Virus record (IMG/VR): IMGVR_UViG_3300020519_000004
Length of the DNA stretch: 64,000 bases
Direction: 5' to 3' (one strand)
Source: an uncultured virus (IMG/VR IMGVR_UViG_3300020519_000004)
Lineage: Duplodnaviria > Heunggongvirae > Uroviricota > Caudoviricetes
In this document: piece by piece, positions 1 through 64,000 of the stretch
Position numbering within the stretch: the stretch's first letter is position 1
Layout: each line of letters starts with the position of its first letter
Made by a program: the position numbers and the translations under genes
The notes under the pieces: generated by a model
Databases searched by the model: none
What the model was told of the DNA's origin: nothing
Seen by the model: the letters and a program-made list of their open reading frames with translations, nothing else

Positions 1-56
1 ATATCAAATATCATGGAGCTTCCAGATGTCCTTGGAATGTGGCAAAAATATATCAA
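1..56 (-). CDS. N-terminal fragment of sulfotransferase-family protein (paralog of 85..939), runs off window
   Basis: TTG-IYFCHIPRTSGSSMIFD nearly identical to N-terminus of next ORF. Confidence 0.7.
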   Translation of the reverse strand, partial: MIYFCHIPRTSGSSMIFD

Positions 57-84
57 AGTAGTATTACTTTATCATAAGGAAAAA

Positions 85-939
85 TTAAATAATGATATCA
101 TCAGGAGTTAAACATCGCCCAGTTTTCGTTTCATGATCTTTGATATAATCATACAATTGATAGTCTAAACTATTAGTATTTTTAAATTTTTCTATTTCTT
201 CCTGCGAAAGAAAACATTCTGGATCGTTAAATTCTGGCCTCTCTGCAGAATGTAAGTGCTTATTCTTTATTACTTGTTTATCTAAAACAATATTTGTTTT
301 TTTTATTTTATTTAAAGAAATCTCTAATTCATTTAGTAAATATGTTCTATTTTCTAATGTGGAAAGTTTTATATTTCTTTTTTTAATTATTTGCAAAAGT
401 TCTTCAAAAGATATTTTATCTTCATCCATAGTATGGTGATAGATTTTATTTCTTTGTATATTGCACCAAAAAATTTGAACAGTTCCATTTCCTCTCTTCA
501 TGCTTTCCCAATCATAATCACCTAAAAGGTATAAGCATTGTGTGTTAAAAGTATTTAAATTTTTACCTAATAAGAAATCTTTTATTTCATAAATTTTAGT
601 ATTTATCCAATCTAAATGACTAACATTATTGTTAATATGGTAAAATTCACTAATTGATCTTTCTAGTGGATTTCTAATAATAGAAAACGTTTCTAAGTTT
701 TCACCATAGGATTCAATATATGGGGTAGAAAAATGATGTCCGTAAAAAAAATCTACATTTAAATAACAATTTTTTAAAAAAGATTGATAATCCGCCTTAT
801 CTATCCCGTTGGTGTAGTAGGGATCGAACTGTTTTATATCAGGCTTGCGATGAATACGCAGTTCTTTGTGAAAAGCATCGTAAACAGCATTAGATATTGA
901 GGTTCCAGATGTTCTTGGAACGTGGCAAAAATATATCAT
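85..939 (-). CDS. Sulfotransferase-family protein
   Basis: HVPRTSGTS PAPS-binding loop, IIRNPLERSISEF, C-terminal NSLDYQLY; start refined to MIYFCH by paralog. Confidence 0.7.
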   Translation of the reverse strand: MIYFCHVPRTSGTSISNAVYDAFHKELRIHRKPDIKQFDPYYTNGIDKADYQSFLKNCYLNVDFFYGHHFSTPYIESYGENLETFSIIRNPLERSISEFYHINNNVSHLDWINTKIYEIKDFLLGKNLNTFNTQCLYLLGDYDWESMKRGNGTVQIFWCNIQRNKIYHHTMDEDKISFEELLQIIKKRNIKLSTLENRTYLLNELEISLNKIKKTNIVLDKQVIKNKHLHSAERPEFNDPECFLSQEEIEKFKNTNSLDYQLYDYIKDHETKTGRCLTPDDIII

Positions 940-984
940 ATGACAGTCTACCATAAAATGTTAAAAACATGCTATTATATAATC

Positions 985-1584
985 ATGATTATTCCAGATG
1001 ACATGATTATTCACATTGCCAAAATATTTAATGGCGAATACAATATTGGCTACAATAACGCTAACCCAGTGATATTGGACATAGGTGCCAACATTGGAGG
1101 TTTTGCTAGATGGGCAAACTATAGATGGCCTAATTCAAAGATACATTGTTATGAGCCAGTTAAAAATACTTTTGAAATACTCAAGGCTAATACATTAGAT
1201 GTTAAAAACCTGGAAATAAATAATGTGGCTATTGGAAAGAAGAAGGAAAAGAAAAAAATTTACTATGGAAAAAACAACATAGGAGAAGCTTCTTTAATTC
1301 AAGGTGAAGAACAACGTGAAGATGGTGAAACAATAGATGTTTTTCCTGGATCAAAACTTCCTAAAGCTGATATAGTTAAAATTGATACTGAAGGTTACGA
1401 AGTCGAGATCCTTAGTGCGATAACTTTTCAGCCAGACATATTTTTAATAGAATATCATTCAGCTGAAAATAGAAGATTCATAGATTCTCATTTGTCTGAT
1501 TACGTTTTATTATCCCTGGATATGACAGACTATAATTATGGAATTGCCAAGTATGCTAAAAAGAGTTTATTTTCTCAAAACTAA
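985..1584 (+). CDS. FkbM-family SAM methyltransferase
   Basis: ILDIGANIG, YEP, KIDTEGYE motifs; likely leaderless start 6 nt after TGCTATTAT. Confidence 0.85.
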   Translation: MIIPDDMIIHIAKIFNGEYNIGYNNANPVILDIGANIGGFARWANYRWPNSKIHCYEPVKNTFEILKANTLDVKNLEINNVAIGKKKEKKKIYYGKNNIGEASLIQGEEQREDGETIDVFPGSKLPKADIVKIDTEGYEVEILSAITFQPDIFLIEYHSAENRRFIDSHLSDYVLLSLDMTDYNYGIAKYAKKSLFSQN

Positions 1585-2234
1585 CGAATCCAAATTCCTA
1601 AGCGTTCTAGCTCTTCCCCGTTATCACTAATAAAAGTATAACCTTCCGGATTAGGGTCTTGTTCATCGTTCCAGACTGGGATCATTGATGAGTTACCATG
1701 TGAGAAGTCAGAGTTACCACGAAGGTGTATCTCAATTAATTTTCCACCAATAAACTCACAATTAATTTTTGCGTATCTAAGTGGAATAAAACCTAAGAAT
1801 TGTGGAAGGGGATGCGTCTGTTCTGTCCTTTGCCAATAGGTAAATCTTTTGTATGGATGATCTTGGTGCTTAGTTCCGACAACAGATAAGACTGGTTTAT
1901 ACTTCTCGTAGTCAATACTAATATGTTCACCGGTAAATATTTCGCACCAGAATTCTCCAGGGTGAAGATGGCATGTATCTTGTTCGAGATATTCTACTCG
2001 AGCTCTTTCTCCCATACCTTCAATATTAATCACTGGTTTTACAAAATATTCACCAGGTTTTGGAACTGGAATTCCACGTGGTCCACATAAGTGACCAGCT
2101 TTTTTGGCAACAATTAATTTATCAAAAATCCACAAGTCTTCCGGTAAACATGTATTCCACGCACGCATCTCTGGTGAGATATTCATGTTACTCTTCGTCG
2201 TCTGGAATTCCATTTCCGTTTTTGTCTTCAGCAT
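1581..2234 (-). CDS. Phage protein, possible ATP-grasp-like fold
   Basis: KPVINIEGMG and NCEFIGGKLIEIHLRGN resemble ATP-grasp motifs; start uncertain. Confidence 0.45.
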   Translation of the reverse strand: MLKTKTEMEFQTTKSNMNISPEMRAWNTCLPEDLWIFDKLIVAKKAGHLCGPRGIPVPKPGEYFVKPVINIEGMGERARVEYLEQDTCHLHPGEFWCEIFTGEHISIDYEKYKPVLSVVGTKHQDHPYKRFTYWQRTEQTHPLPQFLGFIPLRYAKINCEFIGGKLIEIHLRGNSDFSHGNSSMIPVWNDEQDPNPEGYTFISDNGEELERLGIWIR

Positions 2235-2469
2235 TTCTGCCAGTGGAAATCATAAGGCCAGCAAGCGTTCCAGTAATGAAGGTAGCTACTGAAGAAAGAA
2301 CGCCAAAGAACATTTTGTCATTTTCTGCCTGAGCACCGATTGGCTGAGTAACAAATACTAAAGCATAAAGAATAAAGAAAGTAGTGATCAAGAGTACGCC
2401 GCCAAGCATGCAACCAATTACAAACTTTAGACGTGCATCTAATTCTGCTGGTGTTAAACGTTTTTTCAT
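2188..2469 (-). CDS. Two-TM membrane protein (lysis-cassette associated)
   Basis: Likely start MKKRLTP overlaps upstream stop (ATGA); two hydrophobic helices. Confidence 0.65.
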   Translation of the reverse strand: MKKRLTPAELDARLKFVIGCMLGGVLLITTFFILYALVFVTQPIGAQAENDKMFFGVLSSVATFITGTLAGLMISTGRNAEDKNGNGIPDDEE

Positions 2470-2681
2470 GGTGCGATTGTCTCCTGTGTTATTTCTATTG
2501 TTGTTTCGCTTGGATTGAACCCTAGTAAAGTTTCTGTGCATGCGCCATCGACCCTGCATAATGGCGGGTTGCATTCTTCTGCTTCCCAGTTTTCTGGGTC
2601 CTGACAAGAGTATCTGTAATTTCCATCGTATCCACATGCGGATAAAATTAAAATTCCAAATACTAAGACGACTTTCTTCAT
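2466..2681 (-). CDS. Small lipoprotein
   Basis: Signal peptide with lipobox LSAC; ATGA overlaps on both sides. Confidence 0.7.
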   Translation of the reverse strand: MKKVVLVFGILILSACGYDGNYRYSCQDPENWEAEECNPPLCRVDGACTETLLGFNPSETTIEITQETIAP

Positions 2682-2935
2682 TTTGCATCTGCAGCTTTTT
2701 TGGCGCTCTTATCAACACCATTAAATACTTGATTAATCTCAGCTAAAGACAATTTTCCATCATCAAGAAATGCTCTTGATAGACCTTCGACTACTGTGGC
2801 AACTCCAGCAATACCAGCCATAAATATTGCTTTCCAAAGAGGAACTCCAGCAATAGTACCAGCTCCAATTACGCCAAGACCAGAAGCCGCAAAAGTGGCC
2901 ACAATGCGCATTATTATGTTTTTAACCTGCTCCAT
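2678..2935 (-). CDS. Holin-like membrane protein
   Basis: 85 aa, two TM segments, charged C-terminus, SD GGAGG; heads a coupled membrane/lipoprotein trio. Confidence 0.55.
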   Translation of the reverse strand: MEQVKNIIMRIVATFAASGLGVIGAGTIAGVPLWKAIFMAGIAGVATVVEGLSRAFLDDGKLSLAEINQVFNGVDKSAKKAADAK

Positions 2936-2989
2936 ATAATCCCTCCAGATGTGATATTATTAATAGTAACAACATCAAAGGAGCACTCA

Positions 2990-3082
2990 ATGCATCGCCT
3001 TAAGCTAATAGTCCTTTCTTTATTATTTAAATTTAAATTAAAAAAAAGACGCTCAAATGATAACGATCCTTTTATATATTAA
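2990..3082 (+). CDS. 30-aa peptide ending DPFIY (not in ORF track)
   Basis: AAGGAG SD; MHRLKLIVLSLLFKFKLKKRRSNDNDPFIY. Confidence 0.6.
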   Translation: MHRLKLIVLSLLFKFKLKKRRSNDNDPFIY

Positions 3083-3121
3083 ATGATCTTAATCATTTAA
3101 GTGTATGGAACAGGTAATACG

Positions 3122-4195
3122 ATGAACATTGAAAAATTAGAAAATATATTAAAAGATTTTAATTCTTTATACTGTATTGAAAATGGGTTATCTGATCGAC
3201 AGATTGTGCACGGTGTTACGGAATATTATTCTCCAGATTTATATACTTATAAATACAATAGTCATGGTTTTAGATCAACGGAATTTTCTTCTGATGTGGA
3301 TATATTAACCGCTGGATGTTCTCACACTTTTGGTTCAAGTATTCCATTTGAATATACCTGGTCACAACAGTTACAGAAAAAAATTCCAAATAAAAAAATA
3401 GCTACAATAGCTGGACCCGGTTATAGTACTCAGAAAATAATTTCTTATATTTTTAGATATTTTGAAAATATTGGAAATCCAAAAATGATTATTTGTAATT
3501 TTCCAGATTTTTATAGATTTTTATTTTTAAATAATTTTTCCAATAGGATAGTTCACCATTATAAGAATATGCTTGAAACTCCTACCCTAGATAAAAAAAC
3601 TAAAAAAGAACTTAAATCTAGTTCTCCTGCTATCAATTGGGGTTATTACATCAATTATGAATACATTTTTATGTTAGAAAAATATTGTGATTCTAATAAT
3701 ATAAAATTAATTTGGTCAACATGGAGTAATGATGAGGCATTTGATCATGATAATAATAATATTTTCCATGAAATTGGACTTAACAACGTACATGAAAGTT
3801 TAAAGAATACATTTAAACATTATCATGAAGATCATGAAAATGTTATATTTGACAATATGAGTACTTCTATTTCATTTGATAAAAATAAAAAAATTCAATA
3901 TTCAGAAAGAACACCAGAGTCCCTTCTTTATTGTCACAGAGAAGAAAAAAATGAAACTGAAGATTTTTTTGAAATAGCTTATGATAGGTACATCGTTCCA
4001 GAAAAAGACAGAAATGACATTCAAAAACATTTAAAAATGTCTAGATTAGAAAAAGATAAAAACTTAAAACAAAAACTTGAAGACCCAAATCATAATGGTG
4101 GACATAGAGCTCATTTTGGCTCCCATAGGAATATTCATTGGGCAGAATTTTACTACGATATAATAAAAGAAAAATATCCTGAATTTACTATATAA
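3122..4195 (+). CDS. SGNH/GDSL-like hydrolase, paralog 1
   Basis: YNSHGFRS, GCSHTFG block I, C-terminal HFG. Confidence 0.65.
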   Translation: MNIEKLENILKDFNSLYCIENGLSDRQIVHGVTEYYSPDLYTYKYNSHGFRSTEFSSDVDILTAGCSHTFGSSIPFEYTWSQQLQKKIPNKKIATIAGPGYSTQKIISYIFRYFENIGNPKMIICNFPDFYRFLFLNNFSNRIVHHYKNMLETPTLDKKTKKELKSSSPAINWGYYINYEYIFMLEKYCDSNNIKLIWSTWSNDEAFDHDNNNIFHEIGLNNVHESLKNTFKHYHEDHENVIFDNMSTSISFDKNKKIQYSERTPESLLYCHREEKNETEDFFEIAYDRYIVPEKDRNDIQKHLKMSRLEKDKNLKQKLEDPNHNGGHRAHFGSHRNIHWAEFYYDIIKEKYPEFTI

Positions 4196-4251
4196 TATGA
4201 TATATAAATGGAATAGGCAGTATGGTCCGCTATGAAAGATAGGTTATTTAT

Positions 4252-5358
4252 ATGAGTTATGCTACTGCTTTAGAAGATAAAATAAAAAATTTTTACAGCT
4301 TATCTTGTGATCAAAATTTTAGTAATACTTTTGTTTTGAATGAAAAAAAAATTGGATCTCCAGTAGCTGTTGCAAGTGAATATTTTACGCCAGATTTATA
4401 TACCTATAAATACAATAGTCATAATTTTAGATCTATAGAATTTTCCTCTGATGTAGACATACTAACAGCTGGATGCTCTTTTACGTTTGGTATGGGTTTA
4501 CCATTTGAATACACCTGGTCTCAGCAGCTTCAAAAACAACTTCCAAATAAAAAAATAGCTACATTATCTTGGCCGGGTTATAGTATCCAAAAAATAATTT
4601 CATATATTTTTAGATATTTTAAATCTATTGGACATCCTAAAATGATTATTTGTAATTTTCCTGATTTTTATAGATTTCTATTTTTAAATAAATACAATTA
4701 TGAAATAATGGACTATTATAGCGGCATCTTGCAGAACCCAAGTTTTTCAAAAAAAATTAAAAAACAAATTGAAGAAAGTTGTCCTTCAGATTATTGGGGT
4801 TATTACATTAATTATGAATATATTTTTATGTTAGAACAATATTGTGATAGTAATAATATAAAATTAATTTGGTCAACATGGTCTAATATAGGTTCCGACA
4901 AAAGTGAAGATCATGACTTTGTTTTCAGCGTGTTTCCTGATGCGGGCGGTTTTAAAAAAGAAATAATTAAAAACGAAAATTTTAAAAATACATTTAAATA
5001 TTTTTATGAAGATTATGAAAGTGTTAATTTTTATAAATTAAATTCAACAATATCATTTGATGAAAATGGACAAATCAAGTACCATAATAATGAAAAAAAA
5101 ATAGATTGCCATCATCAATTAGAGAATGAAACTGAAGATTTTTTTGAAATAGCTTATGATAGATATACCGTTCCAGAAAAAGACAGAGATGACATTCAAA
5201 AACATCTAAAAATTTCTAGATTAGAAAGAGATAAAAATTTAAACACAACAAATAGTATTTTTGGAGGCATGGGCCATTTTGGCTCCCATAGAAATATTCA
5301 TTGGGCAGAATTTTATTTTGATATTATCAAAGAAAAATATCCTGAATTTACTATATAA
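4252..5358 (+). CDS. SGNH/GDSL-like hydrolase, paralog 2
   Basis: GCSFTFG, HFG; long nucleotide identity with paralog 1. Confidence 0.65.
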   Translation: MSYATALEDKIKNFYSLSCDQNFSNTFVLNEKKIGSPVAVASEYFTPDLYTYKYNSHNFRSIEFSSDVDILTAGCSFTFGMGLPFEYTWSQQLQKQLPNKKIATLSWPGYSIQKIISYIFRYFKSIGHPKMIICNFPDFYRFLFLNKYNYEIMDYYSGILQNPSFSKKIKKQIEESCPSDYWGYYINYEYIFMLEQYCDSNNIKLIWSTWSNIGSDKSEDHDFVFSVFPDAGGFKKEIIKNENFKNTFKYFYEDYESVNFYKLNSTISFDENGQIKYHNNEKKIDCHHQLENETEDFFEIAYDRYTVPEKDRDDIQKHLKISRLERDKNLNTTNSIFGGMGHFGSHRNIHWAEFYFDIIKEKYPEFTI

Positions 5359-5398
5359 TATGATATTATATACAATAGGTGCGCGTAAGGAGCGGTAA

Positions 5399-5512
5399 AT
5401 GACTTTTTTATATATTGCTGGATTTTTTTTGATTATAGTTGTTTTTAAAGTTATTAAAAATAAAATAAAAGAAAAAAATAGAAGAAAAAAAATATCACCA
5501 TTTATTTACTAA
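5399..5512 (+). CDS. 37-aa membrane peptide ending SPFIY (not in ORF track)
   Basis: AAGGAG SD; hydrophobic N-terminus, basic stretch, PFIY end; 1 nt before carbamoyltransferase. Confidence 0.7.
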   Translation: MTFLYIAGFFLIIVVFKVIKNKIKEKNRRKKISPFIY

Positions 5513-5513
5513 C

Positions 5514-6947
5514 ATGTTAATTCTGGGTATTAACGAAGGAAGCCACGATGCTGCTGTTGCGCTATTAGATGGCCCAAACATCCTCTATGCTTCGCATGCA
5601 GAGAGGCATTCAAAAATTAAAAATGATCATAATTTAAATCCAGAAATTATAAAAGAAGTTTTATCATTTGGCAAGCCTGATATTGTATCGTTTTATGAAA
5701 AACGCCTTTTAAAAAAAACTAGACTAATTTTAAAAGGTGGTAAAAAATATACTAAAAATAACTTTAAGTTATCTGATTATGACTTGTTTGAAGAAAGACA
5801 ATTTTCTCATCATGAAAGCCACGCTGCGGCGGGCTACTATACCTCTCCATTTGACGACGCCGCAATAGTTGTAATAGATGCCATAGGAGAATGGAACACT
5901 TCATCAATATGGGTTGGTCAAAATAAAGAGATAAAAAAAGTTTATTCAATAAATTATCCATTTAGTTTTGGATTATTCTATTCAGCATTCACCCATCTTA
6001 TTGGTTTAATCCCTGGAACAGATGAATATATATTAATGGGGATGGCGGCGTATGGAAACTATAAAAAATATTATTCTAAAGTCAATAGTTATTTTGAATC
6101 AATAACTAAACAAAAATATAATTTTCATAAAGGCATTACTGATTGGGATCAAAATTGCAATTTAGAAAAAGAAAAGTTTGACATAGCTGCTGCAGTGCAA
6201 AAAGTTTACGAAGATCGTTTAATGGAATTTATGCAGTTTGCCAAAAAAAAGACTAATAAATCAAACCTTGTATTTATGGGCGGGTGCGCATTAAACTGCT
6301 CTGCTAATACAAAGCTGTTTGATATTTATGATAATGTTTGGATAATGCCTTCGCCGGGAGATTCAGGCAGCAGCTTAGGGGCAGCAGCGCTTACTTATGG
6401 GTCACATATAAATTGGCAGGGCCCATATCTTGGAACTAATATTCCTGGTAAGTATCCTGTAAAAAAAAGCATTGATGATTTGGTATCTAAAAAAATTAGC
6501 ATTGTTGCAGTTGGTAGAGCAGAATTTGGTCCAAGAGCACTTGGAAACAGAAGTGTCTTAGCCGACCCAAGAGATCCAAATATAAAAGACATAGTTAACA
6601 AAATAAAAAAAAGAGAAGAGTTTAGACCATTTGCGCCTGTTGTATTAGAACAATACGCCGATGATTGGTTTGAGATGCCGCAAAAACAATCACCCTATAT
6701 GCAGTTTGCGGTCAAGTGTAAAAAACCAGATATTATTCCATCTGTTGTTCATTATGACGGCACTAGTAGGGTTCAAACTGTTAATAAAAAACAGAATACG
6801 GGACTTTATAATTTATTAATCAAATGGTATGACATAACAGGAGTTCCAGTGTTATTAAACACAAGCTTAAATATAAAAAACCAACCTCTTTTAAATGATA
6901 AAACTGATCTAGATATGTGGAATGAGTTATATAATGATAAGCCTTAG
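5514..6947 (+). CDS. Carbamoyltransferase (NodU/CmcH family)
   Basis: HDAA, HHESHAA, DAIGE, GGCALN, EFGPRALGNRS, RPFAP, LLNTSLN motifs. Confidence 0.95.
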   Translation: MLILGINEGSHDAAVALLDGPNILYASHAERHSKIKNDHNLNPEIIKEVLSFGKPDIVSFYEKRLLKKTRLILKGGKKYTKNNFKLSDYDLFEERQFSHHESHAAAGYYTSPFDDAAIVVIDAIGEWNTSSIWVGQNKEIKKVYSINYPFSFGLFYSAFTHLIGLIPGTDEYILMGMAAYGNYKKYYSKVNSYFESITKQKYNFHKGITDWDQNCNLEKEKFDIAAAVQKVYEDRLMEFMQFAKKKTNKSNLVFMGGCALNCSANTKLFDIYDNVWIMPSPGDSGSSLGAAALTYGSHINWQGPYLGTNIPGKYPVKKSIDDLVSKKISIVAVGRAEFGPRALGNRSVLADPRDPNIKDIVNKIKKREEFRPFAPVVLEQYADDWFEMPQKQSPYMQFAVKCKKPDIIPSVVHYDGTSRVQTVNKKQNTGLYNLLIKWYDITGVPVLLNTSLNIKNQPLLNDKTDLDMWNELYNDKP

Positions 6948-8025
6948 ATTAGAAGATGTTTTAAATTCTTTTAATGATTTTACCTCTCCTGTGCTCGGAC
7001 CAGTATCTGACACGCAATATAATATAAGGCGTAGTCAAGATTTTAGATTAGTGTCTCCGTACGTTGAGTACTATTCTCCTGATTTATATACATATGATTT
7101 AAATACTCATGGCTATAGGTCTATAGAGTTTTCTGGTGATGTGGAAATATTAACAGTCGGTTGCTCTTTTACATTTGGGACTGGGTTACCATTTGAATAC
7201 ACCTGGTCACAACAGCTTCAAAAAAAGATTCCAAATAAAAAAATAGCAACTTTATCTTGGCCTGGCCATGGAATTCAAGATTTAGTTTCTCTTTTATTTA
7301 AATATTTTAAAACAATTGGAAATCCAAAAATAATTATTTGTAATTTTCCAGATTTTTATAGATTTTTATTTTTACAAAAAGAATATAATCTAATTAGTCG
7401 TCATTATATAGGTATATTAGAAAATCCTAGTTTAGACAAAAAAGTAATAAAAAATATTAAAGAGAGCTGTCCTCATCCTTTTTGGGGTTTGTATATAAAC
7501 TATGAATATATTTTAATGTTAGAGCAATATTGTGATTCTAATGATATAAAATTAATTTGGTCAAATTGGTCTGGTCAAAATTCTCAATCTGCGAGCGCTG
7601 AATTAAATACAGATTCTTTTTTTAAATCAACAGGCGTGCAAGATATGAATGAAAATTTAAAAAATACATTTAAACATTATTATGTTGACTATGAAAGCGA
7701 AGATTTTTATTATTTATTTCATAATTATTCTTGGAACAAAGATGGCAGTATCAAGTACAACGGCGCAGTAGAAAAATCTTTGAACTGTCACTTAGACGAA
7801 AAAAAAGAATGTGAAGATTTTTTTGATCTAGCTTATGATAGGTATATTGTTCCAGAAAAAGATATTAATGACATTGAAAAACATCTAAAAATGTCTAGAT
7901 TAGAAAAAGATAAAAATCTTAATCAAAACAGTCAATACTTAGGGCACTTTGGAGCTCATAGGCATATTCACTGGGCAGAATTTTATTTTGATATAATAAA
8001 AGAAAAATATCCTGAATTTATTTAG
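6922..8025 (+). CDS. SGNH/GDSL-like hydrolase, paralog 3
   Basis: GCSFTFG, HFG; same C-terminus WAEFYFDIIKEKYPEF. Confidence 0.65.
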   Translation: MSYIMISLRLEDVLNSFNDFTSPVLGPVSDTQYNIRRSQDFRLVSPYVEYYSPDLYTYDLNTHGYRSIEFSGDVEILTVGCSFTFGTGLPFEYTWSQQLQKKIPNKKIATLSWPGHGIQDLVSLLFKYFKTIGNPKIIICNFPDFYRFLFLQKEYNLISRHYIGILENPSLDKKVIKNIKESCPHPFWGLYINYEYILMLEQYCDSNDIKLIWSNWSGQNSQSASAELNTDSFFKSTGVQDMNENLKNTFKHYYVDYESEDFYYLFHNYSWNKDGSIKYNGAVEKSLNCHLDEKKECEDFFDLAYDRYIVPEKDINDIEKHLKMSRLEKDKNLNQNSQYLGHFGAHRHIHWAEFYFDIIKEKYPEFI

Positions 8026-8167
8026 AGTGAGATTCTACTCCAACGGATTTCAAAAATGCTTCTTCTTTTTCCCACAAATCTTTAAAGAATAAATCATAAT
8101 CAATCAGTTCAGGATCATAGACATACTCTTCTGGTTTTTCAGGATCATAAAAATTTTCAATATTCAT
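8018..8167 (-). CDS. Small acidic hypothetical protein (49 aa)
   Basis: Open frame MNIENFYDPEKP... fills gap after ferredoxin. Confidence 0.45.
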   Translation of the reverse strand: MNIENFYDPEKPEEYVYDPELIDYDLFFKDLWEKEEAFLKSVGVESHSK

Positions 8168-8177
8168 AGTATATTCC

Positions 8178-8423
8178 TTATGGTTCTATAAAAATGCACT
8201 CACCAGGGCATTCTTCGGCTGCTTCAATAACATCTTCAAGTCTATCGTCTGAAAAAAATGCTAAACCAGCTGCGCCTTCTGGATTTCCCACAGATGAGGC
8301 AAATATCTTGTCGCCTTCTCGTACGTATGCTAAACCATCGGGCATCATCGTAAAAACATCTGGCGCTATCTCTGCGCATAGTCCATCTCCAGTACATAGG
8401 TCTTGGTCAATCCAGACTCTCAT
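8178..8423 (-). CDS. Ferredoxin (single Fe-S cluster, actinobacterial type)
   Basis: DQDLCTGDGLCAEIAPDVF ... AAEECPGECI. Confidence 0.9.
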   Translation of the reverse strand: MRVWIDQDLCTGDGLCAEIAPDVFTMMPDGLAYVREGDKIFASSVGNPEGAAGLAFFSDDRLEDVIEAAEECPGECIFIEP

Positions 8424-8905
8424 GACTTAATAGTACCAGTGATCTCACAAGATCTATTTAGTATCTTGCCATCGTCGCTTTCTGGGTCTATTCCAGGGTA
8501 TGGCGATGCGTCTCCTAAAGACTTAGTGGCTATATCGGTATAGGCTATACCTTCTTCTAATAATGCAAATTGTAAAGCTTTTGTTCTTTTTTCAGATAGG
8601 TCGTTTCTATTAACATTTTGACCATCACTAGATGATCTACATACCACATTAAGGATTGAATAATATCCAGCTTTGTACTTATCGACATAAGTAGATACAC
8701 ATGCAGTTTCATCAAAAACCGGTATATCCTTATCTTTCTGGTAAAGGACCAAACATGGGGGATCGGCAACTATGGCTAAAGTAGTAGTTACCTCAGACAC
8801 AGTGTCAGTAACTTTTGCTTCAGGCCAAAAAATGTAAGACAAGATAGCTAGCATCACCGACATAACCGCTACTCTCACTGCAGTTTTTCTAATGTTATTT
8901 ATCAT
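8420..8905 (-). CDS. Membrane-anchored OmpA/MotB-like peptidoglycan-binding protein
   Basis: N-terminal TM; NxxLSEKRxKA...SLGDASP...NRSCEI pattern. Confidence 0.6.
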   Translation of the reverse strand: MINNIRKTAVRVAVMSVMLAILSYIFWPEAKVTDTVSEVTTTLAIVADPPCLVLYQKDKDIPVFDETACVSTYVDKYKAGYYSILNVVCRSSSDGQNVNRNDLSEKRTKALQFALLEEGIAYTDIATKSLGDASPYPGIDPESDDGKILNRSCEITGTIKS

Positions 8906-9749
8906 AAGTATTTTTCCTTACTTGTTTATTTAAACGTTGAAAATTTTTCTTGGCTTTTGCTTCTTTACTTTTAGCTGCTTTTATATAGTGATCGTACACA
9001 TCTGTATACCAGTAAGCTATAGCAGAAATAACCAAACCAATACTTGTAGCAGCTAAGGATAGCACAAATTTATCTAAGAATACTAATGAATCTTCAGTGA
9101 ATCTAGCTGCAGTTGATAATATCGTAAGTAGGGAAAACAAAAAAACATTAATACCTAAAGTATCTTTAGCTGTAGATTTTTTATACACTTCAATTTCTTT
9201 TAGGTTATTAGACTGGGATCTTTTTTTAGATAACATTTTAATAGCATAAGATGATCCTAGTTGAGAACATACAAAGGCATAGGAAAAAGACAAGATAATC
9301 GCAGAGGCTCTTTCTGCTCTTTCCGCCCAAGCATCAGCTCCAAATTTACCAGCAAATATATCTTTCCACAAAAGGAAGTCAAACACTAAACCAATAATAA
9401 CTGAAAACCAGATTATCTCAGAACCATAATCAGAAACAGAAGATGAGTGTGGAGCAAGTTGCTTTTCTACCTCTTCACTATCTATCTGAGCTTTTAGATA
9501 TTCTTTATGGGCTTTATCATAATCCGATATAATAATTTTATTCTCTATAATTTCAGGAGTTTTAGTAGCTTCTAATTCAGAGACAAGTTGCGAAGCTTGA
9601 TCTTTTAAAGACTGATTTTCAATTTCAAGTTCTTTAAATTTTTGATCTAATTGTGGTATAAGTTTATTAAAACGCTTTTGATTACGTCTAGATAAAAGTT
9701 GGATGTCATCTTTGTCAATAGACGCTAAATTATTATCTTGCTGTTCCAT
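8895..9749 (-). CDS. Coiled-coil plus 4-TM membrane protein
   Basis: Heptad N-terminus followed by four hydrophobic segments. Confidence 0.6.
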   Translation of the reverse strand: MEQQDNNLASIDKDDIQLLSRRNQKRFNKLIPQLDQKFKELEIENQSLKDQASQLVSELEATKTPEIIENKIIISDYDKAHKEYLKAQIDSEEVEKQLAPHSSSVSDYGSEIIWFSVIIGLVFDFLLWKDIFAGKFGADAWAERAERASAIILSFSYAFVCSQLGSSYAIKMLSKKRSQSNNLKEIEVYKKSTAKDTLGINVFLFSLLTILSTAARFTEDSLVFLDKFVLSLAATSIGLVISAIAYWYTDVYDHYIKAAKSKEAKAKKNFQRLNKQVRKNTYDK

Positions 9750-9758
9750 ATTGTAAAT

Positions 9759-10139
9759 TTATTCTTCATCTGAATCTTCGTCGTCTTGAGAGGATCCCAC
9801 AACTCCATCAGGTATAGCCGCCAACCTACAATAGCCTCCCGGTTGAATCCTTTGTTTAACAATTTTACAAACTGATTTTGATTCATGAAGAATGCAGTTT
9901 TCGCAACGTACTCCAATTTCGTAATTTTCATTTTCTGATTCAGGAACGTACCCAACCCAAATTCCATTACCGTCGTTATTTGAAAGTTTGCCGTATTTTT
10001 TTACGATTGCTAATAAAGAATCAGCGAATTCTCTCTCAGCTGGAGCGACGGTGCCTTGCATACGCTGATCTCTCATCTCATTAATATTTTTAACTACAGA
10101 TTTTTGATAGTTAACATCAGAGAGCCAATAATTTTCCAT
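9759..10139 (-). CDS. Hypothetical protein with C-terminal Cys cluster (CENC...C...YCR)
   Basis: ORF; start refined to MENYW. Confidence 0.55.
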   Translation of the reverse strand: MENYWLSDVNYQKSVVKNINEMRDQRMQGTVAPAEREFADSLLAIVKKYGKLSNNDGNGIWVGYVPESENENYEIGVRCENCILHESKSVCKIVKQRIQPGGYCRLAAIPDGVVGSSQDDEDSDEE

Positions 10140-10143
10140 ACTG

Positions 10144-10365
10144 TTATAGTACCACACTAGCTCTGGCAATGCATCCGCGGCTACAATAGAGAATATTTTG
10201 GTCTTCATAAACAATACCTTTACCTGTTTTCTTTTTGCACGTAGGACAGATATGAAAGGTATCTCTCCCGGTTGCCATGTATAGTGTAGCTTTACCCGGT
10301 CTATTATCTTGTTTAGTATTATTACCCAAATTAACTTTTGCGGGCTTTTTCCCTGCCATAACCAC
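10144..10365 (-). CDS. Small zinc-finger protein
   Basis: CPTC...YCSRGC; AAGGAGG SD. Confidence 0.6.
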   Translation of the reverse strand: MVMAGKKPAKVNLGNNTKQDNRPGKATLYMATGRDTFHICPTCKKKTGKGIVYEDQNILYCSRGCIARASVVL

Positions 10366-10405
10366 CTCCTTAGTGTCGGAGGTATAGTAATAGCCTATCT
10401 GTTAA

Positions 10406-10843
10406 TTATCTCCTTGTTCTTTTCCTATTGGCAAAATAACCACCAGCTAATCCCAAACCAGCAGCAGCGGCAGCAGTTTTTTTACTAAATGAAACTAAAT
10501 CAGTTGCCGTTTCTACGCCTTTAATTATATGTGACGTTGTACTGCTGGTGGAGGTTTTTCCGGCTACGGCAGAAGCAACAGCTCTGCCACTTGAAGCCCC
10601 AGCTGCTTTTGCACTAGAAGATATAGTTGCTACAGTATCATCGATAAGACTGTCAAAATAAGAATCATCAAAATAATTAGCCGCATCTTTCAACGCATAC
10701 TCCGCAGCTTCATCTACCGGACCAGCAGCTTTACCTCTTGCCACTGCTGCTTCTATATTTTTTTGAGCTTGAGTTTGCGCTGTCCTTTGCGGAACTGGTT
10801 TACCAACAGTAAGAGTTGATTTACCTCCAGTGCTTTTTTCCAT
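10406..10843 (-). CDS. Ala/Ser-rich hypothetical protein with C-terminal hydrophobic tail
   Basis: ORF; frame remains open about 44 codons upstream of ATG. Confidence 0.5.
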   Translation of the reverse strand: MEKSTGGKSTLTVGKPVPQRTAQTQAQKNIEAAVARGKAAGPVDEAAEYALKDAANYFDDSYFDSLIDDTVATISSSAKAAGASSGRAVASAVAGKTSTSSTTSHIIKGVETATDLVSFSKKTAAAAAGLGLAGGYFANRKRTRR

Positions 10844-10961
10844 TTTTATTTCTGCTCTTAACTCAACCGTTAATGGATCAGAAGCGTTAATGATTTTGTC
10901 TTCTTCTTTTGTTAGATTATCAAAACCCTTGGCGAAAAGTCGTTTTAATTCTTCTTTTAAA

Positions 10962-11663
10962 TCACCGTCTAGTATTTACCTTTGCCTGTCGCCTGCCTAT
11001 GTCATTTAATTTTGTTTCTCTTGCTATTCGAATTTTTTCTAGTTTTATTTGAGCTTGAGTTCTTGGCGATAAAGATTCAGCTGCAGTTTCTATCACTTCT
11101 TCACCGTAGGCTGCGGCAGAATCAGCTTGCAGTCCCGATAGATATGCTAAAGAATCTTCTCCATATAATCCCGATATACTTACGGGAACTCGCATATCCA
11201 TTTCAATTTCACCAAGAGCGCCACCAAAAATTGAGTCTAGATTTAGTCCACCATAAGCGTTCATATTACTTGGAAGTTTACCTGTTTTTGAATAGTTTTT
11301 TAATATATCTATTCTTCTGGTGAGATCTAAGAATTCTTCAACCCCTTCATCTACTGAGCGAAATTGACCAGTAATTGAATCATCAATACCAAACTGATCT
11401 GGCTGCATACCACCAGGTAAAGTCCAATTTCTCCTAAGTCTACTTTTTTCAGCTTTACTTAAACCTGAAAAGAAGTCCCACTCTCCACCACGTCCACCTC
11501 TATATTTTTCTCCAGATATAGTTGTTTTTGTTTCTAATTTTGGTGGAGGACTAATAAATCCAAGTCCTTTTTCTGCAAATTGATCTTCAAGCGCAGTAGC
11601 TTCTTGGCCAGCACGTTGCCTAATGGCTGCTCTTAATTCATTAAGTTCTTTTTTTGAAGCCAT
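10962..11663 (-). CDS. Hypothetical protein
   Basis: ORF; start refined to MASKKEL after AGGA. Confidence 0.55.
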   Translation of the reverse strand: MASKKELNELRAAIRQRAGQEATALEDQFAEKGLGFISPPPKLETKTTISGEKYRGGRGGEWDFFSGLSKAEKSRLRRNWTLPGGMQPDQFGIDDSITGQFRSVDEGVEEFLDLTRRIDILKNYSKTGKLPSNMNAYGGLNLDSIFGGALGEIEMDMRVPVSISGLYGEDSLAYLSGLQADSAAAYGEEVIETAAESLSPRTQAQIKLEKIRIARETKLNDIGRRQAKVNTRR

Positions 11664-11712
11664 TTTAAATTTCCTAACCGAGTTAATAACATATGCGCAA
11701 GTTCTATATTCT

Positions 11713-11733
11713 ATATAGTAACCGTTACTATAT
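11713..11733. promoter_or_regulatory. Back-to-back TTACTAT motifs (candidate bidirectional late promoter)
   Basis: atagtaa 11715-21 and ttactat 11725-31 between divergent genes. Confidence 0.5.
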
Positions 11734-11738
11734 CCAAT

Positions 11739-12056
11739 ATGAGAGATCCGATTAGACATGGTGGGCTAAATGACCCCGGTATTGTTTCTGGTGGAATTGT
11801 ATCCAGTGGTAATTTTCGTTTAAATAAATTCCAACGCGCAACTGTTTCTGCTCCAAGAGCAAGAGATCCAAGGTTCAGGGGACCTGGTATGCGCCAGGCT
11901 AAAGTTGGAATTAAGGGACTACAGAAGGTCGAATCGGCTGGATTAGGGTCAATAGTGACCCCTCAATCGGTATCTGCAAGAGCTGGCATGAGAGCTAACT
12001 TTAGTTTTCAAAGTCTTAATTTTAACAAGAATCCAAGATACAACCCATATACTTAA
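11739..12056 (+). CDS. Basic hypothetical protein
   Basis: ORF immediately after TTACTAT motif. Confidence 0.55.
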   Translation: MRDPIRHGGLNDPGIVSGGIVSSGNFRLNKFQRATVSAPRARDPRFRGPGMRQAKVGIKGLQKVESAGLGSIVTPQSVSARAGMRANFSFQSLNFNKNPRYNPYT

Positions 12057-12210
12057 TATGAAAAAAGTTTTAAAAACCATTGAAAATATGGCTGGAAAAA
12101 TTGTACGGAAGATTACTAAGCTACATTGTATTTAATCTACTAATGCCCCGTGCTCAACAAAATCTTGAAGACTTGACTAAAGCTTATAGGAACAGTCAAA
12201 TATAAAAGCC

Positions 12211-12876
12211 TTATACTTTTGTAAAGCTTACAATTATCGAAGCTGCCTTAAAGTCTGAATCATAAGAATTTACCTTGTGGTAAACTATATCTTTTATTGT
12301 TTTATCATTTTCTAATTTTACAAACATTTGTTCAAAATTATCTTTAATAAAATGATCTTCTTTTATAGATATAACTCCAATACCTTCTGATTTTAAATAG
12401 CTTAATAAATTAACAAAATCATCTGAACCAAGATGGCCAAGGGTAAAAGTGCCGGAACTGATAAAGTAATCATAATAGTTTTGTAATAGCAACTTTGGAT
12501 TAGTTAGATCATCTGTTATTACCCAGTCGTAAACCGGTGTAAAATTTTTTCTTTGCTTTAGATAGGCTATTCTTATCATCGAAGAAGATATATCCACCCC
12601 TTCAATCCAAAGATCTTCATTAAGAGAAGACAAACTTTCTCCTAATAAACCAGTGCCACAACCTATGTCTAATATTTTATACCTTTTTTCTTTTATGTGA
12701 TTATCACGAGAAATAGTATCAAAAAATATTTTAGCTACTTGGTCAGGTAAAATGTAATTTACATCTTTTGTATAATCATCATATTCATGAGCCCAATCGT
12801 TATAAAATCTTTCTAGATCTTTAGGACTTTGATAGGAATAAACTGTATCTACATCATAGTCATTGGGTGTTTTCAT
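12211..12876 (-). CDS. Class I SAM-dependent methyltransferase
   Basis: ILDIGCGTG, GVDISSSM. Confidence 0.9.
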   Translation of the reverse strand: MKTPNDYDVDTVYSYQSPKDLERFYNDWAHEYDDYTKDVNYILPDQVAKIFFDTISRDNHIKEKRYKILDIGCGTGLLGESLSSLNEDLWIEGVDISSSMIRIAYLKQRKNFTPVYDWVITDDLTNPKLLLQNYYDYFISSGTFTLGHLGSDDFVNLLSYLKSEGIGVISIKEDHFIKDNFEQMFVKLENDKTIKDIVYHKVNSYDSDFKAASIIVSFTKV

Positions 12877-12878
12877 AC

Positions 12879-13985
12879 TTAGAATGTATGCACCCAAGCA
12901 GAGAATTCCTCGTCTGATTCTCCAAGGTTCTCAAATTCTATTGTGCCAGCTTCTTCAAACTTTCTACGCAGCCACGCACCGTTTCTATCAAGTAACCCAA
13001 GCTTACTTACGTTTGGGACAATCTTTGCGGCAAGCATCTTGCGTATCCAAGCTTGTGCTGGGTCGTTAAGTAGGAATGGAGCTATATCTTTTGTCTTGAC
13101 TCCCATTTTTTCGTATACCTCTTGTTGAAGTACTCTTTCTCCAACTTTGACACTTGCTTCATAGGCGAATTCCTGGCGCTCCATAATTTCAGCATCGGTC
13201 ATTTGAGCATATACTTCTTTTAATGTAATTACACCAAAAGAAATATGGCGAGCTTCATCTGTCATTACATTTCTAAGGAGCTGCTTTAATAAAGGTTCTT
13301 TCGTTAGTTCGCGCAAATACGCCATTGATCCAAGGCCTAGACCCTCAACCATGATCTGCATACCGAGGTATGTTATGTCCCAACGGCTGTCGGAAATTGT
13401 ATCATCCACAAGACTCTGTATGTGCCAATTAAATGGCAATGTACCACCAAGTTTTTCATTACCATACTTTGCAAATACTTCAACATGTCGAGCTTCATCT
13501 ACGACCTGAGTTGCTGCGTATAGTTTTCCGTCATACCATGGACAAGTCATTACTTGTTTAGAAGCGCATAATAATGCTGCTTGCTCTCCATGAATAAACT
13601 GAGAGATTAACCACTTCCTACTTTCAAGACCAAACTCAATCCATTCTTTTCTACCCCATTTTTCAAGTGGACTACCTACATAAACCGATAGATCTCTACT
13701 GGCACCAAATCTAGCATAATCTTCTAATAGCGTTTTTTCTTGATCAACAGGAATGGACCAGTCTAAAGCTGTTTCTCCATTCCATTGATTATTCTTAGCT
13801 TTTTCATAAAGCTTTCTCAACTGAGTGTGTACGAGTGAATAGTCCCAGGTTAGCAATGCATCAAAATTTGTTTTAACCACATGATTTACAGCGTTAAAAT
13901 CTACATCCGGGGCATTCATTATCGGATCCATATCCTTGATTTTTATATTTCCAATAAATTCTTTATAGGTTTCTTCTGTAATCAT
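12879..13985 (-). CDS. Ferritin-like diiron protein (AurF-like)
   Basis: HGEQ, DEARH twice, VEG diiron ligands. Confidence 0.85.
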   Translation of the reverse strand: MITEETYKEFIGNIKIKDMDPIMNAPDVDFNAVNHVVKTNFDALLTWDYSLVHTQLRKLYEKAKNNQWNGETALDWSIPVDQEKTLLEDYARFGASRDLSVYVGSPLEKWGRKEWIEFGLESRKWLISQFIHGEQAALLCASKQVMTCPWYDGKLYAATQVVDEARHVEVFAKYGNEKLGGTLPFNWHIQSLVDDTISDSRWDITYLGMQIMVEGLGLGSMAYLRELTKEPLLKQLLRNVMTDEARHISFGVITLKEVYAQMTDAEIMERQEFAYEASVKVGERVLQQEVYEKMGVKTKDIAPFLLNDPAQAWIRKMLAAKIVPNVSKLGLLDRNGAWLRRKFEEAGTIEFENLGESDEEFSAWVHTF

Positions 13986-14052
13986 CGTATTCTCCTTGAA
14001 AATAATCTTATTTAAATATACATAATCTATAGTAGTGTTCTTTTACTATGAG

Positions 14053-14664
14053 CTAATCCTTCAATGTAATTTTAGGAACTTCGTATTCTGACCAATCTGG
14101 ACTTATTGTTAAATTCTCTTTTAATGGCCTAAGGTTAGCGCTAATAACTATTCTTTTTTCATCGCTATAATGACGATTTGTCATATGGGGTATAAAAGAA
14201 TTAAACAATGTTAACATTCCGGTTTGAGGTTTTATGGAAGTTGCATTTTCTACTGTATTACAATATTGTGTCAAAAATATTAATTCCGCACTTCCGGATG
14301 GAGCATTTACGTAATATGATATTGAATAGTAATCCAGTGGAAATAATTGAGTATTAACCTTATGAGTGTGACAGACTACAGATTGTCCACGCTCAAGGGT
14401 AAGTGTCCAAGCCGAATCTATAACCATCTCTTTTGCAAGTATGACATTAACTGTTTCGGTAATTTTCTTTAATAGTTTAGCGCATTCTGGCTTTTCATAT
14501 GGGTAGTACTTATCTTCATAAAAAGTGTGAGCCGGATGAGGATTTTTTATATCTGGAACTTGACCTGAAAATTGTTCTATTTCTTTTGCGACTAACTCAT
14601 TATCTATTCCGTCAATGAAGCATGTGTGAGCATCTAATAAAATTAGATTAATTTGTTCACTCAT
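14053..14664 (-). CDS. 2OG-Fe(II) oxygenase-like protein
   Basis: HTH (HxH), FNSFIPH, RIVISAN. Confidence 0.75.
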   Translation of the reverse strand: MSEQINLILLDAHTCFIDGIDNELVAKEIEQFSGQVPDIKNPHPAHTFYEDKYYPYEKPECAKLLKKITETVNVILAKEMVIDSAWTLTLERGQSVVCHTHKVNTQLFPLDYYSISYYVNAPSGSAELIFLTQYCNTVENATSIKPQTGMLTLFNSFIPHMTNRHYSDEKRIVISANLRPLKENLTISPDWSEYEVPKITLKD

Positions 14665-14667
14665 ATT

Positions 14668-15408
14668 TTACTGCTTAACTACTATTGTTAAACCAAAAAA
14701 AAGTGGGACGTGATACATTCTACAGTCTTTTCTTAATTTTATTTCCTCATGATACGCAGCTGTGGGTGAGGCAACAGTGTCATTTTGATATAGAAATATG
14801 CTGTCCGAAGAATTTTGTATAATTAAAATACCATTAGTATTTAATCTATCTAGGTAAAAATCTGGACCAACAAATGGGTTCTCCATTTCCTGTGACCATC
14901 CTATGATCATATCAAACATGTGGACATTGCAATTATCTTTTTCTAAATCTTGATGACTAATGACTTCATGTTCTATGGGAGCATATTTTTCTTGGAATTT
15001 TTTATACAGAGATGTTTTTTTATTATTCAACATATATATTTTAGAACCATAAATATCTTGAAATGGCTTTAGCTTATACGTATCTAATCCACCAGATATA
15101 CCTAATATGCTTTTTGGTTTACACACATCCGCTAAAAGCTGAGTTACCAATAACGGCATCCATTGAGCTTGGCCATAAGAATCAGCTAGATTGGGTCTTG
15201 CATAATGAATAACAAATTCATAATCACTTGCACCACCAGTAGCTATATTTCTTTTGTCTACTTTAATAATGTTCCATAAATAATTAGCAATAGCCACAGA
15301 CTGCAAACCATCATCTTTTGATGCTTGGGTTGTAAACTTTCTCCAGTCGTATGCCCAATTAGTAAAATCAAAAGATTTTTTAGTTTCATATCTGTTATCA
15401 TTTGTCAT
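14668..15408 (-). CDS. Methyltransferase-fold-like hypothetical protein
   Basis: KPKSILGI, FDMII, LNTNGILII pattern. Confidence 0.4.
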   Translation of the reverse strand: MTNDNRYETKKSFDFTNWAYDWRKFTTQASKDDGLQSVAIANYLWNIIKVDKRNIATGGASDYEFVIHYARPNLADSYGQAQWMPLLVTQLLADVCKPKSILGISGGLDTYKLKPFQDIYGSKIYMLNNKKTSLYKKFQEKYAPIEHEVISHQDLEKDNCNVHMFDMIIGWSQEMENPFVGPDFYLDRLNTNGILIIQNSSDSIFLYQNDTVASPTAAYHEEIKLRKDCRMYHVPLFFGLTIVVKQ

Positions 15409-15682
15409 TTTTTACCTCGTATAGTGCATACTGTATGCTGAACCAGCATCTTCTTATACCCCTGCATAAAACAATATTTTGTTTTTTTATATATTCTTGC
15501 GCGGCAATGTTGTAATCCGGGTTACTGTGCTTGTAGATGTATCTAGATCTAACTAAATTTATAGCTTCATCTATTGAAAAATCATTAAATTTATCTTCAT
15601 CTATTCCAAGGATATATAAGAACGATGCTAAATGTTGAGAATTTATTTGTAAATCTTCTAAAGAATTATAACTACTCTTCAT
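15398..15682 (-). CDS. Hypothetical protein
   Basis: ORF in coupled run; start refined. Confidence 0.5.
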   Translation of the reverse strand: MKSSYNSLEDLQINSQHLASFLYILGIDEDKFNDFSIDEAINLVRSRYIYKHSNPDYNIAAQEYIKKQNIVLCRGIRRCWFSIQYALYEVKNDK

Positions 15683-15887
15683 CTTTGTCATCGGTTTCTT
15701 CTTCTTTATACATCGCAACTCCCTGACACATACTAACTGGCTTTCCCGCGACATAGTATATGCCAGTGGCGGAATCCCAATCCATTGTTTCATTGTCCCA
15801 ATCTGGAACATCTGTTATAGATTCACCTTGTCTTTTGGTTACATCTAATTCATTATTTAATTCGTTTGATTCGCCAATGCTACTCAT
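15672..15887 (-). CDS. Hypothetical acidic protein
   Basis: ATGA-coupled ORF. Confidence 0.55.
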   Translation of the reverse strand: MSSIGESNELNNELDVTKRQGESITDVPDWDNETMDWDSATGIYYVAGKPVSMCQGVAMYKEEETDDKDEE

Positions 15888-16099
15888 GATTGAAGCAGCT
15901 TTCTATACGAAATTATTTCTTCAATTAAACAACTAAAAGCCTGATATTGAGGAGTTGATTCATTAAAAGGATTTTTAGAATTTTCATTTAAAATTGTATA
16001 ATCTACATTTAATAGTGAGCTTAGTATATCTATAGATTTAGCCAAAAACATTTTTGCTTCATTTTTTGCTTTAGCTTTGTCGTATTGTCCTAGTTCCAT
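15884..16099 (-). CDS. Hypothetical protein
   Basis: GAGG SD, TGCTACAAT extended -10 upstream. Confidence 0.6.
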   Translation of the reverse strand: MELGQYDKAKAKNEAKMFLAKSIDILSSLLNVDYTILNENSKNPFNESTPQYQAFSCLIEEIISYRKLLQS

Positions 16100-16147
16100 T
16101 TTTTACCTCTATATTCTTTCCTTGTCTTATTGTAGCACAAAAATAGT

Positions 16148-16420
16148 CTACCACTGCCAGTTTAATGGACTAGTAAAAACATTGTACTCTGGATTAAAAA
16201 TATCTCCTACATTTGGATATTTTCCGCGAATATTATTTTCATAATCATAACAACGCTTAAAGCGTACATTGGGATGATTTAATTGATTGGTATAATATTT
16301 TTCCCAATCTTCAATTGAGCCTAACAATGTTGTTGCATCGGTATCATTTAGATTTTCTTCACAGTCTTCTAAGACCAAAATAACAACATTCATTTTATTT
16401 ATTAAAGCGTAACTTGTCAT
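16148..16420 (-). CDS. Phage hypothetical protein (leaderless)
   Basis: TGATATAAT 7 nt before ATG. Confidence 0.6.
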   Translation of the reverse strand: MTSYALINKMNVVILVLEDCEENLNDTDATTLLGSIEDWEKYYTNQLNHPNVRFKRCYDYENNIRGKYPNVGDIFNPEYNVFTSPLNWQW

Positions 16421-16453
16421 AAATATAATTATATCACACTGCTCAAATAAGTC

Positions 16454-17206
16454 TTAGTATTGTGAATCTATTTTGTTCACTTCATTTATTAATTTTCTTT
16501 CTTTTGGCCATCTATTCATCAGCTCCTTGGATTTTGAAAAAAATCCTTGAGAGACGAATCTATCTCCGCTTAAGATCGGAAGCACTTCATGCGCGGCATC
16601 TTCATTACCCACATCAGACCATATAAGAAGAGAATTTGCTAAAGGTTTAAAATTAAAACCAGTTACTGGCATATTAAAATTACCACCTTCATAATCATCG
16701 TTTATATAATAAACAGAAGAAAAATCCGTTCCTGCATTTTTTTCAACTAAAATTGTTCCATCACAGTGGAGCTTCATACTGCTCCCGGCTCCAGCATGAG
16801 CTAACCATGGTTCAGTTTCTCGATATACAACATCTCCCCATACATCAAGAATTATTTCTTCAGTTTTTTTCTGGATATTATCCAGAACATCATAGACTTG
16901 ACCATAAGTAGGTATAGCCATAGATATTTTATAGTTGTCACCATGCCTAGTATCATTTGGATATGGTTCTTCTATTTGACCGCTATTAAATAATATATAC
17001 TCTTCTTCTGTCATTAAAAACGAACGTTTAAATTTTAAGTTTGGATCCTTAGAGTGGGTGTATTCTTTCCATCTAATTGGCCCTCCATACCCAACAAACT
17101 CAAAGTTATCTTTGTTTTCTCTACAATATTTATCTACTATTTTTCTTTCGTCATCTGGAAGAAAATTTTTAAATATAGTTATAATTGGAGTATATTCTTT
17201 TTTCAT
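16454..17206 (-). CDS. 2OG-Fe(II) oxygenase (prolyl-hydroxylase-like)
   Basis: HCD, YINDDYEGG, HEV, R. Confidence 0.85.
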   Translation of the reverse strand: MKKEYTPIITIFKNFLPDDERKIVDKYCRENKDNFEFVGYGGPIRWKEYTHSKDPNLKFKRSFLMTEEEYILFNSGQIEEPYPNDTRHGDNYKISMAIPTYGQVYDVLDNIQKKTEEIILDVWGDVVYRETEPWLAHAGAGSSMKLHCDGTILVEKNAGTDFSSVYYINDDYEGGNFNMPVTGFNFKPLANSLLIWSDVGNEDAAHEVLPILSGDRFVSQGFFSKSKELMNRWPKERKLINEVNKIDSQY

Positions 17207-17220
17207 ATTTTATTTATCCT

Positions 17221-17913
17221 TTAAATTATTGAAAAAAATCCTTGAGAAACAAATCTATCTCCACTTAAAACAGGGAGTACTTCGTGCGCCATGTTTTCAT
17301 CACCAGAGTTGGACCATACAACAAGAGAATTTGCTAAAGGCTTAAGATTAAAACCCATCATTGGCATATTAAAATTCCCGCCCTCATAATCATCATTTAC
17401 ATAATAAACTACAGAAAAGTCTGTTGATGCGTCCCTGTTGGCTATAAAAGTTCCATCACAATGTAACTTCATGTGATCTCCAATTGAAGAATGAGTTAAC
17501 CATGGACCACTTTCCCTAAATGTTTTATGTCCATATGTGTTTAAAATTATTTCTTCAGTTTGCTCAAGCATGCGTGTTAAGGTTTCGTATATCAGGCCAT
17601 GCGTAGGTATATCCATGTACATCTTGTAATTGTCACCATGCTTGCTATCTTCAGGATAAGGTTCTTCTATCTCACCATTAGTAAATAAAGAATACTCTTC
17701 TTCTGTCATTAGGAACGAGCGTTTAAATTTTAAGTTTGGATCCTTTGAATGCTCGTACTCTTTCCATCTAACTGGAGATCCGTATCCAACAAACTCAAAA
17801 TTATCCTTGTTTTCTTTACAGTATTTGTCTACGATTTTCCAATCATTTTCTGGAAGGAAGTCTGTAAAAATAGATATTCTGGGTTCATGTGTTTTTTTCA
17901 TATCACTTATCAT
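17221..17913 (-). CDS. 2OG-Fe(II) oxygenase, tandem paralog of previous
   Basis: HCD, YVNDDYEGG, HEV; near-identical blocks with 16454..17206. Confidence 0.85.
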   Translation of the reverse strand: MISDMKKTHEPRISIFTDFLPENDWKIVDKYCKENKDNFEFVGYGSPVRWKEYEHSKDPNLKFKRSFLMTEEEYSLFTNGEIEEPYPEDSKHGDNYKMYMDIPTHGLIYETLTRMLEQTEEIILNTYGHKTFRESGPWLTHSSIGDHMKLHCDGTFIANRDASTDFSVVYYVNDDYEGGNFNMPMMGFNLKPLANSLVVWSNSGDENMAHEVLPVLSGDRFVSQGFFSII

Positions 17914-18778
17914 AAGTATATCTTAGATCTGGTCTTGCTTCTTCGAATGGTACCACTTTATCATCAACGATGTAAAGCATATTATGAGCATTTTCACGCT
18001 CTACACGTTCTTGCTCCATCTTGCCCCACTTATGAGCGCCATGCATTCTTTGATTTTGAAGCCATTCTTCTGTTCCGTTAAAATTATAAACAATAAAATT
18101 TCTTACAAAAAATTTATTTCCTTTTGTGATTGCTCTAACTCCATGGTAATAAGGTTCTGTTGACGGGAATATTAAGATATCTCCAGCTTTTGGTTTATGA
18201 TTATAATATTTTCCGTCTATATAAAAACAAATATCTCCACCATCATAGTCGTCATTTAAATATGTTGTGCAAGTTAAAAAAAACTTATTTCCTGGCATAT
18301 CTTTTTCAGATATTATAAAATCAGTATGAAATTGCATTGTTAATTTATTGTTCATTATATCTATTTGTTCGTCATATTTTGAAAATGACGAAGTCATTAA
18401 AGAAGATCCTTCTGGAAGTTTAATTTGGTGACGAGTAATGTAGTCACTTATTGCAGCACTGTAAGCTGCATACACTCTTTCGCTTAGATGTTTTTCTTCG
18501 TCGTATCTTTGACCACTTTGTGCTTCCTCAAGCTCATGTTTTTCTTGAGTATAGGTTCCAAATACTGACCACTTATCCCATTTTCTTAGATGAAATCTTC
18601 CATTAGCATCAGCGTCTGACTGTTTCATTATTTGATACAGTTCATATGCGTCTGGTAAAAGACCAGTATAAACATCTACCATGGGATAAAGTTCATTGTA
18701 AGATAAATCCATTGTATTATTTCCTTCCATTGTATTGTTTTCCCTTGAAAGTGAACAAGGTATATATTCAGAATCCAT
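17903..18778 (-). CDS. 2OG-Fe(II) oxygenase
   Basis: HTD, YLNDDYDGG, HGV. Confidence 0.85.
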   Translation of the reverse strand: MDSEYIPCSLSRENNTMEGNNTMDLSYNELYPMVDVYTGLLPDAYELYQIMKQSDADANGRFHLRKWDKWSVFGTYTQEKHELEEAQSGQRYDEEKHLSERVYAAYSAAISDYITRHQIKLPEGSSLMTSSFSKYDEQIDIMNNKLTMQFHTDFIISEKDMPGNKFFLTCTTYLNDDYDGGDICFYIDGKYYNHKPKAGDILIFPSTEPYYHGVRAITKGNKFFVRNFIVYNFNGTEEWLQNQRMHGAHKWGKMEQERVERENAHNMLYIVDDKVVPFEEARPDLRYTYDK

Positions 18779-18918
18779 AAAATCGTCTCCTTTAAGATGT
18801 ATATATTTAAAAAAAATCAGTCGTCATCCTCAACTCCGTCTATCTCCACAAAGTGGATTAGAAGGAATTGGAGTGCGACATGGGCAGGGGTTATTTCTTC
18901 TTCCGATTACAGTCATGG

Positions 18919-19125
18919 TTATTCTTTGTGAGAGTAGTCCATAGAGTTTACATAATCTTTCATTACTCTTTTATAGAATCTAAGATCTACATTTCCAGTA
19001 GCAAACATATCAACTAAATCTTTAAAGTCTTCAAGCAAATGCTTTTGTTTAGTAAGTTTACTATTGAGTACAATGTTTTCCATTTTTAAATGATCAACCG
19101 TATGTTTATCTGTAATTGTTTCCAT
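18919..19125 (-). CDS. Hypothetical protein
   Basis: Coupled ORF. Confidence 0.5.
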   Translation of the reverse strand: METITDKHTVDHLKMENIVLNSKLTKQKHLLEDFKDLVDMFATGNVDLRFYKRVMKDYVNSMDYSHKE

Positions 19126-19310
19126 TAGTATTCAATACCTTTGAGCTTTAATAATTCTTTTTGAAGTTCATTATTCTTATCTCTAAGAGACTTTATCTCA
19201 ACAGCTGCATCATAAAAAAGATTAGCATAAACCATAACTCCATCCTTTTTACCCTTAGCTATTTCAGCTAAAGCAACTAGTGCTTCTAGTATATCATCAT
19301 TTTTTTGCAA
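19125..19310 (-). CDS. Hypothetical coiled-coil protein
   Basis: Coupled ORF. Confidence 0.5.
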   Translation of the reverse strand: MQKNDDILEALVALAEIAKGKKDGVMVYANLFYDAAVEIKSLRDKNNELQKELLKLKGIEY

Positions 19311-19959
19311 CTTTTTTACGCGGCCTTCCTACTGTAGGCTTACCTGCAGAATCAGTTTCCTGTACAAACCAATGATAAGGAAATCCGGTATGTGGATCAA
19401 ATCTTGCTGCAACAGCAATTGCCTTAGTTGCAATTAACTTTGCATGAGCTGTAGTCATTTTCTTTTTACCGACAAGAGCCTGTAATGCACCGAGAGCATA
19501 CGAACTACCACTACCCAATGCATAGATTCCACTAGCATCAGAAGCCCAACTGTAATCACCATCAACTACATAAATAGAACCATGTATGGAAACTAAAATC
19601 ATAGAATCATGTTCGGCAATATGCTTCTTATCTTCGTTGCTGTCCGGCAAAGCGTACCCCTGCTGTTCAAAGCATTCACGTAGTGCGGGAATAAACTTAG
19701 CGGTTATAAACTCATCTAGTTTTTTTCCTCGAAGATTAGGAGGTGGAGTTGGCGGCTGAAAAACGTGATGTAAAATATTGATTGCACGCATATCTCCAGC
19801 GGCTCCTAATAAATACTTACCATTAACAGCAACTTTGCAGTTACCTTCTTTTAAGGTAAAGATTTGAGAGATATATCCAGAATTATCTATATCAGATATT
19901 CGTGAATCCACACACACTGCTGAGAAACCATCGCCCTGAATAGCAATAATAGTTGTCAT
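19297..19959 (-). CDS. Proteasome beta/HslV-like Ntn hydrolase
   Basis: N-terminal MTT, DSR, K...LLGAAGD, ALGSG, D..TG. Confidence 0.85.
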   Translation of the reverse strand: MTTIIAIQGDGFSAVCVDSRISDIDNSGYISQIFTLKEGNCKVAVNGKYLLGAAGDMRAINILHHVFQPPTPPPNLRGKKLDEFITAKFIPALRECFEQQGYALPDSNEDKKHIAEHDSMILVSIHGSIYVVDGDYSWASDASGIYALGSGSSYALGALQALVGKKKMTTAHAKLIATKAIAVAARFDPHTGFPYHWFVQETDSAGKPTVGRPRKKVAKK

Positions 19960-20163
19960 ACGGATCCCTCTAAAATGTATTTAAGATAAGAAAGTAAGTA
20001 TAGCAGATATTACAGGATTGGAGCAAGCGCTTTAATTAAGTATTTAAAAGAAGGCCAAGTTCTTTTAATAAAACTAATAATTAAATTAACTGTTTTCATA
20101 TTTATCCTATTCTTTTAAATGATTTAATTTAGTTTTTAAATAGAATAAATATATTAATTTAAA

Positions 20164-20391
20164 TTACATTCTCCATAATGAAGGAGAGTGATTTTCTTCC
20201 ACTTCTTTTTTATCATCTATGTCTTCATATAACCTAACTATATGAATGCAAGGATCGCCCTCATATAACTCTTCGTCTTCTTTAAAAGTGGTAGGAAGTC
20301 CATCGTGAGTATAGCAAACTGCTGGTCCACACCATCCTCTATTAATCCCAATCTTTATCCACTCATCAAAATAGATTTCTTCTGGATTCAT
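20164..20391 (-). CDS. Phage hypothetical protein
   Basis: ORF, CYTHDG...DPCIH. Confidence 0.6.
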   Translation of the reverse strand: MNPEEIYFDEWIKIGINRGWCGPAVCYTHDGLPTTFKEDEELYEGDPCIHIVRLYEDIDDKKEVEENHSPSLWRM

Positions 20392-20750
20392 GAGTTTCTC
20401 CCTACTGAAAGTAGTTTCGCGCTCTGCCGAGCTTTCTGGATAAATGGAAAGGACATGGATCTACGCTTCGCGCAGAGGTGCATAGGGACATCCGTAACGC
20501 CTACGTTGACCTTAAGGGTAGCATCACAGTGGTCACACAACCATTGGCTTGGGGCTGGAATATAAAACTTGTACGTTCTATCAGAATCCTTAATAGTCTT
20601 AACCGCTTTCACCGAAGGACTACTAACATGCTCAACTTCTTCTTGGGCATTTATCTCAGTGCATTCAGGGCAAAATATTGGTTTTCTGCCTCTGGTTCTT
20701 TCACGTTCCCACTTTTGTTCACAACGTGCACATTCTAATTTTTCTTTCAT
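20388..20750 (-). CDS. Zinc-finger protein
   Basis: CARC...CPEC and CDHC...HLC; GAGG SD. Confidence 0.65.
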   Translation of the reverse strand: MKEKLECARCEQKWERERTRGRKPIFCPECTEINAQEEVEHVSSPSVKAVKTIKDSDRTYKFYIPAPSQWLCDHCDATLKVNVGVTDVPMHLCAKRRSMSFPFIQKARQSAKLLSVGRNS

Positions 20751-20810
20751 AACTACCTCAAATATTGGTTAAACGCATAGTAAGGCTATTATAATACAGA
20801 TATAACAATT

Positions 20811-21269
20811 TTAAATCAACTTCAAAAGCTCATTTTCTGTTGGACTAATCATCGATATATCTACAAGGTATCCATCTGTAAATTTCAATTTATAAGTTAT
20901 ATAGATCCAATTTCTTTTAACATTTGGACCGCTGATCCTACTCAAATATCCATTTGCTCCTACCCCAAGATATTCTCCAGTATCCAATAAGTTGGAATCA
21001 TCTAGATACACAATCATGTCAGCTTCTATTATTCCATGATAATCAATTAATTCTTCAGGGCCCACTGGTTCTTTGTCGAACCAACTGCCTGGAGTCAAAT
21101 ACAATCTATTATCCTTAGATACTCTATAGTTATCTAAAGTGCAATTTAATTCTTTAGTCTGAAAAATGTTTTCCTCAAAAGATCTTTTAATAATCGAAAC
21201 AATAGATTGAGGAATATAATCAGGAATTGGCAACTCGCATTCTATCTCAACGTAATCATACATTCCCAT
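20811..21269 (-). CDS. Phage hypothetical protein
   Basis: MGMYDY...FQTK...FTDG pattern. Confidence 0.6.
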   Translation of the reverse strand: MGMYDYVEIECELPIPDYIPQSIVSIIKRSFEENIFQTKELNCTLDNYRVSKDNRLYLTPGSWFDKEPVGPEELIDYHGIIEADMIVYLDDSNLLDTGEYLGVGANGYLSRISGPNVKRNWIYITYKLKFTDGYLVDISMISPTENELLKLI

Positions 21270-21703
21270 TATTTGTTTTCCTTAACTTTAATAACTTTAT
21301 GATAATAGTTTCTAGCATAAGAATTTAATTTATCTTTACTCTTATCTCGATACGCTTTAAGTCTTTGTCTAAAAGCAAAAACGCAAATATCACACCTACA
21401 TTTATGATCCCTGTAATATTTATCAGAGCCATGAGTTGTTGGCTTTTTTGCTTTTTGCTCAAGAGTACTTTTAGCTATATGGCAAGTATTACATAAAGCT
21501 TGGCATTTAGCAAGTTCGTAATCTCTTAATTCTTGGTTTCTTGTCCAAATACGATTGATTTGATATTCTTTAGTAGAAGGATCAATATGATCAATTTCTA
21601 AATTATCCCAAGTTCCACAACTGACACAAGGGCCATTATCCGAAAGCCATAGCTGCCTTCGTTGCTGCACTCGTATTTTTATTTTTTCATATCGATCTGA
21701 CAT
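21269..21703 (-). CDS. HNH endonuclease
   Basis: CVSCG..LEIDHIDP..KCQALCNTCH; likely start MSDRY (ORF-track extension overlaps tRNA). Confidence 0.85.
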   Translation of the reverse strand: MSDRYEKIKIRVQQRRQLWLSDNGPCVSCGTWDNLEIDHIDPSTKEYQINRIWTRNQELRDYELAKCQALCNTCHIAKSTLEQKAKKPTTHGSDKYYRDHKCRCDICVFAFRQRLKAYRDKSKDKLNSYARNYYHKVIKVKENK

Positions 21704-21715
21704 ACCGTATCCTTT

Positions 21716-21789
21716 TGGAGCGGGTAGGGAGAATCGAACTCCCACAAACAGGTCGGAAACATGTTGGTCTACCATTAACGTATACCCGC
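21716..21789 (-). tRNA. tRNA-Gly(TCC)
   Basis: GCGGGTA/TACCCGC acceptor, loop TTTCCGA, TTCGATT, encoded CCA; one anticodon-stem mismatch. Confidence 0.85.
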
Positions 21790-21894
21790 GTTAACAGGTA
21801 TAGTATAGCACGCTGTCTCTTTCTGTATGCGATCCTTAAGACGCAAAAAAGAATTGATCGCTTCTTTTCTGACACTTTAGAATGTATATGTATT

Positions 21895-22113
21895 TTATAT
21901 CAGATCAGAAGCATTAATGGATAACGCTCCAAAAACATCTACTGCTATTTTATTAACATCATGAGGTAAACATAGATAAGGATTTTGAATCTTAGCGTAG
22001 TAAGAAGAATCATCGACAAGAGAAAAACTATTATCCCAGGCAGCTAAATAAGAATTATGCTTCCTGTTCTTTCTGCTTTTCTTCGCCAATTTCTTCACCT
22101 TTACTATAGACAA
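21895..22113 (-). CDS. Hypothetical protein
   Basis: ORF. Confidence 0.4.
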   Translation of the reverse strand: MSIVKVKKLAKKSRKNRKHNSYLAAWDNSFSLVDDSSYYAKIQNPYLCLPHDVNKIAVDVFGALSINASDLI

Positions 22114-22354
22114 TTACTGAAGACTTGCCAACTCTGGCTATAACTTCAGCTTCATGTTTGTTTCGAATATTAGTATTAAAATAATTTCCAACAGACGGAG
22201 AAGCAATTAGGGAATTATACATCTCCATAGTTATGGACTTATATAACCAAATGCTACCCGTACCAAATGTCACAATGAGTGAATTAGATTTTTCATCATA
22301 AGCTAAATGCTTTATGAATGAAGAGTCTACAAAGAATTTTTCATGTTTTGTCAT
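22055..22354 (-). CDS. KTSC-domain protein
   Basis: VDSSFIKHLAYD...F..G..Y...ASPSVGNYFNTNIR; likely start after tRNA. Confidence 0.85.
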   Translation of the reverse strand: MTKHEKFFVDSSFIKHLAYDEKSNSLIVTFGTGSIWLYKSITMEMYNSLIASPSVGNYFNTNIRNKHEAEVIARVGKSSVIVYSKGEEIGEEKQKEQEA

Positions 22355-22357
22355 TAG

Positions 22358-22431
22358 CGCCTCCGGTACGATTTGAACGTACGACCTAAACATTAGAAGT
22401 GTTTTGCTCTATCCAGCTGAGCTACAGAGGC
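22358..22431 (-). tRNA. tRNA-Arg(TCT)
   Basis: Full cloverleaf, loop CTTCTAA; ends G-CTA. Confidence 0.9.
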
Positions 22432-22883
22432 TAAATTGATCTGTGTGGAGTGTATGGATAATTATACCTTATAGAAGTCTGATCATCAATCAATAAGTTC
22501 ATTTCAATAACATTTTCTTTATCTTTAACCTGATAAAAGAAACCATTATTCCAATAAGCACCTTCTACAATAAATCCTTTTATCTTATCTAAATAACCAA
22601 CTTCTTGCCAAAAGTTATTATTGTCCATTCTGTATCTAAAAATACCCAATGGAGCAGATGCCCAGATAGTAGGACTATTGGGATCGAGATGCGTTAAAAA
22701 CACTTGTCCCTGGCTGCTGGTAAACAACTTGGTTAGATGAGAGATAACATCAAATGAATAATCTTTTGTAGAATAAACATGCCACGGTTTATATAGAATA
22801 TAATCTCGTAGAAAGTAATAAGAGTTTTCTGGACTAAAGCTAGAGTCTTTACTGCCTATGCTGTCTACAAGATTATGTATCAT
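22431..22883 (-). CDS. Hypothetical protein
   Basis: ORF. Confidence 0.55.
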   Translation of the reverse strand: MIHNLVDSIGSKDSSFSPENSYYFLRDYILYKPWHVYSTKDYSFDVISHLTKLFTSSQGQVFLTHLDPNSPTIWASAPLGIFRYRMDNNNFWQEVGYLDKIKGFIVEGAYWNNGFFYQVKDKENVIEMNLLIDDQTSIRYNYPYTPHRSI

Positions 22884-22884
22884 G

Positions 22885-23280
22885 TTAATCGTTGTTTTCT
22901 AAAATCTTTTGATGCGAGCTTTCGGTTAAGATAAGCTTAACATACAACATCCTTTGCTCAATTGCAGTTAAAAATCTTATTGCACCCATTCGCCATTTGT
23001 TCGATTCTACAAAATGCTTGTTCATTTCAATTTTATTATCATCAGTCAGTTCAATAACTTTTATCTTATCTTTTGACTTCTGAGAAGCAAGTTGAAACTC
23101 TACATCTTTTCGTATGATCCTTAATTGGAACATCCATAAATTTATATTATTTAATAACACAGAAGTTTCTTCTTCAGAAGTTTCATTCTTTATATCTTTT
23201 AAGACTAAAGCATTAAACTTCTGCAGTTGATCTGGTGTTAAATTTTCAAAGTATTCGTTAGACCATATGTCTGTAATCAT
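22885..23280 (-). CDS. Hypothetical protein
   Basis: ORF. Confidence 0.55.
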   Translation of the reverse strand: MITDIWSNEYFENLTPDQLQKFNALVLKDIKNETSEEETSVLLNNINLWMFQLRIIRKDVEFQLASQKSKDKIKVIELTDDNKIEMNKHFVESNKWRMGAIRFLTAIEQRMLYVKLILTESSHQKILENND

Positions 23281-24026
23281 GATATTTTTTCTTCCTTATT
23301 AACAAAGGTATGTGCGGTTTTTATATCAGATAAAAGATGATCAGAAACTGACTGACCAGCCTTTAAAGCGTATGCTGGAGAATACGTGGTTATAATTGGC
23401 CAGTAACCTAACCAGTTTACAGTACCACGATAATCTTTAATTTTGATTTCAGAGCCAAACAATGTGTATGCAGGTAAAGATCCTAATGTTACAATCAATT
23501 TAGGATTTAAAAGTTGAATCTCAGTATGTAAATAAGGAGAACAATTAAATATTTCTTGATTAGTAAATTTTCTTTTTACTGGACATCTATTAACGTAAGT
23601 TAGACAAACCTTAGTAGAGTCAAATCCAGCTTCTTTTAAAAACTTTAAAAGTAAACTTACCACGTCTTGCTGCATATTGGGTGAATCTATTACAAACAAA
23701 ACGTCTGGATTAGTTACATTCCATTTTGGAAGTTCCGGACTAATGGATCCAATATCACATTTGCTACAATTCTTAGTGACTGTATGAAAGTCTTTGATCT
23801 TGTAATTAACTTTTCTAGAAAGAAGTTCTGAACGAATATCCTTAAATAGAGTTGTTAATGCGGAGTCGTGAATTAAACCAGTTAAGTTATTATAAACGAT
23901 TTCTAGAAGCTCTGTCTCCATAAACCCCAAGTGTAATCCTGATTTAGGAATAAACTTAGAATCGCCTGAAGACAGAGCTTCTTCGATCAAAGAATTCAGT
24001 TCAGCTTCGCTGAATTCTAAATCCAT
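23277..24026 (-). CDS. Uracil-DNA glycosylase family 4-like (degenerate)
   Basis: CxxC, VNRCP, CSPYL..EIQLLNPKLIVTLG; YSPAY instead of HPA. Confidence 0.75.
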   Translation of the reverse strand: MDLEFSEAELNSLIEEALSSGDSKFIPKSGLHLGFMETELLEIVYNNLTGLIHDSALTTLFKDIRSELLSRKVNYKIKDFHTVTKNCSKCDIGSISPELPKWNVTNPDVLFVIDSPNMQQDVVSLLLKFLKEAGFDSTKVCLTYVNRCPVKRKFTNQEIFNCSPYLHTEIQLLNPKLIVTLGSLPAYTLFGSEIKIKDYRGTVNWLGYWPIITTYSPAYALKAGQSVSDHLLSDIKTAHTFVNKEEKIS

Positions 24027-24475
24027 TAGAACTGGCTAGGAACCGAATTAAATTCTTCAGTTGAAGAGGTAGCTCCTGTAGCTGTTGTCGTTGTTCCAGT
24101 AGCTGTAGCAGTCTTTGGTGCACCGCCGCTCATGATATACGAAACAGATTCAGCAACTACAACAACACGTGAACGGTTGTTATTGTCCTGCTGCCAACGC
24201 TCTTGTACCAAACGTCCAACTAGTTGAATCGATGAACCCTTCTTCATTTTTCCAGAAGTAATTTGGGTGTGTAAGAAAGACGCATTCTTTGTTGCAAAGT
24301 CATTACCATCTTTGAGGTAATATACTATGTCAAAGTAGCCTGAATTATTTTGGCTTCCTTTTTCGGAACCAGCATAATCAACTGCCATTCTGAACTTTGC
24401 AATTTTATCGTTAATAAGTTCTGGATCGGAGACTACTCCACCAGTAAGGCTTATTACATTTTTTGGGTCTATCAT
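24026..24475 (-). CDS. ssb: Single-stranded DNA-binding protein
   Basis: OB-fold pattern (LTG..DPEL, KKGS..VGRL..W, RSRVVVVAE), tail ending in F. Confidence 0.85.
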   Translation of the reverse strand: MIDPKNVISLTGGVVSDPELINDKIAKFRMAVDYAGSEKGSQNNSGYFDIVYYLKDGNDFATKNASFLHTQITSGKMKKGSSIQLVGRLVQERWQQDNNNRSRVVVVAESVSYIMSGGAPKTATATGTTTTATGATSSTEEFNSVPSQF

Positions 24476-24508
24476 ATTTTTTCTCCAATAGTGGTTTATG
24501 TGTTTTGG

Positions 24509-24748
24509 TTATTTATTTTCTTCACCGTCAAGAACGGTTTGAAAGTTGTTAATTATTTCTTGCAGATAAAGTATACAATACTTCATTGCCTCAGTAGGTC
24601 CTACTTTTGTAGACAAATGATTATACAGACTTATAAAAAGACTAAATATTCCAGACTTTAATTCTTGGATACTATCGCTTGAAGTCGTTTCATCTATCTT
24701 TGGAACTAAAGAGTTTTGCTGTTGATCTGTATGTTCATTATTGGACAT
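24509..24748 (-). CDS. Hypothetical protein
   Basis: ORF. Confidence 0.5.
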   Translation of the reverse strand: MSNNEHTDQQQNSLVPKIDETTSSDSIQELKSGIFSLFISLYNHLSTKVGPTEAMKYCILYLQEIINNFQTVLDGEENK

Positions 24749-25046
24749 TATTAGTATTCCTTCTTGATATTACATTATCAATCATTTCGCCAAGAAACTT
24801 TGTATCCCTATACCCTTTATCATAAAGAATGGATATAATTGGTTTAGGATCAATTAAATTATAAGTAATTAATTGTAAATTAAAAATATCATTTAAAGTA
24901 TATACCCTATAACTATTCATGTCTCTTCGAGGTTCAGGATACTTATTGCTTTTTTCTCTATTAGCAATAGTTAAAGAAGAAACATTTAAAATTTGAGCAA
25001 TTTCAGATCTAGTAAACATTGGTTCTGCTGTTTTATTTTTGGCCAT
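24738..25046 (-). CDS. MerR-like HTH DNA-binding protein
   Basis: FTRSEIAQILNVSSLTIANRE...PRRDMNSYRVYT. Confidence 0.75.
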   Translation of the reverse strand: MAKNKTAEPMFTRSEIAQILNVSSLTIANREKSNKYPEPRRDMNSYRVYTLNDIFNLQLITYNLIDPKPIISILYDKGYRDTKFLGEMIDNVISRRNTNNVQ

Positions 25047-25107
25047 TTTTTAATACCTTTTTAAAAGTTTATATGACTCTATATAGTATCATTAAAAATA
25101 TGCAAAA

Positions 25108-26160
25108 TCAAATTAGATCAGAATTTTTTAAAGAATTAAGCGACTCAAGAAAACTCTTATCAATGCTAGCTGAACCCATTATAGGGGATTCTTCACCGTC
25201 TAAAAATGCGTGAATCATTTGACGATACGTTTGAGATTCATTATAGAGATCTGAAACATCAATAGATTCAGAAGGATCATCGCAACTAGTGTCTAGGTCA
25301 AAACGTTCTGGATCGTGTTCATAATAATACCCTCTGTCACTTTCAAAAGTTTGAGTTAAGGAAGGATTGGGCCAATTAAGATCTAAGACATTGTCTAAGT
25401 CTAGAGATTCCCAGTCTCTTAAAACACCTTGAATATGAGTTGGAGTCATTCCTCTATAATACCCGTGAGTATTAACATTTTGTCCTAAATTTGAATAACT
25501 AGTCATAAGCTCAACTGGTTTCTTTTGCCTAATAACATGATAAAAGTTTTCAGTTAAATCATGATTAAAGCCAGTATTCCAAATCCAATCATAAGCAGAA
25601 GCTATGACTCCAGACAAGTCTTTTGAATAGCCATCTACATCATTCATATTATCAAACATAGGCCTGCATAGTAGTCCATTAGTAAAGAAATTAGGAATTG
25701 GCGGCATGTAAATATTTTGCTCTGGAGAATTCAAAGAAGACTTCATAAAATACATTCGAACAGAATTACAAAAATATTTATTAGGATCATAAGTCATTAT
25801 ATACAACTGCCAAGGAATTGCAATTCTATAAACATGAATTGGAGTATCATCATTTAAGTTGCTGACGTTTTGAGGAGCATATTGAATTACCTGGTAAGAA
25901 GGAGGACGCTCAAAGACAACAACGCCATTAGAATGATACTTAATAGCTGGAGGAACAATATTGGAAACAAGTTGTTTTTTATTATTATCAATAATAGACT
26001 TGATAAATCCTTTATTAATATTTAACTGTTTATTTAAATTAAAATTATAATCAATATTATAAGAATTATAACTTAAAGAGATGTCTGCAGTTGGATTTTC
26101 GTCCCATATGCTGTGATTTTTTTCAAATGAAATGTAAGAATATTTAAATTTAGAAATCAT
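25108..26160 (-). CDS. Prokaryotic E2-like protein (E2 family D / PRTRC B-like) #3
   Basis: FERPP, IPW, PPIPNFFTNGLLC, WNTGFNHDL. Confidence 0.65.
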   Translation of the reverse strand: MISKFKYSYISFEKNHSIWDENPTADISLSYNSYNIDYNFNLNKQLNINKGFIKSIIDNNKKQLVSNIVPPAIKYHSNGVVVFERPPSYQVIQYAPQNVSNLNDDTPIHVYRIAIPWQLYIMTYDPNKYFCNSVRMYFMKSSLNSPEQNIYMPPIPNFFTNGLLCRPMFDNMNDVDGYSKDLSGVIASAYDWIWNTGFNHDLTENFYHVIRQKKPVELMTSYSNLGQNVNTHGYYRGMTPTHIQGVLRDWESLDLDNVLDLNWPNPSLTQTFESDRGYYYEHDPERFDLDTSCDDPSESIDVSDLYNESQTYRQMIHAFLDGEESPIMGSASIDKSFLESLNSLKNSDLI

Positions 26161-26161
26161 A

Positions 26162-27484
26162 TTAACTCTTTTCTTCTAAGGCAGAATTAGCATATTCTTT
26201 AACATTAACAATGTCATCGAAATTAGATTCTATTCTTTGAGATTCAGTTGAACCTTGAAGAATATTGTTTGCAATAACTTCTAATGAAGACTTTACAAAA
26301 GAAAGAAATAGGTCTTCATTTTCATCAACTAATTGTTTTGCTATATTTTCGCAAAGAGTATTAGAATAAATAGAAGAATGATTTTCAATTGATTCACGTG
26401 AAGTAAGTTCATTTTGATTGATTAAACCATTTATAATAAGTTCTTTTGAAAAAGAAATAACTATAGACCAATCAACGCCAGTTTTAACAGAACTAGAATT
26501 AGATAGATAAATAGAACGTATTAGAGATGTAATAACTTCTCTTTCACTCATTTGATCTTTAGCTCTTTCTTGAGAAAGAACATTTTCAATGGTGTAAGAT
26601 GCTCTATTTGTTCTTTTATATTCGCCAACAGCATGTAAAACTTCTGGCAAATCCATTAAACTCCAAGTAAGATATGCGTTTTTTATTTTTGTTGATTCTC
26701 TAGATCGATTGTTTTTAACATCTCTAATTTTAACTTTTGCTTTAGCAGCTCTAGCGGCTAAGTCTGGATCATGTAAAGGATCAGTTGTAAATTTACCAAT
26801 AGAAAAGTTGCAAATATTATAAATATGACCGCCACCTAAATCTAAATTCCAACCGCCATTAAAATAATCATTTATTAAATAATGATATACTTCACTAACA
26901 TTTTTAGGATTTATAGATTTTTGGGAAACTGCATCCATAAAATTAGCAGTAGTTTGACCTAAGCAAATGTCTCCAGTATGATGAAAGTTTGGAGTCCATG
27001 GAGTAATTAAATTATCTTGATAAGAAGATAATGGACCATCATTGTATAGCATTCTTAAAGAAGGAATAGGATTTTTTTCAGTGGGCATTGTCAAAATAGA
27101 AACAGTCCAGGGAATCCAAACTTCACAAAGAATAGAAGCTTCACCCTTAACCCTATTAGCCCTTAAAGAACTAAGTCTAACAGATGTTTTAAAAGGAGGA
27201 CGCTCAATTACGTATGTATCGTTTTCAATTCCCCTTATAGCAATTGGCATTGGTGCGCCTGTTAAATCAGTAATATAATTTGCGTCTTGCTGAACACTTC
27301 TTGCAAAATCGCGCCAAGAAAATTGATAGCTATTTCCAACAACTTTTAAAGTAACAGAATTTATACTTTTGTTAGAATCAGGAGTTGGATCCTTTGTTAC
27401 TCTCACTTGCCAAGCATCTAGTGCAACTAGATTGTTAGTATTTGATTCAGATTGCTTGAAGTACTTTATTGTTTTGAACGACAT
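26162..27484 (-). CDS. Prokaryotic E2-like protein #2
   Basis: IERPP, IPW, PWTPNFHHTGDICLG, FNGGWNLDL. Confidence 0.65.
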   Translation of the reverse strand: MSFKTIKYFKQSESNTNNLVALDAWQVRVTKDPTPDSNKSINSVTLKVVGNSYQFSWRDFARSVQQDANYITDLTGAPMPIAIRGIENDTYVIERPPFKTSVRLSSLRANRVKGEASILCEVWIPWTVSILTMPTEKNPIPSLRMLYNDGPLSSYQDNLITPWTPNFHHTGDICLGQTTANFMDAVSQKSINPKNVSEVYHYLINDYFNGGWNLDLGGGHIYNICNFSIGKFTTDPLHDPDLAARAAKAKVKIRDVKNNRSRESTKIKNAYLTWSLMDLPEVLHAVGEYKRTNRASYTIENVLSQERAKDQMSEREVITSLIRSIYLSNSSSVKTGVDWSIVISFSKELIINGLINQNELTSRESIENHSSIYSNTLCENIAKQLVDENEDLFLSFVKSSLEVIANNILQGSTESQRIESNFDDIVNVKEYANSALEEKS

Positions 27485-28421
27485 AAGAGTCCTTAGGAAG
27501 TAAATTAGAAATATAACTATTCTTTGATTTTATATTAACAGAAACAGCATTGGGATCAGAAACCGCATAAGAATAAGTAGTTTCTATATTATAATCTTCT
27601 TTATAAGAATCTAATAAATGATTAAGCTTAGTTAAAATTTCTTCGTACAAATTAGATTTATCTTTAGGAAAAGATATTGAATCATAACTTAAAGTAGAAA
27701 ATACAACATTAGTAGATGTGTTAACTATATCTACTTTGTAAATATTTTCCAAAGTTCTATATAAAACAGCGTCTACATTAAAAGAATTACCACTTGTTTT
27801 ATGGGTAAGAAGATTAGTGTAAATAACTTTTTGATCAGGTTGATAACCAGAGCAAGTAACTATAAAATGAGGAGAAGAAATACCAGAGGTAAACATACAA
27901 GGTGTTGGATTAACTGAACCCTTGGTAAATGCTTCATTGGAACAAGTAGAACCTTTAGCCAAGTTCGCATATTGATAATAATCTGAAACTTGTTGGCTAG
28001 AGGTCAAATAAGAACATTGACGGATAGAAGAAGTGTCTACCTTGATCTTAAAAAATAACTCACATTCAAAAGAAAACATTCTATACTGTGGATTGTAAGT
28101 GGTCCAATTAGGAATTTTACTATCAAAATTAGGAACTTGTCTAAAAATTTCTGAATTAGATTTTAATATGTATTGTTTAAATATTGTTTCAATATTATCA
28201 CTTACACTGCTAATTGTAGTGTTATCTGGAATATTGTAAATAATATTAAATGTTAAATCAGAAATTAAAGATGAATCAGATTCTTTTATTGCTACATAAG
28301 ATTGATATGTACTAACTGTATCCCAGTAACAATAGTTAATTGGAATATCTCCATTGAAAACAAAATTAACTTTAATACCACTAGTTAAAGTATGTTTAAA
28401 ATCTTCTCTACTCATTATCAT
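27447..28421 (-). CDS. Hypothetical protein
   Basis: ORF in Ubl operon. Confidence 0.55.
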   Translation of the reverse strand: MIMSREDFKHTLTSGIKVNFVFNGDIPINYCYWDTVSTYQSYVAIKESDSSLISDLTFNIIYNIPDNTTISSVSDNIETIFKQYILKSNSEIFRQVPNFDSKIPNWTTYNPQYRMFSFECELFFKIKVDTSSIRQCSYLTSSQQVSDYYQYANLAKGSTCSNEAFTKGSVNPTPCMFTSGISSPHFIVTCSGYQPDQKVIYTNLLTHKTSGNSFNVDAVLYRTLENIYKVDIVNTSTNVVFSTLSYDSISFPKDKSNLYEEILTKLNHLLDSYKEDYNIETTYSYAVSDPNAVSVNIKSKNSYISNLLPKDSYVVQNNKVLQAI

Positions 28422-29059
28422 CTCCAGGTATGCGTAGTATTATTTATAAGTTGAGTTTCTAAAATTTCTATTTTTTTTTCAAGAAACTTAGAATAGGATT
28501 GAGAAGATTCAACTTTGTCTAACAAAAACTTAATGTCGTTTTCTTGTTTAGCTAAATGATCTGTAGCTTGAACAAGTAACTGAGACATTGTAGAATAATT
28601 AACTTCCAATGACTTAATTACGTTAAAATCATTTTCTGAAAAATAAACAGGTTTAATCAAAAGGCATTTGCCAGCACCAGAACCAATTTGCATTATTCTA
28701 TTATTCTTTTTCATGTAAGAATAATAGGAGTTCATAACACTAGGTAAAACATTCGAATAAAAAGTTTTAAAAAAATGATTTTTAGAAAATGGATAAATCA
28801 TTTGAAAAACTTCTGGATATTCAGTTATCCCATAGTTAAGATGATCGTTTGTTAGTTCACCGTGTTCAGTAACATATGAAGCAACATACTCATCGTAAGT
28901 ATGATTAGCTGATGCAACATGCCTTAAATAATCAATCCGATCATTTATAATGCAGTTGTGCGTAAATTGATCCAAAGGCAAAAGTTCATTTGTATTATTT
29001 AAAATACTATCAATAATTTCATTTGCTTGGGTAAGATCTGTAATGCTATTTATAATCAT
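28418..29059 (-). CDS. Hypothetical protein with C-terminal coiled coil
   Basis: ORF. Confidence 0.55.
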   Translation of the reverse strand: MIINSITDLTQANEIIDSILNNTNELLPLDQFTHNCIINDRIDYLRHVASANHTYDEYVASYVTEHGELTNDHLNYGITEYPEVFQMIYPFSKNHFFKTFYSNVLPSVMNSYYSYMKKNNRIMQIGSGAGKCLLIKPVYFSENDFNVIKSLEVNYSTMSQLLVQATDHLAKQENDIKFLLDKVESSQSYSKFLEKKIEILETQLINNTTHTWR

Positions 29060-29331
29060 AAAACCTCAATTGAATGGAATTCTAATGTGTTATTTTTCAT
29101 GAAAAACATCAAAGAAGAAGAAAGCAAATGAATAGATTGCATTTCTGGATACAAAGATTTAACTACTGGATATATAATACGCAGTGAAGATAACGTATTA
29201 ACCAACTCTAAAGAATTGGGATCAACAAATAAAACAGATACTGTATTATTCGGTGGTGTCAGGAGACTTGGAATCAACCACGTCTTCAATGGCTGAGGCA
29301 AGTCTTGGATTTTGGTCTGCCACGATTCCAT
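29056..29331 (-). CDS. Hypothetical protein
   Basis: ORF, start uncertain. Confidence 0.4.
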   Translation of the reverse strand: MESWQTKIQDLPQPLKTWLIPSLLTPPNNTVSVLFVDPNSLELVNTLSSLRIIYPVVKSLYPEMQSIHLLSSSLMFFMKNNTLEFHSIEVL

Positions 29332-29635
29332 TAGCGCCTTCCTTCATAATGTTAAACATCTTCTGTCGTGCATCATGGACAGAATCATGAAAGTTTCGTT
29401 TTGCCTCATCAGAAGCAAAGTTTAATTGACCCAATAAAGCTTCAATAAAAACAGCTTGTTCAGCAAATCCGGTAGCTAAGGTAGCAATCTGTTGTTCGTA
29501 AGATTCCATAACTTTATCTAATTTTTCAATTTTATTATCGAATTGAGCAGCCATTGCTAAAACAATATCATTAACTGTTTTTCTCAAAAGCTCAATATCT
29601 GTATAGTCTGGAATACTATTTTGTTCATCGCTCAT
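29246..29635 (-). CDS. Hypothetical coiled-coil protein
   Basis: ATGA-coupled ORF. Confidence 0.55.
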   Translation of the reverse strand: MSDEQNSIPDYTDIELLRKTVNDIVLAMAAQFDNKIEKLDKVMESYEQQIATLATGFAEQAVFIEALLGQLNFASDEAKRNFHDSVHDARQKMFNIMKEGANGIVADQNPRLASAIEDVVDSKSPDTTE

Positions 29636-30264
29636 ACTTCATACCAATCTGTTTTGTTGGTTACATGGGAAGACAAAGCAAGATCAACTAGATAGGATAT
29701 AGAATGTAATTCTTGCCTTGTAACCTTAATGCTATCAACAGAAATTGGTGATTTCATATCAGGAAGAAACGCACCACTATCAGTCTTCTTAGCGTTAAAA
29801 TGCCCAGTCTTAAAAACAAAAGCATCTTGGTCAAAAGTTTCATTATTTTGCCAATGATGAATTTTAAATATTCTACTAATCGGCTTACCTTGAACTTCAG
29901 CTCCACCATAGGAAACAAAACCTTCATCAGTAAGAACACCAGTCTTAGCATTAGCCTTATAAGCAAGCTTAGCAGTTCCGTTAATAACTGAACGAAGCCA
30001 TGCTGCAAAGTCTACAGCATCAACAAATACATGAGTGTTGCCAGCTAGCTTTCCATCGTTAGATATTTTACCAATATCAATTCTAAATTTCATTCCAGCA
30101 AACCATGGTCTTATCGAAAGAAAACCGCTTTGGGTTTTAGAACGAAACCATTTTTTATAAAGATCTTTTTCATAAGATTTTTCAGTTGATAACGGAGTAT
30201 CTGGTTTAAAATTTTCCTCAAACATGCCTTCATCAAACAATTGTTCTTGCTGTGCGTTGCTCAT
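29632..30264 (-). CDS. Hypothetical protein
   Basis: AAGGAG SD. Confidence 0.6.
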   Translation of the reverse strand: MSNAQQEQLFDEGMFEENFKPDTPLSTEKSYEKDLYKKWFRSKTQSGFLSIRPWFAGMKFRIDIGKISNDGKLAGNTHVFVDAVDFAAWLRSVINGTAKLAYKANAKTGVLTDEGFVSYGGAEVQGKPISRIFKIHHWQNNETFDQDAFVFKTGHFNAKKTDSGAFLPDMKSPISVDSIKVTRQELHSISYLVDLALSSHVTNKTDWYEV

Positions 30265-30273
30265 ATTAGCTCC

Positions 30274-31905
30274 TTATTTCGTAGTCCACTGAAGTGATTT
30301 ATTAGTTGTTTTAGAAGCAGTAAGTGGACTTCCGCTTACTACTAGTTTAGCATCATTAAACTGATCTGTCGAAGCCCAATCCCATTGTTCGATTGCAGTA
30401 GCATACAAATCTTGAATCATTTGACGATTCTTATTCCACAATATATTACGAATAGTAGGTGCAGTTTTAACAATGTCTTGAGTTGTTATAGTTCGCATTT
30501 CACCAAGAGCAATATTAAACTTAGTCTCTTTAATTAAAGATTTAATTTCAGCACCAGTAAAATACTGAGTTGCTTCAGATAATTGTTCATAGTCAAATGC
30601 ATGATCAGTGTTTATACTATCAAGATAAATTTTAATAATATCGATTCTTTCCATGAAAGATGGAAGACCAACAAACATTATTTTATCAAATCGATCTGCA
30701 CGAAGCATTTCTGGACGAAGGTTTTCTAGCTGATTAGCAGCACACATTAAGAAAACATTTTTTGGAAGTTCTTGTAAGCCAGTTAAGAATTCTCCGTGAA
30801 CACGATCAGTAGTGCCACCATCTACATGGGAAGAACTTGCACCACCAGATAGGTCTCGACCAAACTCGTCAATCCAAACACACAATGGAGCCATTACGCC
30901 AATTTGTTTAAATACATTACGCATATTAGATTCTGATTGGCCAACAAAAGAATTCATAACTTGGCTAACACCGGTGCGCGCTAAGTCTAACCCAAGAGCA
31001 CTTGCAGTAGCTTCACAAATAGCAGACTTACCAGTACCTGGAACACCCACCATAAGCATTCGAGCAATTGGTGAAACACCAAATTCTTTAGCCTTTTCTG
31101 GGTTATGCCAAAGGACAGCATTACGATTGATTATTTGCTTGATGTTATCAAGACCACCAATTTGATCAAATGTTATAGTCGGCTTTTTAATTTCCAAAAT
31201 ACCATTACGTTTAATATCAGCCATTTTCATATTATAAATAACTTCTGGATCAACCGTTCCAGTGTCAACAACGGAAGTTAAGCAAAGATTAATGAAAGAA
31301 GACTCAGTTAAACCTAAACCGGCTTTAGCAATTTGTTGTTTTTTGGATGAATCAAAGACCAAAGAATCTGTAGAAGTTTCAATATGTGCAAGCACTGTAG
31401 AAAGTTCATCTAAATTCGGAAGTTCAAATTCCATATTTGCAAACAAGTGCAAATAGTCTTCCGGGCATTCGAATGGAGATATAAATATAAACTGAATTGG
31501 CATTAAATCATTATCATCAGACCAAAAAGATTGACGATAAGAATACTGTAATGAAGAAATTAGTCCAGCGTACATCGAAAGAAGTTCATCTGGTTTTACA
31601 AAAACTGGATAAAGAAATGTAGACTTTTTAGAAACAAATCCAGTTTTATCTGTAACCATATATTGATAAGCTACAGTAAAATCATAAGTAACTGTTTCAA
31701 TAGTTTCATCTGGGTTATTGCGATTAGGTATTTCAACTATAATGGATTTCCATTGGCCATCAATAAATTTACTAAAACCCTTATTGCTGTCAATAGTAAA
31801 ATAATCTCGATTATCAAAATCAGAAATCGTTTCAATAGAACGATACACATCCGAACTTTTAAGCCAGATAGAAGGTATACCCAGTTTTATTTGAGAAAAA
31901 AGCAT
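30274..31905 (-). CDS. AAA+ ATPase (Ycf46/CDC48-like, degenerate N-terminal module plus one intact AAA)
   Basis: IGGLD, GVPGTGKS, WIDE, AANQ..PEMLRADRFD, FTGAEI. Confidence 0.9.
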   Translation of the reverse strand: MLFSQIKLGIPSIWLKSSDVYRSIETISDFDNRDYFTIDSNKGFSKFIDGQWKSIIVEIPNRNNPDETIETVTYDFTVAYQYMVTDKTGFVSKKSTFLYPVFVKPDELLSMYAGLISSLQYSYRQSFWSDDNDLMPIQFIFISPFECPEDYLHLFANMEFELPNLDELSTVLAHIETSTDSLVFDSSKKQQIAKAGLGLTESSFINLCLTSVVDTGTVDPEVIYNMKMADIKRNGILEIKKPTITFDQIGGLDNIKQIINRNAVLWHNPEKAKEFGVSPIARMLMVGVPGTGKSAICEATASALGLDLARTGVSQVMNSFVGQSESNMRNVFKQIGVMAPLCVWIDEFGRDLSGGASSSHVDGGTTDRVHGEFLTGLQELPKNVFLMCAANQLENLRPEMLRADRFDKIMFVGLPSFMERIDIIKIYLDSINTDHAFDYEQLSEATQYFTGAEIKSLIKETKFNIALGEMRTITTQDIVKTAPTIRNILWNKNRQMIQDLYATAIEQWDWASTDQFNDAKLVVSGSPLTASKTTNKSLQWTTK

Positions 31906-31934
31906 TAATTTACCCCTATGTAAAAATAGAATAG

Positions 31935-31980
31935 AATAAATGTGGGGGAGAATACCCGATCAAAGTACTCTCCCCCACAA
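31935..31980 (-). terminator. Intrinsic terminator/attenuator hairpin after Ubl gene
   Basis: TGTGGGGGAGAGTAC / GTATTCTCCCCCACA then T-rich tail. Confidence 0.75.
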
Positions 31981-31996
31981 ACTTTAAGACTGTATA

Positions 31997-32254
31997 TCAG
32001 CCCTTTTCGCCTGCACGGCGGTGAAACTCTACGTTGTCTCCTGGTTGGATAACATAGTTTTCATCAAGCTTATCTTTACCTTTGTAAGCTACTGCATCTG
32101 TTGGGATTCCCCAAAGCTTACCGAATTGCTCACGTGCATCTTTAATCGACTTACCCGCAATTGGGGTAGGTTGATTGTAAACGCCGAATCTAACGTTTGC
32201 TACACCAGAAGCGGACTTCTGGGCTGCTGAACCACTTTCATTTATATTGCTCAT
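31997..32254 (-). CDS. Prokaryotic ubiquitin-like protein
   Basis: 85 aa beta-grasp pattern (..IQPGDNVEF) ending AGEKG, like PRTRC protein C; adjacent to ThiF. Confidence 0.8.
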   Translation of the reverse strand: MSNINESGSAAQKSASGVANVRFGVYNQPTPIAGKSIKDAREQFGKLWGIPTDAVAYKGKDKLDENYVIQPGDNVEFHRRAGEKG

Positions 32255-32287
32255 GATATGTTTATCCTTATGTTTAGTTTGTTTTTA

Positions 32288-33043
32288 TTACACTGAGACT
32301 TTGGTTTGAACTACACGCCTATCGTAAGGCTGAGCCATTCCTAATCCCAAATCAAAATAGATCTCAGTTACTTCTGGATCTTTTCCTTCAACAATAATAT
32401 GATTGATGCGTCCTAAGATAATAGAAGCAACAGCCATATTGGTAGCAAGAAGTTGAGTGCCACCATCTATCTCAGCCCGCTCTTGACAAGATAGTTCACC
32501 TGGATTTTTATCTGGTGGATTTTCATATTCAGGATGGTATACTACTGGATGGTCTGTAACATCAACGCCATCACGACGTTGATAATGATAAATAGATCCA
32601 AATAAAGCATCATCATTACCACCAGTAAAGACATCGATGTTAGCTATATTGGACGCAGCATCAAACAATATTTTACGAGCAGCAAAGTTATCTACTACAG
32701 CAAGAACAACATCTCCGTCAGTTAAAAGATCAGAAGCTTTCATCTTAGGAGAATCATCATCTGTTACTCCTTGAAAATCATCTCCAACAATCCATTTAGC
32801 AACTGGAATAAAAGTAGTCTTATTAAATTGCTGAGTAAGCTCTAAAGCTTTAACAGAAGCCTTGTTGCCCATCTTCGTAAAATGCTGACGCTCTTTATTT
32901 TTTTCTTCATAGTTGTCACCATCAACAATAATCAATGCTGAGTTAGGATACTTCCATTCCAGAAGACGAGCAACGCCTTCAGCAAGCCAAGTACCAATAC
33001 CGCCAGCACCAACAATTACGAATCTTTTTTCTTTAGACTCCAT
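32288..33043 (-). CDS. E1/ThiF-family adenylyltransferase
   Basis: VGAGGIG, DGD..EEKNKERQ, VDNFAARK, SC candidate catalytic Cys; start refined to MESKEK. Confidence 0.9.
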   Translation of the reverse strand: MESKEKRFVIVGAGGIGTWLAEGVARLLEWKYPNSALIIVDGDNYEEKNKERQHFTKMGNKASVKALELTQQFNKTTFIPVAKWIVGDDFQGVTDDDSPKMKASDLLTDGDVVLAVVDNFAARKILFDAASNIANIDVFTGGNDDALFGSIYHYQRRDGVDVTDHPVVYHPEYENPPDKNPGELSCQERAEIDGGTQLLATNMAVASIILGRINHIIVEGKDPEVTEIYFDLGLGMAQPYDRRVVQTKVSV

Positions 33044-34709
33044 AGTTACCCCAACCTTCCATTGAGTAGTCACTTGAATTTTTGTATGCTTGCCAACTTG
33101 TGCAACCATATAGTGGTTCTTTTGGAAGCTCAGCTTCAACAGCAAATTTTATAATAGCTTCCCGGTATTCTGGACAAGACGGAAGATAATAATGCTCACA
33201 AGATTCACATACAGAATGAGAATCATACATTTTAATATTTTGAGCAGAAATTGCTTCATCAAAATCTTGAATATCGTCAGGCAATACAGTTACCGGACAA
33301 TTACAAAGTGCACCATTTTCAGTTAAAGGAGCTTCGCAACAAAGAGTTATGTTTGACCATTTGTCTATCAAGTCTTCGTTAAATACAGATTCATTTTCTA
33401 AAATATCATCAGATCCGAAAAAAGATGGAGATCTATCGTCTAAGGGTGTGCTAACTCTTGAATCAGATGGTTTTATTAACATGATGAAATCTTCACCCTG
33501 TTTTCCATCTGTAGCCCAAAGATAATATGGTACAAAAGTAGAAAAATTGCGTTCCATATTATAAATATCAATTGAATTAATGATATCTTCAATATCATTA
33601 TTCATAGGAACAATTGCAATATCACAAGCTGGACAACCACTTCCTTGATAAATTTCAGTCTTAAACAAAGCAATTAAACAAGAAGGACAAATCATAGAAG
33701 AATTACCAGATATATCAATCTCAGCAGCAATGGCTCCAGGATAAGTATTTTTATCAAATGGAATTACTTGACTTCTTTTTTCTAATTTCCTACTGCCACC
33801 AGGTGTGTACGCCGGAGGAGTTGTAGCCGGTTGATTGAGTGGTATTATACCCGTACCCGCTGTAGTAACCCCCGCCAGCTGCGGCTGCGGGGGGAGTGCT
33901 TTTTTTACTTTATCGCTCCAAGCTACAACCTCAGGATCTGGTTCCTTTTGAAGAATAAAATCCTCAAACACATCCTTAGCAGTAAGAGTGTAAGATGTTC
34001 CACCCATTTGTAATTCTAAGTGATATTGAGTTGCGCCGTTTGCAACAGACTTCTGCCAACCATAAGTAATATGCAAACCATCAAAGTCTGCTTGATCATC
34101 ATGATCTGTACCAGAAGCATAAGCTGGCATTTCAGGATGACTGTGGACTGAACCAACAATCATCACATGATCTTCTTTAAGATCTACAATGGAATCAGGA
34201 TCATACTTGCAATGCGTAGAAGTATTAGTTTGTTCTGGAACTAATATACCCCAACCTTCAGGTCCTTCTTTTGTAGTATCGTAAGTAAGAAGGACGATTG
34301 ATTCAGAACCATGCTTAGCGTGAATTAATCTAAAGAACTCATCAAGCTTATCAATAATGACATGGGGAATTGCTGGCATTGTATAGTGTGCTTCTTCTTT
34401 AAACGAAGCAAGTTCTGGTCCAAAGTCTTCTTCAACTTCAGATACTGCTCGACCAACAAAATTATTTACAACTTTAAACATCTTAGATTTGTATGTTGTA
34501 TTTTGTGTAGTCGCAGAAGGAGTTCCGGGTTTATAAGTTGTAGTGCTATTTGTAGTAGTTCCTTTATGGCCAATCAAATAATAAATTTGAAAACCTAAAG
34601 ATTCTATTTGTTCACAAATATTAACATTGTTTGCAAGAAAGCACGGAGCTCCATTAGGAAGCCAAAAATAATTTAAATCATTTAATGTAATCTGTGTATC
34701 GTTAGACAT
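33033..34709 (-). CDS. JAB/MPN+ metallopeptidase with Cys-rich C-terminal extension
   Basis: E...HSHPEMPAYASGTDHDD JAMM motif. Confidence 0.85.
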   Translation of the reverse strand: MSNDTQITLNDLNYFWLPNGAPCFLANNVNICEQIESLGFQIYYLIGHKGTTTNSTTTYKPGTPSATTQNTTYKSKMFKVVNNFVGRAVSEVEEDFGPELASFKEEAHYTMPAIPHVIIDKLDEFFRLIHAKHGSESIVLLTYDTTKEGPEGWGILVPEQTNTSTHCKYDPDSIVDLKEDHVMIVGSVHSHPEMPAYASGTDHDDQADFDGLHITYGWQKSVANGATQYHLELQMGGTSYTLTAKDVFEDFILQKEPDPEVVAWSDKVKKALPPQPQLAGVTTAGTGIIPLNQPATTPPAYTPGGSRKLEKRSQVIPFDKNTYPGAIAAEIDISGNSSMICPSCLIALFKTEIYQGSGCPACDIAIVPMNNDIEDIINSIDIYNMERNFSTFVPYYLWATDGKQGEDFIMLIKPSDSRVSTPLDDRSPSFFGSDDILENESVFNEDLIDKWSNITLCCEAPLTENGALCNCPVTVLPDDIQDFDEAISAQNIKMYDSHSVCESCEHYYLPSCPEYREAIIKFAVEAELPKEPLYGCTSWQAYKNSSDYSMEGWGNYGV

Positions 34710-34748
34710 AAGTACTCCTATAAGTAGATTCTTTTATTTTATATATAA

Positions 34749-36656
34749 TTAAAACGGTTCAGAAATATTATCTAAATTGGTGGAACCAAAAGTAGAAAAA
34801 GCAATTCCTTCAATTACAGCTTTATCATAGCGTTCTTTGGTAAGCATAGTGTGACTAAAAGGATTATCTGTAATCTTTAATGTTTCAGCCATGTTTTCAT
34901 CATTAATATTTTTTAAATCTTCATTCATACAGTTGTAACATAAATGAGTTAAGCAAGTGTTAATTACTTCATTTGTATTTGGATTATTTACCTGTAGGTA
35001 AAATTGTTTAGGAAGTTCAGTAATTGGATTGCTCCAAATAGAAGCATAATGTCCTGTTGGACAAAGATTATGTTTTGTTGAACATTGAGGACAAAAAGTT
35101 ACATTATCTACCAAAATAGTTTTATTATGATCATCATCGGAATTTAATGATATAACTTTCGGTGATGGAAAAATATGAGACCATTTCTCTCCAACAAATA
35201 CTGTAGAGCTACATCCATAACAATTAGATATCTTAGATCCATCTGGAATAACATTAGTTTCTGGATCATAATTTGAAGCAGCGTACGAAGGAAGACACGT
35301 CTTACATAATTCAAGTCCTTCAGAACTCATATAAATACCAGGAATTGGCACGTCTATATTGTTTTCAGTTTTAGCCCAATATTCGGTTTGGCAATTTTTA
35401 CATTCTTTAACAATAGCATGTTCTATGTTAATGTGTATGCCATCATTGTCCATCCATTTAACTTTAGGATTATCAAGTGGAATATACTCATCAGTATTTT
35501 CACAATGGGCTACATTTTCTTCAAAGCAACTTTGACAATAAGTAGTTCCATTGAAATCAGAATAACTATCATTTTCATGCATACTGCAAGTATTTCCGGT
35601 GATAGGGCATGATACAGTAATGTAATCTTCTTGCTCTTCTTCATCGTCTACATCAAATCCACCAAACTTTTGAATTTGTGTATTTAAATTAATCCTATGT
35701 TCTTTTGCAACATCCATAGGATTGTAGGCGACATCTAAAAGAGAAGAAGCATTATGACTTCTAGCAATCCAATTAACAACTTTTTCAGAGTCTAATTTTA
35801 AATCCGAACGAGAAAGAAGATTAATTGGTTTTGGCCTGTAGTTATCAGTGTAATAAGCTTGGTAGTCTCCAAGCATAGCCATTTGAATAGTTAATGGAAT
35901 ACCGTTATCATCATGGCTACCTTGATTATCTTGATCTCGAACTAATATAGGAATCCAATTATCTTTATCTAAAACCCAAGCATATCCTTCTTCAGAAGTT
36001 TTATCTTGCCATGTATTCGGATTCCAAGTATAACCAGGCATATTTCTTTCTTGATAAAATCTTGGTCCATCAGTTTCGCTCATGTTAGCGTCATTGTATG
36101 TTTCAACACCGGAGCAGCGTTCTGCAAACTTAACTATTTTTTCATTAAAGGGAAGTTGATTCCAACTATCTCGATGATATAAACACTGCCAGCCTACACC
36201 ATTTCCACGATACCCTTTGCAGTTTGTATTGGGAAGGTTAAGGTGGTACAGCTGTTGATCAGGTGATGTAATTGGATATGGACTATAAAACATTCTAGCA
36301 CCATACAAATTTCCATCAACTAAATCGCCAATCCAAATACGATATGGCTGAGCAACTGTGTATGTTACGGCATCACGGTCGCCTTCGTTTGCACCCCAGT
36401 TTATATGATTAATCTGCGGCTCATGCTGAAAAGTAATTTGAGTATGGTTACCAGCACTACGAATAGCTAATACACCAGTGCCCGACAATGGCATTAAGCC
36501 AGTATCAAACATAGCATAAGAAGAAAAGTTCCTGTAGAAAGAAACAATATCTTTATCTGTTACGTGATCTAAGTTAAATGATTTAACAGTAGACCGCATT
36601 ACAAGTGCGCCATCTTGATTTGTAATTGAATAGTTTATATTATTAGTGGAAGACAT
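34749..36656 (-). CDS. Prokaryotic E2-like protein #1 with multiple Zn-ribbons
   Basis: QLYHLNLPNTN...GWQCL; many CxxC in C-terminal half; first gene of cassette. Confidence 0.6.
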   Translation of the reverse strand: MSSTNNINYSITNQDGALVMRSTVKSFNLDHVTDKDIVSFYRNFSSYAMFDTGLMPLSGTGVLAIRSAGNHTQITFQHEPQINHINWGANEGDRDAVTYTVAQPYRIWIGDLVDGNLYGARMFYSPYPITSPDQQLYHLNLPNTNCKGYRGNGVGWQCLYHRDSWNQLPFNEKIVKFAERCSGVETYNDANMSETDGPRFYQERNMPGYTWNPNTWQDKTSEEGYAWVLDKDNWIPILVRDQDNQGSHDDNGIPLTIQMAMLGDYQAYYTDNYRPKPINLLSRSDLKLDSEKVVNWIARSHNASSLLDVAYNPMDVAKEHRINLNTQIQKFGGFDVDDEEEQEDYITVSCPITGNTCSMHENDSYSDFNGTTYCQSCFEENVAHCENTDEYIPLDNPKVKWMDNDGIHINIEHAIVKECKNCQTEYWAKTENNIDVPIPGIYMSSEGLELCKTCLPSYAASNYDPETNVIPDGSKISNCYGCSSTVFVGEKWSHIFPSPKVISLNSDDDHNKTILVDNVTFCPQCSTKHNLCPTGHYASIWSNPITELPKQFYLQVNNPNTNEVINTCLTHLCYNCMNEDLKNINDENMAETLKITDNPFSHTMLTKERYDKAVIEGIAFSTFGSTNLDNISEPF

Positions 36657-36688
36657 ACATCCTCTTTTAAAATAGAATAAAATAAAAT

Positions 36689-37072
36689 TTAGTTAAATAT
36701 ATCGTTTATGTCTTTTTCTATCTCCTGAGAAAAATCACCAAAGGCAAAAGCAAACCATTGAGGATCTTTCTGAGCAGTTTCGATTATTTTAAGTTTAGAT
36801 TCTAGCTGATCAACAGCTTCAATTAGATCTGCAATTCTGTCAACAGCTTTTGCAAATTTCTTTAACTCAGATCTATCATGACTAGTTTGCAAAACAAATC
36901 TAATAAGAGGCATATCCCCGACTAATACATTTGATGCAATCTTGTCAATTCTTTCATTTAAAGTGCTTAATTGAGTTTGTAAATCTGATTGAATTCCCAA
37001 ACTTGCTTTAGCAGAGAATGGGAATCTATCATAAGATACAGACTCCGGAATACTTTCCGGATGTTCAGACAT
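36689..37072 (-). CDS. Hypothetical protein
   Basis: ORF. Confidence 0.55.
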   Translation of the reverse strand: MSEHPESIPESVSYDRFPFSAKASLGIQSDLQTQLSTLNERIDKIASNVLVGDMPLIRFVLQTSHDRSELKKFAKAVDRIADLIEAVDQLESKLKIIETAQKDPQWFAFAFGDFSQEIEKDINDIFN

Positions 37073-37074
37073 GA

Positions 37075-37296
37075 TTAGCCTTTCAAAGTTTTCCTAAATT
37101 TAATTAGATTTTTAAGTTCCATAAGAGACCATAAAACGGTAACAGAACCAACAGCAACTTTGGTAAGAAGCCTAGCTACTTGACTTTCTGCAATGTTAGT
37201 AGGGTCAAATCCTTGAACATCAAAATACATATTATCTAAAGAAGAGTTTATCTTTTGTTCTAAATTTTTCTTTTTATTTAATACTGTCTCATTCAT
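37075..37296 (-). CDS. Hypothetical protein
   Basis: GGAG SD. Confidence 0.55.
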   Translation of the reverse strand: MNETVLNKKKNLEQKINSSLDNMYFDVQGFDPTNIAESQVARLLTKVAVGSVTVLWSLMELKNLIKFRKTLKG

Positions 37297-37366
37297 TTAT
37301 AAATTTCTCCGTTTTCAAGATGATACTTGATAATAGTGGTTAATGGAGTTTTTTTGTTTTTATTTA

Positions 37367-37822
37367 TTATGAAAATGAAACAGATAAATTATTTTGTTTA
37401 AACTTTCTATAACGTTTACCGTCTAAACCAAAATAATTAAATACAATTTCACCAAATAGAAATAGAAATAAAATTTTAGTTGAGAATATTTTATAAGTAA
37501 AATTAAATAGAATTAAAGCAATTATAAAGAAAGCTGCCATCATTGGTCCAGCTAAAGCAACCATTGATTTATATCTATCTTCTAAGTCACTAACCTGAGT
37601 AATGCCAATTGACATTATTATCAAAGGTATGAATATGGGAAACTTAACATTAGCACCAAAGTTCTTAGCCATTAAATAATGTCCAAGCTCATGCATTAAA
37701 AGAATAAACGAAGCTAACAACACAATTGGATTGTGTATAATCGTATAGTTAATAGCGGACATAGCAGCAAAAGACATGATGCTTATAGATAGTCTATTTA
37801 CCTTCTTCATATTTATAATCAT
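37367..37822 (-). CDS. Site-2 protease (M50)-like membrane metalloprotease
   Basis: HELGH in TM, ALAGP, LDG. Confidence 0.75.
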   Translation of the reverse strand: MIINMKKVNRLSISIMSFAAMSAINYTIIHNPIVLLASFILLMHELGHYLMAKNFGANVKFPIFIPLIIMSIGITQVSDLEDRYKSMVALAGPMMAAFFIIALILFNFTYKIFSTKILFLFLFGEIVFNYFGLDGKRYRKFKQNNLSVSFS

Positions 37823-38570
37823 ATTTACTCATTTCTTCTTTAACATGAGTGGAAATAGACTTTTTCATTTCATCAGTAAGAGAATTGACAAATAATAAGT
37901 TTCTTCTTTGATGACCAGTAAGAGAATCTAATCTAGCAGAACCATCAACAACTGAATCATTTACAGGTAAAGATAATTCACTTGCTAAAGCTTTGTACAT
38001 TCCAATATCTTGAACACTAGTAAAATGAAGAATATCAAAAACTGATTCAAAATATGTTTTAACATATCTAATATCAACAGGAACATTAAACATTTTGCTT
38101 ATTTTATCAAAAGAACCTACTGCAAGGTCAGTAAGAAATGTATTGTTTAAAAATGCACGTACAACATGTTTTTTAACAATTTCAACTTCTAACTCATAAA
38201 ATTTTTGATACAAAGGATATCTACCATTGCTTTGTTCTGTTAAGTAAGAATAAGCAGCATAAGAAGTTTTATCAGCTTTATATTCAAAGAACCATTTTGA
38301 AGCCGATTCATAAAAAGTTGAAGATAATTCAAATCGAATATTGCCAACTGATTTAGCTATCTCAGAACCAAATTTTTTAATAAGATCATCTATCTTTGAA
38401 GAATCAATGTCTTTACCGCTAAATAGATCATCAAATACATTATCTAAAGAATGTAAATATTCTTTCCGGCCATTTAAACTGTTCGAAGTGCTTTCGTTTG
38501 AATCAGAAAGGGTCTTATTGTCATCAAAAATATCGTCATCATTATTGTTATTAATAACTGGATCAAACAC
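37794..38570 (-). CDS. Hypothetical protein
   Basis: GGAGG SD, GTG start. Confidence 0.6.
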   Translation of the reverse strand: MFDPVINNNNDDDIFDDNKTLSDSNESTSNSLNGRKEYLHSLDNVFDDLFSGKDIDSSKIDDLIKKFGSEIAKSVGNIRFELSSTFYESASKWFFEYKADKTSYAAYSYLTEQSNGRYPLYQKFYELEVEIVKKHVVRAFLNNTFLTDLAVGSFDKISKMFNVPVDIRYVKTYFESVFDILHFTSVQDIGMYKALASELSLPVNDSVVDGSARLDSLTGHQRRNLLFVNSLTDEMKKSISTHVKEEMSKYDYKYEEGK

Positions 38571-38617
38571 AAAACACCTCCAAAAGTATAATAGTGTTTT
38601 TTTATATTTAATATAAG

Positions 38618-38953
38618 TTAAAACAAAGAAACCAATTTAGAACAGGTTTTTAAATTAAGAGTAGATATATCATTATCTAATATTTTTTTAAATATGTAAT
38701 TACGTTCTTCTTCAGTCGTGTTTCCCCAAACACCATGATACTGATAGGTTAATGCACTTTTTAAACAATCAGCATTTACAGAACATTTCTTACATATTAA
38801 TTTGGCTACTGCTATGTCATCTGATTTTGGAGAACCAAAAAAAGTAGATGTAGCTATGCCGGTGCAAGCAGCTTTTTGACGCCATGCATTATCTTCAGAA
38901 TTAAAGATATCAAAATCTTCAATCGACCTGACTCCTATTGGTTTCTTCGCCAT
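38618..38953 (-). CDS. whiB: WhiB-family transcription factor
   Basis: WRQKAAC...FF...AKLICKKCSVNADCL...GVWG.TTEEER. Confidence 0.9.
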   Translation of the reverse strand: MAKKPIGVRSIEDFDIFNSEDNAWRQKAACTGIATSTFFGSPKSDDIAVAKLICKKCSVNADCLKSALTYQYHGVWGNTTEEERNYIFKKILDNDISTLNLKTCSKLVSLF

Positions 38954-39239
38954 TATTAAGTACTCCAGAATTTAATTTATCTACAGCTGATACTAAACCA
39001 TCAGCTAGGTTAGATAAAGAGTATACTGCATCCTGTAGTACTTTTCTTGCTTTATCAAATTCTTTTTTTTGTATGCAATCGATAAAGATCGAAATAGAAT
39101 CTGAAACAGCAAATCCTGATAATGTAATGCGTGAGAATATAGCTTGCAGTTGAGAGCTAGTTTCAATCAAATCATTATGAATTTTAATTTCTTCAAGAAA
39201 TATTTTATCTGCATTTAAAATGTAATCATCTGAAGACAT
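38919..39239 (-). CDS. Hypothetical protein
   Basis: GGAG SD. Confidence 0.55.
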   Translation of the reverse strand: MSSDDYILNADKIFLEEIKIHNDLIETSSQLQAIFSRITLSGFAVSDSISIFIDCIQKKEFDKARKVLQDAVYSLSNLADGLVSAVDKLNSGVLNNGEETNRSQVD

Positions 39240-39254
39240 TAGAACTCCATTTAG

Positions 39255-39330
39255 TAGGGCGGGTGGGGTTTGAACCCACGTGGACCAACTAACCTTTCAA
39301 CACCTTATAAGAGTGAGGGTATACCGCCCC
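39255..39330 (-). ncRNA. Non-canonical tRNA-like RNA lacking D-arm, anticodon-like loop CTTATAA (UAU)
   Basis: 7-bp acceptor GGGGCGG/CCGCCCT, T-arm GTGGG-TTCAAAC-CCCAC, no D stem. Confidence 0.7.
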
Positions 39331-39335
39331 GTGTC

Positions 39336-39530
39336 TTACTTGGTACGTATTCGATTAGCTTCTTTTTCCTTAGCTTTACGCTTTTGCTCATCTTGTTTGC
39401 GATAAGCTTTTATCTGAGCAAGGGTAAATGATTCCTGGCCGTAGTCTTTAAATACAGCTGGTTTACTCATTTTATTTCCTTGTCTAATAGGTGATAGCAG
39501 TGATAGAGAATACAGGATTGTATTACACAT
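39336..39530 (-). CDS. Small basic hypothetical protein
   Basis: ORF; likely start MSKPAV. Confidence 0.45.
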   Translation of the reverse strand: MCNTILYSLSLLSPIRQGNKMSKPAVFKDYGQESFTLAQIKAYRKQDEQKRKAKEKEANRIRTK

Positions 39531-39574
39531 TATATTCTATCATTACCAACATTTAAATGCGCTACTATCATGAT

Positions 39575-39668
39575 TAAAAGATAACAGTGATGCCGAGAGA
39601 ATATGGGTCCCACGTGCTTATTACATCATTAGGTTCGCCCACAATTAAGTGAGACACGCTGCTATCTT
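39575..39668 (-). ncRNA. Structured tRNA-Thr 3' trailer RNA (element A)
   Basis: 10-bp closing stem with minus-strand G.U, inner hairpins, U tail. Confidence 0.5.
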
Positions 39669-39670
39669 AG

Positions 39671-39742
39671 AGCCCCCTCTCGGGATTGAACCGAGGACCA
39701 CCTCATTACAAGTGAGGTGCTCTACCACTGAGCTAAAGGGGC
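39671..39742 (-). tRNA. tRNA-Thr(TGT)
   Basis: Canonical cloverleaf, loop CTTGTAA; ends T-CTA. Confidence 0.95.
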
Positions 39743-39749
39743 GACGGTA

Positions 39750-40229
39750 TTAGCATATACTAAAACCACCGCAGTTATCTAAAAACTCTTGAAACTCGAC
39801 TACGTTTTGAACATCAAAGGGATATTCAGCTTCCCATGCTTTACGTTTACCAAGACCTGAACAAGCATTACATGTTCCCTTAACATATTGATCATTACGA
39901 ATTCCGGTAGCATCGCAATGCTCACAATTTTCAAGCGGTAAAGAATTTAAATAAGCTTCTCTTTTAACGCCGTACTGATGTACTTTTCCAGAATCAAGAT
40001 CTTTTTTAATTAATTTAGCTAGTTTTTTGGAATCAGTTGCATTAAGACCAAACCCACTATTGGAATGACCATCTTCTACTTTTCCAGCAAGATCTGGATA
40101 AGTCTCTAAACAAAAAGTCCAAAGTGGTCGCCACCACCAAATATTATTGCGAAAGTATTCACCTTTTTCGTTTTTAGGCTTAGTGCCAAATACATCCATC
40201 CCCATAACATGCTCCTTTACTTTTCCCAA
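39750..40229 (-). CDS. Phage protein with DnaJ-type Zn finger
   Basis: YFRNNIWWWRPLW; CEHCDATG, CNACSGLG; CGGFSIC. Confidence 0.7.
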   Translation of the reverse strand: MGKVKEHVMGMDVFGTKPKNEKGEYFRNNIWWWRPLWTFCLETYPDLAGKVEDGHSNSGFGLNATDSKKLAKLIKKDLDSGKVHQYGVKREAYLNSLPLENCEHCDATGIRNDQYVKGTCNACSGLGKRKAWEAEYPFDVQNVVEFQEFLDNCGGFSIC

Positions 40230-40365
40230 TCGCTATCAAAATCGTTTTTAATATCATTCCAGTTTTTTTTAATAACATATGTTACAGAAAAAACCATAGC
40301 TGATATTAAAATAATTATTGGTCTAAAATCTGGTTCAAAAGGTCCAGGAAAAAGAATCGAAGAAA

Positions 40366-40515
40366 TCATAACGTTTCTTTAACTAGCTCTTCATCAATCA
40401 TAAGATGCAATCTAATGTCTAAAAGAAGATCAGTCATCTCTGAAGATGAAACTAATTGCCTTCCTGATATTTGTTTAATTGCATTATCTATAAGATTTGT
40501 AATTTGTTTTGTCAT
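40366..40515 (-). CDS. Small hypothetical protein starting at tRNA-Asn 3' end
   Basis: ATG overlaps tRNA trailer CTA-TG. Confidence 0.55.
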   Translation of the reverse strand: MTKQITNLIDNAIKQISGRQLVSSSEMTDLLLDIRLHLMIDEELVKETL

Positions 40516-40517
40516 AG

Positions 40518-40590
40518 CTGGCAAGGTAGGGCTCGAACCTACGACCCAGGGATTAACAGTCCCTTGCTCTGCCAACTGAGCTACTTGCCA
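40518..40590 (-). tRNA. tRNA-Asn(GTT)
   Basis: Canonical cloverleaf, loop CTGTTAA. Confidence 0.95.
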
Positions 40591-40661
40591 ATATAAATAT
40601 AATAGGGCACACCACAGTGTCGTTTAAGCCGAGCTATACGCTAACGGATCCCCTAAAATAT

Positions 40662-40766
40662 TTATTTGTTTTGTTTAATGTCAGCAACTAATACAAGAAA
40701 TAAGCTAACAGCTATTAGACCTACAGGTATTCCAATCACTAACCTAATTATATCAAACCAATTCAT
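40662..40766 (-). CDS. 34-aa single-TM protein (not in ORF track)
   Basis: MNWFDIIRLVIGIPVGLIAVSLFLVLVADIKQNK; GAGG SD. Confidence 0.5.
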   Translation of the reverse strand: MNWFDIIRLVIGIPVGLIAVSLFLVLVADIKQNK

Positions 40767-41082
40767 TGTTAACCTCTAGTTCAAGTGTGGCTTTACGCTT
40801 ACGTTGCAATCTTCTAGCTACATTAATTCCAGCATAACGAGGAAGACTGTATCCAGCAAGGTAACGTTCTTCTTCATTTTCGCCACCCCAAATACCAAAT
40901 TCAGTATTTTCTCTAGCGTAATCTTTACATAAATCTAAAACAGGACAAATAGCACAAAGTGTTTTAGCTCTTTGTTCACGACGATCTCTGGCTTGTGGAC
41001 GCTCAGCATCTTTAGGATAAAACAAATATGAATATCCTTTACAAGCTGCTTGTTGAGACCAAGAACCAATAGATACTCTCAT
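40753..41082 (-). CDS. whiB: WhiB-family transcription factor
   Basis: WSQQAACKG...AKTLCAICPVLDLC...GIWGGENEEER. Confidence 0.92.
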   Translation of the reverse strand: MRVSIGSWSQQAACKGYSYLFYPKDAERPQARDRREQRAKTLCAICPVLDLCKDYARENTEFGIWGGENEEERYLAGYSLPRYAGINVARRLQRKRKATLELEVNNELV

Positions 41083-41231
41083 TTATTTTCCTATTCCGAT
41101 AAGGAAAGCATTGCTGCTTTAAACTCTATACAAGAAACAACAACTGAAGCAATTGCTGCTATAATCGCTGCTATAATAATAGCTAAATCCATAACCACTC
41201 CATTCAATGTTCGTTGGTGTTGTTTTGAATT

Positions 41232-41447
41232 TTACCAACGGGATTTAACAAGTTCTTCAGTTCCTTCAGAAATTTTATCTTTGTGAAATGGATCATGTAA
41301 AGTTCCCCGTATAGCTTCAGCAATATCACTGCGAACAGAAGATAAAACACTAAAATAAGTTTGACCAAATCTCCAAGTATCTTTAAACTGATGATGGTAT
41401 TTATCAACTCTTTCTAAAAATTCTTCATATGAAATATTTGTTTTCAC
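41232..41447 (-). CDS. Phage hypothetical protein
   Basis: WRFGQTYF...DPFH pattern; AAGGA SD. Confidence 0.6.
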   Translation of the reverse strand: MKTNISYEEFLERVDKYHHQFKDTWRFGQTYFSVLSSVRSDIAEAIRGTLHDPFHKDKISEGTEELVKSRW

Positions 41448-41467
41448 AAAGATCCTTTGTTTAGTTG

Positions 41468-41552
41468 TGCCCGGGATCGGACTCGAACCGATACAGCACT
41501 TTCGTGCCAGGGGGGTTTAAGCCCCCCGCGTCTACCATTCCGCCACCTGGGC
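41468..41552 (-). tRNA. tRNA-Leu(TAA)
   Basis: Long variable arm GCAC-GAAA-GTGC, loop CTTAAAC. Confidence 0.9.
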
Positions 41553-41558
41553 CTAAGA

Positions 41559-41798
41559 TTAACTTAGGTCAGCTGGTTCTAATATAACATCTTCTAAGGA
41601 TCCAGATATGTTCATTAGTTTGACTAACTTATCTGACCACCTAGCAAGCTTGTCGATATCATTGATATCAAACTGTAGACCTGCAAGCTTTGCATTATCT
41701 ACAGCATAAGCGTCTACTAGGTTTCTTAGTAGATCTCTTGTCTTAGAAAGATTAAGGGCATCATCGCTATTGCTATTAAGCATTACTGAATATGACAT
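41559..41798 (-). CDS. Hypothetical protein
   Basis: GGAG SD. Confidence 0.55.
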   Translation of the reverse strand: MSYSVMLNSNSDDALNLSKTRDLLRNLVDAYAVDNAKLAGLQFDINDIDKLARWSDKLVKLMNISGSLEDVILEPADLS

Positions 41799-41839
41799 AA
41801 TATGTCTCCGTACTTATATAGGTATTCTGTTGCTTTGTA

Positions 41840-42097
41840 TTAATTAGATGCTACTCTTACACGAGCGTTAGTTTCATAACGCACGGTAAATACATTTTGA
41901 TTAACATCAATTACCGTAAGGTACCACATATTATCATGAAATGAAATTTCAGATATTTTAAGTTTCTCAGCGTTGTGGTTATTACCAAGGTACAATGATT
42001 CACCAGCAAATATATTGCTTACTGCCATTGACGTACCATAATAATTTTGTGGCATTGATGGTTGATCGATTATTTTAGGAGCTTGAATAGTGCTCAT
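41840..42097 (-). CDS. Hypothetical protein
   Basis: AAGGA SD. Confidence 0.55.
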   Translation of the reverse strand: MSTIQAPKIIDQPSMPQNYYGTSMAVSNIFAGESLYLGNNHNAEKLKISEISFHDNMWYLTVIDVNQNVFTVRYETNARVRVASN

Positions 42098-42190
42098 TTA
42101 TTTTCCTTATGTTTGTATTTGATTAGATAGAGAACATGGCAATTAATACTAATATAATTATTATGCCAATAAAAGGTAAAGCGAAAATCA

Positions 42191-42460
42191 TTATGGACCT
42201 AACACATATCCGCACCATAATAGATCATCTCGATACTGTTGAGTAGGACCATTTGATCTAGCAAATGCTGTAAAGTTTTTGAAGTTGTTTTGAGTTGCTG
42301 CAACAAAACAATCACAAGATTTAGAATATGGATCTTCACCCATTTCCTCAACACAAAATGCTTGTCTTATACCTTCTATTCTTTTTTGTGACCAAGGTTC
42401 ACCTAAAGAACAAGAAGCTAACAGCAGGCATATAGTAGGTATTAAAATATACTTTTTCAT
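42191..42460 (-). CDS. Small lipoprotein
   Basis: Lipobox LASC. Confidence 0.6.
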   Translation of the reverse strand: MKKYILIPTICLLLASCSLGEPWSQKRIEGIRQAFCVEEMGEDPYSKSCDCFVAATQNNFKNFTAFARSNGPTQQYRDDLLWCGYVLGP

Positions 42461-42466
42461 AAAGTC

Positions 42467-42637
42467 CTAAAAACAAGTGTCACAAGTACAATGGTTATGA
42501 TGCCCTGATTGGCACCTAGGAGACGCTGTGTGAGGCGGAAACAAGCCAGTAGGCTTATCATACTCTAGGTCACAATAAGTGCATTCACCTTTAGGCATTT
42601 GCTTAATGTATGGTTGTGTTTCAGATTGTGTATTCAT
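42467..42637 (-). CDS. 56-aa Cys/His-rich protein (not in ORF track)
   Basis: CTYC...PPHTASPRCQSGHHNHCTCDTCF; ATGA overlap with upstream stop. Confidence 0.7.
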   Translation of the reverse strand: MNTQSETQPYIKQMPKGECTYCDLEYDKPTGLFPPHTASPRCQSGHHNHCTCDTCF

Positions 42638-42864
42638 ATTTTATTTTTAAAACTTTCTTCGATAATAAGATTCTTTACAGCCTCAAGCCAAAAAACGGTA
42701 TCTGATTCAGGAAAATCACTCTTGTATGCTACGTTAGCTTCTGAAAGAGTAATCTCAATCTTGAATTCTTTTCGCCGCGCAAAAGCAATCTTTTCTGCTT
42801 CAATTTTACTTTTAGCTTTGACTATTGATGTATTTGTAACTGTAAAATAATTAAATTTATTCAT
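42634..42864 (-). CDS. Hypothetical protein starting at tRNA-Ile2 3' end
   Basis: ATG overlaps tRNA trailer CTA-TG. Confidence 0.55.
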   Translation of the reverse strand: MNKFNYFTVTNTSIVKAKSKIEAEKIAFARRKEFKIEITLSEANVAYKSDFPESDTVFWLEAVKNLIIEESFKNKI

Positions 42865-42866
42865 AG

Positions 42867-42939
<73 letters not shown>

Positions 42940-42944
42940 TAAAA

Positions 42945-43361
42945 TTAATCATTATAATTAGGCAACAAATCTATAGCAATATCTAATGCTTCTATATATC
43001 CATCCCAGTAATAATAATCAGTACTGCCAGCATCTTGCGCCGCTGCTCTAAGTTCGCTAACTTTGCCTGCTTTTGTGGACAACAAAATTGCATAATCATG
43101 TATGTTATCAAAAGATTTTTGAGCACTAGTATTAGGAATCATTCTGTCACGAACTACTTCATATAGCCCAGTTCTAATATCTTCATAAACGTCTATAGCA
43201 ATGTCAGCATCACCTAAGCTTATTGCTAGAGCAGTGGCTGTTTCTCTCCAGTCATCAGCAATCTTTTTCCAGCGTTGAACTTCAGATTCTAAATCTTTAA
43301 TTTCATTAAATGATTCTTTATTTGTTACAAGGATTTTAGTTTTGTCCATGATATTATCCAA
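42945..43361 (-). CDS. Hypothetical protein, YWDGY paralog
   Basis: Shares C-terminal DYYYWDGY.EALD.AID.LPNYN with next ORF. Confidence 0.6.
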   Translation of the reverse strand: MDNIMDKTKILVTNKESFNEIKDLESEVQRWKKIADDWRETATALAISLGDADIAIDVYEDIRTGLYEVVRDRMIPNTSAQKSFDNIHDYAILLSTKAGKVSELRAAAQDAGSTDYYYWDGYIEALDIAIDLLPNYND

Positions 43362-43401
43362 TACTTCCGCGGCTGTTGTAGCTCATTCATAAGAGCATCT
43401 T

Positions 43402-43821
43402 TTAATTATTGTAGTTTGGCAAGAAATCAATAGCATAATCTAATGCTTCGACATAACCGTCCCAGTAGTAATAATCACTACTGCCATCAGCTTCTGCTAA
43501 TGATCTTTGAGCTTCTGCCATTAAAGTTTTTTGAGAAATTACATTTACATAATCATGAATTTCGTCAAAAGGATTAGATAAAGGTTTATCATAAGAACTT
43601 TGTACAACTTTACGAAGTGTTTCAATTGATTCTTTTAAAACAATCGCATCATAATCACTATTAGTCATAGATGCATGTTTTATTTTATCTATTAAATCAA
43701 GCATAACACTTTTAGTAGTAGGTATAATCTCAGCGTGATTGTGCAACATGCATTGTTCAGATTCTTCAAACCAAGATATTACATTGGGTATGTTAACATT
43801 AATGTTTTTAGGTTCTGACAT
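43402..43821 (-). CDS. Hypothetical protein, YWDGY paralog
   Basis: As above; AGGAG SD. Confidence 0.6.
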   Translation of the reverse strand: MSEPKNINVNIPNVISWFEESEQCMLHNHAEIIPTTKSVMLDLIDKIKHASMTNSDYDAIVLKESIETLRKVVQSSYDKPLSNPFDEIHDYVNVISQKTLMAEAQRSLAEADGSSDYYYWDGYVEALDYAIDFLPNYNN

Positions 43822-43899
43822 AACGATGGCTCCTATCTATTTTAGAGATACTACTGATTGGTAGGTTCACATAACGTGATAGTATGATACTATATAAGC

Positions 43900-44064
43900 A
43901 TGATAATAACACTCTTAATCCTCATCGCAATAGCGGCAACATTTCATAAATTTGTTATGAAAGCAGTAAACAATTACCATTATGACAGTACGCCAAAAAG
44001 ATACGAAGATCGTGTTGGGCAAATGTACTGGGATGCAATTAAAGAACCACGTAGATTTAATTAA
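43900..44064 (+). CDS. 54-aa membrane-anchored protein, leaderless (not in ORF track)
   Basis: TGATACTAT extended -10, 6 nt, ATG; hydrophobic N-terminus. Confidence 0.5.
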   Translation: MIITLLILIAIAATFHKFVMKAVNNYHYDSTPKRYEDRVGQMYWDAIKEPRRFN

Positions 44065-44223
44065 TATTTAAACCAATTGTATTCGTTTATATAAACAGGT
44101 CTCATCCAAGGATTGTATCTTTTGTATAATTCATGCATCAGTTGTTTATATTTAACAATTGCTTCTACGTAACCAAGCTCATCTTGCTCTTTATAAAATA
44201 AATCTAATATTTTATTACGAGCC

Positions 44224-44532
44224 TCAAGAGGTGGTGGGATTATCTGACGAAGTTGGGCTTTGTCTGGCTTGTAAGATTTCTTCACACTCTTCCTCTTCAT
44301 CTGGCAATACATGAACTATAGATTCTAAAGCACTAATGTAGCCATCCCAATAACGAACAGTTGAAGTATCATTTTCTAATACTTCAGATCGTCTTGTTCT
44401 AGCGTGTTGAATATTGCGAAAAACTAATGACTTAAGCAATCTCATTAGCTTCGTCCATGCCCTTAAAGTAACGTTGCAAAGTTGAATAAACAGCTTGCCA
44501 ATCAGGATCAATATTTGCCGCAAAAGTTTCAA
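44224..44532 (-). CDS. Hypothetical protein with YWDGY motif
   Basis: RYWDGYISALE; start probably downstream. Confidence 0.5.
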   Translation of the reverse strand: MKLLRQILILIGKLFIQLCNVTLRAWTKLMRLLKSLVFRNIQHARTRRSEVLENDTSTVRYWDGYISALESIVHVLPDEEEECEEILQARQSPTSSDNPTTS

Positions 44533-44779
44533 TCTCTAACATCATCTTGTCTTTTAATCCAAGCTGAGCAAGCTCATAAAACATATCATAAAAAGCAGGA
44601 TCAGTTACGCTAAATAAATGATCTCGTGTAGTTAAAGGATTTTTAACACGAATATGTTCAGCTTTATACATAGGAGTAAGAATATTGTAATGAGAAGTCA
44701 TTGCTGATTGAATAGCAATTTCATCTGGAGTACGCTTATCTGCAATTGCTATTTTATTTTGCTTTTTTAATGGGGGCAT
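44432..44779 (-). CDS. Hypothetical protein
   Basis: AGGAG SD. Confidence 0.55.
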   Translation of the reverse strand: MPPLKKQNKIAIADKRTPDEIAIQSAMTSHYNILTPMYKAEHIRVKNPLTTRDHLFSVTDPAFYDMFYELAQLGLKDKMMLEIETFAANIDPDWQAVYSTLQRYFKGMDEANEIA

Positions 44780-44802
44780 AGTAGAATCTCCTACTTAATT
44801 GG

Positions 44803-45648
44803 TTATTTTATTTTGGTTAAAACTTTCTTTGCTTTGTTACTTTTAATGACCTTAGGTTTAATGAACTTAGGTTTAATAACCTTAGGCTTACTAATAGAAC
44901 TAATTAATTCTTCTGATAAAACAAATGAGGTGTATGCTGAAGAGACGTTTACAGTTTCGACAACTGTTGTTGTGGTTGTTGTGGGAGCTGTATACGGTTC
45001 TGTATTATACACTATTGGCTGTGGTTGCGATTGTACTGGTTCTGGCTGGGTTGTTTGCGGTGATTGAGATACCTGTGTTGGTGCTACAACTTCTGGCAAT
45101 GTTGTTGTAGGCGCAACAGTTGTAGTAGTAGTTATAGGGGTAACTGCAATAGTTGTAGTAGGTGCAATTGTAGTAGTTGTAACTACTTCTTCTACTTGAG
45201 TTGTGCCATCACAAGCAATCGCGCAATCACCATTAGTAGTTACTGGATTGCTAGGTACATTAAAGTGAGATTTAATAGTAGCCAATCCAGTAGAGGCACT
45301 AAACGATTGATCAGTCCATACGGCGATAATAATAGAAGGCCGATAACCATTGCCCCCGGAACCAATACTAAAGCCGATACCTGGGTTTGAAGACATACTT
45401 TGGGCATTACCTAGTATAGCACCAATGGCAGCATGACCGCCATTACCGTGACTAATAAGCTGTTCGTATGCAGCAGTACCAATATCAGTATCTTTTATTT
45501 CTATAAGAATAGGCTCTTGATTATCAGCAAGTGAAATTGCTGGAAAAGATAAAGAACCAATTAACAAGGCTGTTGTAATTAAAGATAGTTTAATTTTATT
45601 TTTCATTTTAGTTTTCCTAACATAAATTGATCGATTGGTATAGGCCAT
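44803..45648 (-). CDS. Secreted Thr/Pro-rich protein
   Basis: Signal peptide (MKNKIK...LA), TTTT/PTTT repeats, KPK repeats. Confidence 0.65.
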   Translation of the reverse strand: MAYTNRSIYVRKTKMKNKIKLSLITTALLIGSLSFPAISLADNQEPILIEIKDTDIGTAAYEQLISHGNGGHAAIGAILGNAQSMSSNPGIGFSIGSGGNGYRPSIIIAVWTDQSFSASTGLATIKSHFNVPSNPVTTNGDCAIACDGTTQVEEVVTTTTIAPTTTIAVTPITTTTTVAPTTTLPEVVAPTQVSQSPQTTQPEPVQSQPQPIVYNTEPYTAPTTTTTTVVETVNVSSAYTSFVLSEELISSISKPKVIKPKFIKPKVIKSNKAKKVLTKIK

Positions 45649-45833
45649 AAATCTTTAGACTGAACATCAGAACCAAAGAATTGTTTAACAGCTTCATCAT
45701 ATCCGCAGAATGAACATATCTCTGTTTTATTATCTGCTCTTGACATAGCTCCAGGATATGCACCTGGCGCATCATTAGTAGGTATTAAATTTAAAGTACA
45801 ACGTGGGCATAACATTATTACATAATCTCCCAT
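45603..45833 (-). CDS. Small Zn-binding protein
   Basis: CPRC...AMSRADNKTEICSFCG. Confidence 0.6.
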   Translation of the reverse strand: MGDYVIMLCPRCTLNLIPTNDAPGAYPGAMSRADNKTEICSFCGYDEAVKQFFGSDVQSKDLWPIPIDQFMLGKLK

Positions 45834-46195
45834 GATTCAGCATCGTCTGAAGCTAAATAGGTTATGGTGCTTGAGCCAATTGATTCAGCTTTCCACGCAT
45901 ATTGACAGCATGGTTTTTCATTTGGACCGTTTGGGCTGTGTCCACCTTTACCTACTAGCACACTGAGTAAAGGAAAAGTATCTAAAAACTTTACAATGCA
46001 GTCGTGACATAATCTTACTATTTGTTCTGGGTCACCGATTGGATCTGTAAAGCCGGCATAATATCCGAAATTATTAATATTGAATACCCATCCATTATCT
46101 GGAAGTTCTTTTTGAGTATGATGAGGAGCCATAGATCCACAACCATGACACATGTGAAAGCCATGACGAGGATAATCTGATGGATATTCATTCAT
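45818..46195 (-). CDS. Cys-rich hypothetical protein
   Basis: CHGC, GYYAGFTD, LCHDC. Confidence 0.6.
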   Translation of the reverse strand: MNEYPSDYPRHGFHMCHGCGSMAPHHTQKELPDNGWVFNINNFGYYAGFTDPIGDPEQIVRLCHDCIVKFLDTFPLLSVLVGKGGHSPNGPNEKPCCQYAWKAESIGSSTITYLASDDAESWEIM

Positions 46196-46201
46196 GAGAA
46201 T

Positions 46202-47881
46202 TTACCACCTTTTGTTTTGTTTAATTTTATTTTCAAGCCAAGCTGGTCTCTTATTCTCAGGTCTTTCCATCCATTTAGAAATAATTTGACTAGCCATACC
46301 TTTGGTCATTGTATTAGTGATTGGTACACCAATTCTTTTAAGAAGTTTTTGTTGCTTGTCCGTTGGAGCATCTGCTCTCCAAACAGCTGTTGCATCTATC
46401 AATGGAAGAGATGTAGATCTATTTTCCATAATCCATTTGTCAGCACCAGCAAAGACAGATCTCATACTTTGACCGCGACCAATAACATGAATATTTACAT
46501 TAGCACCTGAACGAATGTGGCATTCAGCTGTCCATCTTCCAAGAGTGTCGCAATAAATATGAAAAGATTCAAAACTATTAGTGTTCAAATAGAATCTATC
46601 TTCTCCAACTTCAGACCAGATGAATGTAGAATATTCAAGCACAGCTGGGTTCGGAGGTGGAGGCATAAACAAATCAATTCTTTTGTATGCATTTGTGATG
46701 TCTTCCATGTTAAGAACACTAGAAGCTTCACCAGGAGCAGTCTCTTTAAGCTTTTCAAATTCATCAGCAATGTCAGTTAATGATTGACCTTGCAAATCAA
46801 ATTCAGCTGGCATACCTAAAAGAGTAGGTAAACCAATAGGCTTTTTACCTCTAGTGGTATCTGCAATATCAATAATCATGCAGTGTTCTTTACCTTCAAA
46901 TAAACGTGTACCACGTCCTACAATTTGAGTATAAAGAAGAGATGATCTAGTAGGCTTAGCTAAGATAATAGCTTCAATACTTGGCTCATCAAAGCCTTCA
47001 GTTAATACTCCTACGTTAACGAGAACGGTTACCGCGCCAGATTTGAAGTCCGACAGTATTTGTCGGCGTTCCTCCTCTGGAGTTGTACCTATTATTACTC
47101 GTACCGAGGACCCGTTTTTTCTAAAGGCTTCTTCAAGGTGTCCTGCGTGATCGACTCCAGCGGCGAAAACGACGGTTTTCTTAGCATTCGCCAAATCGTT
47201 ATAGGCAGTAACAATACTGTTGTTACGACCAGGATTATCAATAGCTTCAATGAGTTGGTCTTGTTTATATTCGCCATTTTGTATCTCCACATCTGAAATA
47301 TCGGTTGATGTTTTTACTCTGTATCCAACTAAAGGGCTAAGCCAGCCTTCTTTAATTAAATCCTGTATAGACTTATAGTATACGATCTCTTGAAAGACAT
47401 CAATAAGTCTAACAGAGTCTGATCGTTGAGGAGTTGCTGTAACGCCTAATAAAAGTTCAGGTGTAAAATAATCTAATATCCTACGGTATGATGGCGCTGC
47501 AGCATGATGAGCTTCATCAACTACAATAGTTTTAAAATAATTTTTAGGATACTTCTCAATACGAGAAGAAGATTCTCTACCAAGAGTTGGAACAGAAGCA
47601 ATAACAACATCTACATAACCAGCTTTGTTATCAGCTTGTTCAATGCCTACAGATAAATCTTTGTTGATTGTTTCAATCTTATCTTTAGCTTGAATTAAAA
47701 GTTCAGACCTATGAGCAAGCACTAGCATTGGCAATGATTCTTTGCGAATAATTGGAAGCTGTGCAAACAGTACAGTTTTACCTGCACCTGTTGGTAAAAC
47801 AATCAGCTGTTTGTTAATACCATTTGATTCAGCTTCGAGCATTGAAGCAAGAGCTTCTTGTTGATAAGGTCTTAGTTCCAC
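46202..47881 (-). CDS. SF2 DEAD/DEAH helicase (ResIII/Irc3-like)
   Basis: LRPYQ, PTGAGKT, DEAHH, TATP, LTEGFD, QIVGRGTR. Confidence 0.95.
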   Translation of the reverse strand: MELRPYQQEALASMLEAESNGINKQLIVLPTGAGKTVLFAQLPIIRKESLPMLVLAHRSELLIQAKDKIETINKDLSVGIEQADNKAGYVDVVIASVPTLGRESSSRIEKYPKNYFKTIVVDEAHHAAAPSYRRILDYFTPELLLGVTATPQRSDSVRLIDVFQEIVYYKSIQDLIKEGWLSPLVGYRVKTSTDISDVEIQNGEYKQDQLIEAIDNPGRNNSIVTAYNDLANAKKTVVFAAGVDHAGHLEEAFRKNGSSVRVIIGTTPEEERRQILSDFKSGAVTVLVNVGVLTEGFDEPSIEAIILAKPTRSSLLYTQIVGRGTRLFEGKEHCMIIDIADTTRGKKPIGLPTLLGMPAEFDLQGQSLTDIADEFEKLKETAPGEASSVLNMEDITNAYKRIDLFMPPPPNPAVLEYSTFIWSEVGEDRFYLNTNSFESFHIYCDTLGRWTAECHIRSGANVNIHVIGRGQSMRSVFAGADKWIMENRSTSLPLIDATAVWRADAPTDKQQKLLKRIGVPITNTMTKGMASQIISKWMERPENKRPAWLENKIKQNKRW

Positions 47882-48055
47882 AATAGTCTTTCGTTAAAAA
47901 TCGAATGTATCGGAATACCAAACTTCTTCTTTAGTAGAAGAAAATAGTTTATCATAAGGGTCTTCGTTAGAGACAACAACGTTTTTAAGTTTAGTTTCTT
48001 TGTCAAACATATAAACTTCTTTTATATTGTTTGTTTTTTCTTTTTTAAGTTTCAT

Positions 48056-48694
48056 TTAAAGTTCTACCTTAGTAATTCTTTGAGCATACGATTGATCGGG
48101 AAAAGTAAAATTATAACCTTTAAAGTTATAGAAATTTAACAGTTGAGCTGGAGTAAATAAAGGACCATTTAAATGAGTCATCAAATAAAATAGTTCAGCA
48201 ATTTCACCTTGATAAGATTCAGATGGATCTCCATCAGCTAAGCTTGTTAATTGGAATTTATCTATATCCCAAACAACATTGCCATCAATGATTTCATAAG
48301 GCATGATTAACATACCTGAAGAATCATTTGAAGCAAAAGTTAAACTAAGAGCATCTACAGGCCCTGACTTTTTAGTATCTGGATTATCTTGAGAATAAAC
48401 TGTTTGACGAATGTCCATAGCAAAAATAAAACTATGAGCATCTGTAGCAGAAAAGAATTGAAGCATCTCATTAAGAGATTTGTACATGTCATCTTTATCT
48501 TTATAATCTCTGCATTGAATAGTTATTTCTATATTTTCTAAATCTTTAAATATTGTTAGCATAGGTACAAAGCTATCTGATCCAGCTTGTTGTACAGTTC
48601 GTTCAAAAGTAGAAACAAAAGCATCTACCTGTTTATCTGGATTTTTAACAAATTCTTTTAATGGACTAAGATCAATATTTTTTACTGTAAACAT
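48056..48694 (-). CDS. Hypothetical protein
   Basis: Start refined to MFTVKN after AAGGA. Confidence 0.55.
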   Translation of the reverse strand: MFTVKNIDLSPLKEFVKNPDKQVDAFVSTFERTVQQAGSDSFVPMLTIFKDLENIEITIQCRDYKDKDDMYKSLNEMLQFFSATDAHSFIFAMDIRQTVYSQDNPDTKKSGPVDALSLTFASNDSSGMLIMPYEIIDGNVVWDIDKFQLTSLADGDPSESYQGEIAELFYLMTHLNGPLFTPAQLLNFYNFKGYNFTFPDQSYAQRITKVEL

Positions 48695-48702
48695 AAGTTT
48701 CC

Positions 48703-48954
48703 TTAAAATAGTTCTTGAACAGTTCCAACCACTGCGTATGTATGATAAGTAATTAAAAGCAATACAGCTAATGATAGAAGGTACTGAGTTGATAATACTA
48801 ATACAATAAAGGTAAAAAGATCTACAACTAGCCCAGCAGCCCAATGGGAAACTAGTGCAAAAACTTTAGTTTCTTTTCGCTTTAAAGATTCTTTAATAGA
48901 ACTAAAAGAATAATTAAAATTATTATCAAACGTAAAATTGGTTATTGTTTTCAT
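48703..48954 (-). CDS. Two-TM membrane protein
   Basis: Hydrophobic ORF. Confidence 0.5.
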   Translation of the reverse strand: MKTITNFTFDNNFNYSFSSIKESLKRKETKVFALVSHWAAGLVVDLFTFIVLVLSTQYLLSLAVLLLITYHTYAVVGTVQELF

Positions 48955-49402
48955 TTTTTAATTTTACTTTCGGATAGACATTTAGTAATGCATCGGCTAA
49001 AGCTCCGGTACCGGAGTTGTCGTAGACTGGTTCTTTTCCTTCAATTTTTATAACAGAATGTATATCTCTTTCGTTTGTAATAATACAAACAAGAAACACA
49101 CGAGTTCTATCTGGATGTTGAGATGGAGGAGTATCTAAATCTTCACTTGAACCTAATGGAGCAGCCCAACCTTGAGTTGTAACTGCAATAGCATCCCAAA
49201 TTAATCCAGAACTATCTTTAGAAATTTTTTCAAGAACTTCATAAATGTCTTTAGATTTATTAATTTGAAGATGACTAATAGGTTCAGTGTTATCTTCATC
49301 AATATTTAAACCATATGCATAAGCATAATCTGATTCACCTTTGTGAATTAATTTAAATATTTCAAGAGCACTTGATTCATTGATCATGATATAATCTTTC
49401 AT
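48926..49402 (-). CDS. Phage hypothetical protein
   Basis: TQGWAAP..PSQHPDRTRV..GALADAL. Confidence 0.6.
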   Translation of the reverse strand: MKDYIMINESSALEIFKLIHKGESDYAYAYGLNIDEDNTEPISHLQINKSKDIYEVLEKISKDSSGLIWDAIAVTTQGWAAPLGSSEDLDTPPSQHPDRTRVFLVCIITNERDIHSVIKIEGKEPVYDNSGTGALADALLNVYPKVKLKNENNNQFYV

Positions 49403-49438
49403 TAAGAAGAATGTGTCTTATATTTTGCATAAGATACA

Positions 49439-50905
49439 TTATTTAGAAACAGGTATATTCTGAGTTGCTGGACCACTGTTGCCATTGGCATCTACTGCTC
49501 GCAAATTACAAGAAGTAGATATTGAATCAAATAAAGTAATTACATAAATGTGATTCGTAAACCCAGATACTGGAGAAAAAGTATACTGGGTTGAACCACA
49601 AATTAATAAGTAATTAGCTATTAAAGATTTAGCATAAACGGGATCAGTGTAATTAACTGAAACAGAATTATTTTTATAATACTGAATACTGTTAAGTCTA
49701 GGTTTACCCAACATAGTTCCATACACTAAAGGTGGAGTGGTAGTTGGAGGAGTGGTAACTACTGGAGAAGGAATTGTAGTAGTTGGGGATGGAACAGTAG
49801 TATCAACTGGTGGAACTGTAGTATCTGGAGGAGATACAGCTTGACCACTTGCTACATAAGTAAAATCTAATCTACATACGCTAATTTTAGTAGGAGGATC
49901 ATAAGCTTTAGGACAATTAGCTTGAAGATTAGAAACTTGTTGAGTAACAGGCAATCCAGACTTAAAAGAATTGTATAAAGCAATTGCTCCTGCTACGTGA
50001 GGAGTAGACATAGAAGTGCCAGACGATTGTTTGTAACCACCACCTGAAACAGATGAATTAATTTGATAACCAGGAGCAGCAAAAGTAGTATAATTAGATA
50101 TATTACTAAACTCTGTAACGTTATCATCAGTGCTAGAAGTAGCAGATACGCTAGTTACTCCAGAAATACAAGCTGGGTTAGCCATTCCATATGAATAACT
50201 ATTACCAGCAGCAGCTACAACTGCAACTCTATTTGCAATAAGAGTATGAATAATTGTAGTTAATTCTGGAGAAATAGTATCGCAAGGTCCAGTCCACATG
50301 CGGCTAGTACCAAGCGATAAATTAACTGAAACAATATTGTATTTAGAACGAACAGAATTAACATATTTTAAAGCAGCAATAATACTTTCTTCGTTAGCAG
50401 AAAGATCTGCTTCAAATACATTGATACCAAGTATTTTAGAACTAGGTGCTACACCACGCATTGTAGTATTAGATCCTGCAATAATGCCAGCTACGTGAGT
50501 ACCATGCCAATGAGTAGGACGTGCAGCTCCATCACCAATCATTTGATTAGTTCCATTAGGACATGAATTAGCAGCAGTAAAACAAGCTTCGCCAACTTTC
50601 TTGCCGGCTAAAAATGAATGACTAAAGTCAACACCAGTATCAACAACAGCAACAGTGTATCCTTGTCCACTGTAGCCTAAAGATAGCAAAGCATTGTTGT
50701 TTATACGTTGAGTAGAGCTATTCAAAGATGGAAGAGACTTATCTAATACCCTGTATATAATATCGCCATCTTTAATTTGAAGCTTAATATTTTTATAAGG
50801 TTTAGTTATAGTTTCTTCACCCTTTGCATGAGCAATAGAAGGTGTAGATAAAAGGGCAATTGTTAAAATAGTTTTAAATAGTTTATTCTTCATCGCTACT
50901 TTCAA
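49439..50905 (-). CDS. Secreted subtilisin-like S8 serine protease
   Basis: Signal peptide; VDTG, HGTHVAG, AAAGN, GTSMSTPHVAG; PT linker. Confidence 0.95.
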   Translation of the reverse strand: MKVAMKNKLFKTILTIALLSTPSIAHAKGEETITKPYKNIKLQIKDGDIIYRVLDKSLPSLNSSTQRINNNALLSLGYSGQGYTVAVVDTGVDFSHSFLAGKKVGEACFTAANSCPNGTNQMIGDGAARPTHWHGTHVAGIIAGSNTTMRGVAPSSKILGINVFEADLSANEESIIAALKYVNSVRSKYNIVSVNLSLGTSRMWTGPCDTISPELTTIIHTLIANRVAVVAAAGNSYSYGMANPACISGVTSVSATSSTDDNVTEFSNISNYTTFAAPGYQINSSVSGGGYKQSSGTSMSTPHVAGAIALYNSFKSGLPVTQQVSNLQANCPKAYDPPTKISVCRLDFTYVASGQAVSPPDTTVPPVDTTVPSPTTTIPSPVVTTPPTTTPPLVYGTMLGKPRLNSIQYYKNNSVSVNYTDPVYAKSLIANYLLICGSTQYTFSPVSGFTNHIYVITLFDSISTSCNLRAVDANGNSGPATQNIPVSK

Positions 50906-51137
50906 ATATTTTTTCCCAACATTCAGGATGAATGCCAGTCTTAACTAACTCTCTTTGATCTCTACTTAAGTATGGAAAAGCGTCTTGTATAAACTCTCCG
51001 CTTTGCCAAAATGTTAAATCATTTATATTAATTATGATTACATTTTCTTCATTACAATGAATGCAGCTATTACGATAAAAATCTACATCTTTAAAATTAA
51101 GATCATCAGGATTTTCTCGATAATCATAAGCTGGCAT
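50883..51137 (-). CDS. Small Zn-binding phage protein
   Basis: CIHC...IQDAFPYL...RE...TGIHPECW. Confidence 0.65.
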   Translation of the reverse strand: MPAYDYRENPDDLNFKDVDFYRNSCIHCNEENVIIININDLTFWQSGEFIQDAFPYLSRDQRELVKTGIHPECWEKIFESSDEE

Positions 51138-51171
51138 AGTATACCTCATTATTTTAAACTTTGTATGAAAT

Positions 51172-51296
51172 AAAAAAGTAGTGCCGTACATCTACTAAGG
51201 TCGAAAGGGGCGAACTCGACATAACAGTCTGGGGAAAGTTATGGAGCTCGTTAAATCCTTAATAAACGTACGGCACTTATCCTGCTTAGAGGATAG
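51172..51296 (-). ncRNA. 3'-UTR rod-shaped RNA/terminator with anti-SD loops (element B)
   Basis: 21-bp stem 51180-200/51257-77 with 3 minus-strand G.U pairs, two inner stems, U tail. Confidence 0.65.
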
Positions 51297-51302
51297 AGTC
51301 TA

Positions 51303-51656
51303 CTAAGCAGAAAGCATTACCCAAAGTTCAAATGTCTTTGAGCGATCATTGAACATTGAGCGTGAACTAATGTAAAGATTATCTTTACGAGCACGAGCAT
51401 ATAGTGAAGCTATAATAGCTGCCTTTTGCTTTGCATTAGTGATCTGTATATCAACATGTGCCCATTCGTTACGACGAACTGTAAGAGCATTGTAGATATT
51501 AGTAATTATTGGATTGCGCTTGCCACGGCCTACGCCTGCTGGTGGTTCACCTTTAATAAAGGTTACAACCTTGCTTGGCTCTTTAATAGCAAAGCGCTCT
51601 GGATTCTGTTGAACTCTAGTTTCATCACTGATATTGATAGACATGGTAAACTCCAA
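51303..51656 (-). CDS. Hypothetical basic protein
   Basis: ORF. Confidence 0.55.
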   Translation of the reverse strand: MEFTMSINISDETRVQQNPERFAIKEPSKVVTFIKGEPPAGVGRGKRNPIITNIYNALTVRRNEWAHVDIQITNAKQKAAIIASLYARARKDNLYISSRSMFNDRSKTFELWVMLSA

Positions 51657-51693
51657 TTGTATAACGGTTATTTATATGTGGTTTTTTATGTAA

Positions 51694-52443
51694 CTAGAAT
51701 GGCGAATTGTAAACCGGTATAATATTCTTATGATGAGTTTCATATTCGATACCGAATGCTTCATAGTGTGCAACAGCATGCCAATGTGCTAAGAAGATCT
51801 TAACAGCATACCGTTGAGCTTGAGCATCGATCCTTTCTTGTGGAAGTTTTCCAGATAAATAAATATCTTTATCTCTTTGAATAGCTTTATCTTTTGAGCT
51901 AGCAGAGTTTAAAGTATCTTTAGCAAGGTCTGAATATTCGCCTTGCTCATTAAGTTCAATTCGACGCTTGCGTTCTTCTAGATACAACTTACCATAAAAA
52001 CAACTGTCTTTAGCAGAGTATTTAACAAAGTTTTTACCTAAATCAATACAAACTTCTTTTAAGTTATTATTATATGTAAACTTTTGTTTACTTGGTTGGT
52101 TGGGAACCAAACCAGCATAGCTCCATAGATGCTCTGGAGTACGAGATTTAATTATATCAATATAGCTAAGTAAACGAGTAGCTGTAATTGGGCCAACTCC
52201 AAGATTGGAAATTGCCCATTTGCCAGTCATTGAAGAACGGCAAAAAGATTCTAAAGAAGTATCCATTTGGGATTCTAGTTCCAAAATAAGATCTTGGAAA
52301 TACATCAAGGTTTCATCTTGATCAACTAAGTTAGTTAATTCGTTCCGTTGATTGCGAATTTCCCAGTAAACTTTAGATAAGGTTGAAGCTGTTTCTTTAT
52401 TTTTGGTTAGAGGGATAGAAATAAGTCTATCAGTGGTAGTCAT
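51694..52443 (-). CDS. IS110/Nop-domain protein without nuclease domain (TasA-like)
   Basis: Coiled coil, W..LGVGPITA..LL.YID, LWSYAGLVP, FYG..Y, GKLP..RIDAQAQRYAVKIFLAH; no DEDD RuvC N-terminus. Confidence 0.65.
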   Translation of the reverse strand: MTTTDRLISIPLTKNKETASTLSKVYWEIRNQRNELTNLVDQDETLMYFQDLILELESQMDTSLESFCRSSMTGKWAISNLGVGPITATRLLSYIDIIKSRTPEHLWSYAGLVPNQPSKQKFTYNNNLKEVCIDLGKNFVKYSAKDSCFYGKLYLEERKRRIELNEQGEYSDLAKDTLNSASSKDKAIQRDKDIYLSGKLPQERIDAQAQRYAVKIFLAHWHAVAHYEAFGIEYETHHKNIIPVYNSPF

Positions 52444-52499
52444 AAAGGTAGTTTCTATTAGTAGGTATGATGCATTTACTTTGTATGAAAATAAAAGTA

Positions 52500-52579
52500 A
52501 ATATTAAAATGGGTAGTAGACAGGTTAGTTTAACTGGATTGATTTATGACGAAAAACCCTAGTTACTGTCTACTACCCA
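52500..52579 (-). ncRNA. 3'-UTR hairpin/terminator with anti-AUG loop (element C)
   Basis: Perfect 14-bp stem 52510-23/52566-79, inner stem, loop UUUCGUCAUAAAUC. Confidence 0.55.
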
Positions 52580-52586
52580 AACTTAA

Positions 52587-53189
52587 TTAATCAGATGCTT
52601 TGCACCTATGTGCAAATTCTGGTCCCCATGCGCATGGGTCCCAAGGATCCCAACCAGCTTTCTGGTACAACAAAAGGCCTGCTCTGAGATTATTAACAGG
52701 ATCTAAAAGTTGTTCTTGTTTACAGAACTTTAACTCTAAACAAACGAGAGCATTTTTATTTCTCTCTCTATTATAGTTAACTCCATTGATTTGTAATAAT
52801 CCTGAATCGGATTTGTTTGTTGCTTTAGTATAGCCAGTAATATTGCAGTTTTTATCTACAATAGAACTACCAATACGGTTTGGGCATCCGCCTGATTCAC
52901 GTAGGATAATTTGTCCTAGTTTTTTCCAGGTATGCTTTGGCCAACCAACTGCACCAGCTAATTCTGGAAGCCATGATATATCACCATGTTTCCATTCAAC
53001 TGTTTGAGTTGGCAAAGTTGTAGCTAACTTAGTCATGCGATCACCAGTAAGAGCTATTTGCTCCATGGTCATTGGCAGGGTAGAATCAGCTGATTCAGCC
53101 AAGACTACTCGGCCTGTTAATCCAAGCACTAAGTAAATTCCTATAATATAGGAAAGTATTTTATTTCTTTTTGTTTTAATTATATTCAT
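52587..53189 (-). CDS. Secreted lytic transglycosylase/lysozyme-like protein
   Basis: N-terminal TM; RESGG, DSGLLQIN, DPVNNL..G, W.PW. Confidence 0.8.
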   Translation of the reverse strand: MNIIKTKRNKILSYIIGIYLVLGLTGRVVLAESADSTLPMTMEQIALTGDRMTKLATTLPTQTVEWKHGDISWLPELAGAVGWPKHTWKKLGQIILRESGGCPNRIGSSIVDKNCNITGYTKATNKSDSGLLQINGVNYNRERNKNALVCLELKFCKQEQLLDPVNNLRAGLLLYQKAGWDPWDPCAWGPEFAHRCKASD

Positions 53190-53437
53190 TTTCGTTTGTT
53201 CACTTTCGTTTTGGTTTGCGAAACAATTTCATTTCGCATTAGTATAACTTGGGTGTTCAACCGAAGATTGTGCTAGACAATTACGATATGTCCTTCACAG
53301 TGGCAGGTTAGCCATCTCCGACTTCACAGTATAACTGTTATGTTAGGGATTATTCCCTGCCCGCTGTCAAACGGGCATGTAATAAGTATAGCATATTTGA
53401 GATGCATACTATTGTATTCAGTTATAGTCCTCCTGAT

Positions 53438-53560
53438 TAACGGCTAAACTTAAACAAAAGACTCCATAATCCTAAAACAACAAAGTAAAATTTACTATGT
53501 AGTTAGCTTGCCTATAACAAGGCAAGTTAGAATCATGGAGTCGTTAAGTTCAAACCGTTA
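53438..53560 (-). ncRNA. Long 3'-UTR multi-stem RNA (element F)
   Basis: Three stacked stems (8, 8, 16 bp) with minus-strand G.U plus inner 7-bp hairpin. Confidence 0.5.
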
Positions 53561-53785
53561 TTAGATAGTACTATCTGAATTTAAAAACAGCTGCTTTTCA
53601 GCTGCATTAATTTTAAAAAGACCACGACTCACAGTTGTGAAACGTGATGGATTTTTACGGATGTATAGGTACACAGTTTGCACTGTGCAGTTTAATAAAT
53701 TGGCAATATCCATCGGTTTAAATTCTTGACCGATTCTATCGTCAATGTACTTGTCTATTAACAATGACTTGCTTGGGGTTCTCAT
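53561..53785 (-). CDS. Small HTH DNA-binding protein
   Basis: DIANLLNCTVQTVYLYI; AAGGAG SD. Confidence 0.6.
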   Translation of the reverse strand: MRTPSKSLLIDKYIDDRIGQEFKPMDIANLLNCTVQTVYLYIRKNPSRFTTVSRGLFKINAAEKQLFLNSDSTI

Positions 53786-53985
53786 TGTATGTTTCTCCTT
53801 GCCATATTGGCATTGGTGTTGGTTAATTAACATATATAAAGTGATATAAATAGAAAGGCTATTATGATAACTTTCGACTTAAATCGTTAATTATTATAAC
53901 ATACTCATTACAAATCATATATACAATATAGACATTTTTTTCTAAAAGGTATATAAATTTGGGCATCTAACATTTTTGCATGAGA

Positions 53986-54297
53986 TTATTGTGAATATAG
54001 ATCATCTTGGTAATACCTTGGAAATTGTACATTTTTAATTTTAAGAATTTCCTGATAGTATAAATGCAAAGTTTGCCAAGATAAAATATACTTGTGGAGA
54101 ACATTGTCAAGACTCTTGAGTTGTTCTTCAGGTGAAAGTTGAAAGTCAACTGAATGAACTATGGTACTGACTTCAGCCATACTACTTTCTAAGTTTGAAA
54201 TAGCTTGATAAAATTCAGCTTGAGCTGTCATGTAGAATTTAGTCCTACCTTCTTCTGTATTAAAATTAAATTTAGAAGGTTCGAGTGGAGAATCCAT
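53986..54297 (-). CDS. Hypothetical protein
   Basis: AAGGA SD. Confidence 0.55.
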   Translation of the reverse strand: MDSPLEPSKFNFNTEEGRTKFYMTAQAEFYQAISNLESSMAEVSTIVHSVDFQLSPEEQLKSLDNVLHKYILSWQTLHLYYQEILKIKNVQFPRYYQDDLYSQ

Positions 54298-54315
54298 TTA
54301 AGTTCCTTTAATATA

Positions 54316-54506
54316 AAGAAAAAACTTGATGGCTTTGAAGTCCCTAGAGTAAAAATTAAAGCGCTAATCGGAAAAGCGCCAATGTCATTCGGGGGGTAAA
54401 CCAATGACATTTAATGAGCTTCTGGAGGGACTATATGGCTCACTTTTTAATTACCCTAGAGACATCAAAACCATCAAGCTATTGATGATACTGATATTTT
54501 ATATGT
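54316..54506 (-). ncRNA. Cloverleaf antisense sRNA (element D) with three seed loops
   Basis: 28-bp closing stem (3 G.U only on minus strand), three hairpins, U tail, own promoter; loop 1 complementary to 2932-2949. Confidence 0.8.
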
Positions 54507-54512
54507 GTTTTA

Positions 54513-54541
54513 ATTGTACTAGCTAAAATTGGGTAAGTCAA
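54513..54541 (-). promoter_or_regulatory. Sigma-A/70-type promoter TTGACT-N17-TACAAT
   Basis: -35 at 54536-41, -10 at 54513-18, 17-nt spacer. Confidence 0.8.
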
Positions 54542-54542
54542 A

Positions 54543-54558
54543 TGTTCCACGTGGAACA
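54543..54558. promoter_or_regulatory. parS: parS centromere-like palindrome TGTTCCACGTGGAACA
   Basis: Perfect 16-bp match to the chromosomal parS consensus, extends to an 18-bp palindrome; intergenic. Confidence 0.8.
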
Positions 54559-54785
54559 TATTTATTTTTGTAAGGTTTAAGTAAATATAAAGTATAAAAT
54601 TAAATACCAGCAAAGACTATGCTTTTTATGCACAGCCTAAATATGTCTGATCAAAGTCATACGATAGTAATTTTAAACGTTCAGCAGGACGCTCGTTCGT
54701 AATCTCCTTACACTGTTCACTGAATGTTTTCTGCTTCAGTCCCTAAGGCAAACGATTCCATCATATACTTTATATTTAAAGTAAC

Positions 54786-54836
54786 AAAAAAAAATATGGG
54801 GGCCCAGTATCACCGAAGTGACACCAGACCCCCATA
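54786..54836 (-). terminator. Intrinsic terminator
   Basis: 19-bp stem, UUCG tetraloop, 9-U tail. Confidence 0.9.
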
Positions 54837-54839
54837 AGG

Positions 54840-57341
54840 TTAACTTGCTTTAGCTGAGCTAAATGTTATTGGACTAAGCTTTCCACAATAACGCTGATAA
54901 TCCAAAGGATCATCAAAGCTATGGTGTGTTCCAGCATCGTCAATAACTTCCCACTGTTGAGTGCGAACTTGATTGATAGTGATAGTTCCGTCATCATTAT
55001 GACTAGCAGTTATACGAGTAGCAATACCATAGAATTGAAGCGCACGCTCCAAATATGGAAAGACTAATCGGTTCATAACAAGCTGGTCAGTAATCTTGCC
55101 ACTGGAAGTCTTATGCTTCAAAGAAGCAGAATACAAACCAAGAACAAGATCATGACGATCACTTTCACACTCATAAGAATCAATCTTATCGACAATAGTT
55201 TGATACAGGTTATCCCAACCTGAACGATCCACATGTCCTCCGTGTTCAGAGGTCATCTGGCTATTGACATTATAGATTTCCATACGGAATTTACGCAAGA
55301 CTGGCAACGCATGAAAGCTCATACGATAACCAATCTTATCTATAAATTCAGATGGACGAGCATTCTCTTGAGCCCAAGTGTGTACACGCTTAGCATATGC
55401 AAGATAATAGCTCTTGCATAGATCATTGAGCTGAGTAATAACACCTTCGTATTTCTCAACCCATTCGCCCTTCTTAAGATAACCATCGAAACGACGGCTA
55501 TCCCAAAGAGCACGATCTACAGGAAGACCAGACTGAATAACTTGACGCACCATAGTAGTTGCGTCTTCGTCAATACAGTCACGATCATCGGCTATAGCAG
55601 TTTGAATAAATCCGTCAATAGCATCCTCGAGACTGCAAAGTTGCTGTTCTCGATGAGTGCCAAAGACAGATGAATGTAACATAGAAGCGTTGACGAAACG
55701 ACCAACGCTGCCAGTAGCCATAGATGTACGGATGTCAGTTAAGACATCCTCACGAGTATACACTTCGCCAGTACGCTTAGGCGGGGGATTGATTTGACTA
55801 GGCAAACCAATGTAGCTAACTTGTTCTTCAGCCAAAGCTTCAGACAAACGCTGTACCCAACCACGCCCAGATACTTTAGGAAATGTAATCTTCTCACCTG
55901 TAGAAGTAAGCCAATGCGGATGCCAGGCTCCTTCTACATATTCAAAGATTGAATACTCACCAATTCCGTTTGGTGAACGGGCAACGATTACAGACTTGTG
56001 ACCGTCAAGATCTCCGCCTTCAAACTCACGATAAAAGAGTTTAAAGAAGTCGTCTTGATCACAGCCACCATGAGATGCATACATCTCAATCCAGTCTAGA
56101 TCGTTTACTACGTGAACTTCGAGTTCACTTAGGCGTTGAATAGTTCCTTGTTCAACTTCAATTTCATAACCAGCCATCCGAGCCAAAGACTCTGAGATGA
56201 TCTGTTCATAAACAGCACAAGGTATAGGAATTTTAGATTTCAACGGCTTAGCATGACTAGTAGCCAGCGTCTCAAACATCCACGGGGATTCAGTTACCTT
56301 CATTCCCATAGCAACCCAACGATAACCCACATATTGCATGCGGGCTTGGGCTTCCTCGTCTTCAGGATCAACCTTATCCTTCCAAGTACGCTGATAGATG
56401 TTCTTCCAATTGCTCAATAGCTTGCCATTGAGCGCTTCTTGAAACATCTTTTCGTACTCTTCGGAAAGCCAATATTCCATTTCGCTTTTAGTAAAAAGCT
56501 GTGGAAGATTGATCATAGTTTGATCATCTGTGTGAACACGAGATTTAGCATTTTGTGGTTCTGCTTGGAACATCCAACCTTCGTCATAAACAATTTCTGA
56601 TTTAAGATTGCCGTGCCAAGAAAGCACGTCAACCCCTTCAGGAAGTTTATCCGAAACAAAGCAATTGCCTTTAAGAAAGCCATCAGGGCCGATAATACGA
56701 CCATTGAAAGCTTTAGTATTAAGCAAGTCTTTGATAGCATTTTGACGCATACGAGGATTGTAATAATACTCGTTAGGATCATTAGTTGATCCAGCTTCAA
56801 ATGCAGGTAAGTTGTCTACGCCGGCTTTAATCAGCCGAGGATGAATTACAAACCCACCATCAAGAAGTCTGTCTACTTCTTCCTCAGTGAACTCTTGGCC
56901 TTCAAACGCATAACGACTAAACTCGTCAGCGTCAGCGTATTGAACAAAGATTTCACCAAGTGCAAAGACTGCATTGATAAGAGTAGGTCGGTGAAACGCT
57001 TTCAACCGCTTAGCAGTTTTACCGCCACCTTTAACCTTAAAGCCCATATCTGTAAAGATAGATAACCACTCAGTGTTGTTGCCAACCTGAGTGATTACAA
57101 TCTTAGTCTTATCCACCAAAGCATATTGAATGCTTGGGTGATTGATGATAGCTTGAATTTGATTAAATTCGAATTCGTTCTTGGGCAGTGGAAGAGCCCC
57201 AACACGAAAGTAATCTTCTCCAGAATGGGTAAGAGCTTGGCGCATAGCACCAATCTCATAGAACCCATACTGATAGTTATTAACGCTACGAAGCGGGCCA
57301 TTGGAATATCCAACAGCCCGCATTTTTGGTGTGATTGGCAT
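54840..57341 (-). CDS. Candidate single-chain two-barrel RNA polymerase (RdRP/YonO-like)
   Basis: LKG, GGCDQDD, ARSP, VGRFVN, EDAIDG motifs reminiscent of cellular RdRP; 833 aa; strong SD. Confidence 0.45.
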   Translation of the reverse strand: MPITPKMRAVGYSNGPLRSVNNYQYGFYEIGAMRQALTHSGEDYFRVGALPLPKNEFEFNQIQAIINHPSIQYALVDKTKIVITQVGNNTEWLSIFTDMGFKVKGGGKTAKRLKAFHRPTLINAVFALGEIFVQYADADEFSRYAFEGQEFTEEEVDRLLDGGFVIHPRLIKAGVDNLPAFEAGSTNDPNEYYYNPRMRQNAIKDLLNTKAFNGRIIGPDGFLKGNCFVSDKLPEGVDVLSWHGNLKSEIVYDEGWMFQAEPQNAKSRVHTDDQTMINLPQLFTKSEMEYWLSEEYEKMFQEALNGKLLSNWKNIYQRTWKDKVDPEDEEAQARMQYVGYRWVAMGMKVTESPWMFETLATSHAKPLKSKIPIPCAVYEQIISESLARMAGYEIEVEQGTIQRLSELEVHVVNDLDWIEMYASHGGCDQDDFFKLFYREFEGGDLDGHKSVIVARSPNGIGEYSIFEYVEGAWHPHWLTSTGEKITFPKVSGRGWVQRLSEALAEEQVSYIGLPSQINPPPKRTGEVYTREDVLTDIRTSMATGSVGRFVNASMLHSSVFGTHREQQLCSLEDAIDGFIQTAIADDRDCIDEDATTMVRQVIQSGLPVDRALWDSRRFDGYLKKGEWVEKYEGVITQLNDLCKSYYLAYAKRVHTWAQENARPSEFIDKIGYRMSFHALPVLRKFRMEIYNVNSQMTSEHGGHVDRSGWDNLYQTIVDKIDSYECESDRHDLVLGLYSASLKHKTSSGKITDQLVMNRLVFPYLERALQFYGIATRITASHNDDGTITINQVRTQQWEVIDDAGTHHSFDDPLDYQRYCGKLSPITFSSAKAS

Positions 57342-57385
57342 GCGCCCCTCCTGATCTTTCCGATTGATATTGTTTACAATTGTTA

Positions 57386-57874
57386 TTACGGTGTTGCTGT
57401 ACGTGCACGCTTAGCTTCCACATAAGCGTTGTATTTAATAATATAAGGTCGAATAAATTTGAATACAGCATTTAGAATTCTAACTGGAATAGTTATAACT
57501 CTAAAGATTGTATAGATTAATTGATTGAATTCACCAAGCACTTTGCGCCATTTGGCCCAATGTACATGGAAGTTCTTCCAATAATAAACAGTACGGTTTC
57601 CACCTTGAGTCCTAGCTGTAGGTGTATCGTGGTTCCAACGAAGGAACTGATAACCAGGAACAGATAAGATTGTTGATATGACGCCGGCACCCATGGCAAC
57701 TAGACCATTGGCTCCGAACGCTATACCCATAACAAACGAAATTACTAATGAATTAAGTAAGTTAAATAGTGGACTCTTTGCACTTAGTTTGCGCCAAGCT
57801 GGAATTTTAGAAGCAATCATGAGCTCGAGAGCACATGAAGTTACCGCTAGAATAAGCATCATTGACAATAGCAT
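57386..57874 (-). CDS. Multi-TM membrane protein
   Basis: Three hydrophobic helices; start refined. Confidence 0.6.
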   Translation of the reverse strand: MLLSMMLILAVTSCALELMIASKIPAWRKLSAKSPLFNLLNSLVISFVMGIAFGANGLVAMGAGVISTILSVPGYQFLRWNHDTPTARTQGGNRTVYYWKNFHVHWAKWRKVLGEFNQLIYTIFRVITIPVRILNAVFKFIRPYIIKYNAYVEAKRARTATP

Positions 57875-57935
57875 TTTATACCCCAATCATTGCTAGTCTT
57901 TGTATGAATAAAAAAATATTTATATTAATATAATA

Positions 57936-57994
57936 CTACAATGGGTTAGAGACACACGCGTCAGGAGTGCGTGTATCCCTAACCCAAGATTGTA
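57936..57994 (-). terminator. Long terminator hairpin with anti-SD loop ACUCCUGAC
   Basis: 18-bp stem 57942-59/57969-86 with G.U. Confidence 0.7.
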
Positions 57995-58006
57995 ATTAGT
58001 TAAAAC

Positions 58007-59095
58007 TTAGTTCCAGTTAAGGATTTCAGATTCAACTACTGCTTCAGCATTAGCCGAGACCTTGACTGAGTTGTCAGAGGTATTGGCACGAGCGCTGTTA
58101 GTCCAGAGGTCAATAGCAACTTCGTTACCCTTGACATTCATCTTGAACCGACCGCAAGGTGCGGATGTAGGATCGTAGATGTCAAGAGCATTCTTGATGC
58201 TTGGATCTTTAGGATCTACAGCAATACGCTGTTGAGCACCAGACCAGACCGTAGCCCATTGCTGGCTAAGGCGAACCAATTCATTGGCTTCCTTATTAGC
58301 CTGCTGAGTACGCTCTTGGCTCCAGCTTTCAGAGACAGACTTCTCACGAATCTGCTGCTTCATAAGAGCAGCCTGCTTACGCAGTGTATAGATACGCTTG
58401 AAGTTTTCGGTTGAAGCATCAACCAAGTCGAGATAACCTTGTGCAGTCATAGACTGTGTGCGGTCAGAACGACCAAGCTCAAAGCTGGTGATTTCTGGGC
58501 CATCAATATCTGCATCGTTTACACGAGGCATCTGATAGCATTCCTTGATACGACCTGGGTTCGTCATCGAACTCATTGCATCGACTGCTCCAGCAGTCTT
58601 AAATGCGTCTACAAGCTGAGTAATTCCTTCTTGGCTGGCACCAAATTGCTGCCAGAACAAGTTCATACCAGAAGCAAAGCGCATACCAAGCTGTTCGAGA
58701 GTAGCAATGAATTGCTCCTCAGAAACTTGCTTGTCTGTAGCTACATTGCGCATTGCAATCTTGCGAAGCAAGCCTGGAAGAGTAAGGACTTCGCCGTCTA
58801 CGACTACTTCCACATTCATCTTAACTGGCTTAAAGATGCCAGTAACAAGCTTAGAGGTTGTACCCTGCTTGCGTGATTCGTGGTCGATAACCGAGATACG
58901 GTGAAGGCGTGCTGACTCAAGAGTCACATAGCCTGGGAACTCAACGCCTGCAATGCTTGCGTTGAATGGAACACGACGGCCCTTAACCAAAGTGGTTGTA
59001 CGGCCCGCCGATGATAGAATGCCAGGATCAGTGGCTAGAATACTAAAGTCTTCGCCATTGGCAAAGAGATCGAATACGGTGTCTAATTGTGACAT
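58007..59095 (-). CDS. Hypothetical protein (GC-richer, early-like)
   Basis: 362-aa ORF, AGGAG SD. Confidence 0.7.
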   Translation of the reverse strand: MSQLDTVFDLFANGEDFSILATDPGILSSAGRTTTLVKGRRVPFNASIAGVEFPGYVTLESARLHRISVIDHESRKQGTTSKLVTGIFKPVKMNVEVVVDGEVLTLPGLLRKIAMRNVATDKQVSEEQFIATLEQLGMRFASGMNLFWQQFGASQEGITQLVDAFKTAGAVDAMSSMTNPGRIKECYQMPRVNDADIDGPEITSFELGRSDRTQSMTAQGYLDLVDASTENFKRIYTLRKQAALMKQQIREKSVSESWSQERTQQANKEANELVRLSQQWATVWSGAQQRIAVDPKDPSIKNALDIYDPTSAPCGRFKMNVKGNEVAIDLWTNSARANTSDNSVKVSANAEAVVESEILNWN

Positions 59096-59285
59096 GATAT
59101 TACTCCTGTTTTATAGTTAGGTATAGGTATATGGGTTTATTTTATTAATGTGTAAGATAGAGATGGTTGATCTCATATCTTTTGTATGTACTCGGGGCTG
59201 TTAACCCCGAGTACGATATTCAGCGACAAACGCTTTTACATAGGATTTAGCTACATAAAAGTTACCATAGAAAAAAGTAATTACT

Positions 59286-59600
59286 TTATTCATTGATATC
59301 TGACGCTACAATCACCTCAACATACTCGCCTGAAGCAAGTTTGTTATTACGGTCAACACGCATTTGATGGGCTGCTGCAAAGCGATGATTGTACAGCTCA
59401 TTGCCACGGATAAATCCTGCAATAGGTGCCTTAACAATGTGCTTAGCTGCTGAACCAAGAGTCTTAGTAAGACCAATGGTTGCTTGACCTGCTGCTACAG
59501 TCGTATCGACTACAGCAACGATGGGTGTGATAGCGAACTTGCCTGTGTAATACACAGTTGTGTCCGCTACATTCTTGAGACGATATTTCGTCTTACTCAT
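59286..59600 (-). CDS. Hypothetical protein
   Basis: GAAAGGGG SD. Confidence 0.6.
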   Translation of the reverse strand: MSKTKYRLKNVADTTVYYTGKFAITPIVAVVDTTVAAGQATIGLTKTLGSAAKHIVKAPIAGFIRGNELYNHRFAAAHQMRVDRNNKLASGEYVEVIVASDINE

Positions 59601-59700
59601 GATAATCCCCTTTCAAGAGATTAGTTTTTGGATATTTTAAATGGCATATATAGTTGTATTTAGAATATACACATATGCCAGATGTATATTATTGTTTTAA

Positions 59701-59985
59701 TTAACGATTGAGATAATCGACTGTAGATTGCACTACGCTGTAAGTACCAGCGACTGCAATACCTGAGCCAATTACATCAATCCACTGAGCATTTGCACCC
59801 ATACCGAATGTGCTAAGAATAGACACATCGCCAAGCCATACAAGAAGGACTGAAACCAAAGTCATGAAGACTTCAGGTTTGCCAACGAATGGCACCTTCT
59901 CAATAGCAGGAAGTAGGTTAAGAGCAAAGCTAGATACTGAAGCGGCAACAAAGCCGACCAGTATAAGAAGTGCAATTGTATACAT
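59701..59985 (-). CDS. Three-TM membrane protein
   Basis: GAAAGGGG SD; hydrophobic. Confidence 0.65.
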   Translation of the reverse strand: MYTIALLILVGFVAASVSSFALNLLPAIEKVPFVGKPEVFMTLVSVLLVWLGDVSILSTFGMGANAQWIDVIGSGIAVAGTYSVVQSTVDYLNR

Positions 59986-60151
59986 TAAGATCCCCTTTCG
60001 TGGAGAAATATATTTGTTTTATTGTTTTGTTTTGGGCTTATATTGTTTATATCTTACTTTTTGTATGATAACCAAGTCTTCGTGCCCCTGTACAGGCCAA
60101 GGGCTACGAAGGCTAAGGTTGTTACAATAATAGATACTTTTATGGTTTTGT

Positions 60152-60451
60152 TCATAGAACATTATCCTGTTGGAAAATGTAATCATGAACCATTGTTGCA
60201 TACATATCGACCATAGCTTTGCCACGCTCGAATGTATCCACAGGCATGCTGAAGTTATAGTGATCTGACGAATCAGCTCCCTGACTTCCGCTTTGAACGC
60301 TCCATTGAATATGGATCTGTGTAGGGCTATATGCCATAACCTTGTAAGAGCTAATCATACCCTTGGGTAGTGAATTGCCACTGCGGTTATAGACCATAAA
60401 GCCATAGACTTTAGAGTCTGAATATTCTTCATTGAATCTTTCAATTTGCAT
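60152..60451 (-). CDS. Hypothetical protein
   Basis: Coupled ORF. Confidence 0.55.
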   Translation of the reverse strand: MQIERFNEEYSDSKVYGFMVYNRSGNSLPKGMISSYKVMAYSPTQIHIQWSVQSGSQGADSSDHYNFSMPVDTFERGKAMVDMYATMVHDYIFQQDNVL

Positions 60452-60710
60452 TATTGTTTCCTTCTAAACAATCAGGTGAATAATATTTTTCATATAATTG
60501 ATCTATTGTTTGATAAATTATAGATTTTCTATAATCTAAAATTATAGATTGAATTTGATCAAACTTAGAATCTGCATCTTGGATACCCAATTTGCAAGAA
60601 TCTTGTTGTAATTGAATTAGTTCTTGACTGATATGATATAAGTCAAATAACAATTTTCCTTTAGGAGTTGACTGACCGCCTTGCCATTTTGGAGGCTTAG
60701 ACATAATCAT
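60441..60710 (-). CDS. Hypothetical protein
   Basis: Coupled ORF. Confidence 0.5.
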   Translation of the reverse strand: MIMSKPPKWQGGQSTPKGKLLFDLYHISQELIQLQQDSCKLGIQDADSKFDQIQSIILDYRKSIIYQTIDQLYEKYYSPDCLEGNNNAN

Positions 60711-61030
60711 TGCCTTCCTGAATCGTTGAATACGATATTGGTTATTTGAGATTGGACTAATAGATAGCGTTTGTCTTGTTCAGACATAAGGCGATCTATT
60801 TCATAGTCCATAAAGCAAATGTCTATAAATTTATCTGCTTGATAAGCTACAGCTACTTGCTTGTCGTTATAGTCAAACCATATGTATTCCTTATCGCCAA
60901 AGGCTCGGTCACAGAGTACGGTTTGGACGCATAGCTCCAAGATTTTAATAGCTTCGCTATATGTGATGTTTGTCTTTGTATGAGGCTCAAGTGAATGAGC
61001 CCCATACGCTGGATGGTTTAGTTTAGACAT
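60707..61030 (-). CDS. Hypothetical protein
   Basis: AAGGAG SD. Confidence 0.55.
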   Translation of the reverse strand: MSKLNHPAYGAHSLEPHTKTNITYSEAIKILELCVQTVLCDRAFGDKEYIWFDYNDKQVAVAYQADKFIDICFMDYEIDRLMSEQDKRYLLVQSQITNIVFNDSGRQ

Positions 61031-61039
61031 GTGTCTCCT

Positions 61040-61495
61040 TTAAATATTTCCTTCAAGCCACCAAGAAGAAAGAGCAACGTCGTTATTAGTGTAAAACTCA
61101 TCTGCTCCTTGCTTCATTTGGAGCCATTCAGAATAATTGCAATAATTAGTCATATTGTGAGCAACAGATATTTTGACGTAATTTCTTATGGTGTTTAAAG
61201 AAGCCATTTTAATCATAGGAGTAACATCTTCAATAGCAAGTTCTGATGGTACTAATTGTCTAAGATTACCTAAAGCTACAGCAAATGTAGCAGCTTCAGA
61301 TCGTATTGAATCTTCAAATTGACGATTAAATGGATCTTGAGTTAATGGAATAAGAGTACGGGCAGCTACGCGTGCTGTTTCAGGATCATATTCTGATTGA
61401 ATTAGATCAAAGATCATAGCAAAGCGCATAGCTTCAGGATCTCCTGCCATTTGTGATAATGCTTTAGCTTGTTTAAATTTATTAAAGATTCCCAT
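61040..61495 (-). CDS. Hypothetical protein
   Basis: Start refined to MGIFNK after GAAAGGGG. Confidence 0.6.
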   Translation of the reverse strand: MGIFNKFKQAKALSQMAGDPEAMRFAMIFDLIQSEYDPETARVAARTLIPLTQDPFNRQFEDSIRSEAATFAVALGNLRQLVPSELAIEDVTPMIKMASLNTIRNYVKISVAHNMTNYCNYSEWLQMKQGADEFYTNNDVALSSWWLEGNI

Positions 61496-61554
61496 TTGAT
61501 TTGCCCCTTTCAAGGGTGATTAGTGGATTTATTTGATAATGTAAAGCGGGAAGG

Positions 61555-61695
61555 TCATAAGCCTTCCCACTTGGTTTGAAGTTTGTTATATAGCTTAGTG
61601 TTACGAATATCTCCAATGTCTTTATGTTTAAAGAAATGAAGAAATATTTTGGCTAACCAAGACACTAATACTATGAATAGAGCCAAACTTATCAT
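61555..61695 (-). CDS. 46-aa membrane peptide (not in ORF track)
   Basis: AAGGAG SD; MISLALFIVLVSWLAKIF... Confidence 0.55.
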   Translation of the reverse strand: MISLALFIVLVSWLAKIFLHFFKHKDIGDIRNTKLYNKLQTKWEGL

Positions 61696-61737
61696 AGCCT
61701 GATATCTCCTTTTCGCGGTCCGCGATTTTTTGATTTT

Positions 61738-61986
61738 TTAGTTATTGAAGCGTTTGACTATGTCCTCGAATGCTTCTTCGGACTCGTGGTCATAGGGATG
61801 ACTGTTAAGAGGTATAGTCTTTTGAGTAATAATTACATCAGGTAGAGCCTGTTGTAGTGAATTAATAAGTGTGTCAATTGTCCGAACAGATAGAGCTCGT
61901 TCACGCTTGCGAACGTACCTAGCTGTTAATAGGGAAAATGACAGTGACATAGTGAACATAATTGAGAGTGCTGAGATAAGTTCCAT
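61738..61986 (-). CDS. Membrane-anchored hypothetical protein
   Basis: AAGGA SD, N-terminal TM. Confidence 0.55.
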   Translation of the reverse strand: MELISALSIMFTMSLSFSLLTARYVRKRERALSVRTIDTLINSLQQALPDVIITQKTIPLNSHPYDHESEEAFEDIVKRFNN

Positions 61987-62014
61987 GTGAAACTTCCTTT
62001 CATAGATGTGTGGG

Positions 62015-62275
62015 TGGTATATTGATACAACGCTTTTCCTCCATATACCAGAGAGTACGATAATGTCGCCCTTGTACCAGTGGCCTAGGCTATCCTAAAT
62101 GTTTAGAGACGCTATAGCTCGTCTATCCATTGTCAGCTTTGCTACGGTAGGACGACCGTTAGTATATTTAGGTGATGACTACCTATCCTACATTTCGACA
62201 TCCATTGGATCCGATGGACATAGTCCATTGGCTGTAGGGTATACCAGTACATAGGCTTTTATATGTGTCCTATGA
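62015..62275 (-). ncRNA. Candidate structured ncRNA (about 260 nt)
   Basis: Gap without a convincing ORF, with at least 8 hairpins and an 8-bp long-range stem. Confidence 0.4.
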
Positions 62276-62295
62276 TTATTTACACAGACTTAGGT

Positions 62296-62496
62296 CTAGG
62301 CCCCACGATGATACGTGGAACCTAGATCCTGTGACGGAGGAAGATCTGATGAATAGAAGACTTCGTGCGAAATAGTTTTATTACAAAAATCGCAGTAAGT
62401 ACCTCTTTCATTATAGTCTTCGTAATACAATTCGTATTTACTACAGTTGTGATAAGTCTTTGACTTTATATATTTGATTAGGTCACTAAGGCTCAT
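62296..62496 (-). CDS. Small Zn-binding hypothetical protein
   Basis: HNC...CDFC. Confidence 0.5.
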   Translation of the reverse strand: MSLSDLIKYIKSKTYHNCSKYELYYEDYNERGTYCDFCNKTISHEVFYSSDLPPSQDLGSTYHRGA

Positions 62497-62642
62497 AGGG
62501 TATCCCCATGAACCTTAGTGTGCTGGCTTGAAATGACCCGCATCATAAAACTTGTAAGTTTATGAATTGGGCCGACAATCCAGATCATACCTAATAGAAA
62601 GATAGAGTAGGCTAAAGTGCCTACTTGACGGATAATGGTCAT
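62493..62642 (-). CDS. 49-aa membrane peptide (not in ORF track)
   Basis: ATGA overlaps at both ends. Confidence 0.55.
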   Translation of the reverse strand: MTIIRQVGTLAYSIFLLGMIWIVGPIHKLTSFMMRVISSQHTKVHGDTL

Positions 62643-62833
62643 AGTGCTTTTCCTCCTGTGTAGAATTCGATTGAACTTAACATATATTCTGATAGACTAG
62701 AGAAGTCACAGAGGGTGAGACCACCATGTGACTGTTCTAGTAGGGATTTCATCTGTGCTGGCCGCCCCCAATTAATAATGACATCATTCTCTAAATCTAC
62801 AAGGAATGTAGCTTCATAGATAGAGGTCATCAT
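62639..62833 (-). CDS. Hypothetical protein
   Basis: Coupled ORF. Confidence 0.5.
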   Translation of the reverse strand: MMTSIYEATFLVDLENDVIINWGRPAQMKSLLEQSHGGLTLCDFSSLSEYMLSSIEFYTGGKAL

Positions 62834-63105
62834 TTCTTAAGCCTATCTAGGATAAGCTTGTCAATAGAGTCGTCATTAAGATGTTCGAAGACCTTGTCCA
62901 TAGCCTGCTCTAAAGCGTCTATGCGGTCTTCTAGCTTGATGATCTTGTCTGCTTGACGGATAGCTAGTTGATTAGCTGAAGCAGCTGTTTCTGTTAGTGC
63001 TATAGTCCTGAGACTAAACTCCTCAATTGCTTGAGGAAGAGATACTTCGTAGATGTCGTGTAAGACTCCATCTGCTGTATAGATAACTGATGTCTTTCCT
63101 TGCAT
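62830..63105 (-). CDS. Coiled-coil hypothetical protein
   Basis: AAGGAG SD. Confidence 0.55.
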   Translation of the reverse strand: MQGKTSVIYTADGVLHDIYEVSLPQAIEEFSLRTIALTETAASANQLAIRQADKIIKLEDRIDALEQAMDKVFEHLNDDSIDKLILDRLKK

Positions 63106-63477
63106 GATTGCTCCTTTGATTAGTCTGATATGTATTTGGCATTAGTTGGTATTACTGAAATAGGGAGAGGGAGATACCCATAACCTAGCATTGTGTGGCC
63201 TATGATGGTCCAACAATCCATAGTATGCCTCTAGCATATGGGTACCCCCCTGCAAGCGCCTGATTTAGTCGCTCGTCTAACAATATTTATATATTTTATA
63301 AAGTATTTGTTCTATACTTGTATAAGAGATAAGAGTCTTTTTGATACGGAAGACTAGAAACCGTTGGGTTAAGCAGTGCATATGCACAATGACTATAGGT
63401 AACTGAGTTACTAGTCCTGATAGGTATCTGCTATGTGTGTTTGCTTGATGCGGCGCCCAAACCGAACAAGACATTTG

Positions 63478-63660
63478 TTATATCTGGTAATCAGCCTTCA
63501 ACTGAAGGATTACTGGATATATGTCAATGTATACTACACCATCTGGTGCAGTCCATTGAACTAGAGTATTCTGGTAGGCAATGAATGCCTTAGAGTGTTT
63601 GATGAGTGCTTGGTCTGCGGCGGCAAACAAAGCAGTGTTGGATGTGGTTGGTGTTGTCAT
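63478..63660 (-). CDS. Hypothetical protein
   Basis: AAGGAG SD. Confidence 0.55.
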   Translation of the reverse strand: MTTPTTSNTALFAAADQALIKHSKAFIAYQNTLVQWTAPDGVVYIDIYPVILQLKADYQI

Positions 63661-63723
63661 GTATCTCTCCTTTGTATGAGATAGATGTATATATATGGGA
63701 CTTGATGATGTATAATGGTAGAG

Positions 63724-63759
63724 TAGTAAAGACAGAGGGAATGCCCCCTGCCCTTACTA
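63724..63759 (-). terminator. 16-bp terminator-like hairpin
   Basis: TAGTAAGGGCAGGGGG-CATT-CCCTCTGTCTTTACTA with G.U. Confidence 0.65.
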
Positions 63760-63783
63760 ACCCTAAAGAACTTCCAGTAAGAA

Positions 63784-64000
63784 CTAGAGTTCCCAACCTG
63801 CTGGCTCGACTTCTACCAGTCGGCGTGGGTGAGCCCTATCGACCTGCAATGTAATAGTCTGGTAGAACTTACCAGCATTGCCTTTCGAAGCGTCGCCCTG
63901 AACTGCCTCAGACTGTTCAATGTTGCTGAGTTTGCACTCAATGAACAATTGCTTGCCTGATGACTTAGCGGCATTCAACCGAGCAAGAATGGCTTCTGCT
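63784..64000 (-). CDS. C-terminal part of hypothetical protein (starts beyond window)
   Basis: Frame open to window edge. Confidence 0.5.
   Translation of the reverse strand, partial: AEAILARLNAAKSSGKQLFIECKLSNIEQSEAVQGDASKGNAGKFYQTITLQVDRAHPRRLVEVEPAGWEL

Follow-up and report, generated by a model that had tools for sequence, protein, structure and literature searches.

What kind of element lies between the 833-aa and 103-aa genes of this uncultivated freshwater phage, and on which genes does it act? A sequence-only reading of the window, as we call the whole 64,000-nt stretch of DNA analysed here, had proposed that the minus strand encodes a cloverleaf-shaped small RNA whose first loop masks the start of a holin-like gene, and that the RNA thereby serves as an antiholin. 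We find that the element is a genuine RNA-level structure on the minus strand, a conclusion on which covariation, an asymmetry of G.U pairs and a promoter of its own agree. This RNA probably turns down the translation of two phage genes through C-rich loops predicted to match their ribosome-binding sites, and we put at roughly one in two the probability that it is a multi-target, translation-blocking phage sRNA akin to 6C and RNAIII, a reading built on predicted pairings.

Results

A structured RNA behind its own promoter

On the minus strand a TTGACT-N17-TACAAT promoter is followed by a long closing stem that encloses three hairpins and then by a U-tract, and the positions that the sequence-only reading had given for these parts were correct (Table 1). 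The promoter is the top-scoring site within 51000-58000. Its hexamers read TTGACT, TTGACA or TTGATT and TACAAT, TATAAT or TAAACT in 10 aligned homologues, and are not kept in a distant copy of the RNA found in viral record G007. The preceding gene, which encodes the 833-aa protein (54840-57341, minus strand), carries its own strong terminator at 54836-54795, and the parS-like palindrome (54559-54542) lies about 235 nt beyond that terminator in the minus-strand direction.

Table 1. Positions in the window of the RNA, its parts, its predicted targets and its neighbours
Feature	Position	Strand	Description
Predicted target 1: start region of holin-like gene (2678-2935), UCUGGAGGGAUUAUAUGG	2932..2949	-	18/18 pairing with loop 1
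249-aa TIGR-associated (Tas) protein gene	51694..52443	-	NF052498, 118.2 bits (cut-off 100)
103-aa gene	53986..54297	-	start 19 nt past U-tract; always beside RNA
Structured RNA	54316..54506	-	about 191 nt, predicted start to end of U-tract
U-tract UUUUUUCUU	54316..54322	-	directly after closing stem
Closing stem, 3' arm	54323..54352	-	followed by U-tract
Hairpin 3	54360..54380	-	loop UUUUCCGAUUA, complementary to AAUCGGAAA box of 833-aa gene start region
Hairpin 2	54381..54411	-	loop UUUACCCCCC, six consecutive C
Hairpin 1	54413..54444	-	18-nt loop (54420-54437): CCCUCC anti-SD core and CCAUA anti-start-codon stretch
Closing stem (about 30 bp), 5' arm	54451..54480	-	pairs with 54352-54323
Unpaired 5' tail	26 nt, from 54506	-	
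Sigma-70-type promoter	54513..54541	-	TTGACT (54541-54536), 17-nt spacer, TACAAT (54518-54513); 10/12 consensus matches
parS-like palindrome ATGTTCCACGTGGAACAT	54542..54559	none	perfect, 18 bp; directly adjoins -35 hexamer
Predicted target 2: 833-aa gene start region, AAUCGGAAA-GAUCA-GGAGGGGCGC-AUG	57339..57365	-	in top three for all three loops

The RNA (54506-54316) has a minimum free energy of -66.8 kcal/mol, compared with a mean of -34.4 kcal/mol (sd 4.2) for its shuffles (z = -7.74; 0 of 200 as stable). Counted by hand, the 28-bp stem of the sequence-only reading comprises 24 Watson-Crick pairs, three G.U pairs and one U.U mismatch, and its statement that three of the four imperfections are G.U is upheld. 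Loop 1 has the sequence CCAUAUAGUCCCUCCAGA, and at 18 nt it is larger than the loops of hairpins 2 and 3, which measure about 10 and about 9 nt. The closing stem ahead of the U-tract is unusually long and branched for an intrinsic terminator; the tract itself holds six U in the window, four in homologue L006, where it is weak, and eight in G007. Eight metatranscriptome runs shared a few sequence words with the window, and the contigs of four of them (X1, X4, X5 and X8, from four studies), compared as contigs only, cover 53900-54158 and 54776-54900 and not 54172-54545.

Homologues were recovered by several routes. One, L006, was found via the neighbouring 833-aa protein; its RNA is 75% identical to that of the window and folds with z = -8.11. 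A scan of metagenome contigs for the loop motif returned 21 matches, comprising eight true homologues (74-94% identical) and 13 chance matches (L142 among them), and G001 is a near-identical viral record. A covariance model built from 10 sequences retrieved the distant copy in the 267-kb record G007 (43.4 bits, E 7e-9). Because the scan pattern behind the eight homologues required both loops 2 and 3, the invariance of these two loops is partly built in; only L006 and G007 were recovered independently of the loop pattern, and G007 lacks hairpins 2 and 3. Four loci considered as further RNA copies (L116, L145, L289 and L290) gave weak matches that look like chance, no RNA was found in G005, G006 or G010-G016, and by covariance model the window holds a single copy.

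The RNA had no family match in Rfam, searched with the whole window at the gathering score and with 54150-54700 at E up to 10, the yield being tRNAs and chance-level matches only. GenBank phages held no DNA or protein match, and IMG/VR, searched with two loop patterns and the 103-aa protein, gave nothing beyond two known contigs.

Selection on RNA structure, for which the sequence-only reading had argued from the G.U pairs of a single stem, is confirmed by the homologous loci. Pairing holds in 98.1% of the 527 cells of the 10-sequence alignment, and both sides have changed in 14 of the 53 pairs; not one of 500 shuffles matched the cells paired, the both-side changes or the covariation score, and sliding the partners by 1-3 columns lowered pairing to 30-42%, with 0-3 both-side-changed pairs. 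All four helices take part in the covariation, the closing stem with 29 pairs (10 changed on both sides; 98.6% of cells pair). This covariation shows the fold to be a four-way junction, composed of a closing stem of about 30 bp and three hairpins.

Many of the variant pairs are G.U on the minus strand, and the covariance model of the RNA gives 191.9 bits for that strand against 60.1 for the plus strand; the structure is therefore RNA read from the minus strand, and not DNA. A cruciform, an inverted-end transposon, or a replication or partition site linked to parS would also place long inverted repeats beside a parS-like site, and it would suit the finding that the parS-like site, the RNA and the 103-aa gene are present or absent as one unit. 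However, in a DNA-level element of this kind the stem imperfections would not be expected to be G.U on one strand only and A.C on the other, the inner hairpins covary too, and the window contains no further copies. Together with the strand scores (192 versus 60 bits), these observations render a DNA-level element very improbable.

Conserved loops and the leader of the 103-aa gene

The loops had been likened to the C-rich anti-SD sequences of the RNAIII/RsaE type, and this description holds: CCCUCC is found in loop 1 and CCCCCC in loop 2. All 11 homologues, the distant G007 among them, keep the CCCUCC of loop 1 unchanged. Over its whole length, loop 1 is identical to that of the window in three of the nine other aligned homologues (L143, L139 and L128) and is changed inside the 18-nt stretch in six, which read ..CCAAAA (L126, L141), ..GCCCCUCCAACAA (L130), CCAUAAAUACCCUCCCAA (L132) or CCAUAGUCCCUCCGACAA (L006, L129). 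Across the aligned variants CCAUA and CCCUCC alone persist.

That the best-conserved letters lie in apical loops, and not in junctions or alternative pairings, bears on whether the element acts purely in cis, as a 5' leader, attenuator or RNase III site for the cluster that runs from the 103-aa and HTH genes to tas, with no targets in trans. Part of that idea is built into the locus, since the 103-aa gene, 19 nt past the U-tract, has no promoter of its own and the RNA must therefore double as its leader. The gene, whose product is modelled as a plain two-helix hairpin (pLDDT 74), accompanies the RNA in every homologue, G007 included. A duplex of about 30 bp is moreover a classical RNase III substrate, and neighbouring intergenic regions also contain conserved long-stem structures. 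Yet no alternative antiterminator fold was seen, complementarity between the loops and the RBS of the 103-aa gene extends to 4 bp at most by hand reading, and the loops fit two other start regions better than expected by chance. We regard a purely cis-acting element as possible, with the odds clearly against it, and favor the reading in which the RNA also acts in trans on those two start regions.

The start region of the 833-aa gene

Of the 99 start regions, that of the 833-aa gene alone ranks in the top three for every loop, with duplex energies of -18.3 kcal/mol for loop 1, -13.9 for loop 2 and -11.6 for loop 3. The sequence AATCGGAAA occurs twice in the 64 kb, once in this start region and once, as the complement, in loop 3; the 9-mer match is not significant alone, at least two sites being given by 12 of 100 shuffles. 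Comparison among lineages adds to the picture. The AAUCGGAAA box stands 4-5 nt 5' of the SD in 8 of 8 RNA-bearing lineages with a visible start region, while its flanks diverge, and its variants include an 11-bp match to loop 3 in L006 and a duplication in L130. The box is absent in RNA-less relatives (L009-L015) and in G007, whose RNA lacks hairpin 3. Because presence and absence follow one clade, the joint distribution of box and RNA represents few independent events.

Loop 1 appears to change along with the SD of the 833-aa gene. In L130 the loop GCCCCUCC is perfectly complementary to GGAGGGGC in the SD region of this gene, in L132 the SD of this gene has an extra G (GGGAGGG) and loop 1 an extra C (CCCUCCC), and in G007 the loop CCCUCCUUA pairs over 9 bp with UAAGGAGGG of the neighbour gene. 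The order of the sites fits antiparallel two-site binding, with the box 5' and the SD 3' on the mRNA, and loop 1 5' and loop 3 3' on the RNA. Of the two predicted targets, the 833-aa gene is better conserved than the holin-like gene.

What the 833-aa protein might do is suggested by remote similarity. It had no match in Pfam, NCBIfam, PHROGs, PDB sequences, a PDB profile search or GenBank phages, and of its 227 homologues none of the 120 listed has any name but 'hypothetical protein'. The family has an invariant HGGxDxDD motif, and a language-model look-alike search with residues 330-620 placed 28 of 30 named matches in PF05183 (RdRP) clusters, at a score of 0.92. Single-chain phage polymerases related to the PF05183-type fold have been described, YonO for example (PMC5467207). 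The 833-aa protein is possibly an RdRP-like RNA polymerase, which we offer as a lead and not as a finding.

The holin-like gene

The pairing at the heart of the sequence-only reading was borne out: loop 1 and the start region of the holin-like gene pair at 18 of 18 positions with one G.U, across both SD and AUG. When no more than one G.U was allowed, a helix of at least 18 bp turned up in 1 of 250 dinucleotide-shuffled versions of the RNA, and in 6 of 250 stretches of 191 nt drawn at random from the window; with unlimited G.U, 18-bp helices are common within 64 kb (67 of 300 shuffles, 88 of 300 random pieces). At -33.1 kcal/mol this site leads the 99 start regions by 13 kcal/mol, the next being at -19.7 (mean -8.6, sd 4.2), and GGAGGGAYTAT occurs in the window solely in the holin-like start region and the loop. 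Because of the shuffles at no more than one G.U, the duplex energy and the unique GGAGGGAYTAT, we conclude that the match is more than a trivial anti-SD/SD coincidence. An 18-bp helix could form within a closed 18-nt loop only if the loop were strained or the 7-bp stem melted.

Relatives of the holin-like gene are present in 80 loci. The closest, L031 and L036, keep UCUGGAGGGAUU(U/G)UAUGG, and a larger group has the start region ACAGGAGGGAUUAUAUGG. The change in L036 would still pair with loop 1 as G.U, and that in L031 would give a U.U mismatch. Neither BLAST nor the covariance model found the RNA in the long contigs of the larger group, among them G013, which is 97% complete; the holin-like start regions of G012 and G013 share GGAGGGAUUAUAUGG. 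G002 ends before the holin-like gene and the L143 contig is about 10 kb too short to reach it; apart from the window, G007 alone combines the RNA with the holin-like gene. There loop 1 (ACUUACCCUCCUUA) and the holin-like start (AAUGAUGAGGAUUAAAUG) share a generic SD match only, and loop 1 has no other site within 3 mismatches across the 267 kb.

Conservation of the pairing between loop 1 and the holin RBS is not supported in these relatives. The antiholin proposal, in which the RNA keeps a holin-lipoprotein-membrane cassette off until late, survives in two of its parts: the RNA is real, and the 18-bp match is unusual, being the strongest predicted interaction in the window. Early expression, which we infer from the promoter type alone, would suit such a role, as would the sequence kept in the two closest holin relatives. 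Beside these points stand the altered flanks of loop 1 in six of nine homologues, the two RNA-less records with the shared start region, the unpaired G007 and the mismatch in L031. The holin label of the gene itself (2678..2935) is also weak, as its PHROG match to a holin (phrog_443, E 8e-8) is surpassed by one to phrog_26427, labelled 'nuclease' (E 3e-23). On balance a dedicated antiholin is unlikely, and we favor a model in which the holin-like gene would be a lineage-specific extra target of a broader regulator, a prediction that is unproven.

The parS-like site, the Tas gene and TIGR arrays

With two WhiB genes and a proteasome-like gene, the window points to a probable actinobacterial host. 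The palindrome at the promoter fits the chromosomal parS consensus, as the consensus string is given in a ParB review; all 9 RNA-bearing loci carry it, and none of the 9 loci of RNA-less relatives does. If bound, ParB would sit on the -35 of the RNA promoter. Downstream, the order RNA, 103-aa gene, HTH gene, lytic-transglycosylase-like gene, tas, 117-aa gene, 102-aa gene and S8 protease gene is conserved in every sufficiently long relative.

The tas gene raises a further possibility, that the RNA is a guide or cofactor of the neighbouring Tas protein, a single stem-loop unit that stands in for a TIGR array and brings Tas to DNA. The gene lies 1.9 kb downstream of the RNA, in a synteny seen in seven loci. 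RNA-less relatives carry dual-repeat TIGR arrays (period 37; 6-22 units) beside the same 833-aa gene, and neither the window nor the RNA-bearing loci contain a dual-repeat array in a periodic-repeat scan that found 15 units in the control L010. Because RNA and array are distributed in this complementary manner, we retain the idea at a low probability. It gains something from Tas itself, which in array lineages has a 7-residue insertion containing Y/H that is missing from the Tas of RNA lineages, and from a CUU that all 10 clade members have at the foot of the closing stem, a preprint on TIGR systems having described processing at CUU at stem bases.

The architecture of the RNA nevertheless speaks against such a guide. 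Loops of 18, about 10 and about 9 nt are too short for two 8-12-nt spacers with box C/D, no repeated box pair was found in the RNA, and there are no tandem units. Both complementarities are contiguous and directed to one (mRNA-sense) strand, whereas tigRNAs are described as requiring pairing split over two DNA strands (PMC12045711). The loops are conserved where a guide should vary, and G007 lacks the CUU and, as assembled, has both module types. A fuller version of the same idea, in which the array has been replaced by elaborate single RNAs (the cloverleaf and perhaps two more conserved structured RNAs of the cluster) that serve an array-less, TasA-like protein without the Y/H processing loop, would make the RNA a bridge-RNA-like guide to the phage's own polymerase-like and holin-like genes. 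We consider it a long shot; if true, it would amount to a self-directed RNA-guided transcriptional switch instead of an antisense RNA.

Two further observations concern the TIGR-related sequences. A hairpin upstream of tas (about 52520-52590), considered as a tigRNA, was rejected, as in relatives it resembles a terminator with a variable loop. When the array spacers of G005 were compared with the loci studied here, the 8-nt cores gave mostly chance matches; L011 has a related array.

Discussion

Altogether we favor the view that the phage encodes a regulatory RNA of about 165-190 nt that blocks translation in trans. Host RNA polymerase would transcribe it from the sigma-70-type promoter that abuts the parS-like site. 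Some transcripts probably end at the closing stem and U-tract, RNase III may cut the stem as well, and transcripts that read through would supply the 103-aa/HTH gene cluster downstream. The conserved hairpin loops would act as seeds that pair with SD and start regions and block ribosome binding, by analogy with 6C and RNAIII/RsaE. In this scheme the 833-aa mRNA would be held at two sites, by loop 3 on the AAUCGGAAA box and by loop 1 on the SD (GGAGGGG), and pairing of loop 1 with 18 nt from SD to AUG would add the holin-like gene to the regulon in the lineage of the window.

To our knowledge few phage-encoded trans-acting sRNAs have been described, and none in phages that infect freshwater Actinobacteria. 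The RNA reported here comes from an uncultivated freshwater phage, is supported by covariation and fits no described Rfam family, and it has concrete, testable candidate targets in the 833-aa gene, which possibly encodes an RdRP-like RNA polymerase, and the holin-like gene. Were these targets confirmed, the phage's own transcription machinery, and possibly lysis, would be under the control of an RNA that the host transcribes. The setting raises two more questions: why the promoter of the RNA carries a host-type parS site, and what serves as guide to a Tas protein lacking an array.

How does this RNA compare with known systems? The stem-loop tigRNAs of TIGR systems and the bridge RNAs of IS110 resemble it as guide-like structured RNAs with an extended stem, and the proximity of tas, the CUU at the stem base and the array-less lineage add to the likeness. 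Unlike them, the phage RNA has neither dual spacers flanked by box C/D nor tandem units, and its complementarity is to one strand. Leader- or terminator-derived sRNAs and the RNase III stems of phage early transcripts share with it a promoter-proximal position, a stem and U-tract before a gene and a long perfect duplex, but such RNAs normally lack a set of three covarying hairpins whose conserved loops match the starts of other genes.

A closer parallel in its loops is the 6C sRNA of Actinobacteria (Rfam 6C; B11 of M. tuberculosis), whose C-rich loops bind the G-rich RBS regions of several mRNAs and which is described as repressing without a chaperone (PMC6486639). Both RNAs have hairpins with C-rich loops, with six C in loop 2 of the phage RNA, and the likely host phylum is the same. 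The covariance model of 6C nevertheless gave no match to the phage RNA, even at E up to 10, and the latter is virus-encoded, much more AU-rich and built with a closing stem of about 30 bp, three hairpins and a loop 3 seed that is not C-rich.

RNAIII of S. aureus and RsaE/RoxS likewise differ from the phage RNA in phylum, size and architecture; the phage RNA has no Rfam match to them and is encoded by a virus. The likeness is in the mode of recognition. In these RNAs, loops of the UCCC or CCC type pair with SD regions, as the C-rich loops of the phage RNA are predicted to do, and in RNAIII two loops can hold one mRNA (rot, coa), which is how loops 1 and 3 would hold that of the 833-aa gene.

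Modules flanking the 833-aa gene

The promoter of the predicted ~191-nt structured RNA (54316-54506, minus strand), which lies beside the 833-aa gene, is abutted by a parS-like perfect palindrome that is present at all nine loci carrying the RNA, versus none of nine loci from relatives that lack it. The same pattern occurs in more than 135 stretches of viral contigs, some of which carry multiple copies. Across the 64-kb window no TIGR array was detected, and the window encodes a 249-aa TIGR-Tas protein that has the size of a Nop domain, without a nuclease part. Dual-repeat TIGR arrays are found in the RNA-less relatives directly upstream of the 833-aa gene homologue, with a period of 37, 6-22 units, the edge repeat AATGAATCA and the loop repeat AGTAACA, and several spacers are common to loci L011 and L010. 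G007 (loci L011, L023, L026, L144 and L287), a 267-kb viral record with a distant copy of the RNA, combines a TIGR array with the parS-RNA module, and in it the 833-aa gene and the holin-like gene are each present in two diverged copies. Chimeric assembly may account for this record, or it may be a genuine double genome.

Features of the window and of related loci
Feature	Position	Strand	Remark
parS-like perfect palindrome	54542-54559		Abuts -35 of the RNA's promoter; fits chromosomal parS (ParB-binding) consensus
833-aa protein gene	54840-57341	-	Conserved within this phage group
103-aa protein gene	53986-54297	-	Invariably follows the RNA
372-nt intergenic region	53189-53561	-	HTH gene/transglycosylase-like gene
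TIGR-Tas protein gene, 249 aa	51694-52443	-	Passes NCBIfam TIGR-Tas RNA-guided effector cut-off, 118 bits
Second element, same design as the RNA	about 51180-51300	-	Between 117-aa and 102-aa genes
Motif TTCATACAAAG	51159-51169, 52479-52489, 57898-57908	-
TTACTAT(A) motif	2962-2970	-	Upstream of holin-like gene
265-aa gene	10962-11759	-	Loop 3 match in start region
Two WhiB-family genes	38618-38953, 40753-41082	-
Proteasome-subunit-like gene	19297-19959	-
Six tRNA genes (Gly, Arg, Thr, Asn, Leu, Met)	within 21716-42939	-
TIGR arrays, RNA-less relatives	L010:3372-3895; L011:183-967; L012:3180-3372; L285:1154-1349

Further structured elements and promoter-like motifs

The 372-nt intergenic region is nearly invariant across lineages whose proteins diverge by 15-45%. 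Its predicted fold is strong, at -110 kcal/mol by alifold, and no Rfam family matches it; it is probably a further structured RNA, outside the known families. It contains ACUGUGAAG twice, together with an SD-like AGGAGGACUAUA that is near-complementary to loop 1 of the RNA, the hairpin loop with the CCCUCC anti-SD core. The second element has a closing stem of ~20 bp, inner hairpins with C-rich loops (UUUCCCCAGA and GCCCCUUU) and then a U-tract, and is kept, with variation, in five relatives. Loop 3, the hairpin loop matching the start region of the 833-aa gene, has a further 9-bp match (CUAAUCGGA) directly past the start codon of the 265-aa gene. The 103-aa protein is a predicted two-helix hairpin (pLDDT 74) with no family match.

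TTCATACAAAG is probably a phage-specific promoter element. Copies immediately precede the 102-aa gene, tas and a two-gene unit whose last gene encodes the 833-aa protein, and with at most one mismatch the motif has 9 matches versus 3.1 expected, a count reached in 0 of 100 shuffles. Another type of phage promoter may be represented by TTACTAT(A), which both the window and many relatives (loci L033-L055) carry 20-30 nt before the SD of the holin-like gene; if so, this gene would have a very short 5' UTR.

Host and the 833-aa protein

Because the window encodes two WhiB-family proteins and a proteasome-subunit-like protein, its gene content points to an actinobacterial host, despite a G+C content of about 34%. 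A candidate seventh tRNA (39255-39330) scores exactly at the gathering score.

For the 833-aa protein 227 homologues were found, and every name among the 120 listed is "hypothetical protein". An HGGxDxDD motif is invariant in the family, and when residues 330-620 are compared by language model, most of the look-alikes belong to RdRP (PF05183) clusters. This protein may thus be an RNA polymerase of the single-chain, two-barrel type.

Follow-up and report, generated by a model that had tools for sequence, protein, structure and literature searches.

A chromosomal-type parS site, kept by selection, beside a small-RNA promoter in an uncultured freshwater phage

The window examined here, a stretch of 64,000 nucleotides from an uncultured virus (IMG/VR record IMGVR_UViG_3300020519_000004), carries one perfect parS site of the chromosomal type, and this site lies flush against the -35 element of a promoter that appears to serve a structured small RNA (sRNA). 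By every test that a computer can apply, the sequence is parS, and it is kept by selection. We lean toward a joint reading of these observations: the element would be a functional parS under selection, with host ParB as its likely binder, and the bound protein would dampen transcription of the sRNA.

Results

Genomic setting of the site

Between about 8 kb and 63 kb of the window, every long ORF is read from the minus strand. The window has a GC content of about 34% and six tRNA genes dispersed along its length; among the proteins recognized by Pfam are an SSB, a helicase, a UDG-like protein, and an S8 protease. The closest record found, G001 (48.7 kb; 23% complete according to CheckV), is 100% identical to the window over 54200-54900. 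For related records with lengths of 203-211 kb, the rated completeness is 96-100%; the window thus represents part of an uncultured phage genome of about 200 kb. The DNA runs that contain its sequence are lake or freshwater metagenomes. A search of the GenBank phage collection matched neither the region nor the 833-aa protein encoded next to it, at the DNA or the protein level.

Upstream of the cassette that is the subject of this report lies the gene for this 833-aa protein (54840-57341, minus strand), which is conserved in all 33 related loci described below. The protein has no sequence match in Pfam, PHROG, or PDB. A protein atlas places it, at 0.94, next to a cluster in which 15% of the members carry PF05183 (RdRP); it is possibly a YonO/RdRP-like single-subunit RNA polymerase, which we offer as a lead only. 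The gene ends in an intrinsic terminator (54795-54836, minus strand; a 19-bp stem and then T9). Between this terminator and parS is a conserved noncoding stretch, region A (about 54575-54795, minus strand), that is closed by a conserved hairpin, GGCUGUGC-N7-GCAUAGUC, with a U-rich tail (54615-54637, minus strand). Region A folds weakly overall (z -2.0). An adaptor-flanked cDNA contig of 134 nt from an RNA library falls on it (54650-54783), and region A may be another small RNA or a leader.

The related record G005 (267,766 bp) has two full-length paralogs of the 833-aa gene (1570-4059 and 210231-212762), whose products are 55% and 63% identical to that of the window; parS and the sRNA follow the second copy only. 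The two copies are 208.7 kb apart, about one genome length in this phage family, and G005 may combine two related phages in one chimeric or over-length assembly.

Three further features of the window deserve mention. The segment 85-18778 holds a tailoring-type cluster: a sulfotransferase, an FkbM methyltransferase, a carbamoyltransferase, an AurF-like N-oxygenase, a ferredoxin, a SAM methyltransferase, and four 2OG-Fe(II) oxygenases. Possible substrates of these enzymes are a surface glycan, a metabolite, or DNA; if phage DNA were the substrate, this would bear on ParB binding, as host ParB might not bind. In 19297-36656, a proteasome-subunit-like ORF, an AAA ATPase, and ThiF-like and JAB-domain proteins are grouped and suggest that the phage carries a ubiquitin/Pup-like module for tagging or degradation. 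Finally, an IS110-family transposase-like ORF (51694-52443, minus strand; PHROG 4285, E = 3e-22) sits inside the early/replication region.

The parS sequence and its expectation by chance

An extended 18-bp palindrome, ATGTTCCACGTGGAACAT, was read directly from the sequence at 54542-54559; like parS itself, it is assigned to no strand. The 16-mer at its center, TGTTCCACGTGGAACA (54543-54558), is a perfect palindrome that agrees at 16 of 16 positions with TGTTNCACGTGNAACA, the chromosomal parS consensus, in which positions 5 and 12 are degenerate. A sequence-only reading of this DNA had claimed a perfect chromosomal-type parS at this very place, and the comparison confirms it.

Could such a match arise by chance? 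Given the base composition, a window of this kind is expected to hold 6.7e-6 copies of the exact 16-mer and 2.2e-4 matches to the consensus. No other perfect palindrome of 16 or 18 bp occurs in the window; for palindromes of any sequence, the expectations are 2.0 and 0.55, respectively, and so palindromy by itself is unremarkable, the identity with parS being the striking part. When as many as three mismatches were allowed, parS was still the sole match in the window (0.13 expected; at least one match in 12 of 100 shuffles). Half-sites of parS were not enriched there (14 found vs. 10.8 ± 3.0 expected). On cellular chromosomes, parS sites are usually clustered. The window, G001, G002, G005, and G012 each have a single copy and no clustered copies. 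Judged from its sequence, the 16-mer is a selected chromosomal-type parS, and we discount a chance palindrome.

A palindrome might instead act as an RNA hairpin, e.g., as the intrinsic terminator of a plus-strand transcript, and a scan does flag a terminator-like element on the plus strand, where a 7-bp stem is followed by ATTTATTTTT. However, the T-rich tail is found only on the plus strand of the window, being absent from that side in G002 and in G005/G012, and we rejected the terminator reading. The minus strand, for its part, continues into the -35 element rather than into a U run, and no plus-strand gene ends at parS. Moreover, the sequence itself is conserved, beyond its pairing, and no compensatory changes were seen. 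We give an RNA hairpin next to no chance.

Conservation of parS among related phages

With the 833-aa neighbor gene as the query, 33 loci were recovered from IMG/VR. Four of them (L166, L168, L170, and L171) have a perfect parS 100-290 bp downstream of this gene. The sequence of one locus (L167) ends before the parS region, and another (L169, from record G011) has the sRNA some 950 bp further on, without parS; in the other 27, neither parS nor the intergenic cassette occurs within 1.5 kb. parS is absent throughout the near-complete or complete relatives G004, G006, and G010. These complete relatives without the site, and the presence of one parS per genome, are points against the reading that we favor.

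An alignment of the small protein encoded downstream of the sRNA, used as a second query, led to 5 viral and 12 metagenome loci, which together with the window amount to 15 distinct sRNA-bearing sequences. A perfect consensus parS is present in 13 of these 15. The exceptions are L217, with a parS-like sequence, ATGTTTCACGTAGAACAT, that has one core mismatch (CACGTA), and G011, which has no parS and has an HNH-like ORF inserted beside the spot. This ORF (L200 956-1357, minus strand, in G011) occupies the very position that the parS-like site has in the sister sequence L217 (128-145), and G011 shows a split inverted repeat, GGTTCCAC-N11-TGGAACC, in place of parS. It looks as if the insertion destroyed the site.

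Twelve distinct sequences of the main clade were aligned. All 14 fixed positions of parS are invariant in them, and the only variable columns are position 5 (C in nine sequences, T in three) and position 12 (G in ten, A in two); the chance that both variable columns would fall on the degenerate positions is 1/120. The flanks, by contrast, diverge: 26 of 30 columns vary in the upstream flank (mean pairwise identity 0.73), as do 14 of the 17 columns of the promoter spacer (0.62). A Fisher test on variable columns (0/14 vs. 40/47) yields p = 5e-9, which is to be taken as descriptive, as the columns share a phylogeny. The parS variants encountered are TGTTCCACGTGGAACA, TGTTTCACGTGGAACA, and TGTTTCACGTGAAACA; a fourth, TGTTCCACGTGAAACA, departs only at position 12 and accompanies the sRNA homolog of G005/G012. 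L213 and L214 lack the outer A/T pair of the 18-mer, and the conserved unit is therefore the 16-bp parS. Conservation in relatives had been named in advance as a check on the site, and conservation is what was found. The pattern at parS, as read from these alignments, is that of purifying selection, not drift.

These same comparisons bear on whether the site is a mere passenger, i.e., a piece of host DNA that was captured with the sRNA cassette, has not yet eroded, and is functionless in the phage. parS, the sRNA, and the gene of about 100 aa do form an accessory cassette, absent from 27 of the 33 neighbor-gene loci, and one lineage has let the site decay. But the 14 fixed positions stayed invariant in 12 sequences while pairwise identity in the adjacent noncoding DNA fell to 62-73%, and among 13 sequences there are four consensus-compatible variants and zero consensus-breaking changes. 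We find a passenger very hard to credit.

The adjacent promoter and its geometry

The best promoter-like site in the region is TTGACT-17 nt-TACAAT, with 10 of 12 consensus matches. Its -35 hexamer, TTGACT (54536-54541, minus strand; the plus strand reads AGTCAA), begins 1 nt past the parS 16-mer; the promoter scan put the -10 hexamer, TACAAT, at 54513-54518 (minus strand), and the 17-nt spacer fills 54519-54535 (minus strand). Just past the -10 is a conserved block, ACATATAAAATATCAG (54491-54506, minus strand), and a start near 54506 is predicted from the position of the -10. As TTGACT is the minus-strand reading of the -35, the promoter belongs to that strand and fires toward lower coordinates. 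The earlier statement that parS abuts the -35 box thus holds, with the 18-mer directly beside the hexamer; the hexamer is where it was said to be, but on the minus strand, a point that the sequence-only reading had left unsaid.

Within the main clade, 10 sequences have the start of the -35 1 nt past the 16-mer, and the other 2 have it 2 nt past. It takes the forms TTGACT, TTGACA, TTGATT, and TTGCGT at the same place, and the -10 reads TACAAT, TAAACT, or TATAAT. The spacer is 17 nt long in 12 of 12 aligned sequences, although most of its columns vary. A conserved promoter of the sigma-70/SigA type, serving the sRNA, is supported by these sequence comparisons.

The spacing between parS and promoter had been expected to be conserved in relatives, and this is true of part of the family: parS is flush with the -35 in 12 of the 15 distinct sRNA-bearing sequences, the spacing differs in L217 (where the 16-mer ends 27 nt before the -35) and in G005/G012, and the site is lost in G011. 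In G005/G012, no sigma-70-like promoter was found beside parS, and about 22 nt separate parS from the sRNA stem; any promoter there would consequently have to overlap parS. Because L217 and G011 keep the promoter and the sRNA with the site displaced and degraded, or lost, parS is dispensable for making the sRNA. The flush spacing of the main clade may simply be inherited, since a 1-nt linker leaves little room for variation.

How firmly does this arrangement speak for regulation? One could hold that parS is a working loading site for host ParB whose contact with the promoter has no regulatory meaning, the site occupying a quiet, untranscribed niche; parS would persist in the gap between terminator and promoter because ParB is not knocked off there by RNA polymerase, such gaps being the sole DNA that the polymerase leaves unswept in a genome transcribed almost entirely from one strand. 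Indeed, every lineage has parS between a terminator (or gene end) and a promoter: it comes after the hairpin of region A in the window and the main clade, between the terminator of the 833-aa gene and the sRNA in G005, and between an ORF end and the promoter in L217. The distance to the promoter differs by lineage (1-2 nt, 27 nt, or overlapping), and G011 keeps the sRNA and its promoter without parS. On the other hand, parS stays flush with the -35 in the main clade while its distance to the conserved hairpin block upstream shifts from 32 to 52 nt, a protein at -37 to -52 would hardly be neutral for the promoter, and ParB of P. aeruginosa is described as a repressor of parS-adjacent promoters (PMC5521831). 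We regard such a niche without regulation as possible but doubtful.

Four metatranscriptome runs were compared with 54000-55000. Six low-depth contig pieces fell on this interval, none of them over the sRNA core. One RNA-library piece (54500-54665) spans the promoter and parS and is indistinguishable from DNA carry-over. A low-depth RNA-library contig has a C>T at 54547, i.e., at parS position 5.

The small RNA and its candidate targets

The structured core of the sRNA occupies 54318-54480 (minus strand); a stem of about 30 bp closes the structure, which also has three hairpins and a U run. The predicted minimum free energy is -70 kcal/mol (z -8.4), a stability reached by 0 of 200 shuffles. 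In an RNAalifold consensus of 13 sequences, there are 52 pairs, 20 of them with compensatory double changes, and the loops CCCUCC, CCCCCC, and UUCCGAUU are invariant or nearly so. On the strength of this covariation, we hold that an sRNA of about 165-190 nt is real. Rfam returned nothing for it at the gathering thresholds, and only chance-level matches at E up to 10.

A 103-aa ORF (53986-54297, minus strand) comes immediately after the sRNA as part of the same accessory cassette, and its homologs follow the sRNA in every sRNA-bearing lineage. A covariance model built from two sequences recovered the sRNA in G001, G002, and G011. This model missed the homolog in G005/G012 on the right strand, and a three-way MAFFT alignment misaligned it; the homology of the G005/G012 sRNA rests on synteny, folding, and shared motifs seen by eye.

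Two of the loops have candidate partners within the window. Loop 1 (54421-54438, minus strand) could pair in trans with 2932-2949 (minus strand), which comprises the SD and the ATG of a holin-like ORF (2678-2935; 85 aa, with two hydrophobic helices, i.e., two-TM). The complementarity extends over 18 nt, of which 17 are Watson-Crick pairs and one is G.U, and the predicted duplex energy of -33.1 kcal/mol compares with a mean of -8.6 (sd 4.1) over 171 start regions, placing it about 6 sd beyond. Loop 3 pairs with AAUCGGAAAG, just upstream of the SD of the 833-aa gene (-20.1 kcal/mol). In G005/G012, no comparable loop-1 target was found; a second site matching at 14 or more of 17 positions was absent. 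The sRNA had earlier been labeled an anti-holin sRNA; the 18-nt complementarity of loop 1 to the holin-like SD/ATG lends that label some support.

Phage and host as sources of ParB

Does the phage encode a protein that could bind the site? Pfam was run on 87 ORFs of the window, all of at least 80 aa, out of 109 listed; the other 22 are mostly opposite-strand overlaps of longer ORFs. None of the 87 matches the ParB families or ParA, which for this scanned set bears out the earlier remark that no parB is visible in the window. Six-frame searches for ParB_N, HTH_ParB, and AAA_31 (ParA) covered five related records each and seven records in total: all three families in G001, G002, and G005, ParB_N only in G003 and G004, and HTH_ParB and AAA_31 only in G011 and G012. 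They returned 0 matches to these families in the related records, including the complete, parS-bearing G005; G002 is 69% complete and reaches about 144 kb on the far side of parS. The same partition-family searches were positive in 11-14 of 14 control genomes. Within the sequences searched, parS on the phage is thus an orphan site with no recognizable cognate ParB or ParA. Since no phage ParB/ParA was recognized, recruitment of host ParB is the best reading. The sequence-only reading had left the choice between host ParB and the phage's own; the former now appears likely, and the latter was not found.

The host side was approached through a sample of 201 Actinomycetota genomes, of which 93 have at least one perfect parS (the reversed control pattern gave 0). 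All four phage parS variants occur as chromosomal sites in this sample. Two Actinomycetota genomes, G075 and G199, each have two copies of ATGTTCCACGTGGAACA(T) between gidB and parA-parB, and in G199 dnaA is near this pair. Each of these four copies contains the exact 16-mer of the phage, and three of them the full 18-mer. These pairs (L226 6292-6365 in G075; L227 1960-2016 in G199) lie 45-60 nt upstream of the parA start. By their position, they are likely in the parAB promoter region and would offer a cellular parallel to a promoter-side parS.

The window also has two WhiB genes (38618-38953 and 40753-41082, recognized by Pfam), which point to an actinobacterial host: whiB serves as a marker of actinophages, and several of their freshwater clades have multiple copies (PMC10914622). 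A WhiB search of genome contigs gave an Acidimicrobiia MAG at 42% identity and, besides it, two short matches only, which justified sampling at the level of the phylum; this MAG has three clustered parS sites. The host is probably actinobacterial, which is consistent with the WhiB genes and with the identical 18-mers at gidB-parAB loci.

These results also bear on whether the palindrome is the operator of a phage regulator not recognizable as ParB, its likeness to parS being due to coincidence or mimicry. Operators or activator sites typically take such a place next to a -35; most of the phage's ORFs in the window are without annotation; and the window and its closest records cover the genome in part (G001 23%, G002 69%). 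Yet a 16/16 match to the consensus, with variation only at the degenerate parS positions, would be unexpected for an unrelated operator; the complete, parS-bearing G005 is without ParB_N or HTH_ParB; and the identical 18-mer is the gidB-parA site in Actinomycetota. Such an operator strikes us as quite improbable.

Discussion

Comparison with known systems

To our knowledge, a host-type parS on a phage without ParB is experimentally documented for essentially one system, that of phi29. phi29 has five host-type parS sites, which are used through Spo0J, so that the phage exploits the segregation machinery of its host (PMC2731898). The present phage resembles phi29 and Nf, both virulent Bacillus phages, in having a chromosomal-type parS and no ParB; the use of host ParB is known for phi29 and inferred here. 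It differs in having one site rather than five and in the flush position of that site next to an sRNA promoter. The host in the present case is probably actinobacterial and not known to sporulate, and entrapment in the spore is thus not an obvious use for the site.

The parS of P. aeruginosa has the form TGTTCCACGTGGAACA. A word search for this 16-mer in PMC5521831 gave 0 occurrences. As that study describes it, ParB at the intergenic, high-affinity parS3 and parS4 represses the adjacent PA0011 and PA0013 promoters (PMC5521831). Those sites differ from the phage's in being chromosomal, near oriC, and accompanied by parAB in cis; the phage is without parAB.

KorB of the IncP plasmid RK2 supplies another likeness, a palindromic site for a ParB-family protein beside a core promoter. 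KorB operators (OB) can sit a few bp upstream of core promoters, and the CTP clamp formed by KorB silences them (PMC13768133). In contrast to the phage case, KorB and its clamp-locking partners, KorA and TrbA, are plasmid-encoded, and OB has the sequence TTTAGCSGCTAAA, not that of parS. A KorB-type system in the phage finds no counterpart in our data: no ParB-family protein turned up in the related records searched, and the phage site is parS, not OB; the likeness is confined to the geometry.

The closest cellular counterparts are the gidB-parA sites of G075 and G199, which share the 16-mer and, like the phage copy, occupy noncoding DNA just upstream of a transcription unit. They are paired and stand beside parA-parB, whereas the phage copy is single, an orphan, and beside an sRNA gene. 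A Druantia preprint that mentions parS proved not to be relevant, the term there being a label for an engineered P1 parS only. In open-access full text, we came upon neither a parS on freshwater actinophages nor a phage sRNA under the control of ParB. What is new here is the host group, a single parS fused to the promoter of a structured sRNA, and clean comparative evidence; an orphan host-type parS as such is known.

A proposed role for the site

Under the joint reading that we favor, ParB dimers would nucleate on parS, bind CTP, close to clamps, and load onto the phage DNA. The site appears to sit in a short untranscribed gap, after two terminator-like hairpins and before the next promoter. 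With a start predicted about 7 nt past the -10, parS would be centered near -44.5, and ParB bound there would compete with RNA polymerase (on the side of the alpha-CTD and sigma region 4), lowering transcription of the sRNA. The parts of this proposal are not equally firm. That ParB binds the phage parS at all is a prediction from sequence that we make with good confidence; that this binding is coupled to regulation of the sRNA promoter is a tentative proposition, which we would not yet bet on. In our closing interpretation, interference of ParB with the promoter and a quiet niche for ParB loading are weighed alike, as equally possible.

To what end would the phage load ParB? Our leading guess, by analogy with phi29, is that loading would help to position the phage genome, or to pass it on, in hosts that divide slowly. 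The sequence-only reading had proposed segregation or SMC loading as the purpose, and had further suggested that ParB occupancy may act as a copy-number or cell-cycle sensor, which is speculation. A version of it would have host ParB-CTP as the sensor: loading on the orphan parS, at times of plentiful ParB-CTP, would hold the sRNA promoter down and thereby gate the timing of lysis, or a choice between active infection and a quiescent carrier state, through sRNA loops that are antisense to the ribosome-binding sites of the holin-like and 833-aa genes. We consider this version rather unlikely, and our search of open-access full text found no described precedent for a ParB-gated phage riboregulator. 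If it were true, lysis timing would be wired to the chromosome-segregation or growth state of the host.

The present case extends parS of the phi29 type to uncultured freshwater actinophages of about 200 kb, with a signal of selection that is unusually clean. It also presents a compact module: parS, a consensus-like promoter, and a structured sRNA whose antisense match to a holin-like gene is strong. Should ParB occupancy tune the promoter, a universal segregation protein would be linked to the timing of phage gene expression. If it does not, large phages of the lytic type would still recruit ParB clamps, which bears on the positioning, compaction, or inheritance of their DNA in hosts of slow growth.
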